A DNA stretch of 64,000 nucleotides from a virus. This document shows, in pieces, positions 1 through 64,000 of the stretch. The notes under the pieces were generated by a model. That model saw only the letters and a program-made list of their open reading frames with translations, had not been told where the DNA came from and searched no databases. The position numbers and the translations under genes were made by a program. Where the stretch lies: positions 3,866 to 67,865 of IMG/VR virus record IMGVR_UViG_3300036406_000522, one strand, 5' to 3'. The first letter of the stretch is position 1, and every line of letters begins with the position of its first letter.

Positions 1-1
1 G

Positions 2-166
2 TATCCAACAGAGTGTATCTGTGGTAAGCGACACTATTGGGATGGTCTTGCTTGGTACTACAAGAATCCCCAGGGAAAGATGATTCCTTGGGTTGCCATT
101 CGCTGGCGCGGCTTGAGTGAGAAGTACAACGGAGAGGATACTGATGCTGGCAATAATAGACGGTGA
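2..166 (+). CDS. 3' end of a hypothetical protein truncated by the window edge
   Basis: Open frame YPTECICGKRHYWDG...DAGNNRR* overlapping the next start. Confidence 0.5.
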   Translation, partial: YPTECICGKRHYWDGLAWYYKNPQGKMIPWVAIRWRGLSEKYNGEDTDAGNNRR

Positions 167-1148
167 TGTGCTCGCTTATCACGCGTGCAAGACAAGGTTC
201 AAGCCAGATGAGGCTGTTAACTTAATCCTCAACGACAAGGGCAATCTTGTAAAGGCAAACAAAGAATACACTATGGCAGAGGATGCAGAGTACTTGGGTC
301 AGTCGTGGGATAATTTCCAGCGTCAGGCTAAAGACTTGCTCGATTGTGTATTTGCAACAGACCACCTGATGGCTGTAAAGAGTCAGCATAACTTTAGGAA
401 TCTGTTGTATCCAGAATACAAGATGAACCGGCACAAGGATCCTCGGCAGTCCAACTTCTTCGTACCAGTACTAAGAGGAATGGCTGTGGACGAAGGTCTG
501 GCAGTAGAGGCTGTCAATATGGAGGCCGACGATTTGATGCGGATATGGGCGGAGCAAGCTCGTCTTGCAGAGATGCCTTATGTTATCTGCACTATTGACA
601 AGGATCTGAAGTGTATCCCTGGGCTGTACTACAATATGAAAACCAATGTGATAGAAGAGATCACAGAGGAATTCGCATTACGGTTCTTCTATGAGCAGCT
701 GCTCAAGGGCGACGGCGTTGACAACATACCTGGAATTCCAGGTGTTGGCCCTGTTAAGGCTGAGAAGCTGCTAGTGGATTGTAGTACGGAGTTCGACATG
801 CAGGAAGTTGTTGTCGAGCAATACATGAGCTTCTACCCGACAGACTGGTATAACTATCTCCAGAGTAACGGGGCGATGCTCTATCTCAAGAAGCACGAGG
901 ATGACTTCTTCAGCTGTAGGTCTTGGGAGATTGTTCAGACAGTCCTGAGCATGGATTCGTCTATTTCGGAGTCCCTTGCGGCACAAGGAGAGGCGGAAAA
1001 ATTGGCAGCACCGGCCAAAACTGCCACGCTGCCGGACGCGGGTGCACCCCATGGGGCGAGTATCGCCGCGCCCCCAATCGCCGCGCCTGCAGCCACTCCG
1101 CAAGCCACAGCGGTCAAGGCGACCGGCATGTCACTCAAGATAGGGTGA
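144..1148 (+). CDS. 5'-3' exonuclease (T7 gp6/T5 D15-like), with Ala/Pro-rich C-terminal tail
   Basis: IIDGD, YKMNR, EADD, DKDL and helix-3-turn-helix GDGVDNIPGIPGVGPVKA motifs; GGAGAGG upstream of ATG 144. Confidence 0.9.
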   Translation: MLAIIDGDVLAYHACKTRFKPDEAVNLILNDKGNLVKANKEYTMAEDAEYLGQSWDNFQRQAKDLLDCVFATDHLMAVKSQHNFRNLLYPEYKMNRHKDPRQSNFFVPVLRGMAVDEGLAVEAVNMEADDLMRIWAEQARLAEMPYVICTIDKDLKCIPGLYYNMKTNVIEEITEEFALRFFYEQLLKGDGVDNIPGIPGVGPVKAEKLLVDCSTEFDMQEVVVEQYMSFYPTDWYNYLQSNGAMLYLKKHEDDFFSCRSWEIVQTVLSMDSSISESLAAQGEAEKLAAPAKTATLPDAGAPHGASIAAPPIAAPAATPQATAVKATGMSLKIG

Positions 1149-1191
1149 CAGAAACGCAGACACGAAAACGAGCATAGAGAGGAGTAACGTA

Positions 1192-1410
1192 ATGTCCATG
1201 TATATGGAAGAAGACGGTTGGCGCAACGAAGATGACGAAGGGCCGTATTGCCCTGTGTTACGTACAAAAGGGCCGTGGACTATTATCAAATACATCAACG
1301 AAGCCCCTATCTATTTAAGAAAAAAGGGTGAGCCCGAAGAGCGTTCGTTTGCCTCGGTAACCGCTGCAAAGCTGTTTGTTTCGGAGGCCGAATGTCAATC
1401 GGTAGCTTGA
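1192..1410 (+). CDS. hypothetical protein
   Basis: GAGGAG RBS; overlaps next gene. Confidence 0.6.
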   Translation: MSMYMEEDGWRNEDDEGPYCPVLRTKGPWTIIKYINEAPIYLRKKGEPEERSFASVTAAKLFVSEAECQSVA

Positions 1411-1967
1411 GAATAACTCCAGTTCTCATGGACACTGACACTGGCATAATCACGCCAGTACAGGCGTCTAGCAAAGAGAACATCATCACGCGACCGCGTA
1501 AGTCCCGTTACACTGAAGAACCCAATGGACACTGGGACTTTCCAGAGCTTATGAATCAGAAGAATTGCTTTGGCTTTATCTATCTGATTCGCAACAAGGT
1601 GAATGGGCGAGCGTACATTGGTAGCAAGCAATACGTATCGACGAAAGGAAAAGTCAAAGGGCAGGAAACAACCTGGCGTTCATACACAAGTTCTAGCAAG
1701 GAGCTCGTGATTGACGTCAAGCAGTACGGTCTGAACAACTTCGACTTTGTCTGCCTGGAAGAGTATCACAAGCGTGGCACTCTTGGTTACGCGGAAGCAT
1801 GGACGATGATGCATGTCGAGTGCTTCGTTAATCAGGATCGTTGGTACAATGGCTACATGGAGGCTGTAACCTGGAAGGTATCTGAGAGGATTACAGAAAG
1901 GCACAAACAACGGCTAGACGACTGGAGCAATCGTGTATCAGCACAAGCTTTACAACAAACACCTTGA
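1392..1967 (+). CDS. GIY-YIG (Seg-like) endonuclease
   Basis: GFIYLIRNKVNGRAYIG motif. Confidence 0.75.
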   Translation: MSIGSLRITPVLMDTDTGIITPVQASSKENIITRPRKSRYTEEPNGHWDFPELMNQKNCFGFIYLIRNKVNGRAYIGSKQYVSTKGKVKGQETTWRSYTSSSKELVIDVKQYGLNNFDFVCLEEYHKRGTLGYAEAWTMMHVECFVNQDRWYNGYMEAVTWKVSERITERHKQRLDDWSNRVSAQALQQTP

Positions 1968-2365
1968 ACTCTGGGCAGCTCCAGTGTACAGTAAGGTAAA
2001 TCAGCACTTTGTAGGTAAGGCTGAACAACACCTAGCTATCTATGACAAGCGCGCCTTAGACGTTGTAGCTGTCTATAAGTTGGCGATTGCGTACGGACAC
2101 ACGTGGCTGCTGAATGTCAACTTCAGTAATTTGAAAGTAGAAAGGAAGAAACTTGCTTAAATTCATTGGGCAACTTTGCGTGATGTTGGCAGTGATCTTT
2201 ACAATGTTGGGCGCAGTATTATCTGCGCAACAAGCAGCATGGACAGCTGCCGACTATATGGTAATGGCGATGGCACTGCTGTTGTTCGGCGGTGCTCTCA
2301 TGGGTGTTGACAAACACGCATTACCCACTAACGGAGCGACAGATGGGGAAAATCGTCAAGGCTAA
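1933..2365 (+). CDS. two small hypothetical ORFs (1933-2160; 2153-2365, two hydrophobic segments)
   Basis: Tightly overlapping ORFs in operon order. Confidence 0.5.
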
Positions 2366-3983
2366 TCAGCCTTGTATCAATGATGATTGCAGTAGCAGTG
2401 ACGGACGCCAGGTGTACGAGGATGGAAGTTCATTCTGTTTTGTATGCCAGAAGTACTTCAAGAAAGGCACTACGGTTGTGGAAAAGGAGACACCAGAACC
2501 TGTCAAGAATAATTACGTCAAGGGGCCAACTACTGCCGAGGAGGTGAAACAGTTTCCTGTGCAGGCAATTGGTCGAGGTATTGATAAGGCTGTCTGTGAG
2601 TTCTACGATGTCCGCGTGGGCTTCGGATCAGATGGCAAGATCAATGAACACTACTACCCTTACGAGGGCGATGCCTACAAGGTTAGAAAGATACCGAAGG
2701 CATTCTATTCGATCGGTAAGTGCAAGACACTGTTCGGTAAGGAGCGTTTCCAGGGTGGTGGCAAGCGTGTCGTAATCACTGAGGGTGAAGTTGATACACT
2801 TAGTGTGGCACAGGCATACATGAAGAAGTACGGCAAGATTTATCCTGTTGTATCGTTACCCTCAGCTAAGGCATTCGCTGATGTTGCAATCCTAGCAAAT
2901 AGAGAGTGGCTTCGCAGTTTCGGCGAGGTTGTTCTGTGTCTGGACAATGATGAGGCAGGTAATGAGATACTCGCTAAGGCCATCAAGATCATTGGTGTCG
3001 ACAAGGTAAAAGTCTGTAAGTTGCCTGTCAAAGACGCCAACAAGATGCTAACGGTGCATGGCCCTGATGAGTTGCTCACTAAGATATGGGATGCCGAACG
3101 ATTCATTCCATCTGGAGTGATCGACAAGGATAAGCTGTGGGCTGCACTTGAAGAGTACAACTCATTGCCATCTGTACCGTATCCAGATTGTCTGGGCGGC
3201 CTCAATGAGAAACTGAAGGGTATGAGAGAGGGTGAAATCTCTCTGTTCATATCAGGCACAGGTGCAGGCAAGAGCACCATGCAGCGAGAGATCATGCTGC
3301 ACATACTGCAGACCACCGATGCTAAGATCGGGATTGTATCCCTTGAAGAAGCACCTGCTGAGACAGCTAGGAAGTTATCTGGCATGCAATTGCTACGTAA
3401 CCCTGCAGATGAGGAGATACCGTTACCTGAGCTGAAGGTTGGTTTCGATGCAGTGTTCGGTAGTGATCGTGTACTGCTGCTAGACCACCAGGGCAGTATG
3501 AATGATGACAGCATCACCGAGAAGCTAGAGTATATGTGTCTGATGGGCTGTAAGTACCTGTTCATCGACCATATAACAATCCTTGTGTCTGAGGGAACTG
3601 AGGGCCTGTCTGGAAACGAGGCGATAGACAAGATCATGAATACCATGCAACGGATAGTCAAGCGACATCCAACATGGATCGGACTGATATCGCACTTACG
3701 TAAAGCACCAGTAGGCGGAAAGTCGTTTGAGGAAGGCAAATTGCCAAGTGTTGATGACATCAAGGGCAGTGGTAGTATCAAGCAGATATCCTTCGATATT
3801 GTTAGCTTTGCCAGAGACATGACGGCTGACGATGACATGACGCGTAACACGATCAAGATGCGTGTTCTCAAATGTAGGCATACGGGTTTGACTGGTACCG
3901 TAAGAGGCGCTTACTATAACTATAAAACCGGTAGACTGGTTGCGGCAAGTTCTTCACCTGAAGAAGACTTCCAACCAATGTAA
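2343..3983 (+). CDS. T7 gp4-like DNA primase/helicase
   Basis: N-terminal Cys Zn-binding domain, TOPRIM (ITEGEVD, LDNDEAG), Walker A SGTGAGKS, FIDH, IKGSGSIKQ, LKCRHTG. Confidence 0.95.
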   Translation: MGKIVKANQPCINDDCSSSDGRQVYEDGSSFCFVCQKYFKKGTTVVEKETPEPVKNNYVKGPTTAEEVKQFPVQAIGRGIDKAVCEFYDVRVGFGSDGKINEHYYPYEGDAYKVRKIPKAFYSIGKCKTLFGKERFQGGGKRVVITEGEVDTLSVAQAYMKKYGKIYPVVSLPSAKAFADVAILANREWLRSFGEVVLCLDNDEAGNEILAKAIKIIGVDKVKVCKLPVKDANKMLTVHGPDELLTKIWDAERFIPSGVIDKDKLWAALEEYNSLPSVPYPDCLGGLNEKLKGMREGEISLFISGTGAGKSTMQREIMLHILQTTDAKIGIVSLEEAPAETARKLSGMQLLRNPADEEIPLPELKVGFDAVFGSDRVLLLDHQGSMNDDSITEKLEYMCLMGCKYLFIDHITILVSEGTEGLSGNEAIDKIMNTMQRIVKRHPTWIGLISHLRKAPVGGKSFEEGKLPSVDDIKGSGSIKQISFDIVSFARDMTADDDMTRNTIKMRVLKCRHTGLTGTVRGAYYNYKTGRLVAASSSPEEDFQPM

Positions 3984-3993
3984 AAGGAGCAAC

Positions 3994-5910
3994 ATGTCTA
4001 AAACTCCCTGGAGTAGCGTAGGCTATCTCACATATAAGAGGACGTACAGTCGGCATCTGGAAGGTAACAGCGGTCCAACAGAGGAGTTCGAAGACACAAT
4101 CAATCGTGTCGTCGATGCTTGTAACAATCAGTTGACCTGTGACTTCTCGGAAGCAGAATCATTGCGCCTTAGACAGTATCTGTTGGAATTGAAGGGTAGC
4201 GTTGCAGGACGGTTCCTATGGCAATTAGGAACGCATACAGTTGAACGTTTTGGGTTGGCCAGTCTGCAGAACTGTGCATTCGTGGTCGTGGATCACCCGA
4301 TCGTTCCTTTCACGTGGACGATGGACATGCTCGCACTTGGCTCAGGTGTGGGCTACAATATACAGGCCAAACATGTTGACAAACTACCGGCAGTCCGAGA
4401 GTGGTTTCGAGCGCCTACACGCATTGATCACGGGGGAGCAGACTTCATTATACCTGATAGTAGGGAAGGCTGGGTTAGGTTCCTTGCTAAAACTCTCAAA
4501 GCCGCCTTCCTTTCGGAAAGGAAAGAGAAAGGGACGTTCACGTATTCCACACAAGTTGTGCGTGGTAAGGGAACGCCGATTAAGGGCTTTGGAGGTGTTG
4601 CTTCAGGTCCAGAAGATCTCGTTTGGGGAGTTGGAAAAATATCGGAAGTACTACTCCGACGCTCTGGGAAGAAAGTAAGGCCGATCGACTGCCTCGATAT
4701 CATGAACATCATCGGACATGTAATTGTGGCAGGGAATGTCCGACGCAGTGCACAGATAGCAATTGGCGATCCTGACGATATCGAGTTCCTGCTTGCTAAG
4801 AGGTTCGATATCGGTAACGTTCCAGCATGGCGTGCTATGAGTAACAACTCGGTTGCATGCGATGATATTCGTGATCTGCACGAGTACTTCTGGGATACCT
4901 ACTCGCCTGATAATAAGGGCAATCCGCGTGAGCCATACGGACTTGTCAATCTGCGTTTGTCTCGCAAGGTTGGACGTCTAGGTGAGGATGAGTACCCTGA
5001 TCCTGAGGTTCAAGGATACAATCCCTGTGCGGAGCAGTCTCTTGCTCCATACGAGACGTGTTGTCTGGCGGAGATATTCCTGCCGAACATCACATCGCGT
5101 GAAGAGTTCTTCGATCTGATCGAGTTGTTGTATCGTGTGAACAAGCATTCATTGCTGATCCCGTGTCACCACCCGGAGACAGATCAGATTGTTCACCAGA
5201 ACATGCGCATGGGTATCGGCCTCACAGGTATCCTTCAGGCAAGCAAGGAGCAACTTAGCTGGATGAGCGATGGCTACATTCACTTGCGTAACTACGATGA
5301 GCGCTACTCAGAGTTGAAAGACTTGAACACCTCGATCAAGCTTACTACGGTGAAGCCTAGCGGCACATTGTCGTTGCTTCCTGGTGTTACTCCAGGTGTT
5401 CATCCCGGCTACTCACAGTACATGGTACGCCGTATTCGGATTGCAGCTGGTCATGAGTTGGTGGAAGTCTGTCGTAAGCATGGCTATCCTGTGGAGTACC
5501 AGAAGGACTATGACGGCAAGGACGACTACAACACTGTCGTTGTGACGTTCCCGTTCGCGTACCCAGAGGGCACTATCCTTGCAGATCAGATGACAGCAAT
5601 GGAGCAGTTGAAGTGGATCAAGCGTTTACAGACTGAGTGGTCAGATAATAGTGTCAGTTGCACGATCTACTACAAGAAGGAAGAGCTGCCTGAGATCAAG
5701 GACTATCTGCTGAAGCACTATCGTAACAATCATAAGTCGTTATCGTTCTTGCTACATAACGAGCATGGCTTCACACAAGCGCCATACGAGGCTATCACAA
5801 AGGAGCAGTACGACGAACTCGTTGCAAGTACCACAATCATCACTTCCATTTCGAGTGCTCAATTCGAAGGTGGCGATGAGTGTGCAACGGGTGCTTGTCC
5901 TGTAAGGTAA
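3994..5910 (+). CDS. nrdJ: class II (adenosylcobalamin-dependent) ribonucleotide reductase, monomeric RTPR type
   Basis: LQNC, AGNVRRSA, NPCAEQ catalytic motif, TVKPSGTLS, C-terminal CATGACP; no beta subunit nearby. Confidence 0.92.
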   Translation: MSKTPWSSVGYLTYKRTYSRHLEGNSGPTEEFEDTINRVVDACNNQLTCDFSEAESLRLRQYLLELKGSVAGRFLWQLGTHTVERFGLASLQNCAFVVVDHPIVPFTWTMDMLALGSGVGYNIQAKHVDKLPAVREWFRAPTRIDHGGADFIIPDSREGWVRFLAKTLKAAFLSERKEKGTFTYSTQVVRGKGTPIKGFGGVASGPEDLVWGVGKISEVLLRRSGKKVRPIDCLDIMNIIGHVIVAGNVRRSAQIAIGDPDDIEFLLAKRFDIGNVPAWRAMSNNSVACDDIRDLHEYFWDTYSPDNKGNPREPYGLVNLRLSRKVGRLGEDEYPDPEVQGYNPCAEQSLAPYETCCLAEIFLPNITSREEFFDLIELLYRVNKHSLLIPCHHPETDQIVHQNMRMGIGLTGILQASKEQLSWMSDGYIHLRNYDERYSELKDLNTSIKLTTVKPSGTLSLLPGVTPGVHPGYSQYMVRRIRIAAGHELVEVCRKHGYPVEYQKDYDGKDDYNTVVVTFPFAYPEGTILADQMTAMEQLKWIKRLQTEWSDNSVSCTIYYKKEELPEIKDYLLKHYRNNHKSLSFLLHNEHGFTQAPYEAITKEQYDELVASTTIITSISSAQFEGGDECATGACPVR

Positions 5911-5916
5911 ACAACT

Positions 5917-5940
5917 AGGGTGTCCTTCGGGGCACCTTAA
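5917..5940 (+). terminator. hairpin after nrdJ (possible terminator or processing site)
   Basis: GGGTGTCC-TTCG-GGGCACCT stem-loop, short U tract. Confidence 0.5.
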
Positions 5941-5954
5941 AAATTGGAGAACGT

Positions 5955-7921
5955 ATGAAGGCAGAGATAGTGGCATTGATCATCGTAGGAGCACTCTGTA
6001 TTACCCTCTTACTGATCACAGGTGTGTCCAGACAGAATTACCTAGACTGTCTGGCGAATCAGATGGAAGTGGCAAAGGCGTTGGAGACGGCGAAGTATAC
6101 ACATATTCTGCCAAGTTGTCGCTAAGTACGTAGTAACCTACGAGGAGTTGCACAATGGCAATAGATTTGGCAGTTAAAGAGTTAATTGAAGTAATCGTAA
6201 GAGCAAGGGCAGTCATGACCGCGAATCTAAGTGTATTAGAACTGTCAAGTAATGTCTCCACAACTGAATTGATGCGTGTAGAGATATTCCGAAATGTTCT
6301 GCACGAATATGTCGATGAGCTGACGAGCATGGAAGCAGAGTTGAAAGAGCTGTTCGAATGAGCTACTTCCGTGGCAAGTTCGATGATGGCTATCGTGATG
6401 TGTTCTTCGACGACATCGGAGCCGCGATAGCTGCACTGCACCCTGACCTTGTTGGCGCTCACATCTTCAGGCAGCTGGATGCACTAGGTCTGTATCAATC
6501 ATTCATAGACGGAGAGACGCCTTACGGTCTCCCCTATTCGTTTTCAAAGGAGAAGAAAGATGGCGGATGATATCTATATGCACCCCGCACCTGTAGCGAT
6601 GGTCAACCTGGATGCACCACCAGAACAGATGACGAAAGAGCTGGCAGTGTCGGAGGCATACGGTGTGCTACAAGACATACATGGCAACCTGTCACCCGAT
6701 GGATGGCTACTGAACGGGACAATTGATCCTGGGCGGATTGAGACTGCACTGACGCAGATAGAAGATGCATTTCCCGAGCTGTTCACACCAGCCGAATTTG
6801 ATGACAGCATGGACGGTGATCATGCAAGTGCTCTCGCATCTGCAGGATGGGGTACAGACGAGGACTACGGCGGTGGCGATGGCAACGAACACTTCTAACA
6901 GCAGAATACAGAACCTGTCGTTCGTTCGCCGCTGGTACGGTACGGGTAACATTGAAACACGATTCATAAGGTGTAGCTACGATCAGCAGAAGGAGTTCTT
7001 TGCGGGTGTCCCTCCTGAGCAGTCAATGCCGCACGCTACCAGAGATGACATCGACTTCTTACTTAACACGACGTCAGACATATGAGCGAACCATTCGACT
7101 ACGAGAAGGCTGTTGAGACAGCTGAAGCTAGACGTGACTTCTTGCGAGAGGAATGTGCTAGCTGTAACAACTGCTCGGAGCTAGGGCAGCAGCCACACTA
7201 TGAGCACTGCTACATGTTTCAAGTGCGACCGGAGCTTAATGTATGTTATCATTGGAGACGCAAAGTTGAACAAGAGAAAGCTTAAGAAGTTGGCATCTGT
7301 GGACGTCGAACTTGAACGCTACGTGAAGAACCACCTGTCCGCCAGAAAGATCATGGACAGGTTATTGCCCAAGCTGCAAAAGCTCGGTGAGGAGTGGTGG
7401 AGTGTCACAACAACCGGTAGGGGTTACAGCACAGGTATCTCCATGCGTGATCTGGACGGCTTCAAAGATAATCGCTTGGTGGAAATGCTTGAGCGTATTG
7501 TCGCATTGGATCCTGCTAAGATGCGTTCTAGTGAGTATGCCAATTACAACGAAATCGATTATCACTTCGAGTTCGACAATGTTTCAATCAGCGTGTTCGC
7601 CTACATTAAGGAAGACTCTCCGACATGCCGTAAGGTTGTTACAGGAGAGCGCTACGTGGCTGGACATACCGAATATGACTTCAAAATGGAGTGTGATTAA
7701 TGCTTAAGTATATCGTAACAATCGAGGAGCATATCGAAGGGCCTGATACACAGCGGGTATGGCAAAGACTGCGTGATCAACCTGATGAGCCTGGTGGTGA
7801 TACTCACGGTTATGCGCCAGCTAGCGGCAATACGCGTGTCACCAAGACGGAGGTCTATAAGCAAAGCTTCGATGAGATAGACCTCAAGAAGGTGGTTACA
7901 GCTTTGAATTCGAAGTACTGA
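5955..7921 (+). CDS. cluster of small hypothetical ORFs (5955-6125 membrane; 6155-6361; 6358-6570; 6560-6898; ~6879-7085; 7082-7285; ~7240-7700; 7700-7921)
   Basis: Contiguous ATGA/TAATG-coupled ORFs; no family recognised. Confidence 0.55.
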
Positions 7922-7923
7922 AC

Positions 7924-8430
7924 ATGCATACTATTGAGGAATTCAAAGAGGTAAGCCTCAGCAGTAAGTATCTTGTAAGTAATTTCGGCAGGATACTTAG
8001 TCTTCATACAGGATTGGAGCTAACACAAACAAGAGGACCTTCTGGTTATCTGACCGTGGTCCTTTGTGATGATGGATGTAGGAGTACACAACGCGTACAC
8101 CGTCTGGTTGCGGAGGCTTTTGTTTTAAACCCAGATAAGAAGCCTCATGTGAACCACAAAGATTGTATAAAGACGAACAATCTATATACTAATCTAGAAT
8201 GGACAACACCCGCCGAGAATATAGCACATGCGTACGCAAATGATAGAATAACCAACCTTGGTGAAAAATCGCATTTAGCTAAGATAGACAGAGCGATGGC
8301 CTTACGGATACTGGAGTTGCATCGCGCAGGGGTTAGCAATAGTGTTATCGTAGAGGAGCTGCAGCTAACTAAGAGTATCGTCTCAAAGATAGTATGTGGT
8401 ACGACCTGGAAGGAGCTACACAATGTCTAA
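7924..8430 (+). CDS. HNH homing endonuclease (NUMOD4/HNH_3 type)
   Basis: YLVSNFGRI, VHRLVAEAF, VNHKDCIKTNNLYTNLEW. Confidence 0.9.
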   Translation: MHTIEEFKEVSLSSKYLVSNFGRILSLHTGLELTQTRGPSGYLTVVLCDDGCRSTQRVHRLVAEAFVLNPDKKPHVNHKDCIKTNNLYTNLEWTTPAENIAHAYANDRITNLGEKSHLAKIDRAMALRILELHRAGVSNSVIVEELQLTKSIVSKIVCGTTWKELHNV

Positions 8431-9397
8431 TTTCCGGCCCATGTTTGCTCCCCGAGAGAGTCCTCTCAAGTATCCAAATTACTTCAAGAAGCTGCGTTAC
8501 CCATTGCTGGTAAGTGCTAAGCTTGATGGGATTCGCTGTCTGGTGAAAGGTGCAGAAAAACATGAGTACGACTCGGCGTTCAGAATCATTGATACGCAGA
8601 TGTACTCGGTAGCAAAGAGCCGTACACTAATAGACCTGCCAAGTAAACAAGTGCAGGAAGAATTTTCTGGCTTTCTGGAGTTAGACGGCGAACTCGCGGA
8701 AGGTGATGAGACTGACAAGGCACTGTGCAGGCGTACAATGTCGTACGTAACCTCTGATGACAAGTACTCCGACGACCTAAAGTTCAGGGTATTTGACTGT
8801 TGCGACGTTGACCTTGCAGATGAGCCTTTTGAAGTCAGGCTTGAGTATGCCAGGGATTTGATCTCACGATACAGTTCATTGTTCCCCAACTCGAAGGTGA
8901 GTTTGGTGGAGCATGAGCGTGTCAAGAACCTGGATGAGCTGCTTGAAGTCGAGGCTAAGTTCCTTGGTATGGGGTACGAGGGCGTCATGGCGCGTGATCC
9001 CCTTGGGCGCTATAAGCATGGTAGAGGCACTTTCAAGGAAGGTCTGATCTACAAGCTGAAGCGCTTTCAAGATGATGAGGCAATTCTGGTCGATGTACTG
9101 CCAGGGTTTGACAATCATAACGTCGACATCCGAAGTAACCTAGGTACGGCAAAACGGCAGACACTCAAAGAGAACATGGTGGAGTCGACTCGTGCTGGAA
9201 CGCTTATTGTCGAGTTCAATGGTGCTTTGATTGACATAGCGCCTGGCACACTGACACACCCTGAGCGTGAGCATCTGTTGGCGCACAAGGAAGAGTATAT
9301 CGGAAGGATACTCACATTTCATCACATGACACATGGCGCGAAGGATGCGCCACGATTCGCTGGCTTCTTTACTTGGAGAGATAAGAGAGACATATGA
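8423..9397 (+). CDS. ATP-dependent DNA ligase
   Basis: KLDGIR adenylation motif, LDGEL, FRVFD, EGVM, KLK, PRF. Confidence 0.92.
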   Translation: MSNFRPMFAPRESPLKYPNYFKKLRYPLLVSAKLDGIRCLVKGAEKHEYDSAFRIIDTQMYSVAKSRTLIDLPSKQVQEEFSGFLELDGELAEGDETDKALCRRTMSYVTSDDKYSDDLKFRVFDCCDVDLADEPFEVRLEYARDLISRYSSLFPNSKVSLVEHERVKNLDELLEVEAKFLGMGYEGVMARDPLGRYKHGRGTFKEGLIYKLKRFQDDEAILVDVLPGFDNHNVDIRSNLGTAKRQTLKENMVESTRAGTLIVEFNGALIDIAPGTLTHPEREHLLAHKEEYIGRILTFHHMTHGAKDAPRFAGFFTWRDKRDI

Positions 9398-9810
9398 GCA
9401 GACACATATTTGCAAAGATCGAAGAGCGTCGTATGCCGATAGTAGGTGATCTGATACGCGCCACAAGGAACTCGCCAGACTTCATCAACATCGTGCTGGC
9501 TGTAAGTCCCATACAACGTTCAGCACGTGGTAACTTTGTGTGGATACGTAGTGTCAGGTACGGCACTACTAATAACTGCGATTTCAGGTTGTTGAACGGA
9601 CAACGATCACGTGCGTTCAGATACATACTAGGTGATCGTGGTTATAACGATTGGGATATCGTAGAGGAGTACGTCCTTGCTGGTAATGAGCTTGCAAGGA
9701 TGACAATCGTGAACAGGCTCAAAGATGTGGACACAGCGTGGCGCGATCCTAATGAAGACGTGGAAGGCCTCGATCAGGAGCATGACGATGGTGATATTGA
9801 AGGAACCTAA
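9394..9810 (+). CDS. hypothetical protein, paralog of 15941-16303
   Basis: Shared G.LIR.T...P.FIN.V and LL.G.R.R.F blocks. Confidence 0.65.
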   Translation: MSRHIFAKIEERRMPIVGDLIRATRNSPDFINIVLAVSPIQRSARGNFVWIRSVRYGTTNNCDFRLLNGQRSRAFRYILGDRGYNDWDIVEEYVLAGNELARMTIVNRLKDVDTAWRDPNEDVEGLDQEHDDGDIEGT

Positions 9811-10001
9811 CCAGATCGCAATGTATCGTCTGCTAGCACTTAAGGGAGCACTGAAGCTTGAAATCAAAGGTCTCAAGCATAGCCAAGGCTCAGTATATGC
9901 GCTGGTGAAGAAAGAGTTCGGCTTCAAGGGTAACAAACAACGTGTGCTTGCGCAGCTAGAAGAACACATCTTTGACAAACAACAAATGGAGCTTCCGCTT
10001 A

Positions 10002-10958
10002 ATGGAACAAATTAACTACGGTTTTAAGAAGAGCAGCATCCGTCGTGCGTTGCATAACAAGATTTCTGATTGGTTAAAGTCGATCACGGACGAGACGTTG
10101 GCAGAGGAGATGGCGAAGGGCATCATTGTAACAGGTGGCGCTATCCCATCCATGTTGCTCGGCGAGAAGGTTCGTGACTACGACATCTACTTCAAGACAA
10201 TCGAGTTGGCTGAGAAGGTTGCCAATTACTATGTCAACGAGTTTAACTTGACGACGAAGCAGGCTATTGCTGATGGTGCGAAACCTGATGCCATACCTGT
10301 AACGCCAGAGATTCGGCGTACGAAGGTTGTCAACTGCAAGGGCGAGGAAGAAGAGCGTATTATGATCTTCATCAAGTCCGCAGGTGTAGCTGCTGAGAGC
10401 ACCAGTCCGTACCGCTACTTCGAACAGCTTCACCCAGACAAGGCTGAGGAGTTCATCGATACACTCGCCAAGTCCAAGAAGGATAAGCGTCCGTATCGTC
10501 CTGTCTTCATGAGTCAGAATGCCATCACGCTGTCAGATGGTGTTCAGGTGATCATTCGCTTCTTTGGCGATGCAGCTGGTATCCATCGTAATTTCGATTA
10601 CGTACACGCATTGTCTTGGTACGACTACTACAACAATCACTTGGAGCTCAATCAGAAGTCGCTTGAGTGTCTGTTGTCCCGTACACTCATGTACAGCGGT
10701 AGCCTGTATCCTGTCGCATCTATCTTCCGTGCAAAGAAGTTTATCGAGCGCGGTTGGCGTATTAGCGCAGGTCAGTTGTTGAAGATCATGTGGCAGCTTA
10801 GCGAACTCAAGTTGAGCGACCCTCAGACACTCCATGAGCAACTCACTGGCGTCGACGCGCACTACATGATGCAGCTGGTCAATGCACTGAAGGACACTGA
10901 TCCTGACAAGATCACTGGCGCATACGTAGCTGAGCTTATCGATCGGATCTTCGATTGA
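10002..10958 (+). CDS. Pol-beta-superfamily nucleotidyltransferase (CCA/poly(A)-polymerase head-like)
   Basis: TGGAIPS...VRDYDIYF (GG..DxD), NFDYVH, RAKKFIERGW. Confidence 0.7.
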   Translation: MEQINYGFKKSSIRRALHNKISDWLKSITDETLAEEMAKGIIVTGGAIPSMLLGEKVRDYDIYFKTIELAEKVANYYVNEFNLTTKQAIADGAKPDAIPVTPEIRRTKVVNCKGEEEERIMIFIKSAGVAAESTSPYRYFEQLHPDKAEEFIDTLAKSKKDKRPYRPVFMSQNAITLSDGVQVIIRFFGDAAGIHRNFDYVHALSWYDYYNNHLELNQKSLECLLSRTLMYSGSLYPVASIFRAKKFIERGWRISAGQLLKIMWQLSELKLSDPQTLHEQLTGVDAHYMMQLVNALKDTDPDKITGAYVAELIDRIFD

Positions 10959-11457
10959 GACAGCTTTTTCTGGAGGAATACAGGGGGTCAGGACGCAGTA
11001 CCGTATTAGCGCTAGAGATCATCGCCAAGGCAATGCGGTATCCCGGTACACCTATCAAGGTTTCAGACCATTACAAAGCGGATCGAGCTGATTATCATCT
11101 AACAACGATGATAGACACATACATTCAGCGGTTACAGTTCGATGGATTTACATTCAAGATGCTGCAGGACGGTTGTCATCTAACTTTCAAAGGGCTACGA
11201 TGAGTATAACAAATGAAGAACTAGTGCTGCGCCTGATGAATCATTCGCAACACGGTGTATTGGCACAGGCATTCGTTATAGAGGCGCTTGCAGCTTACGC
11301 ACAGCGTGTCCTCGACCTTGGGGAGCCAGAAGATGACGGCACAGGTCTGATCTCTAAGAAGGCCTGGTTTGCTATTGCAGGAGATGTGTTGCATACCATC
11401 GAGAATCGGAATGATCTGGAAGGTAATCGTATTCAACTTATAGACGGGAGACACTAA
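10955..11457 (+). CDS. two small hypothetical ORFs (10955-11203; ~11200-11457)
   Basis: Coupled ORFs; first has P-loop-like RGSGRS. Confidence 0.5.
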
Positions 11458-12380
11458 TGAAGAGACCACTTGTATTGTATCACGCGTTCTGCACGGATGG
11501 CTTCTGCGCAGCCTTCGAATTGTGGCGTCGTTATGGTGATGCTGCTGACTACAAACCTGTTGACTATGTGAAGTCGCCCGAATACCGTGATGGTATCGTG
11601 ACCAGTTGCGTTGGCAGGGAGCTTGTGTACATGGTGGACTTCAGTCTTCCGCTGCAGAACATGCGCAGCATTCGGAGTGTAGCAGGTAAGTTCATACATC
11701 TCGACCATCACAAGTCTGCATTCGAAGAGCTCGGCTTCGAGGATTATTACGCCGCTGGCTCAGCTGTTGTCAAGCTCGAGGAGGGCACTGGTAGTACGAT
11801 GATCCTCGACAGTAACCGTTCGGGTGCTATGCTGACCTGGCAGTACATCAATGATACTCCCAACGTTCCGTACTATGTCCGTCTTGTTGATGACAGGGAT
11901 CGTTGGAAGTTCGAGTACCTCGAGTCACGTGCCTTTCATGCATTCATGCAGTCGAAACAGCCTTGGACATTCGAAGGTTGGAAAGCGATTGTTGACGACG
12001 CAGTGGCATTTGAAGATGCAATACTGGTGGGCAAAGCTCTCGTGGAGTATATGGATGCATCTGTCAGACGTATCGCCAGGAAGCCGATCTCTTGTAACAT
12101 AGTGATGCCACATGGTCCTGCTAAAGGCTTAGCTGTCAACTCCTCGATACTGCAAAGCGAGGTAGGTGATACGCTGAACAGGACGACTAACTACGGTCTC
12201 GTGTGGTACATGCAAGATCGTGGTATGGTACGTTGCAGCATCCGAAGCAGAGGTACATACGATGTGTCAGCTATCGCAAGGCATTATGGCGGTGGTGGTC
12301 ACCTCAATGCGGCTGGTTTTGAAGTAACTCTCGAGATGCTTAATACTTTTCTGAAGGAGACATATGAAAATCCTAGCTGA
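11457..12380 (+). CDS. DHH/DHHA1 phosphoesterase
   Basis: YH..C.DG, VDFS, LDHHKS, SIRS, GGGGHLNAAG. Confidence 0.9.
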   Translation: MKRPLVLYHAFCTDGFCAAFELWRRYGDAADYKPVDYVKSPEYRDGIVTSCVGRELVYMVDFSLPLQNMRSIRSVAGKFIHLDHHKSAFEELGFEDYYAAGSAVVKLEEGTGSTMILDSNRSGAMLTWQYINDTPNVPYYVRLVDDRDRWKFEYLESRAFHAFMQSKQPWTFEGWKAIVDDAVAFEDAILVGKALVEYMDASVRRIARKPISCNIVMPHGPAKGLAVNSSILQSEVGDTLNRTTNYGLVWYMQDRGMVRCSIRSRGTYDVSAIARHYGGGGHLNAAGFEVTLEMLNTFLKETYENPS

Positions 12381-13329
12381 GAATCTGGTGCTCGACACTG
12401 AGTACGGCGAGAACGCGTTGGTCGTGTTACAGTTCGACAGATACGTCAGCACAAATCATATTGCACTGACGGTTGCAGCACAACGGACTGGCGAGAATTA
12501 TCTGACACTCACATGCAATCTTGATACTGAGCTGGGAGAGTTCGAATTCGCTGTCAAGGACTGGAGTGAGAATGAGGGCGTATCAGATTGGCTCGTTAAG
12601 AACGAAATTGGGCGACCTGCTAACTGGAAGATTCGTACAGGTCACGTGTTCGCTGAAGTCTTCGAGCTGTTGCCGAAATACCAGGCAATGATAAAGGAGG
12701 CCTGATGAAGATCTTTATCTGGAAGGATGTGTCGTATATGCATATCATTCCGAGCAAGACTCTCTTCAGATCTACGACGATACATGAAGTAGTTACTCGT
12801 GGCGATATCTTCGCTGTGAACCTACACACAGGTATCTTCACAGTACTACCAAGGGAGGCTCGATGGCCGAAGAAAGAAACGTCACAGAGTTGAACGTCAG
12901 TGATGTTCTGAAAGTAGCACCTCCTACGATGCTAGTGTATATCGTGCGTGTAAGGCTGAAGGGTGGCAAGCGCGAGACATATCACGTGAATCATACAGAG
13001 GCGCTTACCTATGGTGAGATTGCAAGAGTAGTTCGCTCTGAAAAGAAAGGCGTTGAATCGTTACTCGTAGGCTTTCCGATACGCGGACAGCCGCCTACAA
13101 TTGAATTGGAGACTGCATGAAGAAGAAAGAAGTGATGTCGCTTGGTGATGTGCAAAAGGAAGTACAGCTGGCGACTGCCGAACTGAAAGCAGCACAAACA
13201 GTGTTCTTGAATGCCCAGAAGCGGTTGCGTCTGGCTGACGAACGCAGGATCAAGTCAATCGTCGTGCTGAACAAGGAAGTGGCCACATTGAAGGCTGCGG
13301 CTCACGTAAGCTCACTCGACGAACTTTAA
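12364..13329 (+). CDS. four small hypothetical ORFs (12364-12705; 12705-12893; 12863-13120; 13117-13329)
   Basis: RBS-preceded, overlapping start/stop codons. Confidence 0.6.
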
Positions 13330-13336
13330 GAAGTAG

Positions 13337-13498
13337 GACAACTCGTGGCTATCAAAAGTGGGCCGCTATGCCTCCAAAAATGGCGCGGTATAGGTGCGTG
13401 TAGGGGCGAACGTGGTTGCCTCGCGTGTGCCAAACCTGTGCCACTTCTGGGCATTTCTGCACCGGAGTCTTGATTGACGGCGAAAGCCACGAGTTGCC
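13337..13498 (+). ncRNA. putative structured RNA or GC-rich DNA element
   Basis: Perfect 12-bp inverted repeat CAACTCGTGGCT (13339-50)/AGCCACGAGTTG (13485-96) enclosing nested G.U-rich helices. Confidence 0.45.
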
Positions 13499-13585
13499 GC
13501 AGGTAGATGGAAATGCGCATGGGCGGGTGACACTGTTAACTTAACCCAGAGACGTATGGAGTTGGTGGAACGCAATACCGTTGCT

Positions 13586-13620
13586 ACTGCGGAGTCAGTG
13601 GTATCTTATATGGTACAACA
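13586..13620 (+). promoter_or_regulatory. putative phage promoter, motif A copy 1
   Basis: ACTGCG-N8-GGTATCTTATATGGTACRACA repeated at 63553; both intergenic, upstream of an RBS. Confidence 0.65.
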
Positions 13621-13655
13621 TCGTACTGTATTTACACAATGAAAAGGAAATAGAA

Positions 13656-14243
13656 ATGAGCGTACAATCCGGTTTTATGGTCGATGGCAAGTTCTTTGCA
13701 ACCAAGGCTGAGGCAAACGATTTCGTTGCCCGCCCGAAGAAGGTGGCTGCACTGAACAAGATCAAGGGAAGCAATACCGAACTGGTTGGCTTTCTCATCG
13801 ATCATCAAGATGACCTGGAAGGTGCTTTCGAGTCTGGCAAGAGCCGTCGTGTTCTCAAGACCGAACGTAACAAGCTGTCGCGCGCCCTGAAGTATATCGC
13901 CGACACGCTGAAGGATGATCATCGTGCCGCAATGGTCCTGGACAACGTCGAGCAGATCGCTGCTTCGTTCAAGTGGCCTGCAGTGAAGAAGATGGAAGAG
14001 GCGGAGCAAGCTGCTACTGTCAATACCAGTATCCTGGCTATTGTCGATGGTAATCAAGAAGTGGCCACCTGGGTCATTGCTAACAAGGATGCTATCCTTG
14101 AAGGCTTCGAAGCTGGTGTTGAGAAGCGCGTTGTGTCTGAGAAGACTATGAATGCGCTGGCCGCTGCCCGTGAAAAGCTGGCTGCTGCCAAGGCTGAGCG
14201 TCTTGCCAAGGAAGCTGCTGCTGGCGAGAAGAAAGCTGCCTAA
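13656..14243 (+). CDS. hypothetical protein, probably highly expressed
   Basis: AAGGA RBS, codon bias resembling the capsid gene, internal repeat. Confidence 0.8.
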   Translation: MSVQSGFMVDGKFFATKAEANDFVARPKKVAALNKIKGSNTELVGFLIDHQDDLEGAFESGKSRRVLKTERNKLSRALKYIADTLKDDHRAAMVLDNVEQIAASFKWPAVKKMEEAEQAATVNTSILAIVDGNQEVATWVIANKDAILEGFEAGVEKRVVSEKTMNALAAAREKLAAAKAERLAKEAAAGEKKAA

Positions 14244-14482
14244 GAATCAGACCCATATGAGCGTACGCGCCGTGCCAGTCTGACTGAGGGGTTATCTCCT
14301 TCTCCTCTCCTTCAGAGGCATGTATGGTTCTTGAGTTCTTTTTCGGTGTGAACTCTTCAAAATTAAACCGTTCAAATTCTAGGGTTATCATGCGACCTGC
14401 GGATGTAAACAAGGATGGCCTTCCTGTTTTCCTCCTTCAAAGAGTATGGATTTTCAGCCCTAAGACTACACGTCTTGGGGCT
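14242..14482 (+). ncRNA. putative structured RNA(s) with anti-Shine-Dalgarno-like tracts
   Basis: Long imperfect hairpins; TCTCCTTCTCCTCTCCTT (14295-312), CCTCCTT (14431-37); 11-bp hairpin 14456-82. Confidence 0.45.
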
Positions 14483-14552
14483 TTAAATTGAACTGAGACT
14501 TGCGCGATCTCGGTGTTTCTGCTAGCGCTAACTTGTAAGGCAAGGGGATGTT

Positions 14553-14768
14553 ATGGATGTAGGATTGGCAGTGCCACATTTCGGTAGACACGTTCAACAT
14601 TTTCGGCCGGCAGCAGATAACGTCCGATTGAGCGATCTCAAATCCAAACACCAAAGTTGCAAGACTTGTATCTTCAGCATAAGCTCTAAATGTGGTGGAC
14701 CAGTACGATCGTGCACCTGCAAGGGAAAATTAGTCAAGGATTACAACATCTGCGACAAACATAAATAA
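14553..14768 (+). CDS. small Cys-rich hypothetical protein
   Basis: CxxC..C..CxC..C pattern; GGGG upstream. Confidence 0.55.
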   Translation: MDVGLAVPHFGRHVQHFRPAADNVRLSDLKSKHQSCKTCIFSISSKCGGPVRSCTCKGKLVKDYNICDKHK

Positions 14769-14790
14769 GAACACTAAAAGTGTCTTAGTA

Positions 14791-14817
14791 AGAGGCATCT
14801 CACGAGGATGCCTTTTT
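14791..14817 (+). terminator. intrinsic terminator-like hairpin
   Basis: AGGCATC...GATGCCT followed by T tract. Confidence 0.6.
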
Positions 14818-14953
14818 AGTCAGCACTCTGGCGTAAACAACTGCTAATAGCAGTTCTGCCGGAACACAGTGGTACTATCCCCTGGTATCCACTTACACTT
14901 GAGAACCCGAGAAGATTATTACGCGGGTTGAGGCTAGAGTGCTGACTAAAAAG
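14812..14953 (+). ncRNA. putative structured RNA: 21-bp closing helix plus three hairpins
   Basis: 14812-32 pairs with 14933-53 (one G.U); inner hairpins 14839-55, 14868-93, 14904-29. Confidence 0.6.
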
Positions 14954-14970
14954 TTCAACAAGGAGAAGCA

Positions 14971-15168
14971 ATGCTATACTACAGAAATAACAAGACAGGT
15001 GACGTTTACCGAGTCGAGGGTATTGTAACAAACGCAACGAACAGTGCAATGAGCATGAGAATGGTGCTCTACAAGAATGAATACAATGGTGCACAATTCG
15101 TTCGTGAGTACTTTGAATTCAAGGAGAAGTTTACCCGTTTACCAACCAGTCTAGGAGAGGACATATGA
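14971..15168 (+). CDS. small protein, DUF1653-like
   Basis: YRNNKTGDVYRV...MVLY...FVRE..EF.EKF pattern. Confidence 0.6.
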   Translation: MLYYRNNKTGDVYRVEGIVTNATNSAMSMRMVLYKNEYNGAQFVREYFEFKEKFTRLPTSLGEDI

Positions 15169-17056
15169 AGCATTTGGCTGACCGTAATCCGATTACAGGT
15201 GCTGCCCTGATAACGCCACCTTCGAATCAGAATTATCGCGACAACTATGATCGTATCTTTCGTCGTACCTATCAACAAGGTAACGAAACATTCGAGGATG
15301 TAGTTACACGTATTACTAACACGATAGAGGCGCAGCTTGGGAGCCGAGAGGATGACATTCAAGAATCCGATTCAGAAGGCAAGGGCTGAACTGCTTCGAC
15401 TGGCATTTCCAAAACTGTGGCACTGGCACTATAATCGTTTCATCCGACGACTAAGGGAGATAATATGGTGGAGATTTTGAAGACGAATCGTTTCACGACA
15501 CAGCGCAAAGAACAGATTGGCAAGGAGTCACTTATTCTAGGTCGTACAAAAGAAGGTGACTACGTCATCATCTGGGAGAAGGATGTCTTTCGCCACGTAA
15601 AAGGGTTTACTCATCTGATGAACATTCTACATGCCAGCGAGAACAGAGACAAAATGGTCGAGCGATTTGAAGAAACGGTATTTGATCAGGCGAGGAAAAC
15701 GATACGTCACTTCAAATGGAGGTATCAGCCGTCAGGAGGTTACCATGCCGAAGCTCATTGATTGTGTTACTGTAACAAAATACACTCCAGAGCGTCCTAT
15801 CTTCATCGTCGGTGGATTGTCATTGGAAGCTTACAAAGCTGGGTTCGTTGTATTGAACCCACAGTTCAGAGCAACACAGGCTGCAATATATCAGGGCGTA
15901 GCACATCTCAACGAATACCTTGAAAGGCATAGGAATGACAATGAACAGTAACCGTTTTGTTCACGTGGATAAGGAGATCAATGTTGGATGCCTTATCCGA
16001 CATACTGATGCCACACCTAACTTCATCAATGTTGTCCACAAGATAACACGTGGTGTAGCTCCAGGTGAATTGCGTATCTATAGCACGCGTATCTTCAGGA
16101 TAGTAAATGGTGAGGTTACTTTACTAAAGGGCACACGAGCGCGACCCTTTAGCCATTTCCCGCAAGGACGCTGGCACTCATGGCATGTTGTCAAGCGCGT
16201 AATAGAGACTGATGTCGACACGGAGAACGACGTACTGGTAGCACTCGCAAGAGGTTTCGATTTGTATCAACCGCATGGTGGCGACACCGATCATAGGCCT
16301 TAAAAGGGGAGACGCATGAGTTATCGTAATCGTAAGTTGCGTGAGAAAGAGCGGCAGTCTCGCGCAGCTATATGCGCACTACAAGGTAAACAGCGATGAA
16401 AATCAAGATAACAGATGTCCACGCTGACGATGCTTTCGTCAATCTGAAACCTACCTTGAAGGATGTTATCTTTGAGGTGGAAAAGGAGAATATCAAGCCG
16501 TCTGTATCATATGACGGTTGGCATGAGATTGGAGAGGCTTTCTGTAGCTTGAGTGCATTCCCTTATTTCTTCGCAGGTGCGCGGTACAAGGTTGTGAAGT
16601 AATCTCAGCGGAAGCTGAGGAGCAGCAACGTTACTTGTGACATACGTTGTCAAGTGTAAGGCACACGCGGTTTGCCGATGCGTTATTCGGCTATTTTTAA
16701 ACGTATAGGAGTGACACCAATGAGTACAAACAATATGTCGACGCAAACTTCTAAGGGGGATACGTGTAATACGAAACAAATAGATTGTTGTCTGCAATGC
16801 GCGGGTGCGGATACCAATCTATTTGCTTTAAGGGGGTATTTTTGCTTTTTCACCAGAGGGGACATGAATGAGTAAGAAATGTAGTAAGGATGAACTTGAT
16901 TACCTTGCATTTGTACGCGAGGAAGAGGACTACACAAATGAGCTAGGCGCTATCACACTCTGTGATTTGCTCACGAGCATCGATCAAAAGGCAGTTAATC
17001 CACGCAGAGAGTTATGCCATGCTATGGCCGCTCTCAGTTCAGACTACTTAGGGTAA
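15165..17056 (+). CDS. small hypothetical ORFs (15165-15389; 15465-15761; ~15745-15951; 15941-16303; 16396-16602; 16868-17056)
   Basis: RBS-preceded short ORFs in one orientation. Confidence 0.55.
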
Positions 17057-17061
17057 ATCAA

Positions 17062-17394
17062 ATGATCATTGCATTAGATTACGACGGAACATTTACAGAA
17101 GACCCCGCCTTGTGGACCACATTTGTGGACAATTGCATCAGTAAAGGCCATCGTGTAATAATGGTTACGATGCGTTTTGCTTCTGAGGGTATCGGCAGCA
17201 ACGAGCACATTGTAGGGCACGAGCATGTGTTCTATACGGGTCGTACAGCTAAGAAGCAATTCATGACGGCGTTAGGTATTCATCCGCATGTCTGGATTGA
17301 TGATCATCCGCAGTCAGTATTTATGGACGCGGAACAGATCTGGGGTGTGTCTCTTCCAGAGGGTCATACCGATTCACGAAACGCTGTAAGGTAA
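17062..17394 (+). CDS. HAD-superfamily phosphatase (small, capless)
   Basis: IIALDYDGT motif I, VTMR motif II, K and WIDD motifs. Confidence 0.8.
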   Translation: MIIALDYDGTFTEDPALWTTFVDNCISKGHRVIMVTMRFASEGIGSNEHIVGHEHVFYTGRTAKKQFMTALGIHPHVWIDDHPQSVFMDAEQIWGVSLPEGHTDSRNAVR

Positions 17395-17397
17395 GGT

Positions 17398-17673
17398 TTT
17401 ACGGCTCAGCCCCATACGAGGGTCTGAGAGGTGGCGATGGGAGATCAAACCATCAATTCGTACGGTACTACTTACCTGATGATAAGGGTATGATAGTGCA
17501 AGCTGTTGATTTTTAGCAGGGTGCTGGATACGGTGCCACTGTGAAAGTCAGCAACCTGTATTACATTCGGGAGGCCTATTGCTGAGCATACAGAGTCCTG
17601 CTAACTTAGTGAAACAGGAGGATTGGAGCATGAGCTATGGCTGTGCACCCCTGAGTGTAATATGGGTTGTAAA
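17398..17673 (+). ncRNA. putative ~275-nt structured RNA directly upstream of tRNA-Ile2
   Basis: Five helical domains incl. 21-bp helix 17551-71/17650-70 with several G.U pairs; no ORF. Confidence 0.6.
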
Positions 17674-17749
17674 GGCCCTTTAGCTCAATGGTTAGAGCAG
17701 AGGACTCATAATCCTTTGGTTGTCGGTTCGAGTCCAACAGGGGCCACCA
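17674..17749 (+). tRNA. tRNA with CAT anticodon, Ile2 (lysidine) type rather than Met
   Basis: Full cloverleaf GGCCCTT..AGGGGCC-A-CCA, loop CTCATAA; body resembles enterobacterial ileX. Confidence 0.9.
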
Positions 17750-17766
17750 TTTAACTAGGAGTAGAA

Positions 17767-18330
17767 ATGAAAGCCAATCTTGAGAATGATAGTTTCTTCC
17801 TGGATCTAGTCATCGACGGAATAATAGCAGTCGATGAGGATGGAAACGTAGTTAATAATCGTACAGGCAAGGCGATAGGTTTTATAACAGGCGGTTACAA
17901 GCGCATTAGTATGTTTGGGAGAACATGTGCAGTTAACCGGTTGGTTTACATGGTCTATGTTAATGAAAGTATCCCTGCCGGCTACTTAGTGAATCATAAG
18001 GATGGTAACAAGCTGCACAACCACCCTAATAATCTCAACCTTAAGACAGAGAGCGAAAACAACTCCCATGCGTATAGCGCAGACCTGCGCGAAATAAATC
18101 TGGAGCACCTTAGTACTATTTCTGGAGGTCATAGAAATGGTATGGCAGCGCTCAATACTGCGCAGGTCAGGGCTTACAGAGTACATTTCGACAACTCTGA
18201 GGTGACTATCGCAGATATAATAGCGGACTCTGGCCTGTCAAGGAAGGCAGTTGTGCAAATGCTCAACGCCAAAACATACACGGAGATACCGTATCGTATT
18301 TCGAGATCAACCAGAAAACACGGTTCTTAA
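17767..18330 (+). CDS. HNH homing endonuclease within the tRNA cluster
   Basis: VNRLVY, VNHKDGNKLHNHPNNL, ENNSHAY. Confidence 0.85.
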   Translation: MKANLENDSFFLDLVIDGIIAVDEDGNVVNNRTGKAIGFITGGYKRISMFGRTCAVNRLVYMVYVNESIPAGYLVNHKDGNKLHNHPNNLNLKTESENNSHAYSADLREINLEHLSTISGGHRNGMAALNTAQVRAYRVHFDNSEVTIADIIADSGLSRKAVVQMLNAKTYTEIPYRISRSTRKHGS

Positions 18331-18337
18331 CATGTGA

Positions 18338-18422
18338 TCGAGGGTGGAGAAATTGCTAGACTCAGCGTTCTTAAACAGCGCCGCCGCAAGGCATGCGGGT
18401 TGGAACCCCGTCCCTCGAACCA
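18338..18422 (+). tRNA. tRNA-Leu(TAA), class II, atypical elbow
   Basis: TCGAGGG/CCCTCGA-A-CCA; anticodon arm GCGTT-CTTAAAC-AGCGC; long variable arm; T loop TTGGAAC. Confidence 0.8.
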
Positions 18423-18430
18423 GGCACCAT

Positions 18431-18505
18431 TCCCCGTTAGCTCAGTGATAGAGCAATCGCCTTGTAAGCGATAGGTCGTCTGTTTGATCCAGACACGGGG
18501 AACCA
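18431..18505 (+). tRNA. tRNA-Thr(TGT), atypical elbow
   Basis: TCCCCGT/ACGGGGA-A-CCA; ATCGC-CTTGTAA-GCGAT; T loop TTTGATC. Confidence 0.85.
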
Positions 18506-18534
18506 TTTGATGTTCTTAATGAAGGGAGACAACG

Positions 18535-19161
18535 ATGCCAACCAAGCGCTGCAAACTGTGTAAGAAGGACAAGAGTTTTAGTGAATTCAGAAGAGCAGGA
18601 GAGACTGGCACCAGCAAAGACGAGGCGCGCTACTATACCGTCTTCTGCAATAAGTGCACTATCAGACTATCACAATGGAAACGACCAATAGATGGGTTGT
18701 GGCTATGTAAAGGCTGCAATCGCATATTACCAATTGATAAGTTTGTTAGTCAGTCGCACTGTTATGATTGCAGGAAAAGTAGCGGTGCTCTTGCCAGAAA
18801 GGTAGCGTACACTAAGATGCGAAGAGTGAAAAAGCCAGTAGCATCTCGTGATGAACAACGTAGATTAATGAAGAGGTATAACGAAACCCTTCATGACACC
18901 TATATCAAGATATTTCTATCGAACAAGTTTAAAATACCATTCAGAGACATGTCGCCAGAATTAATAGCCGCACAACGTGAGATCTTGAGACTGCAAAGAG
19001 CTATCGCAGTAAAGATGTGTGTCAAGCCTGCAACCATTGGTGTGTGGTCCTCTCTGCTCAGACGAGGTAGAACACCAAAATATGATATCAAGCATAAGGT
19101 ATCATTTAATTCCCTCAAAAATCTTGAGGATAACCTGTTCAAAATGATAGGAGTCGAATGA
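18535..19161 (+). CDS. basic protein with four CxxC pairs (Zn-finger, probably DNA-binding)
   Basis: CKLC, CNKC, CKGC, CYDC. Confidence 0.65.
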   Translation: MPTKRCKLCKKDKSFSEFRRAGETGTSKDEARYYTVFCNKCTIRLSQWKRPIDGLWLCKGCNRILPIDKFVSQSHCYDCRKSSGALARKVAYTKMRRVKKPVASRDEQRRLMKRYNETLHDTYIKIFLSNKFKIPFRDMSPELIAAQREILRLQRAIAVKMCVKPATIGVWSSLLRRGRTPKYDIKHKVSFNSLKNLEDNLFKMIGVE

Positions 19162-20506
19162 TGGCTAAGCAAGTGACGTTGGTAGTAGACGGTCTGTTCG
19201 CCCATACAATGGGTGTTCTTAAAGGTCGTATTAATCCGGTGCACGCTCTCGCAGCTGCTGCTATGGTAGACACGATGGTTCGCGCATCTGCAGAGGAGTC
19301 GAAGCACCAACGTTATCAGAAGAAGGTACCGAGAGTTAAGTTCTTCGATACAAACATCACAGAGCAGACAGCCGCACAAGCTGTGCAAGAGGTCGTCGAA
19401 CAAGAGGTTGAGACCCGAAAGGCGAAGGCATTGGCACGTAAGCTACTGAAAGTCGAATTGGAGACTAAGATGACAAAACCTGTCACGAATGCCTCAAGAA
19501 AAGTTATCACTAAGCGTAAGACCAATACAAAGGAGAAGTAAGCATGGCTGAATGTAAAGCAGCAGGTCGTCACAAGCGTTCGCCCGCAATGGCGACCTAC
19601 CGTAATGGCAATCGTGCCGACGTCAATAAGACGAAGAAGATGAAGCGTCACAAGCTCAAGATGGAGCGCCGCGCCAGTCATCTGACGAAGCGTTTCAATG
19701 AGCAGAAGCCGCAACGTGGTGATGCACGCCATTATCGTCGTGTTGGCATAAAGCCGCAAATCCCGATTGACCAGCAGGTTGTTGCATACCAACCGTCCAG
19801 GCCGCGTGAACATACCAGGATCCAGCGTAACAACATCAATCTGCATCAGGTTGGATTGGGTCGCGTAGCGTGAGTAGTCCTCGAAAGAGAGCCTCAAGGT
19901 TAAAAGCAGAACAAGCGCTGGAGACCTTGAGGCAGAAACTCATTCTTGCTGAAACGCAGTGTAACCTCTGGAGGACAGGCGCTGAGCTAATAGATGCACA
20001 GCTTAAGCAGCTCACCATCGAGGCTACAGCATTGCGTGATGAAGTAAAACAACTGAAGGGGAGGATAATTGGATGACAAGCGCAAAGACAATCAGGCCTG
20101 ACGATTGGATAACCCCACGGCCACTATGGAACGCTACTACAGGTAACAAGGGGCAGCACTTCGCAGAGAAGGTTCGTGTGTGGGATGTAGATCGACACGC
20201 TGTATGCGACACGGGAGTGCTACTCGAGGTTATGACACTCGATGGTTCCATGCGAAGGATGTCAGCTGCATGGTTCATGGACAAAGACGGTAAGGTATTT
20301 CATTATTAATGAATCTCACTCCAGAACTAAAAGCTAAGATCGACGAATTGGACTACGAGTCGTTACTCCGAAAGTGGCGATTCGCTGTCTGTGGAGCTGA
20401 ACTCTTCCAGGGAGCATCGGGAGAGTACTTCAAGCAACGCATGATTGAACTCAGGGATAAACATCCTGAGCCACATGTTGTATCAAAACGAGTAGGCTGG
20501 AATTAA
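19158..20506 (+). CDS. hypothetical ORFs (19158-19541; 19544-19873 very basic; 19870-20076; 20073-20309; 20309-20506)
   Basis: Coupled ORFs with RBS. Confidence 0.6.
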
Positions 20507-20523
20507 CCCTTAGGAGTAAGTGT

Positions 20524-20655
20524 ATGAAGAAGTACTTCATCATCCTTGCAGTGCTATTATCAGGCTGCGCAACAATCGATTCAATCTTCGGGCCACCTGT
20601 TGAAGGCCGTGAAGCTTACTGCAAGAAGTGGCCAGATGATCGGACATGTAAGTGA
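20524..20655 (+). CDS. 43-aa lipoprotein (not in the ORF track)
   Basis: AGGAG RBS; MKKYFIILAVLLSG/C lipobox; C-x3-P-x4-C. Confidence 0.7.
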   Translation: MKKYFIILAVLLSGCATIDSIFGPPVEGREAYCKKWPDDRTCK

Positions 20656-20813
20656 AATACTTGCTGGTGGTAGTGTTTCTACTATCAGGATGTGCATCAC
20701 AACCGTCAATTCTTACAGGCTCAGGTGTAGAAATGCCTGCACCAGCTCAATGGCAGAAGCTTTGCAACGACCGGCCTGAACTCGAGATATGTAAACCTGA
20801 GGTCGCCAAATGA
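20652..20813 (+). CDS. 53-aa lipoprotein (not in the ORF track)
   Basis: GTGA overlap; MKYLLVVVFLLSG/C lipobox; C-x3-P-x4-C. Confidence 0.7.
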   Translation: MKYLLVVVFLLSGCASQPSILTGSGVEMPAPAQWQKLCNDRPELEICKPEVAK

Positions 20814-21169
20814 AGTTCAGCGAACTAAAGGCAGTCAACAGTGAATTCAATCAATACACTTATGAAACAGAAATAGGTGATGACTGGACGCCAATTGACC
20901 TGACTCTCGACAAGGAAGATGATTGTGATAGTTATGCAACAGCCAAGGCTGAACGTCTCATCAAGATGGGTTGGTCTAAGTCTGCTCTCCGTATCGGCTT
21001 CTGTCGTACCGAAACAGGTGGTGGCCATCTAGTACTCCTGGTTGACTTCGAAGGTCAGACATACGTACTGGACAACCGCTTCGCACTACCAATGGAGTAT
21101 CAGTTGTTATCTTACACCTGGATTGGCTTTGGCCATATCGATACAGGTAAGTGGGAAATGGCAAAGTGA
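20810..21169 (+). CDS. transglutaminase-like cysteine protease (BTLCP/LapG, Peptidase_C93-like)
   Basis: L.AVN..FN, DWTP, DCDSYATAK (Cys), GHLVLLV (His), YVLDNR (Asp). Confidence 0.8.
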   Translation: MKFSELKAVNSEFNQYTYETEIGDDWTPIDLTLDKEDDCDSYATAKAERLIKMGWSKSALRIGFCRTETGGGHLVLLVDFEGQTYVLDNRFALPMEYQLLSYTWIGFGHIDTGKWEMAK

Positions 21170-21176
21170 TCTCTAT

Positions 21177-21244
21177 GAGACCCTATTCGGTGCCTTCGGG
21201 TGCTGGATAGGGTCTCTCCCCTTTTTTTTTTTTTTTTTTTTTTT
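21177..21244 (+). terminator. strong terminator: 18-bp stem, cUUCGg loop, T24 tract
   Basis: GAGACCCTAT..ATAGGGTCTC, then TCCC and 24 T (21221-44). Confidence 0.8.
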
Positions 21245-21326
21245 GTGCTCAGGTTACAAGACACTTGCATCGAACAAAGTCTATGAACCTTTTTCTGTAA
21301 CGAGGGTACCGCAAATCAAGCGGGGA

Positions 21327-21365
21327 ACTGTTAACTTATCCCCCATTCGCCTCCCCCCTTTATTA
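21327..21365 (+). promoter_or_regulatory. putative late promoter/regulatory site, motif B copy 1
   Basis: ACTGTTAACTTATCC-N3/4-TTCGCC-N-CCCCCCTTTATTA repeated at 51089. Confidence 0.65.
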
Positions 21366-21398
21366 CCTTACAGCTGCTAAGGGAGATGTCCCTAGCCT

Positions 21399-21480
21399 GT
21401 ACATAGGGGTGAACATAGAGATGTACACAGAGGTGAACATAAGGGTGTACAATAGGATGTCGCTAAGGTGACATAGGGGT
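21399..21480 (+). repeat. seven imperfect 11-12-bp tandem repeats
   Basis: GTACATAGGGGT GAACATAGAGAT GTACACAGAGGT GAACATAAGGGT GTACAATAGGAT GTCGCTAAGGT GACATAGGGGT. Confidence 0.8.
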
Positions 21481-21714
21481 GAGACTAATTATGATTGTAT
21501 CATTATAGATAGAGATATAAGGAAGTAACATAGAGAGGTACATTAAGGTGGCGAATGATCTGAAACAATTGAAATGCTCAAAGGATGTGGCATTGAGCGT
21601 GGGCATCTCAATTCTCTCAGGGGAAGTTGTAGGTAGAACGAGGGAGTGCAGTTATAGGAAGCACATGAAAGTGCCTGATACAGATGGGCTAACAAAACGC
21701 GAAAGGTATGCAGC

Positions 21715-22224
21715 ATGTCCGATATTCCGGAGAAAGTACCAGCTGGTCTGGCTCTGTCTGTGTCAATGGAAGAGCCACAACAACCAGCTTGGAAGGGTGG
21801 CAGCAAGAGTGGCAGTAGACACACAAAGCTTGCCTATAGTAAGGAGAGTATTCGTAAGCTGGAGAAGATCGGGTTTGATCCCCTTCTAGAGATGGTGTCA
21901 CTGTACAGGCGAGTGCGTAGCCAGATTGACAGGCAGGAGTTACTGCAAGAAGCACAAGACATCGCACGTGAGAATAAATTAGAGGGCCAGGTGAAGAACG
22001 GTTATTCTTCTATGGCGCTTGAAGGCTTTATGAATACCGCAAGCAAAGTGCTCTCCGACATGATACCTTACCGTTACGCTAAAGTGCCAGTGGAAGAGGC
22101 CGAGAAAGATGGAGCACCGCCACCGCTCATCATTGAGACAACTAAAGAAGGTGAGATGTTCATCATAGACCCATTGAACGAGTCTACGTATGCACAGGAG
22201 GAGGACTTCCGAAATGGCGATTAA
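21715..22224 (+). CDS. probable terminase small subunit
   Basis: Immediately upstream of terL; GFDPLLEMV...L.PYRYAK pattern. Confidence 0.6.
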   Translation: MSDIPEKVPAGLALSVSMEEPQQPAWKGGSKSGSRHTKLAYSKESIRKLEKIGFDPLLEMVSLYRRVRSQIDRQELLQEAQDIARENKLEGQVKNGYSSMALEGFMNTASKVLSDMIPYRYAKVPVEEAEKDGAPPPLIIETTKEGEMFIIDPLNESTYAQEEDFRNGD

Positions 22225-23548
22225 GCTGCATGCCACACAATCATTAGTGTACGAGGACTTATTCGTCAGGAAGGTGTGCAGGCATGCTGTAGCAGTCGCT
22301 TGTCGAGGATGGGGTAAATCCCATAAGGCAGCTGTGGCATCTATCTCTGCTGTATGGGAGTTGATGTCATTGCCTAAGTGGGTGCCCAATAAGAATGTTG
22401 CAATCATTGCGCCTACATATTCACAGGTAACTGACATTTACTTCCCATTGCTGATGTATCAACTCGGTATGGAGAAGTATGTTGTTAAGCACAGCAAGCC
22501 TGATGGCCGATTGTGGTTTCCAGGTAATGTCGAATTGAAGCTCATATCCTTTGAAGCAGTAGAACGCTTACGGGGTACTGGGCTTTACTTTGCTGTGAAT
22601 GATGAGCCTTCTTCATGGACAAAAGGTATTGGCTTTAAAGATGCATGGGAGAGTGTTATCGAGCCTTGTATCTCTACACGCTGGTCACCTAAACGTGCTG
22701 CTATTTATAATGCCCCTAGCCCAGGACGATCACTGACGATTGGTACACCTAAGGGATATAACTATCTCTATGACATGTACAATTTCCAAGAGGGTGACAA
22801 GCTATGGAAGTCCTATCACTTTGACTACACACAGTCACCACTACTAGACCCAGAGGAGGTCGAGCGTATTAGACATCGCGTCGATCCATTGTTCTTTAAT
22901 CGCGAATACCTTGCATCATTCGAGGATTCAGGTAATAGGATATTCTATTGCTTCAAGCGCAAAGAGCACGTGACTGACCAGATGGAGCCTTTGAAGGAGA
23001 ACGAAGATGTACATGTCGCGTTGGACTTTAACGTTGGCATTATGGCTGCTAGCATATGGGTTGTACGAGGCAACAAGGCGTTTTGTTTGCGTGAGTTTAA
23101 GGGACATCCTGATACGCAAACGTTCTGCGACGTACTACTAGAACTCTACAAAAAGAAAGGGCATCGTGTCATCATATATCCCGACCCTTCAGGTAACAGT
23201 CGCAAGACTTCTGCCCCTGTCGGAGTTACTGATTTCTCTATTCTGCGTAGCTGCGGTTTCACTGTACTAGCACATCAAGCTGCACCTAAGATTGTTGATA
23301 GTGTCAATGCTGTTAATAAGCACTTCAAGACTGCCGCTGGCGAGATCAATGCATATGTACATCCTTCGTGTAAGGGTGTTATTGACTCTCTAGAGAAGAC
23401 AGTCTGGGTAGATAACAATCCTGATACTGCAACAATTGATAAGTCAGAAGGTGTTGAACATTTCTCGGACGGTATACGTTACTTCTTTGAGTTCCGATTC
23501 CCTGTCCGCCCTGGTAATATTGTATCTGCGAGAGGATTTGCATTTTGA
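22214..23548 (+). CDS. terL: terminase large subunit
   Basis: Walker A RGWGKS, Walker B VNDE, IGTPKG, RNase H-like LDFN, YPDPSG, HFSDGIRY. Confidence 0.95.
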   Translation: MAIKLHATQSLVYEDLFVRKVCRHAVAVACRGWGKSHKAAVASISAVWELMSLPKWVPNKNVAIIAPTYSQVTDIYFPLLMYQLGMEKYVVKHSKPDGRLWFPGNVELKLISFEAVERLRGTGLYFAVNDEPSSWTKGIGFKDAWESVIEPCISTRWSPKRAAIYNAPSPGRSLTIGTPKGYNYLYDMYNFQEGDKLWKSYHFDYTQSPLLDPEEVERIRHRVDPLFFNREYLASFEDSGNRIFYCFKRKEHVTDQMEPLKENEDVHVALDFNVGIMAASIWVVRGNKAFCLREFKGHPDTQTFCDVLLELYKKKGHRVIIYPDPSGNSRKTSAPVGVTDFSILRSCGFTVLAHQAAPKIVDSVNAVNKHFKTAAGEINAYVHPSCKGVIDSLEKTVWVDNNPDTATIDKSEGVEHFSDGIRYFFEFRFPVRPGNIVSARGFAF

Positions 23549-24697
23549 TTAACAAACCTATGGAAGTGCTATTGGCACATCCGGAATACAAGACAGTGGA
23601 ATACATTGTCTCGCCTGATTATGTCATTCGTTGTACACGTCGTTTCAAGCGTGTGAAGCTGCGTGGCAAGGAGCTTTATCATGAGGACATCCTTGTGTCA
23701 ATGGGACAGCCTAACTACTTAGCCCGTCCTTTTATCAAGGCGTGTCAGAAGGCAGGTGAACCCTTCCCGATCAAGAGGCTGCGTACTAAGTTGTTCCCGA
23801 AAAAGAAGGCAAAGAAATGAACGAGAGCCTTCGCGACAAGATATGGCGTACTTGGTATTACTTCAAGCGTGACCTCGCTGAGTTTCCTAACTCGTTCTAT
23901 TCGTGGTTAGCATGGAAGTTGCCACGAGGTCTTGTATACTTCTGTGCAGTGCGTGTGTTCGCTCATGGCACAACAGGTGATTACAGCAAGACGCCTGCTG
24001 ACAAGCTTACTGTAACAGGTGCATTACGCAGGTGGGCTGAATGATTCTCTCTGCAGACCCTAGTAATCCGTACTATACACCTGACTATTTCGAGTACATC
24101 GTACGTTTCAATGGCGTGCCAATATCACACTGCATAACAGCAGACACAGATAAGGGCATTGCTATTGTCTATGATACGAACGAAGATGGTAATGTGATTG
24201 TAGCATTCGGCAGACCCCGTACTAAACAACTCAATGGTCATATCATGATCATTCGTAAAGATGGTAAACCTTCCCGTTACTCACACTGAAAGAAACAAAT
24301 GAAAATTCAAGTAGACAAGCACGATGTAGCAGCTGTAGCTGATGATGTCAAGATTACTATGACACTGCAAACCACTGAGGGCGAAGTTACTGTCACCTCT
24401 CCTGATGCTGCAGCAGGCACACCTGAGATCGCTACCGAAGAGATCAAGGCTGCCCAACAAGCTGAAGTACAGCGACAGGCCGAAGAAGCTGCTCATACCA
24501 TGGCTCTACTCGCTGGTGCACCGCAACGTGTGATCGTTCCTCTTGTTGGTGTCAGCATGAACAGCCTCGAGATGATTCCAAGCAATTGGACAATCCTTCC
24601 AGCTGATGGCGACAACATCGAGGCATACAACAATGCCACAGGACGTCGTTTCGTTGGCACGCACGTGGACTTCAAACAGATTCTTCGAGGTAAATAA
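23545..24697 (+). CDS. four hypothetical ORFs between terL and portal (23545-23820; 23817-24044; 24041-24289; 24299-24697)
   Basis: Coupled ORFs. Confidence 0.6.
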
Positions 24698-26271
24698 TGT
24701 CGACCGTACCTACCGCCCAACCACTGAAAGGTGTAGGTGAGCCTTGCGCTGCATATGAGAGTGTTGAAGAGTTATGGGAACGTAGCAGGGCTGTTTGTGG
24801 CGGCGAGAGGTACGTTAAAGCTGCTGATAATTACCTGGACGTTTTGACTTACTCGAACATGCTCATCCCGTTCTCACCGAACATGACACCTGAGCAGTAT
24901 GCCTTCTATAAGGCAGAAGCAGAGTTACCTGGTATTGTTTCTCAGTTCTCGAAGTTCGTTGTAGGTGGATTGCTACGTAAGCAGCCACACCTGGAGATGC
25001 CTAAGGGTGCTCCAGAAGAGGCTAAGCAATGGATACTCGATGACTTCGGTCAAGACTCTTCGCCACTCTCTGCGTTCCTTGATGTGGCACTTTGGGAAGA
25101 GATTCAGACGAGTCGTGCTTGGGTATATGTCGATTACCCTAATGTTCCTAACGCTGATAACCTCACGAAGGAAGAACAACTCGCATACAAGCCTTACCCT
25201 ATCTTGTGGAAGGCTGAGTCTGTCATCAATTGGAAGGTATCAACTGACGTCGTCAAAGGCACACAATCGCTCTCTATGGTGATTGTGAAGGGCTACGAAG
25301 AGGACTTCTCGAAGAACGAATTCCATGCTGAAATACTTGACACTCTGTGGGTACATGAGATCGTAGAAGGAAAGTACCAGATACGTAAGTTCCAGCATCG
25401 TGTTCCGACACAGACTGAGACTACACAAGGACAGACGAAGGTAGGCACAGGTCAGGGCAAGAAGTATGAGCTTGTCGAGACTATCGCTAATTTCCTTGTG
25501 GCAGGTAAGCCTCTGGACTTCATTCCAGCATGGCCTTTGAATGGCTCTATCGATGTCACCGAGCCTGTCATCATGGCGCTGGTTGATAAGGAAGTCAATC
25601 TGTACAACAAGCTTAGTCGTCGTAACCATCTGCTGTATGGTGCTGCTACGTATACACCTGTGTTGTCTACTAACGTTAGCGACGAGACGTTCCAAGCAAT
25701 TGTTGACGGTGGACTAGGCTCCTGGATTCGCCTTATGCAAGGTGATACAGCCTCGATCCTTGACACACCTACTGATGCTCTTAAGGACATGGAAGCCGCC
25801 ATCGCATCCGGAATCGAAGAGATGGCACGTATGGGAATACGTATGTTGTCACCTGAGAATGTTCAATCAGGTGTAGCATTAGAGATTCGCAATGCTGCTC
25901 AGGCTGCTCAATTAGGGACGCTCAACACGAAGGTCTCTAATGTGATGGCTGATGTTATTTGCTTTATGGTGAACTGGCGTTATGGTACAGCGTTTAAGTC
26001 CAATGAATTCGACTTCTCGCTTAGCGCTGACTTCAATCCTGCACCGCTTGGTGATGCATGGCTACGCCTCATTACTGAATGGTATAAGGAAGGCCTCATT
26101 CCGCGTACAACGTGGTTGGAAATCCTTAAGCACAATGACATTATTCCGCCTGACTACAACGATGAAGACGCTAAGGTTGAGATTACAGCTGATGACTTCC
26201 TGATGCCAAAGGAGCCGAAACAAGGCACGACTAAACCCTTGGAAGACGGCGTAATCGGTAAAGCAGAGTAA
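24697..26271 (+). CDS. portal protein (DUF4055-like)
   Basis: 524 aa after terminase; Y..YK.EAE, VDYP, AESVINW, QSGVAL blocks. Confidence 0.85.
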   Translation: MSTVPTAQPLKGVGEPCAAYESVEELWERSRAVCGGERYVKAADNYLDVLTYSNMLIPFSPNMTPEQYAFYKAEAELPGIVSQFSKFVVGGLLRKQPHLEMPKGAPEEAKQWILDDFGQDSSPLSAFLDVALWEEIQTSRAWVYVDYPNVPNADNLTKEEQLAYKPYPILWKAESVINWKVSTDVVKGTQSLSMVIVKGYEEDFSKNEFHAEILDTLWVHEIVEGKYQIRKFQHRVPTQTETTQGQTKVGTGQGKKYELVETIANFLVAGKPLDFIPAWPLNGSIDVTEPVIMALVDKEVNLYNKLSRRNHLLYGAATYTPVLSTNVSDETFQAIVDGGLGSWIRLMQGDTASILDTPTDALKDMEAAIASGIEEMARMGIRMLSPENVQSGVALEIRNAAQAAQLGTLNTKVSNVMADVICFMVNWRYGTAFKSNEFDFSLSADFNPAPLGDAWLRLITEWYKEGLIPRTTWLEILKHNDIIPPDYNDEDAKVEITADDFLMPKEPKQGTTKPLEDGVIGKAE

Positions 26272-26337
26272 CATTTCAGGGTGTCTACTACAGTGGGCAC
26301 TCTGGAGTTCTTATTCAATAACAACAAGAGGAGTTTC

Positions 26338-29300
26338 ATGAGCACTAATGCCAACACAGCCATCTACGATAAGCTTGTAGATCGCGCTGCTATGTTACGT
26401 CTATATGAGGAGCGTGTTGCCGGTAAGGTTACCACGATAATAGACGGGCACAAGGTTCGCATTATTGACATCATACTCGCTAACAAGGCGAAGATGACGC
26501 CTAAGATGCGGGAAGAGATAGACATACAGTTGCGCAAGACGTATGGTAACGCTTTCAATACAAGCTCTAAGTCGCTAATGGATTTGGTTAACGATCAGTT
26601 ATCCTACACATACCAGAAGATGGATAATGTGGTGGGTAAGATCTGGCGTACAGCCAAGCCTAATTATCGCATCTCAGAAGACATTGTGCTTAAACGCCCA
26701 TTGTATAATGATGTGACACTGATGGGTGGCTGGACGAGTGTTAGCATTGCAGAGCGCAAACGTCTCGAATCACTTATACGACGTGGTATCGCAGAGGGGC
26801 TAGATGAAAAAGCAATCGCATTGTCTGTTAGGGATGGTAATGTGTTCACCATATCTAAGCAGCAATCTATTGGCCTCGTCCGTACTGCTATTACGTCTGT
26901 TCGTTCACAAACAGATCATGAGGTGTACAAGGCAAATGAAAAGATTCTCACTGGCTGGCAGTATGTCGCTGTTCTGGACTCTCGTACGACGCCACTCTGT
27001 CAGCATCGTGACGGTACTGTGTATCCTATCAGTGATACTGCACATCTTCCTCCTGCTCACTGGTACTGCCGAAGTACTACCATCCCAATAACCAAGTCGT
27101 ATGACCAGCTTGGTGAACTCGAGGGTGTAGCACAGATACGTAAACGTAACTTGGAAGGGTTGACGCAGAAACAGATCGCCTTCTATGATGGACAAACTCC
27201 GTTAAAGGAGAGTTACAGCGAATGGTTACAGAGGCAGCCTACTGATGTTCAGCTAAGGCATCTTGGTGATAATACTCGACTAGAGTTATTTCGTAGTGGT
27301 CAACTAACCGTAGACAAGTTTACAACACCTGCTGGTAATTCTGTCGGCATCAATGAGCTACGTAGAATGACAGATGATGGCTACGGTATTGGTAATACGA
27401 AGAAATTCGCCATTGCTAAAGAGCAGCTAGACCGTCTTAAGCTAGGCGCAGCTAGGCCTGAAGAGCTAATAGACTCTCCTGATATGGTGGCTGCATTACG
27501 CAACTACTATATGCTGCAAGCCAAAGACCTTGATGGTAATCTGTCATTGACAAACTACCGAGGCAATCTGCTGCACACAAAGAAGGCTACTAAGGCGCGT
27601 GTATTGAACAGCCCTCCTACAGAGGAACAGTTATTGTTCAATCCATTAACAGGACGTTATGATGACAGCAGGATATTTCAACCGAATCAGGCTGTCTTAA
27701 AGAATAACCTCAGGTTAGTCGAAGACTCTGTTAGCTTAAAGAGAGCTGACAAGGATTTTATCAAGAAGTTTGTGGATGATCTAGATGGACATCTAGGTGC
27801 TAACGAACGAGCTGTTATAACTGACAACCTACGTATCGTGTTCACACGCTTCCGTGATAATAAGGAGCCATGGACGAATCTTAAGGCCGTTCTCAATGGT
27901 CAGATCAAGTTCGACATAATGAACGTTTCTGATTACATCGAGACACAGCTACGTCGTGACCAGAATTTCCTTCTCAAGCTGAAACAAGACATGTACATCG
28001 ATCCTGTCCTAGGGCCGGTGCAGCTACAAGACCTGCATGATAACTTCATAGCTAACATCAGGGCAAAGAACAAGTGGGAGGATAGTGTAGCACCGAAGAT
28101 CGCAAGAGAACTGCGCAACATCTTCGACTACAAGATTCCTTACAAGATCAGAACACGATTGAAAGAAGATGGAGACCATCAGTTAGACCAGTTCTACCTA
28201 CGATTTGCCAATAGATTAGCAATGGCAGATAGCCCTGATAGAGACCAACTCGCTGTTGCGCTAGGTCGTGATTTATACAATGCAGCAAACTATCGAGGCA
28301 ATAGGAAAGAATGGTGGCTCCTTGGTAACAAATTACTGGACAACGCTAAGGCTAAGGGTTTCTACGAGCTTGAAACGCGTGGTGTCCAAAAGAGACGAAT
28401 GCGAAGCCGCAATTTTGGGAAGTATTTCGGTCCTGCTTACGATACTAATTCTGTTGTGGTCGTCGTTCATGATCCTCGTATTCTTGAATACGCAAAGCTA
28501 ACTCGTAAGGTTGATGTAGGTCTGCGTGTGAGCGCAACTACAGAGCACAACAGGTTGCGAATCAGAGAGGGTTACAAGACGTACTTCACAGATGAAGGAC
28601 TATTCGGGTACTACGATACTCGCATCCCTATAATCTCTGAGTCGTCATTCAAGGACTTCCCTGAGAAGCTAATCGACAAGGACATGACGTCTGCACTAAA
28701 TTGGGCAGCTCAAACGAAATACAAGGTTGATCCTGACTTTCACGACTTCATTGACAAGTTACTTCACTTTACTGACGACAAGGGACGGGCTAAGTACTAC
28801 AGCGAGGTGAATCACTATCGCGAGTATATGAGTGGCCGTGGAGACGCGTATGAGAGATTCAAAGCAATGTCATGGCTTAGGGCTAAGGATAGTTCTTTTA
28901 GCAATCATCCTTTTCTCGACCATCGTGCACGTATCTATGAGAGAGGCTTCATCGGCCCACAGGCGGGTGAAAGCTTTAGGCCGTTCCTTAATAGTGCTGT
29001 ATCGAAAAAGTTTAATGAGCAAGGATACCTGAACCTTCAGGACCAGATTGGTGGCTTTATTGGTGGCCTCTCTGATAATCTAGAAGGAAAGTACAACGCA
29101 CTGTCTGTACTAGGTAGGCAAGAGATAGCTAAGAAACATAGACCAGAAATGGTCAAGATAGGTTATCACATGCTACGTGGTAAGCCTGCTGACATCCGCG
29201 CTGTCCTGGATTCGAAGTTCGTCCAAGAGATAGATGGCGAGGATTTAGGTAAGGCACTGCGTCTGTCGCTCGAAATGGCTAAGATAGATCGCTTCCTAGA

Positions 29301-30972
29301 TGGTGACTACTCTGATCTGTCAAAGCTCAAGGGTTACGATATTGCAGTCGCATTAGAGCAAGATGCCAGTTCTTCTGGTGCGCAGATCATCGCGTTAACT
29401 ACGAAGAATAAGCAGCTTGCTGAATTGTCTAATGTACTCGCAACGAATCAGAAGAAGCGGTTGTATGACGAAATCGCTGCACTTACTTTCAACGATCCTC
29501 GATTCATTAAGTTGAACCAGAAGCTTGGTTTGACTGAGAAGGATCTTCGGAAGGCAAGTAAGGCACAAAACATGGTCACATTCTATGGTGCAGGTCAACG
29601 CACTGGTGCTATGAATGTGGAAACAAAGCTGGCCAAGGCATTGGGAAAGAATGAAGGTCTGCTCGTTGTGAAAGCATCTGAGCGTGACAAAGTACTCGAT
29701 GAGATCGCTGCTAGAGCGGCGCGCTTTGAGAGATTCGATCCTGACACTGCATCTGAGCTAAAGGCTTTGAGACAAGATGTCAAGGATATCTTCAACCGAG
29801 GTGTAGATCCTGGTGATGACCTCTTAGAGGACTTATGGTTCCTAGAACCGAAGACCTACGAGTTCGTCGAGAAGCTATCTCGATCATACGATAAAGTTGT
29901 AACACCTAATGATTTCAAGCTTATTGCTGAGATCATGAGCGAAAATCTTGCTGTACAGGTTCCTATTCTTAAGGACTTCACACGTTACTTTGGTAGACTA
30001 GCTGAGGACTTCCTCACTAGTGCCAAGCCGAATGAAGCGTCCTTCGACGAAGCTAAGATCCTGCGGCAGATGCTTTTCGGTGCTTACAAGGCTGGCGACA
30101 AACTACCACCGCGTGTGGCAGAGTTGTTGGGTACAAAAGCCAGTGAATCAATCAGCGAGAAATTCCTTAAGCGTGTCCCTTGGTATAAACCAGGAGACTT
30201 ACTATCTGAAGTCATTTACGGTGTTAAAGCTCCATTGGACAGACGTACTGGCACTACACTTGGAAAGGTAAAGTTCAAGTTAGGTGCGATCGAAGAGACA
30301 CTCTACGGAGGCTTCGATGTACTGTATCCGAACAAGATGCCGAAACAATGGACGAACATCCCTTGGGTTAATTTTGATGGCAAGGTTATTGAACAGAATT
30401 TCACACAGGCGTTCGAAGAGCGATTAGTGTATCGTGATGCAAATGGTGATTGGGTGACCAACATCCTCATGATCAAACAGAAGACTGACCCTACGTGGTG
30501 GGAAGAGTTCAGAAACAAAACAGACACCATGAGGGACATTGCTGATGTAAACAAAGCTAGAACAGCCTTTGCCGTTAACGGAAACCATGCTAATGACGCC
30601 ACACTTGTGAAGCAGTATCATCTATGGGGACGTAAGAACAACATACCTACTGCTACGGTGCATGACGCGTTCATGGCCAACGCTGCCGATCTATTGAAGT
30701 CAAGGGATGCACTTAGGGAAATCTATGCGAATGTTCTGGATAAGAACGTTATCCTAGACACACTTAACGAAATGCGTGATAGAGGCTTGTCTAAGGAACT
30801 CTATGACAAGTATCTGAACGAAGCTATTGACATTGGATTGATACCTATCGCTGGTCGATCTGTTGTCGGTGGTAAGAAGTTACAAGAGAGTGATATTCTG
30901 AAGAAGAGCGATGTCTTAGTAAAGATAACGCACGACTTCAAGGGTAATCATTACTGGTACGGAATTGGATAA
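26338..30972 (+). CDS. head morphogenesis (MuF/SPP1 gp7) protein fused to a T7-family single-subunit RNA polymerase
   Basis: MuF: YVAVLDSRTTPLC..RDG...PPAHWYCRS; RNAP: LDHRARIY..GPQ, motif A EQDASSSGAQ, motif B RKASKAQNMVTFYG, NGNHANDA, motif C VHDAF; AGAGGAG RBS. Confidence 0.92.
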   Translation: MSTNANTAIYDKLVDRAAMLRLYEERVAGKVTTIIDGHKVRIIDIILANKAKMTPKMREEIDIQLRKTYGNAFNTSSKSLMDLVNDQLSYTYQKMDNVVGKIWRTAKPNYRISEDIVLKRPLYNDVTLMGGWTSVSIAERKRLESLIRRGIAEGLDEKAIALSVRDGNVFTISKQQSIGLVRTAITSVRSQTDHEVYKANEKILTGWQYVAVLDSRTTPLCQHRDGTVYPISDTAHLPPAHWYCRSTTIPITKSYDQLGELEGVAQIRKRNLEGLTQKQIAFYDGQTPLKESYSEWLQRQPTDVQLRHLGDNTRLELFRSGQLTVDKFTTPAGNSVGINELRRMTDDGYGIGNTKKFAIAKEQLDRLKLGAARPEELIDSPDMVAALRNYYMLQAKDLDGNLSLTNYRGNLLHTKKATKARVLNSPPTEEQLLFNPLTGRYDDSRIFQPNQAVLKNNLRLVEDSVSLKRADKDFIKKFVDDLDGHLGANERAVITDNLRIVFTRFRDNKEPWTNLKAVLNGQIKFDIMNVSDYIETQLRRDQNFLLKLKQDMYIDPVLGPVQLQDLHDNFIANIRAKNKWEDSVAPKIARELRNIFDYKIPYKIRTRLKEDGDHQLDQFYLRFANRLAMADSPDRDQLAVALGRDLYNAANYRGNRKEWWLLGNKLLDNAKAKGFYELETRGVQKRRMRSRNFGKYFGPAYDTNSVVVVVHDPRILEYAKLTRKVDVGLRVSATTEHNRLRIREGYKTYFTDEGLFGYYDTRIPIISESSFKDFPEKLIDKDMTSALNWAAQTKYKVDPDFHDFIDKLLHFTDDKGRAKYYSEVNHYREYMSGRGDAYERFKAMSWLRAKDSSFSNHPFLDHRARIYERGFIGPQAGESFRPFLNSAVSKKFNEQGYLNLQDQIGGFIGGLSDNLEGKYNALSVLGRQEIAKKHRPEMVKIGYHMLRGKPADIRAVLDSKFVQEIDGEDLGKALRLSLEMAKIDRFLDGDYSDLSKLKGYDIAVALEQDASSSGAQIIALTTKNKQLAELSNVLATNQKKRLYDEIAALTFNDPRFIKLNQKLGLTEKDLRKASKAQNMVTFYGAGQRTGAMNVETKLAKALGKNEGLLVVKASERDKVLDEIAARAARFERFDPDTASELKALRQDVKDIFNRGVDPGDDLLEDLWFLEPKTYEFVEKLSRSYDKVVTPNDFKLIAEIMSENLAVQVPILKDFTRYFGRLAEDFLTSAKPNEASFDEAKILRQMLFGAYKAGDKLPPRVAELLGTKASESISEKFLKRVPWYKPGDLLSEVIYGVKAPLDRRTGTTLGKVKFKLGAIEETLYGGFDVLYPNKMPKQWTNIPWVNFDGKVIEQNFTQAFEERLVYRDANGDWVTNILMIKQKTDPTWWEEFRNKTDTMRDIADVNKARTAFAVNGNHANDATLVKQYHLWGRKNNIPTATVHDAFMANAADLLKSRDALREIYANVLDKNVILDTLNEMRDRGLSKELYDKYLNEAIDIGLIPIAGRSVVGGKKLQESDILKKSDVLVKITHDFKGNHYWYGIG

Positions 30973-31025
30973 TGAGTTGTACTCATTAACATTTTAAATG
31001 GGCTGTGCCCAGGAGCTTTGAAATC

Positions 31026-31745
31026 ATGGCAATAAATCCGAATAAAGAAGATGGCACTCCTAAGACTACCGAAGAGATTGCGCTGGAACAAGCGGAATTG
31101 GATCGGCTGGAAGCTCTTAAGGGTGAGACAGAAGAACAGAAGATCGCTCGTCTAGTTCAAGAGGGAATCGAAGCTCAGATCAAGGGCCTCAAAGATAACC
31201 TCAACAAGGCTTACGAAATCCGAGACGCTGCTGAGAAGAAGCTCAAGGAGAAAGAAGCCGCTGAACGTGAAGCTGAAATCAAGCGACTTGAGGCCGAAGG
31301 TAAACACCGTGAGGTCTACGAGGCTCGTCTTGCCGATGCTGAAGTGAAGCGCAAGGAACTGGATGCAAAGAATGCAGAATTGGAACGTCGCAATACTGAG
31401 CTTACTCGGGATGCGAATGTGCGTGCAGCACTACAAGGACTGGATTTCAAGAACGATCGCGCAGCTGAGATGGCTTTTAAGGAAATCGCTGAAGGTCTTG
31501 TTCGCAACGATAAGGGCGAATGGGTACACAAGAGCGGTGTCACTATCAAAGACTTCATTGCTGCATATGTTGCTGATGACAATCAATCTTTCTTGTTCAA
31601 AACAAAAGCTAGCTCTGGCGGAGGTTCCGGTTCGGGACAAGGCAAGGGTGGGAATGATGGTGGCTCTGGCGACACATCGCTATTCGCCAAATCACAAGAC
31701 GAAGTGATCCGAATGGCTGCTGAAGGCAGACTGCCGCAACGATAA
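31026..31745 (+). CDS. capsid scaffolding protein
   Basis: Charged coiled-coil, Gly-rich C-terminus, directly before the capsid gene. Confidence 0.8.
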   Translation: MAINPNKEDGTPKTTEEIALEQAELDRLEALKGETEEQKIARLVQEGIEAQIKGLKDNLNKAYEIRDAAEKKLKEKEAAEREAEIKRLEAEGKHREVYEARLADAEVKRKELDAKNAELERRNTELTRDANVRAALQGLDFKNDRAAEMAFKEIAEGLVRNDKGEWVHKSGVTIKDFIAAYVADDNQSFLFKTKASSGGGSGSGQGKGGNDGGSGDTSLFAKSQDEVIRMAAEGRLPQR

Positions 31746-31763
31746 TACAACAAGGAAATATTT

Positions 31764-32963
31764 ATGAGTGCAACTAAGAGTGTAACTGGCGCAACTGATA
31801 CCGTTCTGCAATCGGCTATTGGTGCGTACTACGATGAAGCTTATACGAACGCGAAGAAGCTGGTCAACACCGGCATCACCGTGGCGAATTCGCAAATCGA
31901 TACTGAAACTGAGACCTTCATCGGTCAACTGCGTTGGGAAAAGCCGCTTACCCCGACCATTAACCTGGCCTCGCTTACTGACAGTACTGCTGGTACAGCG
32001 ACGACCTCCGACACTGAATTCCTGACATACATCAAGTCTGTCCGGACTGCAGGTGCTGAGAAGGTCAACATGAAGCAAGTTGTTACTCAGAAAGATGGTC
32101 TGGCCAAGTTCGGTCGTGACTTCGCTGAGACGCGTGCTCAAGACGAGCATAACGCCATTCTTGCAGTCTGCAAGGGTGTCGCTATTGCTGAGTTGCTGAA
32201 CGGTGCTGGCAAGGCCCAAGGCTCTAACGGTCTGGGTGGACAGACGTTTGACAACGACCCGACCGACAAGAAGTATGGTTTCTACGTCGATCTGGGCAAC
32301 GTGCTGCCGGTCATTGCTGCTTCGGCTACTGCTCAAGGTGCTGCCCGCGCTGAGGGCTTCCTGACTGCCATGGGTATGGCTTGGAAGGATTACGAGCCGT
32401 CGTATGCTTATCTGGTCGTCAGCCCCGCTGTCATGGCCTCGCTCCGTTCTGCCAATCTGGTGGATCAGGATAAGGTCAGCGAAGCTGGCATCGAGTTCAA
32501 CACGATCTTCCAGGGTAAGTTCCGTCTTATCTTGACTCGTGCTACTCAGAGCATGGCATCTGCCGAGTTCACCAAGATGAACACTGGTCCTGGCGTTGAT
32601 GTGGTCGGTACCAAGACGAGCTTCATCGTTCTTCCTGGCGCGATCAACTTCAATGCACTGAACGTGCCTGATCCCGTCGAAATCCAGCGCAATGCTGCTG
32701 CCTATAAGGGTGGTGGTTCTACTGCGATTTGGCATCGTTGGGGTTACATCGCTCATCCGGTCGGTTACAAGTGGGCTGGTAGCGAGAACGTGTTTGCTGA
32801 CGACGCTGCTTACAAGGCTGTTATCGAGAACGCTGTTCAAGTGGCGCTTACTGCCGCTACTGATGGCCTGGTCACTGGCACCCCTGCCTATGTTCAGTCC
32901 GTGTGGCAGCGCAAGTACAGTTCCGCGCTGAGCCTGGGCATTCTCCCGGTATTCCACGCCTAA
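31764..32963 (+). CDS. major capsid protein
   Basis: 399 aa, strong codon bias, position; HRWGY..HP.GY.W. Confidence 0.88.
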   Translation: MSATKSVTGATDTVLQSAIGAYYDEAYTNAKKLVNTGITVANSQIDTETETFIGQLRWEKPLTPTINLASLTDSTAGTATTSDTEFLTYIKSVRTAGAEKVNMKQVVTQKDGLAKFGRDFAETRAQDEHNAILAVCKGVAIAELLNGAGKAQGSNGLGGQTFDNDPTDKKYGFYVDLGNVLPVIAASATAQGAARAEGFLTAMGMAWKDYEPSYAYLVVSPAVMASLRSANLVDQDKVSEAGIEFNTIFQGKFRLILTRATQSMASAEFTKMNTGPGVDVVGTKTSFIVLPGAINFNALNVPDPVEIQRNAAAYKGGGSTAIWHRWGYIAHPVGYKWAGSENVFADDAAYKAVIENAVQVALTAATDGLVTGTPAYVQSVWQRKYSSALSLGILPVFHA

Positions 32964-32978
32964 TAGGACTTGTCACTT

Positions 32979-33458
32979 ATGGCGCTGATCAAAGGAACAA
33001 ACTCGTATGTTGAGGTGGCAGAGGCTGAGTTGTACTTTGCTAACAAGCCGGATGTTGCTGCATGGACTGAAGCTAGCGACACTCTAAAAGCTCAATCTCT
33101 GGTCACTGCTACCAGCATATTAGATGAGTTAAACTGGATTGGAACCGCTGTAAGTGAGGATCAACCACTGGCCTTTCCTAGGGTTGGCTCTTATTGGGAT
33201 CCACGTTTGGGCATAACAAAGTCGTTTGATGATGTTGATTCGCCCACCCGAGTGTTGAATGCTACGTACGAACTAGCTTACCACGTTCTGAACAACGATG
33301 GTCTGATGGATAGTACGGGCGGTGTAATCGACATAGAGGTGGGTTCGATCAAACTGAAGAACATCATTCCTGTAAGCTTGATCCCTGCAAGTGTGCGTCG
33401 GATTATCAATCCTATGCTGCGGACAGGAGGACGCAATGCTGTATGGAGGGCTAACTAA
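32979..33458 (+). CDS. head-tail adaptor
   Basis: NSYV.VAEA..YF, QPLAFPR, ATYELA. Confidence 0.75.
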   Translation: MALIKGTNSYVEVAEAELYFANKPDVAAWTEASDTLKAQSLVTATSILDELNWIGTAVSEDQPLAFPRVGSYWDPRLGITKSFDDVDSPTRVLNATYELAYHVLNNDGLMDSTGGVIDIEVGSIKLKNIIPVSLIPASVRRIINPMLRTGGRNAVWRAN

Positions 33459-33829
33459 TGTCCTACCTTGCGACAGTCCGAAAGGCTGTAAGGAAGGCTT
33501 TCAAAGCCGTAGGCGATCTAGCTATTGACGTTACGTTGACGCAAAAGGATTCATCCAGCTTTAACTTCGCGACTGGTACTGTGGCTACCACCACTCCTGT
33601 CACGACCGTTGTTAGAGCTGTGTTGAACACCAAGCGTAGGGATAAGAAGCAGCAAGGCGAAAGTCCAGAGAATAACACTCTGACTGCCGAGCTGATGATG
33701 ATCTCTGAGGACTTGTCCGACCTTTCGGTCTACGACACAGCTACCTTTAATGGCAACACATGGCGAATATCGCATCCGGTAGAGGATAATGGATACACTA
33801 CAACAGTTACAGTCACGAGGGCCACATAA
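33458..33829 (+). CDS. probable head-closure protein
   Basis: Position, size, beta-rich composition. Confidence 0.55.
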   Translation: MSYLATVRKAVRKAFKAVGDLAIDVTLTQKDSSSFNFATGTVATTTPVTTVVRAVLNTKRRDKKQQGESPENNTLTAELMMISEDLSDLSVYDTATFNGNTWRISHPVEDNGYTTTVTVTRAT

Positions 33830-34233
33830 TGGGTAAATACTCTGCTGTGGAACAGGACGTGTTTTCTGTATTCAAAAGGCCACGATGGACCAACGAGGGT
33901 GTCTTAACGTTTCCGACAAACTACGTTGGTAGTGCACCAAACAATGAGTACATAAGAGTTTCGATCATCTCGGGAGGTAGTGGTGTCAATCTGAAATCCA
34001 CTTCTGGAATCCTGAATATAGACATATTCGTCCAAGCTGGACAAGGCCCAAAGCGTGTTGTTGAGATAGCTGACAAGCTTGATAAACATCTCGTTGGAAA
34101 GTCTTTGGAAACAGGAAGTGGACACACACAGGTTGGTTCTAGCAATTTAGTACTTAGTGGATACGATAAGGACAACTCAGCGTTGTACAAAGCCGTCTAT
34201 TCAGTACCGTTCAACTACTTTCTTAAGGATTAA
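33829..34233 (+). CDS. probable tail terminator
   Basis: Position; G.LNIDIFV.AG.G...IAD.L. Confidence 0.6.
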   Translation: MGKYSAVEQDVFSVFKRPRWTNEGVLTFPTNYVGSAPNNEYIRVSIISGGSGVNLKSTSGILNIDIFVQAGQGPKRVVEIADKLDKHLVGKSLETGSGHTQVGSSNLVLSGYDKDNSALYKAVYSVPFNYFLKD

Positions 34234-34236
34234 CAA

Positions 34237-34848
34237 ATGGCACACATCTCTTCTATCGGCGCTGGTATGTACTCGGACCTGTCCGTTCACTTCGGCGCTA
34301 GCGCTGATACGGACGTGGCTCTTCCGGCTACTCCCAGTCTTATCACCAATTGGGCGGCGATGTTCACCTCGGTTGACCAAGCCGCTGCTGGCGCTACCAA
34401 GTTCGCTCGTATTGCGAACGTTCGTGAGTTTCCCGCTATCGGTACTCCTCCGAACATTGTGAACGTGCCTGTCTTCGGACAGTCGCAGTCGCAACAGGTA
34501 CAAGGTCAGTCTGACGCTCCGAATCTGGAAGTCACTGTCAACTACGTGCCGTCCGATTGGGCGAGCACTACGCTTCTGGGTCAAGCTGTTGCTGACGGCG
34601 TTACCCACGCCTTCCGCTTCACGCTTCTGAATGCTGAGCCTCCTGGCTACAGTTCGGTTGCTGCTTCGACCGCCCTGGGTGGTGACACCTCTGACGGCAC
34701 TGCTACGAAGAACACTCAGTTCTTCTGGCTGGGCAAGATCGAGGCGTTGCTGGTGAATCCGCAGCTGACGGACGCGAATACCGCGACCCTGACGCTGTCG
34801 ATCCAGTCCGACTTCTATGGTGCTTACACCACTGAGCCGGTTGCCTAA
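34237..34848 (+). CDS. major tail tube protein
   Basis: EFPAIGTPPNIVNVP.FG..QVQGQSDAP.LE.TVNY; high-expression codons; no sheath gene. Confidence 0.85.
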   Translation: MAHISSIGAGMYSDLSVHFGASADTDVALPATPSLITNWAAMFTSVDQAAAGATKFARIANVREFPAIGTPPNIVNVPVFGQSQSQQVQGQSDAPNLEVTVNYVPSDWASTTLLGQAVADGVTHAFRFTLLNAEPPGYSSVAASTALGGDTSDGTATKNTQFFWLGKIEALLVNPQLTDANTATLTLSIQSDFYGAYTTEPVA

Positions 34849-34938
34849 TAGCTGACGTTTGAGGAGATAGGGATTGGTTGCCCTATCTTAAACGACCGAA
34901 GACCACCGCGTTCGGCGTCCTCAATGTTAAGGATAATA

Positions 34939-35166
34939 ATGGAAAATCAGAAAGAGAAACCCTTCAGTCAGGGTTATGTACTGCGCACCACTGCGAAACA
35001 CATGCGGCGTTGCGTAGATATCAGTATCAGAAAGACTTACGAACGTCTGCCAGAATTTGTGGAAGGCCCGAAGTCTGTTGAATTATTCAAGACTCTCGGT
35101 GTATTGCATGGAATGCTCAAGGCTTTAGATGAGTTCCAGGCGAAGCATCAAGAGGATTTCAAATAA
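34939..35166 (+). CDS. hypothetical protein
   Basis: AAGGA RBS. Confidence 0.6.
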   Translation: MENQKEKPFSQGYVLRTTAKHMRRCVDISIRKTYERLPEFVEGPKSVELFKTLGVLHGMLKALDEFQAKHQEDFK

Positions 35167-35192
35167 TGCTATCCATCGAAAGAGATAACAAA

Positions 35193-35477
35193 ATGAGCAT
35201 GCGATTTACCGCCAACAAGACTCCGAAGAAAATCAAGTTTCTGGGAGAAGAAGTAGAGATCTTCAAGCTGTCCGTGAACCAGGTCATCGAAATTCAAAAG
35301 CTCGTCAAGAGCAATGAGAACGATGAAGGGGACAACCTCAAGGTTCTGCTGTTCGTTATTCGCACAGGTTGCCCGGAATTCGCTGAATACAGTGACTCCG
35401 ACATCTCTGATCTTCCGATGGATGAGTTGACGAAACTGTCTGCTGAAATCATGAAGAACTCGGGCCTGGGTAAGTAA
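35193..35477 (+). CDS. tail assembly chaperone (gpG-like)
   Basis: Position between tube and tape measure; acidic ~94 aa. Confidence 0.7.
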   Translation: MSMRFTANKTPKKIKFLGEEVEIFKLSVNQVIEIQKLVKSNENDEGDNLKVLLFVIRTGCPEFAEYSDSDISDLPMDELTKLSAEIMKNSGLGK

Positions 35478-35858
35478 ATGGATCTATCAGACGAAGAGCT
35501 TGTGTTCTTTCAATTAGCAGAAACTCTTCGTCTGCCCTTGTATCGGTTATTAGACGAAATGCCCTATGACGAGTTTACGGGGTGGATAGAGTACTATAAA
35601 CGACGGCCTGCAGGTTGGCAAGAAGATTATAGGACATTTCTTCTACTGAAAGCACAAGGTCTGAAACAAAAGCCTGAAGAGCTGTTTCCTTCATTAGCGC
35701 CTATCTTTAAGAAGCGTGATGAGGACAAGAAGCTTGGTAAGATCTCAGGTGCAAACTTCAAAGCCAGCGCATTGTTCAAGAAATTGCTCGGTGCGAAGGG
35801 TAATATTAATCCGCTACTAGGAGACTCAAATGCTGACAGTAAAAGCCAAGGGAATTGA
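35478..35858 (+). CDS. tail assembly chaperone (gpT-like)
   Basis: LAETL.L....L...M...EF..W..YY pattern. Confidence 0.7.
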   Translation: MDLSDEELVFFQLAETLRLPLYRLLDEMPYDEFTGWIEYYKRRPAGWQEDYRTFLLLKAQGLKQKPEELFPSLAPIFKKRDEDKKLGKISGANFKASALFKKLLGAKGNINPLLGDSNADSKSQGN

Positions 35859-36147
35859 CAAGGCTCTCGCGGGCATGAGAGATGAACTCTTAAAGGAGCG
35901 CGTTAAGCAATCCAAGACCGTAGCCGAGGTGATGGCAATAGACATGGCGATAAATACGCCAGTCGACACAGGCTACGCAAGATCACGTTGGAAGAGTTCT
36001 GTTAACGGTAATAGTGTCGTGGTCAGTAACGATGCACCGTATATTGAGGACTTGAATAGTGGTTCCTCGAAGCAAGCACCACAATTCTTCGTAGAACGAA
36101 CTGCACTAAAATACGGTAGACTAACTGGTCCCGTGAGTGTCAAATGA
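35830..36147 (+). CDS. HK97 gp10-like tail completion/neck protein
   Basis: TPVDTGYARSRW, NDAPYIEDLN.GSSKQAP..FV. Confidence 0.8.
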   Translation: MLTVKAKGIDKALAGMRDELLKERVKQSKTVAEVMAIDMAINTPVDTGYARSRWKSSVNGNSVVVSNDAPYIEDLNSGSSKQAPQFFVERTALKYGRLTGPVSVK

Positions 36148-36153
36148 CACGCC

Positions 36154-36188
36154 CCCTGATAAGGAGAACTTATCTAGGGGATTTTTTT
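36154..36188 (+). terminator. intrinsic terminator/attenuator before the tape measure gene
   Basis: CCCCTGATAAG..CTTATCTAGGGG followed by T7. Confidence 0.65.
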
Positions 36189-36198
36189 CGGAGGTAGT

Positions 36199-39100
36199 AT
36201 GGCAATTGAACTAGAAGTAAAAACTAATGCCGCCAAAGCCGAAAGTGACATACAGAGATTAGTCACGGCTGTTACAGGAATCGGTACTGCCTCTGACAAG
36301 ACAACTGAGAAACTTGAGGCTATCACCAAGGCCACTGATAAGGTAGGCTCAGGGGCTAATACGGCCAAGCTTGGCAGGTTGTCTGATTCGGTAAAGGATA
36401 TCGGTAAGTCAGCCAACAGCATGTCAGATAGCTTGATGCGAGCTACACGCTCTATTGGCGAATTCGCGGCTATCGCAGTAGCAACTGTTGGTGTAGCAGC
36501 ATTGTCCGACAAGGTAGCCACACTGAATGCTAAGCTCCGTCTCGTGGAGAAAAGCACAGGCGCGCAGGCTGAACGATTCAAAGAGATAACCGCTGTGGCT
36601 ATGGATGCAAGCATAGCGATCACTGATGTGGCTGATTTGTATGTCAAACTGCGGCGTGCCTCTGAGAACTTCGGCGCATCTAGCAAGGACGCACTGCAAG
36701 TGACAGCTAACGTTGCTCGCATCATAAAGTCCTCCGGCGTAGAAGCTGCGCAAGCCTCTGCTGGTATTCTGCAGCTTGGTCAAGCGTTAAGCTCTGGCAG
36801 ACTGCAGGGTGACGAACTTCGGTCTATCCTCGAGAACATACCTGAATTGGCTACAGTGATTGCCAAGAGTATGAACGTATCAATCGGCCAACTACGGCTG
36901 ATGGGTGAGGAAGGTACACTATCAGCGAATCGTGTGTTCGCAGGTATTCTGTCACAAACGGACGAGATCAACAAGAACATGAGTCGATTCGTTACCATAG
37001 GTGGCTCTCTGAAGAACCTTGGTAATGCATTCACAGTGATTATGCAGGCTGTCTTGCAGCTGTTCGGTGGATCGAATCCTATCGCCATATTCATTGATAA
37101 GCTAGCGGTGTCCATCACAGGATTCGCTACTCGCTTCATCACAGACATGGCCTACCTGAAGGTTAAGGCTATCGTAGCGCTGATGCCATTATTGGTGTTC
37201 TTTTCTGATCTACCTGATACGGCAGGTGCCGCATTCCAGAAGATTGCTAAGATGTTGGGGGACATGCTGAGCTTCGACATGAAGTTCACATTCGGTGGTT
37301 TCGAGGCGTCTGCTAAACAGGTCATCAGCACAGTACAACGAATTGAAGCTGCCTTCGCCTGGCTGTATGACAGAGTCATTGGCAACTCGTGGATCCCTGA
37401 TTTGGTAGAGGGTGTCATCAGCTGGATAGGTAAGATGACCACTGCAGTGAAACCCTTGCTGGTCACATTCACATCGATGTTCGAGACGGTGTTCACTGAT
37501 GCAGCTAAGTACTGGAAGCAGGTCTTAGGTATTGCTGATAAGCCTGCCGCATCTACGACATCTAAGGCTCGTACCCAAACTGCAGACGAGGCGTGGGCAG
37601 CTGAGTGGTTGAAACCAACACCGAAAGCTCTACCTGAGCCGACTGATGCCAACTACAAAGCACCTTCCACGAACCCCTGGAGTGACTTCTCCAAGCAGGA
37701 GGTCAAAGACTGGCAGGATCAATGGCTGAAACCACTTATCTATCCAGATGAGAAAACTACAGCTCCTAATAAGAGTGATACAGGTTTCACAGAGGCAGAA
37801 ATAGAAGCTTGGCGTAAGGAATGGCTGGCCCCTATTATCTATCCAGAAACTAATGTCGAGATACTCGACGAAAGTGTCAAGCAGGTTAAGATTTTGAAGG
37901 ATATAAAGGAGGCTGTAAAGGAGCCGCCTAAAGTTGAAATGCCTGGTTTCGACACCGTAGAATATCTCAACAACCTCCAGAAGAACTCTAAAGGTACATT
38001 CCCCGAGTTCAGGAAGAATCACCTAGGTGACGGTGCTAAGGCTAAGCCATTTGATTTGCTCGGTTCTATGAACAAGAGTGCTAGCACTGAAATCGGCAAG
38101 GCGCTGTCTACAGGGATAGCATCTAAGGGTCTGGTAGCCAGTAATATAGAAGCCGCCGAAGAAAGTTATGTGGAGAGGCTTCTCAGCTTTGTTAATGGAC
38201 TCGGTCGCTCTGTTGCGTCTCACACTAGCGACGCCCTCTCTACTATCGGTGACATGTACAACGATTTCATCTCGTTTGTGCCTAGATTCTTCAAGTCATT
38301 AGGCCGTATCATCGCTAAACAGTCGGATGTAGCTAGTGGCCTAAACTGGTTACAAAGCACTGATCGTGGCAAGTTAGTACGGCAGATCGTAGGTATCCCT
38401 GACGATAAAGGCGGCGCGCAAGTCCCATTCGGTCCTCACAAACAAGAAGTCGATAGACCGTTCATGCATGACATCATAAATGCGTTCGACAACAAAGATC
38501 AGGTGGTTGCCACTTTAGCTATTGGTGCAACGCTGACTGCTATCTTAGGCGCGATGCTTTTGATACCTACTGTTATCTTCTCATCGATGGCCCCCATGCG
38601 TGGCTTCCTACTTAAAGCTGCTGCTGTGAGTGGTGTAGGGCTGACCGGCACGATGTTGGCGAAGAACGTCGATGAAGGGACGCTCGTCAACGCACTCGTT
38701 AAAGGCATTCGCACTACGTTGGATATTGGCAGGTCGATCAAAGAAGCAATCTTTGGTAGTGGCGCTTTCGGTCCAATATCAACGTACCTAGAGACTGCTG
38801 ACAGCATGGGTGACAAGCTTATAGCCGTCGTGAAGGGTATCGCTGAGTTTACACTTAAGCTGGCAGCTCTGGCGTTCTTGTTTTCCTCGGACAATAGAAA
38901 GGCCGCTGGCGGTGCTCTTGTCGATGTCATTACTTCGCCAACTGCGATGGGAAAATCGGTCGGTAAACAACTTGAGCTGAGCTATCTTAACAAGCAAGTT
39001 AAGGACGCTACCAAGACATTCGACAGATCGACGGCAGTGGTGGCACTGAATACGAAGCGGTTAAGTGAACAGGCACAGGTACAGAAGCTAGTCAATGACT

Positions 39101-42100
39101 TGCCCATCTCTAGGCTATCCACTGCTAATGACGCGCAACGCGCTGTAGCTCCTATCCAGAAGGAATTGTTGTCGCTTAACAAGACCATCAAAGAGGGCGC
39201 TGCATTCTCGCAACGCCAAGTTACAAACGCTACGTCGCAAGTGGCAATGCTTGGCCCACAGATACAACAGCTTTCAGCTACACGTGACACACTGCGTAAG
39301 AGCATTAGTGATGCTTCCACTCAGTTCAAGGATGGTCTGAAGAACTCGTTAGCAAGCGCAGGTGGCTTCTTAGGTGGCTACGCAGGCTTCACAGCTGGTT
39401 CTGAGTTTGCACGACAGTCTGACTTACCTGAGCATCAGAAGATAGCTGTCACAATCGGTGCTGGCATTTTAGGTCAGCTCACTGGTGCTACAGCGGTATC
39501 TGCCTTCACCTTGTTGTTCGGTGCGGTTCTCGGTGCTGTGTTCACGCCTATAGGCGCAATCATCACTGCAGCTTTGATCGCGGGTTGGTTGTTCTTCAAA
39601 GAGCCTGAGACCTGGAACACACTTAAGTTCATTGTTACTGATGAGATCCCTAAGGCAATAAAAGAAGGCCTCGATCTTGGTGCTAAGGCGCTGACAGATT
39701 ATCTGAAGAAAGAGTTCCCGTGGCTAATGGGTGACAGTCCTGATGTTGAACCGACGACACCTGGACAGCATGCTGCCTCAGCCGCAATGGGTATCGGTGC
39801 AACTGCCGTATCGATAGCGCAAGGTGACTTCGAGCAAGCTGAACGTATGGGCAAGCAAGTAGGTGTCCATGTGGAGAAGGCCATCCTAGGCACAATGGGT
39901 TTGGAGAAACCGCTGCTGGTAGAGATGCTGCCTGATGGTGGACGCGACTTTAAGCTGCTACCTGATGCTACTGCTGCTAGAATGGAAAAAGGATTCCTAG
40001 ATTGGAGTATGTCTGTCGGAAAGAGTATAACAAATTTCTTCGACACAACCAAGAACATTCTCCTGCAGCGTGGTGAGCAACAAGATGGTGAAGCTGAACC
40101 GTATCCTTATACAGCCTTCTCAGGTGGTGGTAAGGTTCGTGGTCCAGGAACGGGGACATCTGACAGTATCAACGCTAAGGTGTCCAACGGTGAATTCGTC
40201 GTTAAGGCCGCAGCTGCTAAGGACAACATGCAGTTGCTCGAGGCTATCAACAATGGTGTCTCACCTGCAATAGTTGCTGCCATGCAACAAGATGTCGCCA
40301 CTAAAGCAGGACTGGTCGGCTATCAACTTAAGTATGTAGATGCTGTTGCAGCGCGTACTGATCCAGCAAGTAAAACACTTAATGTCCCCGCTATCACTCC
40401 AGAGAACGGATACGGCGAGTACTACGTGTCATTGCATGAGATTGGACATATCCATTCTGATAATGCTTTCTTGGAAACGGTACGTAGCGACATATTGCCG
40501 TTACGTATGCAACTTGAAGAGCACTCTGCGAGGGCCTTGAAGCGTTACAGAGAAGTCGGCGAGCCTTACTTGCGCAGTAACGAGTATAAGGAAGCGAACG
40601 CAATAGGTTCTGCATTGAACCAGCAGTATATGGCTCGTTTCGCCAATTACCAGGACATGTTTGATTCACGTTTTCTGTTTGAGGCACAAGCATCTAAGTG
40701 GGCTTTCGAGAATGCGGCTATTAAGAGTCCGGCGGGTGAAGCGACCTTAGCCATAGCAGCGCGCTCATACCTTGCAAGGAGCATGCTAAACGATCACGAT
40801 GCGTTGACCAGAGCGAGAGGCCTCATAGATATAGCTGATGATGCTAAGATCAATAACTCCTCTGGTGCATTGACGTTTCAAGACCTAACTGGTAAGTTCA
40901 GTACGACGAACTTTGATCTACTGAAAGGCTTCGCTAAGTTCGACAAGAGCAAGATGATTGCCCCTGCCGTTGATATCGCAGAAAGCCAGACAGGTAGACG
41001 TGACGATCTAGAGACGACCTTGAATTACTTCATGACGAACAAGGCAAGAGGTATTCCAGGTTTCTCTACAGGAGGATCTGTATTCGGACTTGGCTCCGCG
41101 ACGTCTGATAGTATCCCTGCGATGCTGTCAAACGGTGAGTTTGTCGTAAACGCCAAGGCTGCTGCACAATTCAGACCGTTCTTAGAGGCGCTTAACGGTG
41201 GTGTGCCTGGATTCAATCTAGGAGGCTTCATAAAGAAGTACAAGCCACAAGCAGAACGTATATCTACTTCGTTGGGCATCGATTCTGACCTTTTGTTGAA
41301 GCAGTTGTACTATGAGAGCCAGGGCGGTACATCTAATGTTGCGAAGCTGAATAACAACTTCGGTGGGATTACATATACTGAGGGCAATCCGAACGGCTCT
41401 AAAGGCTCTCCACGCCCTGCCAGTGAAGGCGGCAACTACGTTAAGTATGCAACCATTGACGATTTCTTTAAGGACTTCGAACGTGTAATGTCCAGCAAGA
41501 GATACGATGGTGCGCGTGGTAGGAAGGACTTAGGCGAGTACGCCACGGCTGTACAAAAAGGTGGTTACGCCACAGATGCAAACTACTCTAAGAATATGGT
41601 GAGTGTTATATCGAAGGCGGAGGGCGCTATCGTCGGTCAATCTGTTGCCACTGCAGATCAAACTGTTGAGACAGAAAAATCCACATCAGTACTTGCGGAT
41701 TTCAAGGCTGCGATGATGAAAGGCGTTGAAGGCATCAATGCATGGATCAAGGCTAACACAGGTGTCGATATTAGCAAAATGATCCGTGACATGGTAGCTG
41801 GAAACCCTACAGGTATCGAGAAGATAGGCGACTTTGAAGGTGTTGCGAAGTACATCAATGCATCTGGTGCACTGGCCAATCCAGTAACAATTGCTGATGT
41901 CACCAAGCTGGTACAAGCTGGTCAACTGACGACTGTCGGAAAGGCCCTTGATGAGATAGCACTTAATACGAAGTCACTAGGTGCCACTAATCTGTCTGAA
42001 ATATCCAGAGCCAAGCTTGTGAACAACATAAGCGGGCAACAAGGTGCTGTAGCTGAGATTTTCAAGAACCTTACGCCTGAAGTTAAGAAAGAGATGGACT

Positions 42101-43464
42101 ACAAAGGCGCTCTGGGTGACTTCTTTCCTGGCAAGCAATTGGCCGATATAAGTGCAGCCGTTCCTAAAACTGCGTATGCCAAGATACTTGATATGATGGA
42201 GACATACGAACGTTACGCTGAACTGGAGAAGACAGGTTCAACACAAGGTGTTCGTGTGAATGCATCTCTCGCTAAAGATGCTGCTGGTGAGTTCCTAAAG
42301 CAGTATACTGAAGTGTTCAGCAATGAAGTTACTCTGCTGTCGATGATGAGTTCGTCCTTTGAGGGCCGAAATATGGCCAAGCCCTTCTCGCAGGCATTCT
42401 TCAAGGAAGTGGAGACGTCGATGTCTGCCTTTGCCAAGCGTAAGATCACCTTCAAGGGAATGATCGAGCAATGGGCCGACTCGTTATCCAGCAAGATCAT
42501 CGACTCTTTCTTCTCCTCGATGGCGACTAAGTTTGCCGGTGGTATTGTCGACAAGATAGTGAATGATGTCATCATCGGCGGTGTATCTGACCTAGGTAGC
42601 AAGACTGGCAATTTCCTCTCTGGCAAGGGTTTTAGTCTGGATGGAAAATCAGCTGCCAAGTCTGGTGATGCAGCTAAGGATGCTAATCAAGAGCAGAAGG
42701 GTATATTCGGCTGGTTCAATGAGAAACTTTCCAATATTTTCTCGACGGATAATACAGCGAAGGCTAATCTAGCTGCAGCGGGTAACACAGCCACAGCTAC
42801 TGTTCTTGCTGATGCAGGTGTTAACACCAAGACGCTACTTGAGACCGCAAACAGTGAAACGGCTGCAACATTAGCAACGAGTGATTCTTCACTGTCGACC
42901 ACACTGACGAATGCATGGGATGGTCTGTCCTCGGTGTTAGAGCAGGGTTGGGACTTCCTGAAGACGACGCTGACTTCGGCATTTAATGGGATAAGCGGTT
43001 TGTTCAGTGGCAAAGAGGGTGGTGCCGGTGGCTTGTTTAGTGGCATCTCTGACATGTTCTCTGACTTCGATGTCTCAAGTGTGTTCGACTTCATCCCTAG
43101 TCTATTTGCATCAGGGGGTCGTGTCGTAGGCCCAGGTAATGGAACCTCGGATAGTATCCCTGCGATGTTATCGAACGGTGAGTTCGTTGTTAATGCCGCA
43201 TCCACTAAGCGTTTCAGAAACATGCTGATGGCAATCAACGACGGTAATTTCCACGGCTTTGCTGAAGGTGGTATGGTGTCAGATGGGGTTGTAGTACCCG
43301 GACCTGCCGCTTTCAGTGATACTGCTCGCGGGAATCAGCAAATCGTCAATATCAAAATCACAGGTGATATCTCTCGCCAGACGCGTAAAGAGATAATCTC
43401 GATGTTACCACAGATCACGACAGGTGTCAACATGAACAATCGTGAGAATGGACATCGCAACTAA
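36199..43464 (+). CDS. tape measure protein (2421 aa) with HExxH and GH73-like domains
   Basis: QLGQALSSGRLQGDELRSILE; hydrophobic segments; LHEIGH; YES..NNFGGI..GYATDANY. Confidence 0.93.
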   Translation: MAIELEVKTNAAKAESDIQRLVTAVTGIGTASDKTTEKLEAITKATDKVGSGANTAKLGRLSDSVKDIGKSANSMSDSLMRATRSIGEFAAIAVATVGVAALSDKVATLNAKLRLVEKSTGAQAERFKEITAVAMDASIAITDVADLYVKLRRASENFGASSKDALQVTANVARIIKSSGVEAAQASAGILQLGQALSSGRLQGDELRSILENIPELATVIAKSMNVSIGQLRLMGEEGTLSANRVFAGILSQTDEINKNMSRFVTIGGSLKNLGNAFTVIMQAVLQLFGGSNPIAIFIDKLAVSITGFATRFITDMAYLKVKAIVALMPLLVFFSDLPDTAGAAFQKIAKMLGDMLSFDMKFTFGGFEASAKQVISTVQRIEAAFAWLYDRVIGNSWIPDLVEGVISWIGKMTTAVKPLLVTFTSMFETVFTDAAKYWKQVLGIADKPAASTTSKARTQTADEAWAAEWLKPTPKALPEPTDANYKAPSTNPWSDFSKQEVKDWQDQWLKPLIYPDEKTTAPNKSDTGFTEAEIEAWRKEWLAPIIYPETNVEILDESVKQVKILKDIKEAVKEPPKVEMPGFDTVEYLNNLQKNSKGTFPEFRKNHLGDGAKAKPFDLLGSMNKSASTEIGKALSTGIASKGLVASNIEAAEESYVERLLSFVNGLGRSVASHTSDALSTIGDMYNDFISFVPRFFKSLGRIIAKQSDVASGLNWLQSTDRGKLVRQIVGIPDDKGGAQVPFGPHKQEVDRPFMHDIINAFDNKDQVVATLAIGATLTAILGAMLLIPTVIFSSMAPMRGFLLKAAAVSGVGLTGTMLAKNVDEGTLVNALVKGIRTTLDIGRSIKEAIFGSGAFGPISTYLETADSMGDKLIAVVKGIAEFTLKLAALAFLFSSDNRKAAGGALVDVITSPTAMGKSVGKQLELSYLNKQVKDATKTFDRSTAVVALNTKRLSEQAQVQKLVNDLPISRLSTANDAQRAVAPIQKELLSLNKTIKEGAAFSQRQVTNATSQVAMLGPQIQQLSATRDTLRKSISDASTQFKDGLKNSLASAGGFLGGYAGFTAGSEFARQSDLPEHQKIAVTIGAGILGQLTGATAVSAFTLLFGAVLGAVFTPIGAIITAALIAGWLFFKEPETWNTLKFIVTDEIPKAIKEGLDLGAKALTDYLKKEFPWLMGDSPDVEPTTPGQHAASAAMGIGATAVSIAQGDFEQAERMGKQVGVHVEKAILGTMGLEKPLLVEMLPDGGRDFKLLPDATAARMEKGFLDWSMSVGKSITNFFDTTKNILLQRGEQQDGEAEPYPYTAFSGGGKVRGPGTGTSDSINAKVSNGEFVVKAAAAKDNMQLLEAINNGVSPAIVAAMQQDVATKAGLVGYQLKYVDAVAARTDPASKTLNVPAITPENGYGEYYVSLHEIGHIHSDNAFLETVRSDILPLRMQLEEHSARALKRYREVGEPYLRSNEYKEANAIGSALNQQYMARFANYQDMFDSRFLFEAQASKWAFENAAIKSPAGEATLAIAARSYLARSMLNDHDALTRARGLIDIADDAKINNSSGALTFQDLTGKFSTTNFDLLKGFAKFDKSKMIAPAVDIAESQTGRRDDLETTLNYFMTNKARGIPGFSTGGSVFGLGSATSDSIPAMLSNGEFVVNAKAAAQFRPFLEALNGGVPGFNLGGFIKKYKPQAERISTSLGIDSDLLLKQLYYESQGGTSNVAKLNNNFGGITYTEGNPNGSKGSPRPASEGGNYVKYATIDDFFKDFERVMSSKRYDGARGRKDLGEYATAVQKGGYATDANYSKNMVSVISKAEGAIVGQSVATADQTVETEKSTSVLADFKAAMMKGVEGINAWIKANTGVDISKMIRDMVAGNPTGIEKIGDFEGVAKYINASGALANPVTIADVTKLVQAGQLTTVGKALDEIALNTKSLGATNLSEISRAKLVNNISGQQGAVAEIFKNLTPEVKKEMDYKGALGDFFPGKQLADISAAVPKTAYAKILDMMETYERYAELEKTGSTQGVRVNASLAKDAAGEFLKQYTEVFSNEVTLLSMMSSSFEGRNMAKPFSQAFFKEVETSMSAFAKRKITFKGMIEQWADSLSSKIIDSFFSSMATKFAGGIVDKIVNDVIIGGVSDLGSKTGNFLSGKGFSLDGKSAAKSGDAAKDANQEQKGIFGWFNEKLSNIFSTDNTAKANLAAAGNTATATVLADAGVNTKTLLETANSETAATLATSDSSLSTTLTNAWDGLSSVLEQGWDFLKTTLTSAFNGISGLFSGKEGGAGGLFSGISDMFSDFDVSSVFDFIPSLFASGGRVVGPGNGTSDSIPAMLSNGEFVVNAASTKRFRNMLMAINDGNFHGFAEGGMVSDGVVVPGPAAFSDTARGNQQIVNIKITGDISRQTRKEIISMLPQITTGVNMNNRENGHRN

Positions 43465-43470
43465 ACAGGT

Positions 43471-43511
43471 AGCCCGTATACGCTGTAGTATACAGACAGG
43501 GCTTATTTTTT
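43471..43511 (+). terminator. probable terminator after the tape measure gene
   Basis: AGCCC..GGGCT stem then TATTTTTT. Confidence 0.5.
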
Positions 43512-43524
43512 AAACGGAGAGCGT

Positions 43525-44735
43525 ATGTTTGGAATTTTACGAAGTAGCACGAACACAGGGGTCGGCTCCGAACTTATCGCGATATTTGCCGCGCCTCTGG
43601 AGATCATCAACAATCAAGGAGCCAGTGTATCCGACACACTGTCGCTCAAGCGAGTAACACAAGATCGGAAAGCACAACGGTGGGAAATATCTTCGATGAT
43701 AATGCCCATTCGTACGAATTCAGAGTTGTTCGTACACTCGGTTCTCAAAAATGTAACCGAGTACTTCTATGTACGGATGCCTCAACTGTACTCACGTGAT
43801 CTGATGCCTGAAGGCTATACACCTGTCGTTTCTTTGTCGGCGAGCGTTGGTACTGACCTTATCGTCGTGGGTGGCATCACTAAGTCACTGATAAAGGCCG
43901 GTGAGTTCATTACATTCGCAGGTGACTCGAAAGTGTATCTGATCGTCGACAATTCTGACGTGACCTACACGAAGGTCTTCCCAGAGCTACGTTCAACTAA
44001 AGCTCCTGGAACTGTAATAACCTACGGTAGTAAGGTTACAATGCGCGCCTTCTACGACGTAGACAACGCATCGGGCATGAAGTATATCGATGGCGTGTTA
44101 CAGGATCCTGGCATGCTCAAACTAATAGAGGCCACCTAATGCGTGTCCTTAGTAATAACATTCTCACGTTACTAGCAGAGTCTACTGTCTCTATCTTCAC
44201 ACTAGTTCACATAGAGACTAGCACTCCGATGTATCACACCACAGCGCCATTCAATATCACGGTAGACGGTGTGACATATCTTGCTGACGGTAATCTGAAA
44301 TCCACAGAGCCTCCTAAGTTGTCTCGTGTAGTTGACAGAGAGGCCTACAAGCTGATTTACGCTGATCCAGCATTTGTCTTCAGGCCAATGTTCGAGGTGG
44401 GCCTTGTAGGTACTAAGTTCAGGGTGTACTATGGATTCTTCAATACACTTGCCATCACTATCGGTGGCGCTCTACCTGGACAGCCTCTCCTGCAACCTGC
44501 GGATATACCTTTAGTGTACAAAGGTCTAATCGACTCGCATGGCTATACGGTGTCTGAAGACGACGAGGTAGATGCCATTATCGAGGGTTCATCTCCTGTT
44601 GCGAACTTAGATGCTAAGAAGGTAATCACTACCTCAAAGGATTATCTAAGGCAGATAGGCATGACATCAGATACATCATTCGATCAAGTATACGATGGTT
44701 CTAAATCCATCGATCTAATCTGGGGGAAATACTAA
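43525..44735 (+). CDS. two minor tail proteins (43525-44139 distal-tail-like; 44139-44735 hub-like)
   Basis: Position; GEFITF.GDSKVY; WG C-terminus. Confidence 0.65.
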
Positions 44736-47700
44736 TGGGTTGGTTTTCGGTATTCTCTTTTATTGTTAGTATGGTTGTACAACATCAACAACAGAAGAAG
44801 GCAAAAGAGCGACAGAAAAAGGCTGAGCAAGAGGCGTTTGAACGTGCAGACCGCGCTAAAGGTATTGAGATCGTTGCTGAAGGTGAAGCCAGTCCAGCTA
44901 ACATCGTCTATGGCCGCTGTCTAGTAGGTGGTATACGTGTGTACCACAATACTCTCAGTAGCTTTACATACACAACTCCCAACTCGCAGAAGCAGCTCGT
45001 AAACGCGCTATCAGGAAGTATCGGCGGTAAAAAGCACGAATACCTGACGGTTCAGCAAGTCATATCGATGGCTCCGATAAATAGTTGCATATGGGCTGAC
45101 GTAGATAAGCAAGATTACAATACCAGTCGATTTGCCACAAAGGGTCCACCTTCAGCTGACTATGTCAATACAGGTGGTGCCGGCGGTCTAAGACTCGACG
45201 TGCATTACTCCGGTAATGAGAACGATTCGATTGCTGCAGCTAATTATCCGAGTGTGCTTGGTACGTCGTTATTTCCTGGATTCGCGTTCGCTTCTGGTGT
45301 ATTCAGGCTTAATCGAGACGATCCGCAGTTCGGAGGTGTGCCAACAGCACAGTTCTACATCGAAGGATTGAAGGTAGCAACACTTACTGAGAGCCTTGGT
45401 GTTTACACTGTAGGTGCTCGTAGCTATTCGAACAACCCAGCGTTGGTCTTACTGGACTACCTGACGAACACAGCGTATGGAAAAGGATTATCATACGACG
45501 AAATCGATCTGGAGAGCTTCTACAACGCGAAGGTAATCTGCGACAAGATCGTACAGTCCGGTGTCTCTGCTGAAGGTAAAATATGGCGCAAACGAAATAC
45601 GCCTATTCTCACGCGTGATCTTCCACTTTACGAAGCTAACATCACAATGTTTTCGGATGCCAAGATAGTAGACAACATCGAGAGAATTCTAGATACGATG
45701 GATGCCTCTGAGTTGATATGGACAACAGGTAAGTATAAGCTTCTGTTGCAGTATCCATATGTGTACAACGCACTGGTGACATACGCTAAGAATGATGTTG
45801 TACAGACGAACTCTGGCACTAGTGACGTTACTGTCTATCGATCTTTGATCAATGGTAACAATACAGCACTCAACACTGCTAATTGGGTGACAGCTCTGGC
45901 CGCTACCATTACTGACGATGACATCATCAAGCGAGATGAATTCAAGGTAACATGGCCAAACGCTAGCACACGCTACAACTTTGCTACTGTACGCTTTCGT
46001 AATGAGGCGAAGGACTTCTCAGAGGACTCGGCAAGTTGGCCTCCGAAGACAAATTTTGTTCCTGGTGCTGGTGTCGAAAGAGGAGCCTGGGCTAGTGGAA
46101 CCGCATACAACCGAAGTGATTATGTAACCTATGGTGGTAACAGCTATCAGCTTAGGTTTGGTGAGTCGCGAGTCTATGCTGTGGACCCTTCGGTGGACAC
46201 AACTGCCTGGGCACTCGTAGACGGAGTAAATGACGTATACCGAACCTATATCGGCTTAGACAACGGAGTGGAATTAGAGTCGTCTATTTTCGGAGATGGT
46301 ATTGTTGACTATTACCATGCGCTCGCAAAAGCAGAATCCATTGTACGGAGCTCGCGTTCTGCAACCTCGTACAACATAACGCTGTCACATAGATATGGTG
46401 GATTAGAGCCGACAGACTTCATGAGGCTGGAAAGTGATTTCCTGGAGATACCTGGTGAGCTGTTGATGGTTAATAGCGTGACTATCAATGCTGAAGGTAA
46501 TGTCATTGTTGAGGCTTCTAAGTTCGATGCAAGGAATCTGGAGTGGAATGCTAAGGACAACGAGGTAATACCGCAACGTAACATCTATGACAGTGCTGTA
46601 CCAGCAGTGACGTCTCTGACGCTACTCGCAAGTAGCAACATGGCACTGTCTAGTGGTACGTTATCGTGGGTTGTTTCTAATGACTCCCGAGTGTCTGGCT
46701 ATTCCATACGATACACCTCTGTGCCAGTAAACGAACTGACGATAACATCTGGTATGGATGAGCTGGGTGTTGCCCATGGTGATCACTTTCTGTTGCCGTC
46801 AATGGCTGCTGCGACACGTACCTTTGTTGTCATACCGATGCTCTTTGGGAAGCTTGGCCCGTTCTCCTCATGGGCTGCAATCTCGGCAGCTGTGACGCCA
46901 GCGGATACTGACTATTACGCCTCACTGCCGTTAAACGTGTATGCACGATCATTGACAACACCTACTACTCCAGTCGGTGGTACTTACAACTTTGACACGT
47001 TTCAGTTTGCTACGTTGCCGACAGGGTTGCCTACTGTATGGTCAGCAGGGATTCCTGCAGGTACGACAGACTTGTATCGTTCAATTACGATCATCTCTGC
47101 GCAAAATAGCACAGGTATCATTGCTGCTGGCACATGGGAAACACCTGCGTTGATACAACCGGCTGTACTTGATACGCTATCAACGAAGAACTCACTGACG
47201 GTGTTGCAGGATAACCTAGGAGTGAACTATGGCTACGCGAATGCCAACGGTTATCTATCTATACGTAGCGGTGACACAAACGTTACAGCAAGCACTTCAT
47301 TCGTAATACATTCAGAGACGAGTTGTGATGCTTCAATAAACAATACCGACAACAAGGGCTACTACAACGTAACCACGCTCACAGGCAATGTAGGTTTCTT
47401 CACTGTGAAGGCCACCTATAACGGTCGAGATGTGTATCATAATATCGATGTCCTCGCATTGAACGTGGGAGCTGTTCGAGATACCACACCACCACCAGGT
47501 GCCGTCGGTGTGACAGTAACGACAGGCTTCAGTACGGTGTTCATTGCTGTATCACCTGCACCTTCGTACTCCGAGGGACATGGACATGGCTTCACTGTAG
47601 TTTACGGAGCTGAGGGTGCTACGCCAGTGTTCGGTGATGCAGTTGAGATGTATCGGTTCAATGGTACGCAAGCCTCCATGCCGTCAACATTAGGTAAGGT

Positions 47701-49417
47701 GCTAAAGCTATGGTTCAAGAACATCTCCAATGATGGTTACTTGTCTGTAAACGCTTTTGGTGGCACGAATGGTATTGATGCAACGACAGGGAAGATCAAT
47801 GGTGTCGACCTTAACCCGCTGATTATTGAGGCAACTAACCTTGCAGATGGCGCGGTCGGAGGCGATAAGCTGGCGATTGGTGCTATTGCCGTAGGCTCAC
47901 TGGCTGTCGCTAACGGTGCGATAACGAATGCAATGATCGAGAGTCTAACAGCAGATAAGATTCTTGCAGGAACTCTACAGGCAACAGAGTACATACAGGT
48001 AGGTGGCAAGTTGAAGCTGTTTGGCGACGGTTACATTGAGAGTTACTCACAAGCTGGTTACAGTACAGCCGGCGATTACTCAAGGCTAGATAGTGGTAAT
48101 CTAAGGCTGTATCGCTACGTGCCTGCATTAGGTTACGCAGTAGAGTATGCTTACCTCCGGAGATATGAGACTGGTACAGCTGCTAGTGGCGATTTGGTGA
48201 CACTGCCGGGCTACTGGAAGACACAACCGAAAATTCTTGTTTCACCTTTCGTGTTAAAGTTCTTTGATCCTGCATATGTCGCGCAGGGCCAGTCTATTGT
48301 CTGTGAAGCGCAAAATATCGCGGAAACATCGCTTGGTAGTATGCAATGGCGTTTTACAGCCATAGCATATCTGACACTGTCGGCTAGTACGGTAAATACA
48401 GTGTTGAATCAGACATCTGGTTCTATATCGAGCAACACTTACTCTTCAACACCGACGCGTACGACGCCTGCTAATACAGCTAGTGTTACCTGCAATGTCG
48501 AGCTAGTGTCATACCGTGGAAATGGATTATCGCAATACATCTACCGAACTGTAAGCTGGCGTATAGGGTATCGAGTATCAGGTAGCGGTAGTGCATATTC
48601 ATACTCAACACCGAAGGTTAAATCGATAGGAGCTACTACAGGTATCGTAACAGATACGGTGTCGTTCACATTTCCTGCTGGTGCGAACACATATGAGTTC
48701 TTCATCGCGTACACAGCGTCCGACGAGAGCGCTAGTCTATTTGGTTCACTCACATATGAGTACGCAACACAAGCTGTTAGTAGTGGGCCTATATCTGGTT
48801 CACCTACAGACATTCCGTACCCCTATAGTGGATTCAGTTCTAGCACTACATTATCCCCCGCAATGTCCGCATACTCCGCACCATCCGGCTGGAGCATCTA
48901 TAGTGTAGCCTATTCAGCAACATTCGGATTCGGTACGCCTAGTTTGTCAGCTACCCCTTACCAGGAGAATGCCAATAACATCTGTTCTATTCTGCTTAGA
49001 AAGGGCGGTGGTGAGGCTGAAACATGGAACGTATCTAAGATATACTCAGGCGGTAATTACTTCCTAAGGGCATCTAATAATTTCTATGGTGATCTAGCTG
49101 ACGGTACAGCTATATTTGAGGAATTGCAATCAAACACGCGTGTCTATAATGTTGCTACCGTGGTCACTGGTACATACAATCCGAACTACTGGACGATGGA
49201 GTTGACTGAGTACGTGTTCACCTACGGTGCCCTGTACAAAGGTGTGGGATACGTGACCGGTACGGTGACTGCGGACGCTCTGATAACTATTAGGCGTCCT
49301 GTGCCTAACAGCACGACCCCTGCAAACACGTTCAAGTTTGTAGACTACACGGTAGCATTGGCGACTGCGCAAGTGCTCGCTACAGGCACGCTTAACTGGA
49401 TGGCTATTGGAGACTAA
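44735..49417 (+). CDS. tail tip / central fibre protein (gpJ-like)
   Basis: IVYGR..VGG, YSNNPALVLLDYL...YG.GL, I.SLTADKI.AG. Confidence 0.85.
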   Translation: MGWFSVFSFIVSMVVQHQQQKKAKERQKKAEQEAFERADRAKGIEIVAEGEASPANIVYGRCLVGGIRVYHNTLSSFTYTTPNSQKQLVNALSGSIGGKKHEYLTVQQVISMAPINSCIWADVDKQDYNTSRFATKGPPSADYVNTGGAGGLRLDVHYSGNENDSIAAANYPSVLGTSLFPGFAFASGVFRLNRDDPQFGGVPTAQFYIEGLKVATLTESLGVYTVGARSYSNNPALVLLDYLTNTAYGKGLSYDEIDLESFYNAKVICDKIVQSGVSAEGKIWRKRNTPILTRDLPLYEANITMFSDAKIVDNIERILDTMDASELIWTTGKYKLLLQYPYVYNALVTYAKNDVVQTNSGTSDVTVYRSLINGNNTALNTANWVTALAATITDDDIIKRDEFKVTWPNASTRYNFATVRFRNEAKDFSEDSASWPPKTNFVPGAGVERGAWASGTAYNRSDYVTYGGNSYQLRFGESRVYAVDPSVDTTAWALVDGVNDVYRTYIGLDNGVELESSIFGDGIVDYYHALAKAESIVRSSRSATSYNITLSHRYGGLEPTDFMRLESDFLEIPGELLMVNSVTINAEGNVIVEASKFDARNLEWNAKDNEVIPQRNIYDSAVPAVTSLTLLASSNMALSSGTLSWVVSNDSRVSGYSIRYTSVPVNELTITSGMDELGVAHGDHFLLPSMAAATRTFVVIPMLFGKLGPFSSWAAISAAVTPADTDYYASLPLNVYARSLTTPTTPVGGTYNFDTFQFATLPTGLPTVWSAGIPAGTTDLYRSITIISAQNSTGIIAAGTWETPALIQPAVLDTLSTKNSLTVLQDNLGVNYGYANANGYLSIRSGDTNVTASTSFVIHSETSCDASINNTDNKGYYNVTTLTGNVGFFTVKATYNGRDVYHNIDVLALNVGAVRDTTPPPGAVGVTVTTGFSTVFIAVSPAPSYSEGHGHGFTVVYGAEGATPVFGDAVEMYRFNGTQASMPSTLGKVLKLWFKNISNDGYLSVNAFGGTNGIDATTGKINGVDLNPLIIEATNLADGAVGGDKLAIGAIAVGSLAVANGAITNAMIESLTADKILAGTLQATEYIQVGGKLKLFGDGYIESYSQAGYSTAGDYSRLDSGNLRLYRYVPALGYAVEYAYLRRYETGTAASGDLVTLPGYWKTQPKILVSPFVLKFFDPAYVAQGQSIVCEAQNIAETSLGSMQWRFTAIAYLTLSASTVNTVLNQTSGSISSNTYSSTPTRTTPANTASVTCNVELVSYRGNGLSQYIYRTVSWRIGYRVSGSGSAYSYSTPKVKSIGATTGIVTDTVSFTFPAGANTYEFFIAYTASDESASLFGSLTYEYATQAVSSGPISGSPTDIPYPYSGFSSSTTLSPAMSAYSAPSGWSIYSVAYSATFGFGTPSLSATPYQENANNICSILLRKGGGEAETWNVSKIYSGGNYFLRASNNFYGDLADGTAIFEELQSNTRVYNVATVVTGTYNPNYWTMELTEYVFTYGALYKGVGYVTGTVTADALITIRRPVPNSTTPANTFKFVDYTVALATAQVLATGTLNWMAIGD

Positions 49418-49900
49418 ATGATAACCTTGCAAAAGATAAAGTCGATAGATGAATTTTCGACTTGCATAGATATTTATGCAGACTACAATGACGATACCTT
49501 CATTCATGTGGATCGTAAGAAATCTCTGCTACAGTTGCGAGAGCATTCAAAGAGTGGCTTCTTGTATACGATCAAGGACGATGATGTCCTTGTAGGGTGG
49601 TTACTGGCCGAACGCCTAAAGCACCCTTTTTCTTCGCACTCCTTCTTGCAGCAATCGTTCTACGTAACGAACATGCGAGGTATTAAATCAGCTAGAGCTA
49701 TCATCCTGGCACACGAGGAGTTGATTCGATTAGCTGAACGTTTCAGAATAGAGATTGTCCTGTCTGTCGGTAGCTTCTACGACGAGCAGAATATCTTTAC
49801 GAAGATACTTGAGAAGAGGGGTTGGAAACGTAGAGGACATACTGCTATATGGCACACCTCGCATTACAAAACATGTAACGAGAGGCTTGAAACCCTATAG
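49418..49900 (+). CDS. possible GNAT-fold protein
   Basis: LVGWLLA, FYV...RG, LEKRGW pattern. Confidence 0.45.
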   Translation: MITLQKIKSIDEFSTCIDIYADYNDDTFIHVDRKKSLLQLREHSKSGFLYTIKDDDVLVGWLLAERLKHPFSSHSFLQQSFYVTNMRGIKSARAIILAHEELIRLAERFRIEIVLSVGSFYDEQNIFTKILEKRGWKRRGHTAIWHTSHYKTCNERLETL

Positions 49901-49908
49901 AGCAAACG

Positions 49909-50116
49909 GTGTCTGAATCGCAAACGCAACTCTCGGCGACCGCATTTTCGCCCTTGCCTGGACTGACCTGCAGAGTGGTCACGGGCGAGGCGATTGCGGG
50001 GTCGGCGATGCGAGGGTGATGGCATGCGACCGAGCTGCTCCTGCGGCCACTTTCGGGCAACTCTGGGCATTTTCCCGCCTTTTGATGTGGCAGAAGGACA
50101 GACGAGGAATAGACGA
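49909..50116 (-). repeat. GC-rich intergenic element, diverged inverted copy of 957-1163
   Basis: 79/130 identities without gaps between 991-1120 and the reverse complement of 49951-50080. Confidence 0.75.
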
Positions 50117-50164
50117 GCGCACTTACGACTCAATGTAATTTTAATGAACAGTTAAGGATAACAA

Positions 50165-51016
50165 ATGAACGTCAGACAAAAGATACTCGACCAGCAACTA
50201 GCTAGCAACTGGGAAATGCAGTCGAACGACGGCTCGAACGTCGTAGCATACAATCGCAAATCAGGTCGAACACTATCGACCACGCTCTCGAAGTTCAATG
50301 AGATGATCAGAGCAGCTGTTGCACCGGAGAGGAAGACAGAGGTTATCGTCAAGACGGCTGTACCTGTTGTGCTTGGTAGTAATGGTGCAGTTGATGCAGC
50401 AGGTATTGTGACACTCAACGTAGCACTACCGGCTGTATACAGCTCGGCATGGCTTTATCTCCCAGTGAATGCAATCGTAGGTGGCCTTGCAGGTTACTAC
50501 TATGTCGTGTTCTCTACAACTACAGTCGGTCAGGTCTTCAACAAGTTCACCAAGGCTGAGGCACAATTCGTGCCCTATACGCCTGCAGGTGAAGAGGCAG
50601 CTGGTCTAGTTGCAGCTGTAGGTTCGGCATCGGGATATGTTGCAACTATTGCAGCTGTCAATATGCTGGCTTACTCTGTTCCTGGTGGCTTGCTCGGAGT
50701 GCATGGGAGTATCAGTGTTGATGCTACATTCTCTGTTGTAAACAACGCTGATTCGAAGACTACTGTGCTGAAACTCGGCGCTACGACGATGAAGACAGCC
50801 GCCAACGCTAGTATGGCACATGCGAAGCACAGTGTCTCTGCGCAGAATAGAGGACTTGTTGTTCGCCAAGTTATCACTGATAACGAAGGTGTGGCTGCTC
50901 CTCTCTACGGCTCGGTGGATACCGGCGTGGACGTAACGGTGTCGATAACAGGCCTCACAGGGAGCGCTACTAACTTCCTGGTCATGGAATCGCTGGAGAT
51001 GTCTGTCAACGTTTAA
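50165..51016 (+). CDS. hypothetical, probably virion, protein
   Basis: AAGGA RBS; N-terminal domain shared with 24299-24697. Confidence 0.7.
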   Translation: MNVRQKILDQQLASNWEMQSNDGSNVVAYNRKSGRTLSTTLSKFNEMIRAAVAPERKTEVIVKTAVPVVLGSNGAVDAAGIVTLNVALPAVYSSAWLYLPVNAIVGGLAGYYYVVFSTTTVGQVFNKFTKAEAQFVPYTPAGEEAAGLVAAVGSASGYVATIAAVNMLAYSVPGGLLGVHGSISVDATFSVVNNADSKTTVLKLGATTMKTAANASMAHAKHSVSAQNRGLVVRQVITDNEGVAAPLYGSVDTGVDVTVSITGLTGSATNFLVMESLEMSVNV

Positions 51017-51088
51017 GCGGACAGGCCTATATACGCAAAATAAGGGTACAAGAATAATGTACCTGCGTCTCTCTGGTCAGTACGTGAT

Positions 51089-51126
51089 ACTGTTAACTTA
51101 TCCTACTTCGCCGCCCCCCTTTATTA
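51089..51126 (+). promoter_or_regulatory. motif B copy 2
   Basis: 34 positions identical to 21327-65; followed by 13-bp hairpin 51131-61. Confidence 0.65.
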
Positions 51127-51190
51127 ACAATAAGGATGCGCTAGTGATTAGTGTATCTTTACTAACTGAGAAAGAAAGAAATGAGGGATC

Positions 51191-53057
51191 ATGGCTAGAT
51201 CACGAATCATTGATATAACGACGGATCTTCAGTCGGACACCGGCTCTGTGCTATGGTCTATTGTCCAGGGTGAGCGACTCGAATTTCCAATCGTGTTGGA
51301 CTTTTTATCTAATGCTGCATTAGGCTTCACATTTGAGGCTGTTATCATCGAGGCTGAAAACACAGGTGTTATCGATCCTGAGGATCCTGATGCGAAGCCT
51401 TCGACAGTACAGCCCTCCGGTGTAGAATCAGCACTTAACGTCAGGGTACCAACATATCGTGATGTCTGGGTAGCAGGTAATGCATACACACGCGAGGAGT
51501 TTGTCCTACATAATACGCTGTATTATAAGCGTAGAACCGGTACTGGCATTATTGATGCCACTCCGCCGAACACCTCAGCAGATTGGATCGAGTTTAACCC
51601 AGCAACTGTGTATCTGCAGTTTGAGTCTTCATTGTCCACTACATGGGCTGTGCAACCTAAGCCTGGTATCCCTACACACGGCTTCTTTGAGCTAAGAGTC
51701 ACTGAGCCTAATACTGTATTCTTCCAACGGACATGGAAACCAATGCGAGGCATGATAGAATTTCTATTCAGTCCTACAGAAGTAGTGGTGTAATATGACC
51801 ACTAAGCTGATAAGGATCGTCGGTGAAGCGTATATTGCCACAATAGACGGTGAAGCGTATATTGCCACAATAGACGGTGAAGCGTATATTGCCACAATAG
51901 ACGCGAATATCACTAAGACAGTTACAGTCGATACCACAGAGTCCGACATATCGATTGAAGGGTATGGCCCGAGAAGCGACATCTATGTTTTACAGAACAA
52001 TAACCAATCGCGCTTCACCGATATTGCAGACATGGTCGATATTCCTGTATTTGGAACGACGCGTGTTGCGGATGAGGATCAGCTTAATGTATTGGACTCT
52101 GCTATCATACTGGCTGTAAAAGTAGCAGATACGGACACATTCACGACCACTGATATTTTCGTTGGTGACGACAGTATAATTCAAATTGATAAACGCTTTA
52201 ATGAGCAAATACTGTTTGATGAGATATTTAATATTGAAATCGGTGCTGTATTCCCTTCAGAGAGTGTCTCAATACTTGATAATAGTACAGTATCAGTTAT
52301 CAAGATTGTGAATGACACCCTCGTAGCTACAGACGGTCCACCGTTATTCAGCGTTGGTATTTCGGAAGATAGTGTCGACACTACAACGTGTACAGACATC
52401 TTTAGCTTCGGCATTACGTCTGTGCTTACTGAAACAGCCAGTATCCTCGATTCGTTGGCGATCTCGAATACAAAGTCGCTGGCGGCTGAGCTTATAACAG
52501 TCTCAGATACTGGTGGTGTAGTGTCACAGTCGTACGGCTCAGAGGATTATTTTTCACAAGCTTACACAGGCTCTTACTCCACATTTTAAGGAACTGAAAT
52601 GCAAACAAACGAAGTAATCAAATTCAAGGGCTCTCTAAATATCACCGTCAAGGACGCAGAGGGCAACATTAAGGATGAGCGTGAAGTTAACAACCTTGTG
52701 GTTGACACAGGTCTTGCCTACATCATCTCGCGCATGAAGGATGCCAGCGCTACTGCTATGTCGCATATGGCTATTGGCACTAGCGCTACCGCTGCTGCAG
52801 ACGCACAGACAGCTCTGTTGGCTGAAGTTGGCCGTGTCGCTCTTGCGAGTTCTACTATCACTACAACCACAGTGGCGAATGATACGCTTACCTATGCTGC
52901 AACCTTTCCCGCTGGAACAGGTACAGGCGCTATCGTCGAGGCCGGTATTCTGAACGCAGCTGGCGCTGGTACGCTACTCGCAAGGACTGTCTTCGCTGTT
53001 ATCAACAAAGGTGCTCTCGATAGCATGACTGTCATCTGGAACGTACGGAGCGCCTAA
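51191..53057 (+). CDS. three virion structural proteins (51191-51793; 51795-52589; 52599-53057)
   Basis: Beta-rich composition; NLVVDTG..MAIGT..EAGILNA..LLARTVF in the third. Confidence 0.7.
51821..51903 (+). repeat. three perfect 27-bp in-frame tandem repeats (GEAYIATID x3)
   Basis: CGGTGAAGCGTATATTGCCACAATAGA x3. Confidence 0.95.
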
Positions 53058-56000
53058 TGGCTACGATCCTTTTACGTGAAACTGGAACTAGCACTGGTAG
53101 CACTGTAAAAGGTGCTCCATTGACTAACGCTGAGCTCGACACGACAATTGACAATATCAATAAGATCATCTCGGGTGATACACAAGGCTTGACCGCTAAT
53201 GGAACGGTCTTGAATGCTGCTAGCAAACTGTATCTTGATGGCAGTTTCGCAGGTAATACCTATCTGACTGAATCTAGCGACAATGTAATTGATTTTGTAG
53301 CAGGTACTGTCAATACACTCAGACTGAATGCAGTGGGAGCTACAGTAACAGGCAACTTGGTTGTAACTGGGGCGCTCTCAGCAGCTAGAGTCAACGGCAA
53401 CACCATCAGCACCGGAACCGGAACGCTCACGCTAGGTGCAGGCAAGGTCCTGACTGCAAGCAATACCCTGACGCTGACTGGCACTGACGGCACGACGATG
53501 ACGTTCCCGACGACGAGCGCTACCATCGCCCGGACTGACGCAGCGAACACCTTCACCGGCACGCAAACGATTGGCGCATTGGTTGCGACGACGGTGAATG
53601 GGAACACGATAACAACCGGAACTGGCGTCCTGACAATAGCGGCATCTAAAACCTTCACGTCGAGCAACACTCTTACTCTCGCCGGCACTGACGGCAGCAC
53701 ACTCAGCATCGGCACGGGCGGTACGCTCGGCACGTCGGCGTACATCACGCTTGGCGCAAACGTTGGGACGTGGCTGGCGACTCCTAGCAGCGCAAACCTT
53801 GCGGCAGTGGTAACAGACGAAACCGGCACGGGTGCTTTGGTCTTTGCCAACACCCCAACGCTCGTAGCCCCTGTTCTCGGCGTAGCCACAGCGACCAGTA
53901 TCAACGGCAATACCATCACCACCGGAACCGGAACGCTCACGCTAGGCGCAGGATCAACGCTGGCTACCTCGGCAACGAACAGTATCACGCTGACATCCAC
54001 CGGCGCAACGAACGTCACCCTGCCGACTACAGGAACGCTCGCCACTCAAGGATACGTCGATGGATTGGTCGTTGGTCTGCTCGATGATCGCGGTAGCTAT
54101 GACGCTTCAGTAAATACGTTTCCAGCTTCAGGAGGTAGTGGTACGGCAGGGGCCATCCTTAAAGGCGACCTTTGGTATATCAGTGTCGCAGGGACACTAG
54201 GGGGGACTGCTGTAGGTATTGGGGATTCTGTCAGAGCGCTAACTGATACACCGAGCCAAACAGCCGGAAATTGGAGTGCGCTGGAAAGCAACATTGGTTA
54301 CGTGCCGGCGAATCGCGATGCGGCCAATGTCTTTACCGGCGTGCAAACGATGACATCCCCGGCAATCACAACGCCAGCATTTACCGGGGCATTCAGCGGG
54401 GCGTATTCATTGGGTGGGACACCAACGATTAATGTCGCCGCTGCTGTTGGAGGTGCTTGGACTGCCGCAGCGACATGGACCCTTCCCGCCTTCACCCTCG
54501 GCGGCACAGTCTCCGGTGGCGGCAATCAGATCAACAACGTTGTCATAGGAACGATTACTCCGCTGGCGGGGGCATTTACTACGGTGAGTGCTACAGGTGT
54601 CATCTCTGCGACCACAGCGTCATCTGGCTTCACTGCTGGAGTAGCTGCAGGGTTCGGATACTATGGTAATTTTGGTGCTACATCATTCATGCAGATGTAT
54701 GGTGCGACAGGTGCATCTCCCTATGCTATCCGGTTTGTTGTGAATGCTTTAGAAAGAGCCTTGATCGACACGACAGGCCTCTCTATACGAGCTGCTGATA
54801 AGTTGTACCTCGATGGAGCAGGCAGTGGCCTAAGTGGTGGTGATACCTACATCACTGAGTCGAGCGCTAATGTGCTGGATCTGTATGCTGGTGGTGTGCG
54901 CGGAATTCGTAGCACAAGCGGTGCGCTCACACTAGGAATAGATGGTTCGTACAGCCATACGCTTAATGGTACGGTTGCCCAGACTACACGCAATAGCATA
55001 ATTGCATTCAACATTACAGGTGCCACAACTGGCTGGTCTGGGTATCGCATTGCTAATACAGGCTGCGCTCTCCTCATGGGTGTCGCTTCATCGACTGGAA
55101 CATTGTTCACAGGATCAACAGCTTACAGTGCTGGTATTGGCACAGAAGGTGCGCTACCTCTCGAGTTCGCCACGAACTCGGTAGTCAGAGCTGTACTATC
55201 TGCGGCTGGTAATCTGGCAATCGGTTCGACAGCCAAGCTGTATCTCGATGGGGTAGCCGCTGCTGGTAATACTTACCTTGTAGAGTCAGCCGCCGACGTC
55301 CTGGACGCTTACGTTGGTGGTGTTAACACGCTCAAACTAACAGCTGTGTTGACCACAATCGCCACCGCTGTATCTGTACCTGACCTGTCCGCAGCAGTCA
55401 TCGACAAAACGGTCTTCCCAGGTGTAATCGTAGATACCTTTATCTATGACACCGCTAAGGACTCTGACGGTGGCGCTTGGAGAAAGCGCTGTTCACATAC
55501 GTCTTGGGAGAATGAGACACTGTCAGGTAACTGGCTAGGAAGTGCTGCTAACGAGGCCGGTGCGAGAGCTATTGCAGGTGCAACGACTAACAGTTACTAC
55601 TATGATACTACAGCTGCGATGTTCTACAAGCTGAATGCAGGTAGTGGCGTTACGCAAGTCTACAGAGGTAGTGCACGACAGTTCCCGGCGCAGGTATTGA
55701 TTACCGTTGAAGCGGCGCGGGTGGTGCTTTGGGACTTGACGCAGGCGGGTACGCCGATGTGGAGGGTGTTCTTTCCATCCACCAGTGCTGGCGCGTATTC
55801 GTGGTGGTACACCGGAGCAAGTCGTTACGCAACGTGCGTTGCTGCCGCGAATGGGATTGTGGTGTTTGGCACGGCTGTTGATTGGGGGCTGCTGAGCATA
55901 GATTTTGTTGTTGATGTTGTAGGGGCATACCAGACGACAGTAGGTTTATCGGGCCGTTGCATCAGCGGGTGTGTCACTACACACACCTTGGCTACGCTTA

Positions 56001-58012
56001 GTAGTGGTCGCGGCGCGATAGTCAGCAACACCATCAACGACGTCGCCATGACCGTCCTGCCCAACGCTCCTGTAGATATCGCCACGGGCCTGCCGGTGCC
56101 GACGATTGCCGTGGCAACGGCTGGGGGTGTGAGTGTCATCAGGGGTGATGGCACGGTCGTCAACTCAAGCAACACAAGCTCCCATCCAGCCGTCGCGTTT
56201 GATAAATATGGGTACGTTTGGCATAACGGCAATAGTGCCGGTGCTTACTTGCAATATGCGAATCTGCAAACCATTGCAGCGTCATTTGTATGGAGCGTGG
56301 TGACGACACCGTACCCTCTGCCGGCACCGGCCACATCAGGGGCGATAAACGGTAGATCTATGCCGCTCTCGCTCGGAAGCGTGATTCCTAACGCTTCAGA
56401 TGCTGGCTTAGCTTTGTTGCTTGCAAACAGGGCAACTCCCTCGTCTAGCCTTGTGGCTTATGTTAGCAAGGCCTACAACTCCGGCTGGATGCCCGGCAAC
56501 ATTCGCGGTGCATGGTTGGCGGACATCGTGGCCGAGACTCTAACTGGTACAGAGTTGGTGACGAACGGGACATTTGCGACGGATACGACGGGGTGGTCTG
56601 CATCGACTGCAACCCTCTCAGCCGTTGCTGGGGCCTTAAATGTCGCCAATATAGGGGGCACCAACGGCTATGCATATCAATCCTTCACAACGGTTGTTGG
56701 AAAAACCTACACGCTGTCATTCAGCTACACCAAAGATACTTCATCTGGCATGACGTATGGCATCAGTACAAGTCAAGGAGGCGCAACTCTCGGCGGTGCA
56801 ACCCTATCTTCAACACAGCTTGTTGCGGCTACCTTCGTGGCAACCTCGACCACGACTTACTTGTACTTTGCTAACAGTCAAGCGGTGGATTTGCGTAACA
56901 GTATCCTCGACAACATCTCCTGCCGCCGCGCCGACGTCGACCGCAGCGTCAAAGCAAAGGGCTTGCAAGTATTCGGTTCGCTGACCAAAACAGCAGTAGC
57001 TAGTGGTTCGCAGTTAGTAGGCTACAGCGGCTTTAGCGCGGCGAACTACCTTGAGCAGCCGTACAACTCCGATCTGGATTTCGGGACGGGTGACTTCTGC
57101 ATCATGGGGTGGCTGAAGTCAGGAGGCGCAGACGACTACGCGTTTGGTTTGAGGAATTTAGTTGTCATCGGATCTAACCAGACCACAGGCACCCTCTACT
57201 ACTATGACGCTACTGCTGGAAATTTGAATGACGGGGTAACAGTAGGAACTAGCTCTGATTGGAAATTCGTAGTTGCCGTCCGTCGATCAGGGGTTGTCAG
57301 TTTTTATATAAATGCAGGCACCCCGGTCACAGGCAACAGTACGCAGAACTTAGGAACCTCTGGTGTCTTAACTATTGGAAATCTGCAAGGTGGGGACTCG
57401 CGTCCCTGGGGTGGCTCGCTCGCCCTCTGGCGCGCATCTGCAACCACCCCCAGCGCCGAGCAAATCCGCCATATCTACGAAACCGAACGTCCACTGTTCG
57501 AGGCGAATGCCTCTTGCGTCCTCGCCGGTAGCAGCAACGCCGTCACCGCGATTGCCTATGATGACGAAACCGATTTACTACATGTCGGCACGTCCTACGG
57601 TAGGTCCACTTTCAAGGGACTTGTGCGTACTGCATCTGAAGCTACAGCTGTAGGTTCCATCACAGCACTATCAGCTTCTGGCGGTATTATTGCACAAAGC
57701 GGTACTAGCGGTGCAGACGTCTATATTCCAGCTATGAGTCTCCGCGAGGAACTTGCAAGGAAAGCTGAGCAGACAGCTAAATTAGGCGCAGTATTAGAGC
57801 CTCGTTGGTTCACCGCGACTTCTAGTCAAGTAGCCTTCCCGATGCCAATGGGATGGAAACCTAAGTTTGTATATCGCAACAGCCAATTAATTCGCCCTGA
57901 TGCGAACGATTACAGTGACACCTTCGACGGCTTTATCTGGACTTCAACGCTGATAGATGCTTGCACGACTGGTGACTTTATATGCATTATGGGAGTAAGA
58001 ACTAATGGCTAA
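53057..58012 (+). CDS. long tail fibre (1651 aa) with probable carbohydrate-binding and LamG-like domains
   Basis: KGAPLTNAELD N-terminus; Thr/Gly/Ala repeats; ELVTNGTF..DTTGW; DFGTGDFCIMGW..WKFVVAVR. Confidence 0.85.
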   Translation: MATILLRETGTSTGSTVKGAPLTNAELDTTIDNINKIISGDTQGLTANGTVLNAASKLYLDGSFAGNTYLTESSDNVIDFVAGTVNTLRLNAVGATVTGNLVVTGALSAARVNGNTISTGTGTLTLGAGKVLTASNTLTLTGTDGTTMTFPTTSATIARTDAANTFTGTQTIGALVATTVNGNTITTGTGVLTIAASKTFTSSNTLTLAGTDGSTLSIGTGGTLGTSAYITLGANVGTWLATPSSANLAAVVTDETGTGALVFANTPTLVAPVLGVATATSINGNTITTGTGTLTLGAGSTLATSATNSITLTSTGATNVTLPTTGTLATQGYVDGLVVGLLDDRGSYDASVNTFPASGGSGTAGAILKGDLWYISVAGTLGGTAVGIGDSVRALTDTPSQTAGNWSALESNIGYVPANRDAANVFTGVQTMTSPAITTPAFTGAFSGAYSLGGTPTINVAAAVGGAWTAAATWTLPAFTLGGTVSGGGNQINNVVIGTITPLAGAFTTVSATGVISATTASSGFTAGVAAGFGYYGNFGATSFMQMYGATGASPYAIRFVVNALERALIDTTGLSIRAADKLYLDGAGSGLSGGDTYITESSANVLDLYAGGVRGIRSTSGALTLGIDGSYSHTLNGTVAQTTRNSIIAFNITGATTGWSGYRIANTGCALLMGVASSTGTLFTGSTAYSAGIGTEGALPLEFATNSVVRAVLSAAGNLAIGSTAKLYLDGVAAAGNTYLVESAADVLDAYVGGVNTLKLTAVLTTIATAVSVPDLSAAVIDKTVFPGVIVDTFIYDTAKDSDGGAWRKRCSHTSWENETLSGNWLGSAANEAGARAIAGATTNSYYYDTTAAMFYKLNAGSGVTQVYRGSARQFPAQVLITVEAARVVLWDLTQAGTPMWRVFFPSTSAGAYSWWYTGASRYATCVAAANGIVVFGTAVDWGLLSIDFVVDVVGAYQTTVGLSGRCISGCVTTHTLATLSSGRGAIVSNTINDVAMTVLPNAPVDIATGLPVPTIAVATAGGVSVIRGDGTVVNSSNTSSHPAVAFDKYGYVWHNGNSAGAYLQYANLQTIAASFVWSVVTTPYPLPAPATSGAINGRSMPLSLGSVIPNASDAGLALLLANRATPSSSLVAYVSKAYNSGWMPGNIRGAWLADIVAETLTGTELVTNGTFATDTTGWSASTATLSAVAGALNVANIGGTNGYAYQSFTTVVGKTYTLSFSYTKDTSSGMTYGISTSQGGATLGGATLSSTQLVAATFVATSTTTYLYFANSQAVDLRNSILDNISCRRADVDRSVKAKGLQVFGSLTKTAVASGSQLVGYSGFSAANYLEQPYNSDLDFGTGDFCIMGWLKSGGADDYAFGLRNLVVIGSNQTTGTLYYYDATAGNLNDGVTVGTSSDWKFVVAVRRSGVVSFYINAGTPVTGNSTQNLGTSGVLTIGNLQGGDSRPWGGSLALWRASATTPSAEQIRHIYETERPLFEANASCVLAGSSNAVTAIAYDDETDLLHVGTSYGRSTFKGLVRTASEATAVGSITALSASGGIIAQSGTSGADVYIPAMSLREELARKAEQTAKLGAVLEPRWFTATSSQVAFPMPMGWKPKFVYRNSQLIRPDANDYSDTFDGFIWTSTLIDACTTGDFICIMGVRTNG

Positions 58013-60737
58013 GACACCTCTTAGAGTTATCCAAAATGCCATAGCCGTAGCTGCCCTATCTAAGATCTACTTAGATGGGGTGGCAGGTGGTGGTAATACG
58101 TATTTAGTAGAGTCTGCTGATAACGTGATGGACTTTTATGCTGGTAATGTGAAGACGTTATCGCTAACAGCGACGGGGGCGGCTGTCACTGGGACGCTGA
58201 GTGCAACTGGTGTTACTACCGTCCAAGCAGGTACAGCCCTCCTCCCCGCTATCATCCCCACAGGCGATCCCAACACTGGAGTATGGTTCCCAGCTGCAGA
58301 TACCGTCGCTGTCAGCACTGGCGGCACGGAGCGGATGCGGATTGATACGAGCGGGAATGTAGGGATTGGTACTGCATCAGCATTAACCATTGACGCCGCG
58401 AATGGCGTAGCAGATTTAGTAGTAGGGTCTGGCTCGGGTTCAGCCGGGGTGACAATTTATACCGGAACAACAGGCGTTGGTGGGCTTGCTTTCGCTGATG
58501 GAACGACTACGACAGATACTTACATGGGGTATCTGTCCTACCAGCACACCTCCAACGCAATGCTGTTTTATACAGCCGCAACCGAAAAGATGCGGATTGA
58601 TACGAGTGGAAATGTAACGCAAAAAGCCGCGAGCATAGCCAGTACGACTTTCGGTTCTGCTAACTTGATGGTGCATGTTACTGATGCCGTTGCTGCTGAT
58701 ATAGGCGGATCAATCAGTCTTGGTGGGGCTTACACCGGCACCACGATGGGGACTTTTGGCAAGATTTCTGGGCGCAAATCGAACGCCACTGACAATAACG
58801 CGAATGGCTATTTGCAGTTCTCAACCGCAACAAATGGTGTTGGCCTTACCGAGAAGATGCGGATTGATTCGAGTGGGAATGTAGGGATAGGTAACAATCC
58901 AACCGCTTCTGTCGGCGAACTGCAAGTCACTGGAACAGTGTTCGCTACCAGTACAGTTCGTGTAGGCGCTACTGGTTCGACAGCATATTCTGGCGGCATT
59001 GAAAACCTGAGCAATACTTCCCGGTCAATCGCAATAGAGGCCGACCCAACTAACGTGGGGGCGAGTAGTCTTCTCCTGTTCAAGGTGGATGGAACAGAGA
59101 AGATGCGGATTGATTCCAGTGGGAATGTGGGGATTGGAACCACGCCCGGTTTTACAAACCTAGCATTGGGTATGGAGATTCAGACAGCCTCTGCCTCTAC
59201 TGGTTTGAGGATTGAGCGGACTACCACAAACCCGAGCAACGCAGAGTTATTTGCTGGCGCTGACGTTGTTTCGCTCAACACAATCGGCGCTTACCCGCTT
59301 ACCTTTGGAACGACCAATACCGAACGGATGCGGATTGATTCAAGTGGGAATGTGGGGATTGGTGTTGCACCGACTTCCGGGTTTAGGGTGGACAACTTTG
59401 GTGGTTACTTCAGGCAAAGAAACAATTCAGTAATCAACGCGGCAGCGAGTGATGGCACTAATTCGCTGATGCTGCAATCAAACGGCTCCACTGGAGAGTG
59501 CGCGGTTATTGCTGCGGGCAACTCCTTCTTGACTTTCTACACATCTGCCTCGGCCACTCCCACGGAGAAAATGCGGATTGATTCAAGTGGGAATGTCTCG
59601 ATAGCTACAGGTGCGCTCACACTGAGCAATGCTGCATCAACCGTGGCACTGGGCACTGCGACAGGCTTCGGGTCATTGGTTAATTCTGGTGGCACCACCG
59701 GGATTACTGTCTATGGTGCAACTCACGCCACTGTGCCTAATGGCATCAGCGTTGTCACAGCTGGTAGCGAAAAGATGCGGATTGATGCGAGTGGGGTTAT
59801 TACCGCATATGGTTCGTACGCTTCTGCTCAGTCTGGAGCTAAGTTCTCCTATAGAGCCGGGGGAAATAATTTCGAGTGGGGGCACCCCAATACCGCTGGA
59901 TATGGGAGCAACTTAGGTTGTTCTGTTGGTACTGGTCAACCCTTTATCGCGTTGAGCTGCGAGGCGGGAACGACCAACAATACCTTCCGCACTAGAGGTA
60001 TTGCCGGTTCTATCATAACGACAGATAACGCTGGGGGCATGTTGTTTGCCAGAGTTCCCACAGCTTCTGCTGATAATCAAGCATACGTAGAGAGTATGCG
60101 GATTGATAGCGTTGGTCAGATAACAGGTGGCAACTCAGCAGGTGCTCAAGCTCTCCACCTAACAAGTACGGCCGCATCGGTAAATGCACGAATCCAACTG
60201 ACAACGAATCAGGCAACATCGTCTGTTGCCTTCGTTCTAAGTAATTCCCACGCAACGCAGAACAAACAATGTTCTATGTACAACGTTGGAGTACTTGGCG
60301 CGTTTCAATTCCAAGTTGGGCAAACAGCGGGGGCAGAACCAACTACTGGCACGAACGCGTTCCGTATTCAAGCTGACTTTGTTGGAGTGCAAAGCCCAAC
60401 GACCGGACTCGGCTACGGCACAGGCGCAGGGGCTACAACAATACAGGCAACATCAAGAGTTACGGCAACCCCTGCCATACCAAAGCCAACAGGCCAGATC
60501 ACGATGTTCACGGCAGCAGGAAGTGCTACGCCTGCCACATTCAGAGTGTCAAACACGCTTATCGCCGCGCCGGACACCGTTCTCCTAACCGTATCTAGCT
60601 CAACGAATACTTACATCATGTTCGTGTCGAAAATAGTTGCATATACTGGTTTCGATGTGACTTTCTATTCTGCTGTCGGAACGGCATCTGATACGCCCGT
60701 TGTGAATTTCACAATTATAAAAGGAGCAACGTCATGA
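58005..60737 (+). CDS. second tail fibre (910 aa) with eight E(K/R)MRID.SG repeats
   Basis: Repeated ERMRIDSSGNVGIG motif. Confidence 0.85.
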   Translation: MAKTPLRVIQNAIAVAALSKIYLDGVAGGGNTYLVESADNVMDFYAGNVKTLSLTATGAAVTGTLSATGVTTVQAGTALLPAIIPTGDPNTGVWFPAADTVAVSTGGTERMRIDTSGNVGIGTASALTIDAANGVADLVVGSGSGSAGVTIYTGTTGVGGLAFADGTTTTDTYMGYLSYQHTSNAMLFYTAATEKMRIDTSGNVTQKAASIASTTFGSANLMVHVTDAVAADIGGSISLGGAYTGTTMGTFGKISGRKSNATDNNANGYLQFSTATNGVGLTEKMRIDSSGNVGIGNNPTASVGELQVTGTVFATSTVRVGATGSTAYSGGIENLSNTSRSIAIEADPTNVGASSLLLFKVDGTEKMRIDSSGNVGIGTTPGFTNLALGMEIQTASASTGLRIERTTTNPSNAELFAGADVVSLNTIGAYPLTFGTTNTERMRIDSSGNVGIGVAPTSGFRVDNFGGYFRQRNNSVINAAASDGTNSLMLQSNGSTGECAVIAAGNSFLTFYTSASATPTEKMRIDSSGNVSIATGALTLSNAASTVALGTATGFGSLVNSGGTTGITVYGATHATVPNGISVVTAGSEKMRIDASGVITAYGSYASAQSGAKFSYRAGGNNFEWGHPNTAGYGSNLGCSVGTGQPFIALSCEAGTTNNTFRTRGIAGSIITTDNAGGMLFARVPTASADNQAYVESMRIDSVGQITGGNSAGAQALHLTSTAASVNARIQLTTNQATSSVAFVLSNSHATQNKQCSMYNVGVLGAFQFQVGQTAGAEPTTGTNAFRIQADFVGVQSPTTGLGYGTGAGATTIQATSRVTATPAIPKPTGQITMFTAAGSATPATFRVSNTLIAAPDTVLLTVSSSTNTYIMFVSKIVAYTGFDVTFYSAVGTASDTPVVNFTIIKGATS

Positions 60738-61940
60738 TCATCCTAAAACAAGTCAAACACTATCCAGACACCAACAGCGTCGAAGCTACTTGGGTGGATA
60801 GAACCATCGCTCCTGATACAGAGGTAGCGGAGGAACTGCTGCCGGATACCACAGACGTTGAAGGCAATATCACTCTCGGCAAAGTCATTCCAGCGCACAT
60901 AGTCCCCGGCACGGTTACAGAAGTACAAGTCAAGTGCCACAGCTACGCCGACGTGCAGATGGACATGCTAAGGGCAGACCTCGGCGCAGATGCGGCGGAG
61001 TATGCCGACCTGATCGCGCAAGTCGAAGCGAATCAGATTCCGTATCCTGAGCCGACACCGGAACAGATCGCAGCAGAGGCAAAAGCCAAGCTCCGCGAAA
61101 TCGACCTTGCCAGTATCCGGGCGATTCGTGAAGGTGACACGGTAAGAATGGCTGAGTGGGAACAGAAGGCTGCGCTTATACGGGCGGCGCTGTGAAAGTC
61201 CATCAACTCACCACCTGCGACGAAGGCATCACGAACCCGAAGCGCAGCACCTTCGGCGTGACCATCGCTCTCCGTTGAGGCGATGTGTGTCATCCCTGCG
61301 GTGATGGAGATTGTGACAGGCATCCCGACTGTGACAGCTGGTGATTTCTTCATCGAATACATCGATATTCATTATCAATCGAGTAATATAGGCACGAAGA
61401 ATAAGGCCTCTAACTTCTACGCATAAGGATAATCAAATGCAACAAACGAAATGGACGATCGAACAGCTCATTCGCGAGAAGAGCAGTGGTGTAGTTAAGA
61501 AGGCAGAATGGTTGTGTGTAGCAGAGGATATCACAGAGGACGGCTCAGTAATGGCGAACACAGGTTGTATCGGCACAGTGTCTCTCCCCGAGACCGATCC
61601 GAATGCAGAAGGCTTCGTGTCGTTCGATGCGCTTACTGAAGACATGGTTGTGGTCTGGGTCAAGGAATGTTTGACGCCAGAAGTAGTTGAACAATATGAA
61701 CAGCAGCTCTTATCCGAGCTGAATCTCAAACTTAATCCAGTCGAAGCTACTGGTACTCCTTGGTAATTCAAAATGAGCGAAAACATCAAAGTGGAACTCG
61801 ACATTAACGAGTTCAATTTCATTCAACAAGTACTCGGCGAGCTTCCGTCTAAGACGGGTGCGTTCATGCTGATGACGAAACTCAAAGCGCAGGCAGATTC
61901 ACAAGGCGTTCCACCGCCGCCTGCTGACGCACCTACGTAA
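60734..61940 (+). CDS. fibre-associated small proteins (60734-61195; 61437-61766; 61773-61940)
   Basis: Position after fibres; acidic, chaperone-like. Confidence 0.6.
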
Positions 61941-62034
61941 CATTCACGTCGGAGCACTTGACTGTAACAGGTCGGTGCCCCGACTGTTGGATGTGCGTGG
62001 TCCAGATGTAATCACACCACGATGGGAAATACTG

Positions 62035-62973
62035 ATGGAGAAAGATCTTGAAGAGGAGGTTAGAGTGTACTCCACAGAAGAAATCGACCTCTTTCTGAAC
62101 GGTGATCGAAGGGACGTCGATACGCTTATTTTACACTCCGTCAATAACATTGCAAAGGTCTTGATACCTCATCTCCGGAACGAAGATAGAATTTTTCAAG
62201 AGATAGGGCCAATTGAAATGATAAGAACTCGGTCCGCTTGGATAGACGCAGAGATTGCTAAGAAAGAGGCTACAACATTGTTCTATTCTAACTTGAAACA
62301 AGAGGTCGGAAAAGAACTAGGGAAGAAGGGTGCTATTGGCTTGATACTGATACTTGCCACGCTCATTGTCTTTTGGTGGAATGGCCATGTACCTGATTCT
62401 ATGGAATTACCATTACCGTTAGGAAAATAAATGTTACCGATATTGGCACCTATAGTGTCAGCACTATTCTCCCAGGGTCTGACGATCCTGGGAAATGCTG
62501 TGTTGGCGAAAGGGCAAGACGTAATTGAAGAGAAGCTTGGTGTTAAGCTGTCTGAGAAAGACATCACAGACAATGCACTGAAGTATAAGCAGCTTGAGAT
62601 GGAACACGAACAGTTCCTCGTATTGGCTGCGCAGGATAAGATCAAATTCGAACTGGAGGCTGACAAGCTGGATGTCGCCAACACTGATGGCGCACGTGTA
62701 GCTAATACTAGCATTCAGCAGACAGAGAACACCACTGTGTTCGTCAAAGAAGCTGCGTACTATATTGACTTCATGCTTGTAGGCGCGACGATTCTAATGG
62801 CATTCGCATTGTTCGTTATGCGTATACCGGTTGAGAACAAGGAGATCGCCTATATGGTCTTCGGTTCATTGGTCACCATGAGTGGCACTATCCTTAACTT
62901 CCATCGTGGCTCTTCTGCTCGTTCTGCGACTAAGGACAACACGATAAGTGCGCTATCGAAGGCCGCTAAATGA
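62035..62973 (+). CDS. two membrane proteins of the lysis cassette (62035-62430; 62431-62973 holin-like)
   Basis: Hydrophobic segments; NF..GSS..S..KD C-terminus; directly upstream of endolysin. Confidence 0.6.
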
Positions 62974-63323
62974 AACTTGGACAGCATCAAGAAGCGTTCA
63001 TGCGTGATCTCACCTTGTTGTACACAGAGGCGTATCGCCAAGGCTATGAAATCCGAGGAGGCGAATTGTGGCGTCCTACGGATATGCAGAAGATATACTT
63101 CGATACTGGCAAGTCAAAGACCATGGATTCTGAGCACCTGAATAAGTGCGCTCAGGATTTGCACTTTATCAAGGACGGACAGATTTGCTATCCTGCGTCA
63201 TTAGGTAAATTCTGGGAAGGACTTAATGAGCGTAATCGTTGGGGAGGATCGTGGCGAGGTAAGATAGAGGCTGGTCTGTCGACGTTTAAAGACATGCCGC
63301 ACTTTGAGCGAGTGACTAAGTGA
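62970..63323 (+). CDS. endolysin, M15-family Zn peptidase
   Basis: R...Q, SKTMDSEH....AQD, WGGSW, DMPHFE. Confidence 0.88.
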   Translation: MKLGQHQEAFMRDLTLLYTEAYRQGYEIRGGELWRPTDMQKIYFDTGKSKTMDSEHLNKCAQDLHFIKDGQICYPASLGKFWEGLNERNRWGGSWRGKIEAGLSTFKDMPHFERVTK

Positions 63324-63502
63324 AGCAATCTCTAGGTGACAAGACGTTGCTATCACAAGCGAGGGGAGGTGATCGTGAGTCTGCGGCGATCCTACTGAAT
63401 CGTTTTGGTTTGGATACTGCCGATATAGCTGCTGTAATTCTGAAATGGAAAAAGTTACCCTATCTGACGACTAAGACCGCGAAACGTCTCGCGAGCCAAT
63501 GA
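63320..63502 (+). CDS. hypothetical protein
   Basis: GTGA-coupled 60-aa ORF. Confidence 0.5.
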   Translation: MKQSLGDKTLLSQARGGDRESAAILLNRFGLDTADIAAVILKWKKLPYLTTKTAKRLASQ

Positions 63503-63508
63503 TTCGAC

Positions 63509-63542
63509 AGCCTCAGGGATAGTACATCCTTGGGGCTTTTTT
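63509..63542 (+). terminator. intrinsic terminator ending the late region
   Basis: AGCCTCAGGGAT-AGTAC-ATCCTTGGGGCT followed by T tract. Confidence 0.85.
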
Positions 63543-63552
63543 GTGCAAAATA

Positions 63553-63587
63553 ACTGCGCAAAATGAGGTATCTTATATGGTACGACA
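63553..63587 (+). promoter_or_regulatory. motif A copy 2
   Basis: ACTGCG-N8-GGTATCTTATATGGTACGACA right after a terminator and before an RBS. Confidence 0.65.
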
Positions 63588-63602
63588 ACTAAAGGATCAA
63601 TT

Positions 63603-64000
63603 ATGTTAGCAATGTTTAATTTCGTTATGATCTTCGCGTTGATGCTATTTATTCTGCCGTTCGCGAAGGTTACACACGTCGCCCCTACGACATACACTGA
63701 AGCACCTGTAGCAAAACAAGTCGAAAAAGCCGCACCTAAGGTCAGCGACAAAGAGCTTCGCTGTTTGGCCGAGAACGTCTACCACGAAGCCCGTGGAGAG
63801 GGCCACCAAGGTATGATGGCAGTCGCAAAGGTTACATTGAATCGAGTAGCAACGGTGGGCTTCCCGGACACAATCTGTGGAGTAGTTCATCAGGCATCAC
63901 AGTTCTCATGGACGTTGTCACCAACAACCATCCGTGATCGTACGGCTTTTGAACATGCTTTAGGTATCGCTCGTACAGCGTTACATATCGAGGAAGACAT
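63603..64000 (+). CDS. SleB-like cell wall hydrolase (Hydrolase_2), truncated by the window edge
   Basis: Hydrophobic N-terminus; CLAENVYHEARGE..GMMAVA.V.LNRV...FPDTICGVVHQ..QFSW. Confidence 0.9.
   Translation, partial: MLAMFNFVMIFALMLFILPFAKVTHVAPTTYTEAPVAKQVEKAAPKVSDKELRCLAENVYHEARGEGHQGMMAVAKVTLNRVATVGFPDTICGVVHQASQFSWTLSPTTIRDRTAFEHALGIARTALHIEED

Follow-up and report, generated by a model that had tools for sequence, protein, structure and literature searches.

Two nucleotides of the tRNA D loop, G18 and G19, are termed 'constant' or 'virtually universally conserved' in the available text of two papers (PMC9976931, PMC4117946), and the pair between positions 19 and 56, the outermost of the L-shaped molecule, is described, in part in PMC4919913, as the one on which RNase P, the T-box and the ribosomal L1 stalk stack. 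With regard to aminoacylation, A73 and the tertiary pairs joining D loop and T loop have been reported to matter for leucine identity in Escherichia coli (PMC9976931). In a class II tRNA-Leu of Aquifex aeolicus, charging of the G19C mutant was not measurable, whereas the G19U:C56A double mutant was charged at 0.54 of the wild-type level (PMC2377443); the loss and its restoration show that LeuRS needs the pair and not its letters. For their part, TrmA and TruB may depend on C56.

A natural tRNA with an exchanged elbow pair is encoded by phage T5. Its tRNA-Ile1(GAU) (NC_005859, gene T5t02), encoded within a tRNA cluster where HNH endonuclease genes are interspersed, has G18-A19 in a D loop of sequence AGCGATCTA and U56 in a T loop of sequence TTTAAAT, and is the sole tRNA with such a swap among the 23 found by ARAGORN in the T5 stretch. 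A note in NC_005859 records that it acts as an amber suppressor once its anticodon is replaced, and of the 245 matching phage records, 192 show at least 99% identity to the gene. The literature searched contained no discussion of its elbow, the suppressor work surfacing only in the form of a review; for A19-U56 or C19-G56 pairs it yielded only a tmRNA paper (supplementary tables could already list variants), and for G19-C56 nothing on phage tRNAs.

Phage tRNAs have also been considered in relation to host defence. An eLife paper on phage tRNAs that resist defence nucleases locates the determinants in the anticodon loop, and bacterial Schlafen is reported to cleave the tRNA anticodon arm. In the available text of the anti-defence tRNA papers, covering PARIS, Retron-Eco7, Schlafen and anticodon-loop resistance (eLife), neither the elbow nor the T loop nor the D loop is mentioned.

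The locus described here belongs to an uncultured virus, and the stretch of DNA analysed (64,000 nucleotides; hereafter the window) covers most of a 67,865-base IMG/VR record rated 98% complete. The window has a G+C content of 48% and carries nearly all its genes on the + strand. Its left part is devoted to replication and nucleotide metabolism (exonuclease, primase-helicase, ribonucleotide reductase, ATP-dependent DNA ligase, DHH phosphoesterase) and also contains several HNH endonuclease genes. The right part encodes the large terminase, portal, scaffold, a 2,421-aa tape measure and tail fibres, a gene content that identifies the virus as a siphovirus. The nearest cultured phages by terminase identity are the Ruegeria phages DSS3_VP1 and DSS3_PM1 (56%) and EBPR siphovirus 1 (52%); no close relative was found among cultured phages, where matches occurred at the tRNA level only and the best terminase match was the 56% just given. 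The same DNA is present in 23 DNA runs of lake-water metagenomes, the source sample possibly among them, and no RNA run was among the matching runs found. Contigs from three of the lake-water runs are identical to the window across the tRNAs, with no variant letters, bearing in mind that contigs hide minor variants; the matches in a fourth run were generic tRNA parts only.

Three tRNA genes end the early region of the genome, with the terminase gene about 3.7 kb farther downstream. ARAGORN called these three tRNAs in the window (anticodons CAU, UAA for leucine and UGU for threonine) and none in 50 shuffles of it (3.2 Mb in total), so the cloverleaves are not due to chance. The first, with anticodon CAU and probably a tRNA-Ile2, occupies positions 17674–17749 (+ strand; RF00005, 66.6 bits). 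It is followed by an ORF of 187 aa resembling HNH homing endonucleases (17767–18330, + strand; Pfam HNH_3, E = 7.6e-07; PHROG 59, HNH endonuclease, E = 3.4e-22), which ends 8 nt before the class II tRNA-Leu(UAA) gene (18338–18422, + strand). The class I tRNA-Thr(UGU) gene comes next (18431–18505, + strand), and 30 nt past it starts an ORF of 208 aa with a Cys-rich N terminus (18535–19161, + strand), which places the tRNAs within a run of genes on the same strand. This downstream ORF had no family match in Pfam or PHROGs. The 34 window ORFs scanned against the same two collections yielded no enzyme that modifies, repairs or cleaves tRNA, and a scan for promoters and terminators between 16800 and 19400 gave counts not above those of shuffled sequence.

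The elbows of the Leu and Thr genes depart from G19:C56 in two different ways, each retaining a Watson-Crick pair, as the initial annotation had proposed from the letters. In the tRNA-Leu D loop, AAATTGCTAGA, G18 falls on 18355 and C19 on 18356, and the T loop TTGGAAC puts G56 at 18402, giving C19:G56. In tRNA-Thr, the D loop AGTGATA has G18 at 18447 and A19 at 18448, and the T loop TTTGATC has U56 at 18485, giving A19:U56. Both assignments were borne out by the ARAGORN structures and by covariance alignment: RF00005 sets the A and U of tRNA-Thr under model positions G19 and C56 (63.7 bits), and a tRNA-Leu model built for this work, R1, does the same with the C and G of tRNA-Leu (73.5 bits, full length). 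The description of the neighbouring CAU tRNA as canonical also held, its D loop containing GG and its T loop reading TTCGAGT; its identity of 88.2% over the full length to E. coli genes annotated as tRNA-Ile makes the label tRNA-Ile2 reasonable. A tRNA-Ile2 with a CAU anticodon reads AUA after lysidine modification.

The sequence and the ARAGORN structures likewise agree with the earlier statement that both unusual tRNAs begin with U1:A72, have intact stems and end in CCA. The acceptor strands are TCGAGGG/CCCTCGA in tRNA-Leu and TCCCCGT/ACGGGGA in tRNA-Thr, and the 3' end of each consists of A73 and an encoded CCA. A first pair U1:A72 is rare for these isotypes, occurring in 3 of 89 phage tRNA-Thr and 1 of 54 phage tRNA-Leu; of 72 distinct phage tRNA-Thr(UGU), 69 begin with a G:C pair and three with U:A. 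G1:C72 is an identity element for ThrRS of E. coli. The window tRNA-Thr departs from the usual form in its elbow and in its first pair.

In every other respect examined both molecules look complete. They keep U8, A14, G18, U33, U54, U55, R57, A58 and G53:C61, and tRNA-Leu has the layout of a class II tRNA, with acceptor, D and anticodon stems of 7, 3 and 5 bp, a long variable arm containing a stem, and a T arm with a 5-bp stem and a 7-nt loop, its elbow differing from G19:C56 in letters and not in pairing. For tRNA-Thr, the RF00005 score stands well above the gathering threshold of 29 bits, and the minimum free energy (MFE) structure is the cloverleaf (z = -3.0). The marks of a pseudogene are lacking in both genes, no stem pair being broken and the tertiary change being compensated.

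Against this stands the behaviour of the Leu gene in two generic analyses, which would fit an explanation in which one or both genes are out of use in translation, either as decaying copies or as tRNA-shaped elements retained for some other role; such elements could, for instance, act as transcript processing signals, or be targeted or carried along by the neighbouring HNH endonuclease. RF00005 gave no match to the Leu gene even at E <= 10, and the generic model does score the Leu tRNA of a related virus (L001, below; 55.2 bits) and another Leu tRNA with C19:G56 (44.9 bits). The MFE fold of tRNA-Leu is also not a cloverleaf (z = -1.56). The cloverleaf nevertheless lies just 2.3 kcal/mol above the MFE fold (-27.9 against -30.2 kcal/mol), and non-cloverleaf MFE folds are likewise obtained for the canonical CAU tRNA and for the Leu tRNA of L001. 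Moreover, R1, a model derived from 26 other phage tRNA-Leu genes, aligned the gene over its full length when the filters were off (73.5 bits, E = 4.9e-18) with zero non-standard stem pairs, and we take the RF00005 miss as a limit of the generic model or of its filters; judged by R1, the gene is a sound class II tRNA. Decay would also not be expected to restore pairing at 19:56. Over 17,110 phage codons, 33% of those for Thr are ACA; ATA accounts for 26% of those for Ile and TTA for 10% of those for Leu, so the matching codons are in heavy use. We therefore consider it very doubtful that these genes have left translation; this codon use, together with the conservation in L001, leads us to infer that both are probably working elongator tRNAs.

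L001, the closest relative in IMG/VR (terminase 72% identical), encodes tRNAs Leu(UAA), CAU, Thr(UGU) and Arg(UCU). Its tRNA-Thr (L001:3865-3939) keeps A19:U56 and differs from that of the window by two acceptor pairs changed on both sides, one D-loop letter and the 3' end, so the gene has been kept in a diverged phage with its stem changes compensated. The tRNA-Leu of L001 is canonical, with G19:C56 and a first pair C1:G72, and about 24 positions distinguish it from the window gene, mostly as paired changes in stems. Random uncompensated changes at positions 19 and 56, which the initial annotation had named as the pattern in relatives that would speak against it, are therefore not what L001 displays. 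The gene order differs: in L001 the Met(CAU) gene is followed directly by or follows directly on the Thr gene across a spacer of 79 nt, Leu being situated some 900 bases upstream, whereas in the window the HNH gene and Leu are inserted between the CAU tRNA and Thr. The window Leu gene may thus have moved or arrived separately, as is the case in tRNA clusters rich in homing endonucleases, that of T5 being one; the altered order and the adjoining HNH gene are further points in favour of a Leu gene out of use. Exact-pattern scans for close copies of the window Leu gene gave no match in one case and only the L001 contig in the other. A metagenome scan with the terminase returned four loci, none with a tRNA, and the loci L002 and L003 also carry none.

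To place these elbows among phage tRNAs in general, IMG/VR was scanned with the anticodon arm of the window tRNA-Thr (positions 22–48), a probe that excludes positions 19 and 56 and that matched at least 118 loci. ARAGORN, applied to the collected viral loci and the window, gave 815 tRNAs, 616 of them distinct and 607 with a 7-nt T loop. Among the matches listed, position 56 of these 607 is C in 598, U in seven and G in two, and all nine tRNAs without C56 carry the complementary base after G18. The D-loop GG is absent from eight of the 598 C56 tRNAs listed, and some of these seem to be real mismatches. Within the 72 distinct phage tRNA-Thr(UGU), the 19:56 pair is G:C in 68, A:U in three and C:G in one, and none has a one-sided change or an unpaired 19:56.

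The swaps fall on various isotypes in unrelated phages. In addition to the T5 gene, C19:G56 occurs in tRNA-Thr(UGU) of the uncultured phage L016 and in Leu(CAA) and Arg(UCU) of L275, and A19:U56 was found in Thr, Trp, Met/Ile2, Arg, Val, Gly and Ile tRNAs of other uncultured phage contigs. A search of IMG/VR with the C19 D-arm pattern of the window Leu gave 36 matches, of which 35 are not tRNAs; the remaining one is the Leu(CAA) of L275, which has G56 and a D loop identical to that of the window Leu. L275 (31% G+C) has 13 tRNAs, and several of their elbows are compensated and several apparently uncompensated. Such uncompensated-looking elbows, in L275 and among the eight C56 tRNAs mentioned above, do occur in phage tRNAs and lend something to the idea of decay; the window has none. 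In five contigs that carry swaps, the affected tRNAs number 3 of 20, 1 of 5, 1 of 24, 1 of 34 and 1 of 33. The elbow swap is accordingly rare in phages, yet not unique, with about 1–6% of phage tRNAs differing from G19:C56.

The same anticodon-arm scan over bacteria, with one genome per species, matched at least 120 loci, and all 129 distinct bacterial tRNAs among the matches listed have C56, with no swap. The A19 D-arm pattern had seven matches in 401 genomes of one bacterial phylum, none of them a tRNA, and the canonical form of this arm was counted 64 times in the first 61 genomes. The proposed survey of positions 19 and 56 gives, among the matches listed, 9 of 607 phage tRNAs lacking C56, all nine compensated, and 0 of 129 bacterial tRNAs. 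The near-universality of G19:C56 that had been taken as established stands for the bacterial controls, where no exception appeared, and is less strict in phage tRNAs. For Thr(UGU) alone, with the window left out, swaps number 3 of 71 phage sequences and 0 of 120 bacterial loci listed (one-sided Fisher p = 0.05). Over all distinct tRNAs among the matches listed, the counts are 7 of 604 and 0 of 129 (p = 0.61). Variant and canonical D arms stand at 2:47 in phages and 0:64 in 61 bacterial genomes (p = 0.19), and p = 0.01 is reached only if the canonical count is extrapolated to 401 genomes. Taken together, these counts are weak evidence, suggestive of an enrichment of swaps in phages over bacteria.

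These controls also bear on whether the phage merely follows a host whose own tRNAs, or elbow-reading machinery, deviate from the norm. The low terminase identity to cultured phages (52–56%) leaves room for an unusual host. However, no swap appears among the 129 distinct bacterial tRNAs (matches listed) and no tRNA with an A19 D arm in the 401 bacterial genomes; the third tRNA of the phage and the Leu tRNA of L001 are both canonical; and T5 combines one swapped tRNA with 22 canonical ones in E. coli, the species to whose CAU tRNA-Ile genes the canonical CAU tRNA of the window is closely similar. Matching of this kind is highly improbable.

The presence of two swaps in one small tRNA set deserves separate consideration. 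At a background of 7/604, at least two swaps in three tRNAs have a nominal probability of 4e-4, and the three swaps in 20 tRNAs of another phage one of 1.5e-3. Within-locus clustering of swaps is nonetheless not significant (P = 0.26; anticodon-arm sample, matches listed), and the window was singled out for its oddity from a very large scan. Given this choice, and since one two-swap locus in that sample would arise by chance about one time in four, the co-occurrence is not taken here as evidence of a genome-wide cause; a cause at the level of the genome is possible.

The explanation that best accommodates these observations, to which we assign a probability of about 0.6, is that both genes are working elongator tRNAs whose elbows have undergone compensated, near-neutral substitutions, the neutrality being inferred. 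A siphovirus would carry the Leu, Thr and tRNA-Ile2-like genes to read the heavily used codons UUA, ACA and AUA, and in two of them the Watson-Crick pair at 19:56 would have been swapped for another, C:G in Leu and A:U in Thr. Retained pairing would preserve the docking of the D and T loops, and hence processing, charging and ribosomal use; the partners that stack on the elbow require a flat Watson-Crick pair whatever its letters. The change from G:C to A:U could pass through a G.U wobble, and that to C:G, which takes two transversions, has to pass through a mismatch. Since evolution is fast in phage tRNAs, and since they double up on a function of the host, a damaged intermediate may persist until a second change rescues it. 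The frequencies of compensated (9/607) and uncompensated-looking (8/607) phage elbows are similar among the matches listed, which fits frequent damage followed by loss or rescue.

Some observations count against parts of this explanation. Neutrality is in tension with the nominal improbability of two swaps in three tRNAs; with U1:A72 in both tRNAs, which adds another peculiarity to that half of the molecule; and with the route to C19:G56, which needs a mismatch such as the Aquifex G19C, reported as inactive for charging. The reading as working tRNAs has against it that the Leu gene escaped the generic Rfam model.

The initial annotation had concluded that two independent compensated swaps imply selection rather than decay. 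The part that stands concerns the pair: selection to keep 19:56 as a Watson-Crick pair is well supported by the sequences compared, because nine of nine phage tRNAs without C56 are compensated, none of the 72 tRNA-Thr is unpaired there, and the L001 tRNA-Thr keeps A19:U56, and the tRNAs are intact. The part that does not stand concerns the letters, since selection for particular letters is unsupported. Escape from a nuclease, which had been offered as an example of such selection, is possible; nothing here favours it over drift, and it has no precedent in the literature searched.

A broader form of that proposal holds that the upper half of the tRNA, in the elbow and perhaps also in U1:A72, has been adaptively recoded so that it becomes a poor substrate for a factor that reads the elbow. 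Such a factor might for instance be a tRNA nuclease, a toxin of the nucleotidyltransferase or acetyltransferase kind, or a phage enzyme that destroys host tRNAs; RNase P, the synthetases and the ribosome would still accept the recoded tRNAs. Resistance by few substitutions is reported to be established elsewhere in the molecule, in the anticodon stem-loop for PARIS and in the variable loop for Retron-Eco7, and the general idea is set out in the eLife paper. The comparison of Thr(UGU) swaps at p = 0.05, the absence of A19 D arms from the tRNAs of 401 bacterial genomes, the two swaps in three tRNAs here and three in 20 in another phage, the U1:A72 shared by both window tRNAs, and an A19:U56 unchanged across T5-like phages all point in its direction. 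On the other hand, the literature searched, part of it as titles and abstracts, contains no anti-phage defence that reads the elbow; the swaps are sporadic over the isotypes Thr, Leu, Met/Ile2, Trp, Arg, Val, Ile and Gly, are mostly singletons in large sets (1/24, 1/34, 1/33) and do not cluster significantly within loci; the Leu tRNA of L001 is canonical; no tRNA-related enzyme was found in the 34 window ORFs scanned; and the faster, less constrained evolution of phage tRNAs predicts an enrichment equally well. Adaptive recoding is, on this balance, unlikely. A more specific variant, in which the elbow letters, possibly with the first acceptor pair, would mark self against host, is quite unlikely. 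A putative defence or phage enzyme would then recognise host tRNAs by the G19:C56 at their outer corner, and phages like this one and T5 would keep a few A:U or C:G tRNAs that survive, or stay orthogonal, yet translate.

Returning to near-neutral compensated substitution, the locus is a new example of variation already present in known phage sequences, and it is unusual for its two different swaps in adjacent genes. Taken at face value, it offers a natural confirmation that the corner of tRNA needs a Watson-Crick pair and not the letters G and C, and the survey suggests that phage tRNAs explore this freedom at roughly 1–6%, whereas the bacterial control tRNAs did not. Two practical consequences follow. 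As the failure of the generic Rfam model on the Leu gene shows, the annotation of phage tRNAs can have blind spots; and since compensated drift already yields oddities of this kind, it provides a baseline against which counter-defence claims on phage tRNAs can be set. The T5 tRNA-Ile1 in E. coli is a tractable system in which to ask whether the letters of the elbow matter at all.

The described systems differ from the window tRNAs in several ways. The T5 tRNA-Lys active against PARIS (PMC11464382) is reported as a copy of a host tRNA whose few differences have a function, and these lie in the anticodon stem-loop; in the SP15 tRNA-Tyr that counters Retron-Eco7 (PMC12673091), another such copy, the reported resistance determinant is in the variable loop and not in the elbow. 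In both cases the matching host nuclease is known, in contrast to the window tRNAs. The other swap-carrying contigs belong to unrelated phages, mostly with one swap per tRNA set, and L275, which shares the window's Leu D loop, differs in its uncompensated-looking elbows. The Aquifex mutant resembles the window Leu in being a class II tRNA-Leu with 19:56 replaced by another Watson-Crick pair, and differs in that the pair is U:A and not C:G, made in the laboratory and assayed in vitro with the enzyme of one thermophile. The T5 tRNA-Ile1 shares with the window tRNA-Thr the very same swap, A19:U56, in another isotype and sequence and with A1:U72 as its first pair; unlike the window phage, T5 and its host are both in culture.

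The tRNA-Leu gene of the window (18338-18422) is called by ARAGORN as an intact class II tRNA and is matched by a purpose-built tRNA-Leu model at 73.5 bits; the generic Rfam tRNA model, RF00005, gave no match to it, even at E ≤ 10. Genes of this kind may therefore escape counts of phage tRNAs that rely on Rfam alone.

The order of the tRNA genes is not conserved between the window and the related phage L001, its closest IMG/VR relative (window 17767-18330 versus L001 2702-5263). In the window, the CAU tRNA and tRNA-Thr are separated by an HNH endonuclease gene (17767-18330) and by tRNA-Leu, whereas in L001 the CAU tRNA directly adjoins tRNA-Thr, and the additional tRNA-Arg(UCU) overlaps the end of that phage's own HNH gene.

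Further along the window, a 119-aa ORF (20810-21169) matches PF06035 (E 6.6e-15), the family of bacterial transglutaminase-like cysteine proteinases, and is unusual cargo in a phage early region. Shortly before the packaging genes begin, the window has a G+C-rich hairpin (GAGACCCTAT...ATAGGGTCTC) that leads into a stretch of about 24 T (21178-21245), and L001 carries a hairpin with a run of about 21 T in the matching place (approximately 6066-6118). The element in the window has the appearance of a strong terminator at the end of the tRNA-bearing early region. Imperfect direct repeats with a ACATAGGGGTGA-like unit are arranged in series at 21390-21550, just upstream of a probable small terminase gene (21715), and may represent a packaging recognition site. 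A 1,563-aa protein (26281-30972) matches head-morphogenesis and minor-head-protein families at its N terminus, while its C-terminal part matches phrog_414 (E 1.6e-15) and phrog_2051 (E 7.7e-10), both PHROG families annotated as RNA polymerase; the product may combine a head protein and an RNA polymerase in one chain, with the polymerase carried in the virion.

Swapped elbows, in which another Watson-Crick pair occupies positions 19:56, were also observed in uncultured phage contigs. On contig G001 (130,816 bases), the locus at 7749-11874 (L248) bears them in three of the 20 tRNAs of a single phage, namely Met/Ile2 and Trp, both with A19:U56, and Thr, with C19:G56; its tRNA-Ala has an odd T loop, AGCATAG. 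Elbow variants are unusually numerous among the 13 tRNAs at 4277-9108 of a second, IMG/VR contig (L275; 21,345 bases, 31% G+C), where A19:U56 occurs in Gly and Ile(UAU) and C19:G56 in Leu(CAA) and Arg(UCU), several other tRNAs seem to place U19 or C19 opposite C56, and position 55 is G in two tRNAs. A different part of the T arm is altered in the tRNA-Thr(UGU) of two further loci, L023 and L050, and of one bacterial locus, all three of which share the T arm GAGAT-CTCGGAA-TTCTC, with C in place of the expected U54 and G in place of the expected A58, which may constitute a paired change of the tertiary 54:58 interaction.

Follow-up and report, generated by a model that had tools for sequence, protein, structure and literature searches.

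A MuF head domain fused to a complete T7-type RNA polymerase: a probable capsid-carried transcription enzyme in a long-tailed phage

A window of 64,000 nucleotides from a virus (IMG/VR record IMGVR_UViG_3300036406_000522, positions 3,866 to 67,865) contains one gene in which a MuF minor head domain is fused to a complete and apparently active T7-type RNA polymerase. Because of this fusion, the phage, a long-tailed one from lake water, probably carries a transcription enzyme in its capsid. The explanation that we favor, and consider probable though well short of certain, is that this polymerase is ejected into the host and starts an N4-like two-polymerase relay. We infer packaging, ejection and activity from the position of the gene and from published work on SPP1 gp7. 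The gene and its parts are as follows.

26338..30972, + strand: MuF-RNA polymerase fusion gene, 1544 aa, intron-free, no stop
26338..27375, + strand: MuF / SPP1 gp7-like minor head domain, aa 1-346 (Pfam, phrog_241)
27376..27402, + strand: flexible linker, aa 347-355 (pLDDT <50)
27403..28011, + strand: middle domain, aa 356-558, a largely helical region of unassigned fold that also has two small hairpins
28012..30969, + strand: complete T7-type single-subunit RNA polymerase, aa 559-1544 (N-terminal domain, palm, fingers, thumb)

The list of open reading frames has a single open frame here, from 26281 (GTG) to 30972 on the + strand (1563 aa). The ATG at 26338, located 5 nt past the ribosome binding site (RBS) AAGAGGAG, gives the 1544-aa product with a mass of 175 kDa. 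Pfam detected Phage_Mu_F (PF04233) at aa 143-249 (51.2 bits, cut-off 29.6) and RNA_pol (PF00940; 37.3 bits, cut-off 22) and nothing beyond these two. PHROGs matches were phrog_241 (head morphogenesis) at aa 1-345 (E 1e-60), phrog_2051 (RNA polymerase) at aa 998-1085 (E 7.5e-10) and phrog_414 (RNA polymerase) at aa 1334-1484 (E 1.5e-15). By Pfam and phrog_241, the MuF/SPP1 gp7-like region that the original prediction had placed in the first ~350 aa is borne out for aa 1-346. This gene is the sole MuF match and the sole polymerase within the record. The MuF domain has the conserved motifs LDSRTT..C (213-221) and PPAHWYCRS (238-246), and T217, P238 and W296 do not vary across 27 sequences. The MuF-part model had 87 BFVD matches at E<=0.001, and the named ones were head morphogenesis or minor capsid proteins. 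In a model of aa 1-600 (pLDDT 86.2), the pLDDT within aa 1-595 fell below 50 only at the linker; the final residues of the model, 596-600, were also below 50. The middle domain is confidently modelled in the predicted structures and is kept in all 26 aligned relatives at 15-60% identity. It lies outside the structural alignment with T7 RNAP, which begins at aa 559, and the N-terminal model had no match in the PDB.

The gene is located in the head module, next to the following genes.

24697..26271, + strand: portal gene, directly upstream (phrog_145, E 1.5e-52)
31005..31745, + strand: scaffold gene, directly downstream of the fusion gene
31764..32963, + strand: major head protein gene, after the scaffold gene

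The scaffold and major head genes were identified by phrog_206 and phrog_247. The next gene after the fusion gene is the scaffold gene, not an immunity gene. The ORF list, the translation and the neighbours agree with the claim of an uninterrupted 1544-aa ORF in a portal-MuF-scaffold-capsid slot. Among 51 IMG/VR loci, the portal was upstream in 27 and the scaffold downstream in 42, and no other order was seen; loci with no portal seen upstream were cut by contig ends. Phage DSS3_VP1 has the identical portal-fusion-scaffold-head order. SPP1 gp7 binds the portal, so that a few copies are placed inside the procapsid (sections of PMC6316719), and here the MuF domain presumably docks on the portal. 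Complex prediction of the portal with MuF aa 1-350 gave 0.59 (runs 0.59, 0.62 and 0.00), and the best of three controls gave 0.00. The contact agreement of the runs was at least 0% and the partner pLDDT at least 79. Of 80 solved complexes, 58 reached the mark used, as did 2 of the 110 mismatched pairs; just 7 of those 80 reached it at <=0.60, together with both passing mismatches. These counts are only rough here because custom alignments were used. The prediction weakly suggests docking.

We propose the following course of events. The fusion protein would be synthesized late, together with the head genes, and the MuF domain would bring it into the capsid at the portal. At the next infection it would exit via the tail with the DNA and transcribe the first genes from a phage-specific class of ~27-bp promoters (ACTGCG-N8-GGTATCTTATATG), for which host RNA polymerase would not be needed. 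In complete relatives the early genes would lead to the gene of a second T7-like polymerase, which would serve middle and late transcription. The whole scheme would be an N4-like relay assembled from different parts. In sections of PMC6316719, delivery of MuF cargo is itself described as 'proposed'. A point counted against delivery is that a folded polymerase of 175 kDa would have to pass a siphovirus tail.

In N4, the capsid-carried polymerase is ejected and transcribes early genes, including that of a second phage polymerase (sections of PMC5512222, PMC13434306 and PMC13492108). Like N4 gp50 (Schitoviridae), the enzyme described here is a T7-superfamily single-subunit polymerase encoded among late/virion genes, and, as with gp50 and RNAPII in N4, the relatives of this phage have two polymerases. 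According to sections of PMC5512222, gp50 has ~3500 aa, comes from a short-tailed phage, has regions of its own for injection and encapsidation at the N- and C-terminus and invariably comes with a fused zincin peptidase domain, whereas the protein here has 1544 aa, belongs to a long-tailed phage and has the MuF domain as its putative capsid tag. In the same source, N4-like virion RNAPs are said to be restricted to N4-like phages. The two-polymerase layout resembles that of phages with known virion polymerases. Thermus phage P23-45 is also long-tailed and has a virion polymerase fused to a structural protein plus a second, non-virion polymerase (sections of PMC10770324). There, a two-barrel polymerase of the cellular type is carried by the tail tape measure protein, in contrast to the head protein and T7-type enzyme found here.

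A separate ordinary T7-like polymerase was present in 5 of 7 related records. In DSS3_VP1 it is gp080, a stand-alone RNA polymerase of 732 aa (PF00940, E 1.3e-82), and a second canonical RNAP was found in the records of all four relatives searched (94-100% complete; E 6.2e-67 to 8.1e-26). Because the relatives carry this second enzyme, we favor a two-polymerase relay over one enzyme doing everything. The fusion polymerase and the second polymerase share only remote similarity (27% over 86 aa, E 3e-4). No second polymerase was found in this record, which is ~7-8 kb short exactly at the second-polymerase gene of the closest relative; the relay in this phage therefore rests on comparison with that relative. 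The second polymerase had been overlooked in the original prediction, and that interpretation stands in part: the fusion is ancient, the slot is conserved and the catalytic residues are kept.

A survey of MuF+RNA_pol architectures, as suggested originally, was run. There were 367 near-length homologues at E<=1e-3, and among the best 120 of them, 110 contained both PF00940 and PF04233, the other 10 being shorter pieces. Of 27 diverse full-length relatives, 26 had the MuF domain (17-61% identity), among them the cultured roseophages DSS3_VP1 and DSS3_PM1. All four protein regions are present in relatives and diverge in step. A phmmer search of 1.84 billion representatives yielded 155 clusters at E<=0.001; in the best 150, every member of >900 residues aligned the polymerase part far inside the protein. 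These sequence comparisons indicate that the fusion is old and widespread, not an accident, and that its polymerase is a clade separate from T7 RNAP.

This conservation bears on the leading alternative, which we regard as unlikely but worth weighing. The fusion protein would be an undelivered cytoplasmic polymerase for middle/late transcription, serving the late genes of the same infection and perhaps cleaved from MuF; in variants, the ORF is shared only for co-expression, or the MuF part alone enters the capsid. The gene does lie within the late module, linker aa 347-355 could serve as a processing site, and a second repeated motif in the record heads both structural blocks. However, the separate canonical polymerase among the early genes of the relatives already fills that job, and a polymerase encoded inside the operon to be switched on cannot start that operon. 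Co-expression alone would give no reason for the fusion and the middle domain to persist in 26 of 27 relatives, even where identity falls to 17%. The genes scanned from terminase to tail included no head protease.

The candidate promoter of the relay is the bipartite motif ACTGCG-N8-GGTATCTTATATG, whose conservation on the coding strand extends to 5 of 5 genomes tested. Two copies are present in the window.

13586..13620, + strand: motif copy 1 (promoter-like), before the block beginning with ORF 13581-14243
63553..63587, + strand: motif copy 2 (promoter-like), after a hairpin and T-run, 16 nt before AAAGGA and ATG

The core GGTATCTTATATG (<=1 mismatch) occurred in 2, 2, 4, 5 and 5 copies in genomes G000-G004, always on the coding strand, and reversed-pattern controls gave 0 occurrences. 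The 18 aligned sites have a common tGCG element 8 nt before the core, and most are located 15-60 nt ahead of a purine-rich RBS-like stretch and a start codon, as judged from flanks read by eye. The DNA 'motif A' of the original prediction proved genuine: it is conserved and occurs in several copies in each of five genomes. Copy 1 is syntenic with copies in G002 and G003. Copy 2 heads the small-gene (early) region, 413 nt from the end of the record; in the closest relative, a copy is found at the syntenic position, and the stretch missing here contains two more. The motif precedes early genes that lie ahead of the second-polymerase gene: in G001 and G003, copies are found 1.9-3.3 kb upstream of the domain match of this enzyme, and in G002 and G004 they are likewise upstream if those records are circularly permuted. 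A point against copy 1 is that an RNA-library contig (13556-14291) runs through it; if this contig is RNA, the transcript began upstream of the copy. We infer that the fusion polymerase reads this motif, although the second polymerase or a regulator might use it instead.

A packaged and ejected polymerase might also have genome pulling by transcription, or replication priming, as its main task instead of gene expression; this we consider quite improbable. In T7 and N4, transcription drives part of genome entry, and the polymerases of T7 and of mitochondria also supply replication primers. All genes of this phage are on one strand, so one polymerase starting from the entering end could draw in the whole genome. 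Pulling is compatible with a virion-carried polymerase that starts early expression, because it yields early transcripts anyway. However, the motif copies precede ribosome binding sites and genes and are not at one end only, and the phage encodes its own primase/helicase. The phage looks lytic, with no integrase among the ORFs scanned, a part of the total.

The T7 RNAP landmarks and catalytic residues claimed for the polymerase part were found exactly where expected: DHRARIY (DxRxRxY) at aa 861-867 (nt 28918), the motif A Asp D1009 (nt 29362), motif B R1071..K1075..Y1083-G1084 (from nt 29548), VNGNHANDA at aa 1413-1421 with H1417 and D1420, and motif C H1442-D1443 (nt 30661). The predicted structure of the fusion protein (pLDDT 83.1, pTM 0.79) separates MuF, the middle domain and a whole T7-type polymerase. 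With VIA-align, aa 559-1544 aligned with T7 RNAP residues 28-883 (Z 29.3, rmsd 5.1, 561 aligned) and less closely with N4 mini-vRNAP (Z 18.9). The polymerase is therefore not confined to the C-terminal ~750 aa, as had been thought; its N-terminal domain makes up most of the ~450 aa called unrecognised, and the unassigned remainder is only aa 356-558. Foldseek matched T7 RNAP at E 2.4e-18. The family profile reached T7 RNAP (E 1.2e-29), mitochondrial RNAP (E 4.1e-22) and N4 RNAPII (E 4.1e-8) in the PDB, and N4 vRNAP was not reached by sequence. Profile and predicted structure support a polymerase nearer to the T7 and mitochondrial enzymes than to N4 vRNAP. Like T7 RNAP and mitochondrial POLRMT/Rpo41, it has the common fold from N-terminal domain to C-terminus and the common catalytic motifs. 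T7 RNAP is made early by host polymerase as a free protein of 883 aa, whereas the polymerase here stands behind ~560 extra residues and is encoded late.

In 27 aligned sequences, D1009 was conserved in 27 and K1075 in 26; Y1083 was found in 23/24, H1417 in 21/24, D1420 in 24/24 and, among sequences with a residue at the site, D1443 in 24/24. Group I introns (22 Rfam hits across the 9 loci searched) frequently interrupt orthologues, right at the codons of D1009, motif B, H1417 and motif C and at the HxxC motif of MuF. Introns in such positions usually mark conserved, indispensable codons. By sequence and model, the polymerase is complete and apparently active. An inactive relic that serves as a DNA-binding or structural head protein is very improbable. 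SPP1 gp7 is called a DNA-binding protein in the title of a reference cited in sections of PMC6316719, and the Pfam score of this member, 37.3 bits, is modest; against this, both catalytic Asp, the motif B Lys and Tyr and the NTP-site H/D are retained family-wide, the whole T7 fold is confidently predicted and the introns home to catalytic codons.

Like SPP1 gp7, Mu F, MuF polymorphic toxins and MuF-ART, the protein has an N-terminal Phage_Mu_F domain, a portal-adjacent gene and C-terminal cargo (sections of PMC6316719 and PMC5512222). MuF fusions with many effector enzymes are discussed in PMC5512222 (in part), whereas the cargo here is a 985-aa polymerase, putatively for the phage's own expression and not a toxin. 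Polymerase as MuF cargo goes unmentioned in the available sections of the MuF surveys PMC5576092 (0 occurrences of 'polymerase') and PMC5512222. The main texts on two cultured relatives, PMC8323127 and PMC12697855, contain no RNA polymerase, MuF or minor head protein, nor virion proteomics in the former or 'virion' in the latter, and no published description of a MuF-RNA polymerase fusion was found in the literature searched. The suggestion that similar fusions may already be annotated was half right: relatives are annotated, but as 'head morphogenesis', 'minor head protein-like' or 'SPP1 gp7 family'. Among the best 120 near-length homologues, one (a 1096-aa UniRef entry) was named 'DNA-directed RNA polymerase', and one shorter fragment homologue was named polymerase subunit.

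An assembly or frameshift artefact merging two genes has a negligible chance: no point in its favor was found, the gene is uninterrupted in 15 of the 24 related loci that contain all of it, 22 DNA runs include every sampled word of the stretch, and contigs from two lake-water runs among these, not independent because they are possibly the source samples, match 21255-32000 with 0 differences and show neither gaps nor joints. On the question of whether reads show two separate genes, the contigs of these two runs were identical to the gene and jointless. Window-identical freshwater metatranscriptome contigs, from libraries that may contain DNA carry-over, were found at six places of the fusion gene (27632-30750).

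The MuF-RNA polymerase fusion gene had been predicted to be a single uninterrupted ORF, and the window translation runs without a stop from ATG 26338 through 1544 residues. At maximal length the ORF begins at GTG 26281 in the ORF list of the window. We took ATG 26338 as the start because AAGAGGAG lies upstream of it at the right spacing for a ribosome binding site and the alignments of relatives begin at residue 1-4 of the fusion protein. The large ORFs of the window are all located on the plus strand. As in the MuF/SPP1 gp7 family, the fusion gene adjoins the portal gene in the head module, an order also found in the relatives. The fusion protein is the sole MuF match in the source record (67,865 nt, of which the window spans bases 3866-67865). 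The main features by window position are as follows.

Upstream of the fusion gene, plus strand: exonuclease, primase/helicase, ribonucleotide reductase, ligase and two HNH endonucleases (replication and nucleotide genes)
24697-26271, plus strand: portal gene, directly upstream of the fusion gene
26338-30972, plus strand: MuF-RNA polymerase fusion gene, one open, stop-free frame of 1544 aa
31005-31745, plus strand: scaffold gene, the next gene after the fusion gene
31764-32963, plus strand: major head protein gene, after the scaffold gene
Beyond the major head protein gene, plus strand: head-tail adaptor, major tail protein and a 2421-aa ORF of tape-measure size (head/tail module)

By every sequence and fold feature tested, the fusion protein belongs to both the MuF and the T7-like polymerase families. 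In Pfam, Phage_Mu_F (PF04233) matched residues 143-249 with 51.2 bits (cut-off 29.6) and RNA_pol (PF00940) matched with 37.3 bits (cut-off 22); PHROGs gave the head morphogenesis family phrog_241 over residues 1-345 (E 1e-60) plus two RNA polymerase families. Single-sequence phmmer of the fusion protein against the PDB returned nothing real (one row, a dolichyl-diphosphate synthase subunit, E 0.085), so a family profile was needed. The profile of 36 fusion-family members matched T7 RNAP (E 1.2e-29), mitochondrial RNAPs (E about 1e-21 to 4e-22) and N4 RNAPII (E 4.1e-8), and did not reach the N4 virion RNAP in the PDB.

The AlphaFold2 model of residues 351-1544 (pLDDT 83.1, pTM 0.79) had T7 RNAP as its top Foldseek match (E 2.4e-18). 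VIA-align placed model residues 209-1194, equal to residues 559-1544 of the fusion protein, onto T7 residues 28-883 (Z 29.3, rmsd 5.1, 561 aligned), with the yeast and human mitochondrial enzymes at Z 25-27 and the N4 mini-vRNAP at Z 18.9. From this span, the polymerase part as modelled is complete, including the N-terminal promoter-binding domain, and comprises about 985 aa. The original prediction had recognized the T7 RNAP landmarks correctly but drawn the polymerase too short, at the C-terminal ~750 aa. In the model of residues 1-600 (pLDDT 86.2), a disordered linker (347-355) separates the MuF domain from a second folded domain (356-558). The 87 matches of this model at E<=0.001 in the BFVD viral library were MuF, minor capsid or head morphogenesis proteins, the best being a 1463-aa protein equal in length to the orthologue of roseophage DSS3_VP1. 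Foldseek gave no PDB match for residues 1-600 at E<=0.001, and VIA-align against 48,161 chains gave helical-bundle rows only (best Z 11.0, a designed repeat protein).

Checked residue by residue, the predicted polymerase landmarks were all in place. The DxRxRxY motif (D861-R863-R865-Y867) is conserved family-wide. In an alignment of 27 sequences, counting only those with a residue at the column concerned, the aspartate of polymerase motif A (D1009) was kept in 27/27 and that of motif C (D1443) in 24/24; K1075 of motif B was present in 26/27, Y1083 in 23/24, H1417 in 21/24 and D1420 in 24/24. The partners in T7, numbered as read from the HMM alignment, are D421/R423/R425, D537, H784 and H811-D812.

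A word-indexed search yielded 367 homologues, 849-2702 aa in length. Among the best 120 of these 367, both Pfam domains (PF00940 and PF04233) were present in 110, and the source-named entries were mostly called 'SPP1 gp7 family putative phage head morphogenesis protein'. Exhaustive phmmer with residues 351-1544 gave only 155 clusters at 50% identity; in the long hits among the best 150 of these, the alignment to the polymerase part begins only at about residue 630-730, and therefore they too carry a long N-terminal extension. The survey of MuF plus RNA_pol architectures suggested with the original prediction showed that the fusion recurs: MuF was detected by Pfam in 26/27 diverse full-length members (17-61% identity), and PF00940 matched in 20/27 diverse relatives (best E 5.6e-38). 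All four protein regions are present in the aligned relatives and diverge to a similar degree. Some homologues are 1626-1699 aa long (P0051, P0085, P0103, P0104, P0109, P0114 and P0121), and their best local alignment covers only 74% of the polymerase query; inteins, read-through introns or other in-frame insertions may account for this.

Megablast of the fusion gene against 50,697 phage records gave no match. At least 80% of the protein was covered in only four of these records, namely EBPR siphovirus 1 (56% identity) and the roseophages DSS3_PM1 and DSS3_VP1 (29% identity; two records for DSS3_VP1). The DSS3 roseophage records give the family as 'Naomviridae' (the records' spelling). The order portal-fusion gene-scaffold-major head protein-adaptor was found, among 51 IMG/VR loci, in every one that reaches past the gene, and the order portal-fusion-scaffold-head also in DSS3_VP1. 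The fusion-gene stretch is complete in 22 lake-water DNA runs, which possibly come from one campaign and possibly include the source.

Membership of the N4-like virion RNAP family was rejected. The available text of PMC5512222 defines N4-like gp50 by a length of ~3500 aa, a polymerase in the middle of the protein and a C-terminal encapsidation region containing a zincin peptidase. Compared with this Schitoviridae gp50, the fusion protein has 1544 aa, a C-terminal polymerase and no peptidase or other Pfam domain, so that size, domain order and peptidase module all disagree. The likeness to N4 vRNAP would lie in the proposed working and not in the family. The MuF polymorphic toxins of temperate phages were rejected as well, because the C-terminal part is a polymerase and not a toxin, and the next gene encodes the scaffold with no immunity gene. 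An assembly artefact was also rejected.

Iyer et al. (PMC5512222), in the available text, confine N4-like virion RNAPs to N4-like phages and list many MuF fusions, none with a polymerase. The word 'polymerase' is absent from the available text of the MuF toxin survey (PMC5576092), and 'RNA polymerase' from that of the DSS3 phage papers (PMC8323127, PMC12697855), on which supplements such as the annotation tables of PMC8323127 could bear. Supplements aside, we found no description of a MuF-polymerase fusion in the available text of the literature searched.

The fusion gene is frequently interrupted in its orthologues. Among 24 loci with the whole gene, 15 were uninterrupted and 9 interrupted, and interruptions were also found in 8/27 truncated loci. 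The break points recur at residues 244, 697, 880, 1010, 1073-1083, 1105, 1342, 1418 and 1442, falling at the MuF HxxC motif and beside D1009, motif B, H1417 and motif C. An Rfam search of 9 loci identified 22 group I introns. Orthologues split into up to six pieces were found in the following related IMG/VR loci.

L041, 4844-13535
L048, 5924-14615
L036, L038, L049 and L045

The fusion gene of EBPR siphovirus 1 is similarly split, with an HNH endonuclease gene (gp48) between its two halves, which are annotated as a head protein (gp47) and a hypothetical protein (gp49). In the window, Rfam gave no intron or other RNA family except two tRNAs, and the fusion gene is intron-free. At 18338-18422, ARAGORN called three tRNAs (Met/CAT, Leu and Thr) where Rfam at its gathering score called two, missing tRNA-Leu.

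In DSS3_VP1, a stand-alone RNA polymerase of 732 aa (gp080; PF00940, E 1.3e-82) is encoded as well, after a run of small genes behind the structural module and ~4 kb before the DNA polymerase. A second canonical polymerase was found in 4/4 relatives' records searched (94-100% complete), split in two of them, and is only remotely similar to the fused polymerase. In the window's own record, neither PF00940 (E<=1) nor DSS3_VP1 gp080 (E<=10) detected a second polymerase. The partial sequence record of EBPR siphovirus 1 contained the split fusion gene only, with no second polymerase. The closest relative, G002, whose fusion protein is 73% identical, is 75,242 nt long. When the record ends were mapped on it, the source record started at G002 position 4344 (gene orientation) and ended 3.7 kb short of the G002 end; the second polymerase of G002, at ~1.1-3.1 kb, lies inside the missing part, and the difference in length from the 67,865 nt of the source record fits that part. 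The failure to find a second polymerase here thus probably reflects truncation of the record and not absence, and the phage would carry the gene in the missing ~7-8 kb. The ends concerned (window 63603-64000 and bases 1-209 of the source record) leave a gap in the early region that is hidden by CheckV's estimated completeness of 98%.

Two candidate DNA motifs had been proposed in the original prediction, of which motif A is conserved and multi-copy in five genomes. Its core occurs twice in the window, at 13600 and 63567, with none expected by chance. The 13-nt core has 2, 2, 4, 5 and 5 copies in the source record and four relatives, all of them on the coding strand, and reversed-pattern controls gave 0 in those five genomes. 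The 18 aligned sites read tGCG, ~8 nt, then (G/A)GTATCTTATATG(A/G), which, by our reading, does not fit sigma-70 spacing. Several sites follow hairpins and most precede a ribosome binding site and start codon. The copies are concentrated where the small-gene region leading to the second polymerase gene begins, and one mid-genome copy is syntenic. Motif A (~27 bp, ACTGCG-N8-GGTATCTTATATG) is a strong candidate for a phage-polymerase promoter. Because it lies upstream of the second polymerase gene, we favour as its reader the fused enzyme, which is presumably delivered. One motif A copy falls inside an RNA-library contig (13556-14291), so at least some RNA there would start farther upstream, if the contig is RNA at all. 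Motif B did not fare likewise: its core CTGTTAACTTA has four copies in the window, 0, 1, 1 and 0 in the four relatives and one in other loci, and no link to either polymerase was found. A sigma-70 scan of 13000-27000 gave 21 sites against 19.8 expected. A further element was found at the following window positions.

213, 13532, 21327 and 51089: ACTGTTAACTTAWCC, three exact copies and one with two mismatches, preceding the terminase block and the fibre block

This element is not conserved in the four relatives. The RNA-library contig beginning at 13556 starts 10 nt past the copy at 13532-13546; contigs cannot show a start. In DSS3_VP1 no repeated motif was found upstream of gp080. Directly after gp080, three copies of the 19-mer AAATAGGGTGCGTTAAAGA lie within 650 nt (9925-10568 of locus L070) and may represent a promoter class of gp080.

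The replication module (window 117-5910) has the same order as in the dU-DNA roseophage DSS3_VP1 (51223-57859): exonuclease, phrog_447 'NAD synthetase'-like protein, primase/helicase and ribonucleotide reductase. Therefore, the phage looks like a distant freshwater relative of Naomiviridae. Just outside the window, the ORF at bases 209-949 of the source record, which adjoins the DNA polymerase A gene (965-2866), matched PF18909 (dATP/dGTP diphosphohydrolase N-terminal domain, 79.5 bits). This match hints at modified DNA or at editing of the nucleotide pool.

According to the available text of PMC6316719, the SPP1 portal binds gp7 strongly and thereby brings a few copies into the procapsid, gp7 helps to start infection, and MuF-fused toxins are proposed to travel like gp7. 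MuF is described as a hub for fused effector enzymes in the available text of PMC5512222. Complex prediction for portal plus MuF (residues 1-350) gave weak support, with a score of 0.59 against 0.00 for the best control, and one of its three runs also scored 0.00. The mark was reached by 58/80 solved complexes and 2/110 mismatches, and with scores up to 0.60 by only 7 of those 80 and by both passing mismatches; contact agreement was at least 0% and partner pLDDT at least 79. From the MuF fusion and the gene position, the fusion protein may be carried in the virion and ejected. Given the SPP1/MuF precedent, the sole MuF in the record, the late-gene position and the two-polymerase layout, a capsid-carried, ejected polymerase opening an N4-like relay would be the most economical reading. 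In long-tailed phages, the T7-type polymerase would be carried by the portal-bound MuF head protein as its cargo, exit with the leading DNA end and transcribe from the candidate promoter class, thereby switching on the early genes and the free second T7-like polymerase; it may also help to draw the genome into the cell. We give about an even chance to the whole proposal, that this is a third, independently evolved phage route and the normal start of infection in a large uncultured lake and ocean group including the dU-DNA Naomiviridae.

To our knowledge, only a few architectures of virion-carried RNAPs are known: those of N4-like podophages and crAss-like phages, the multisubunit enzymes of phiKZ/AR9-type jumbo phages, and the tape-measure fusion of P23-45. 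If the proposal is true, a T7-type enzyme on an ordinary MuF head protein would be a simple, modular added route, MuF could carry a 1000-residue enzyme serving the phage itself and not a toxin, and the way in which dU-DNA Naomiviridae begin transcription would be explained. The family is large, is common in lake-water metagenomes and contains cultured roseophages, so the idea is directly testable at the bench. It also offers compact polymerases of a new family for which a candidate promoter is defined, and hundreds of annotated 'head morphogenesis proteins' hide a polymerase.

The sequencing-run data consist of contigs only, from which transcript starts, ends and levels cannot be read, and the two RNA runs came from one sample. 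Most of the fusion gene is without an RNA-library contig, which is uninformative as to expression. An identical freshwater metatranscriptome contig (depth 7.6) covers 17418-17639, a highly paired region before the tRNA at 17674, and fits the structured RNA predicted there. At 58317-60108, eight diverged copies of a ~250-nt repeat with the core GATGCGGATTGAT lie inside the 910-aa ORF at 58005-60737 and form a repeated domain of this tail-fibre-region protein.
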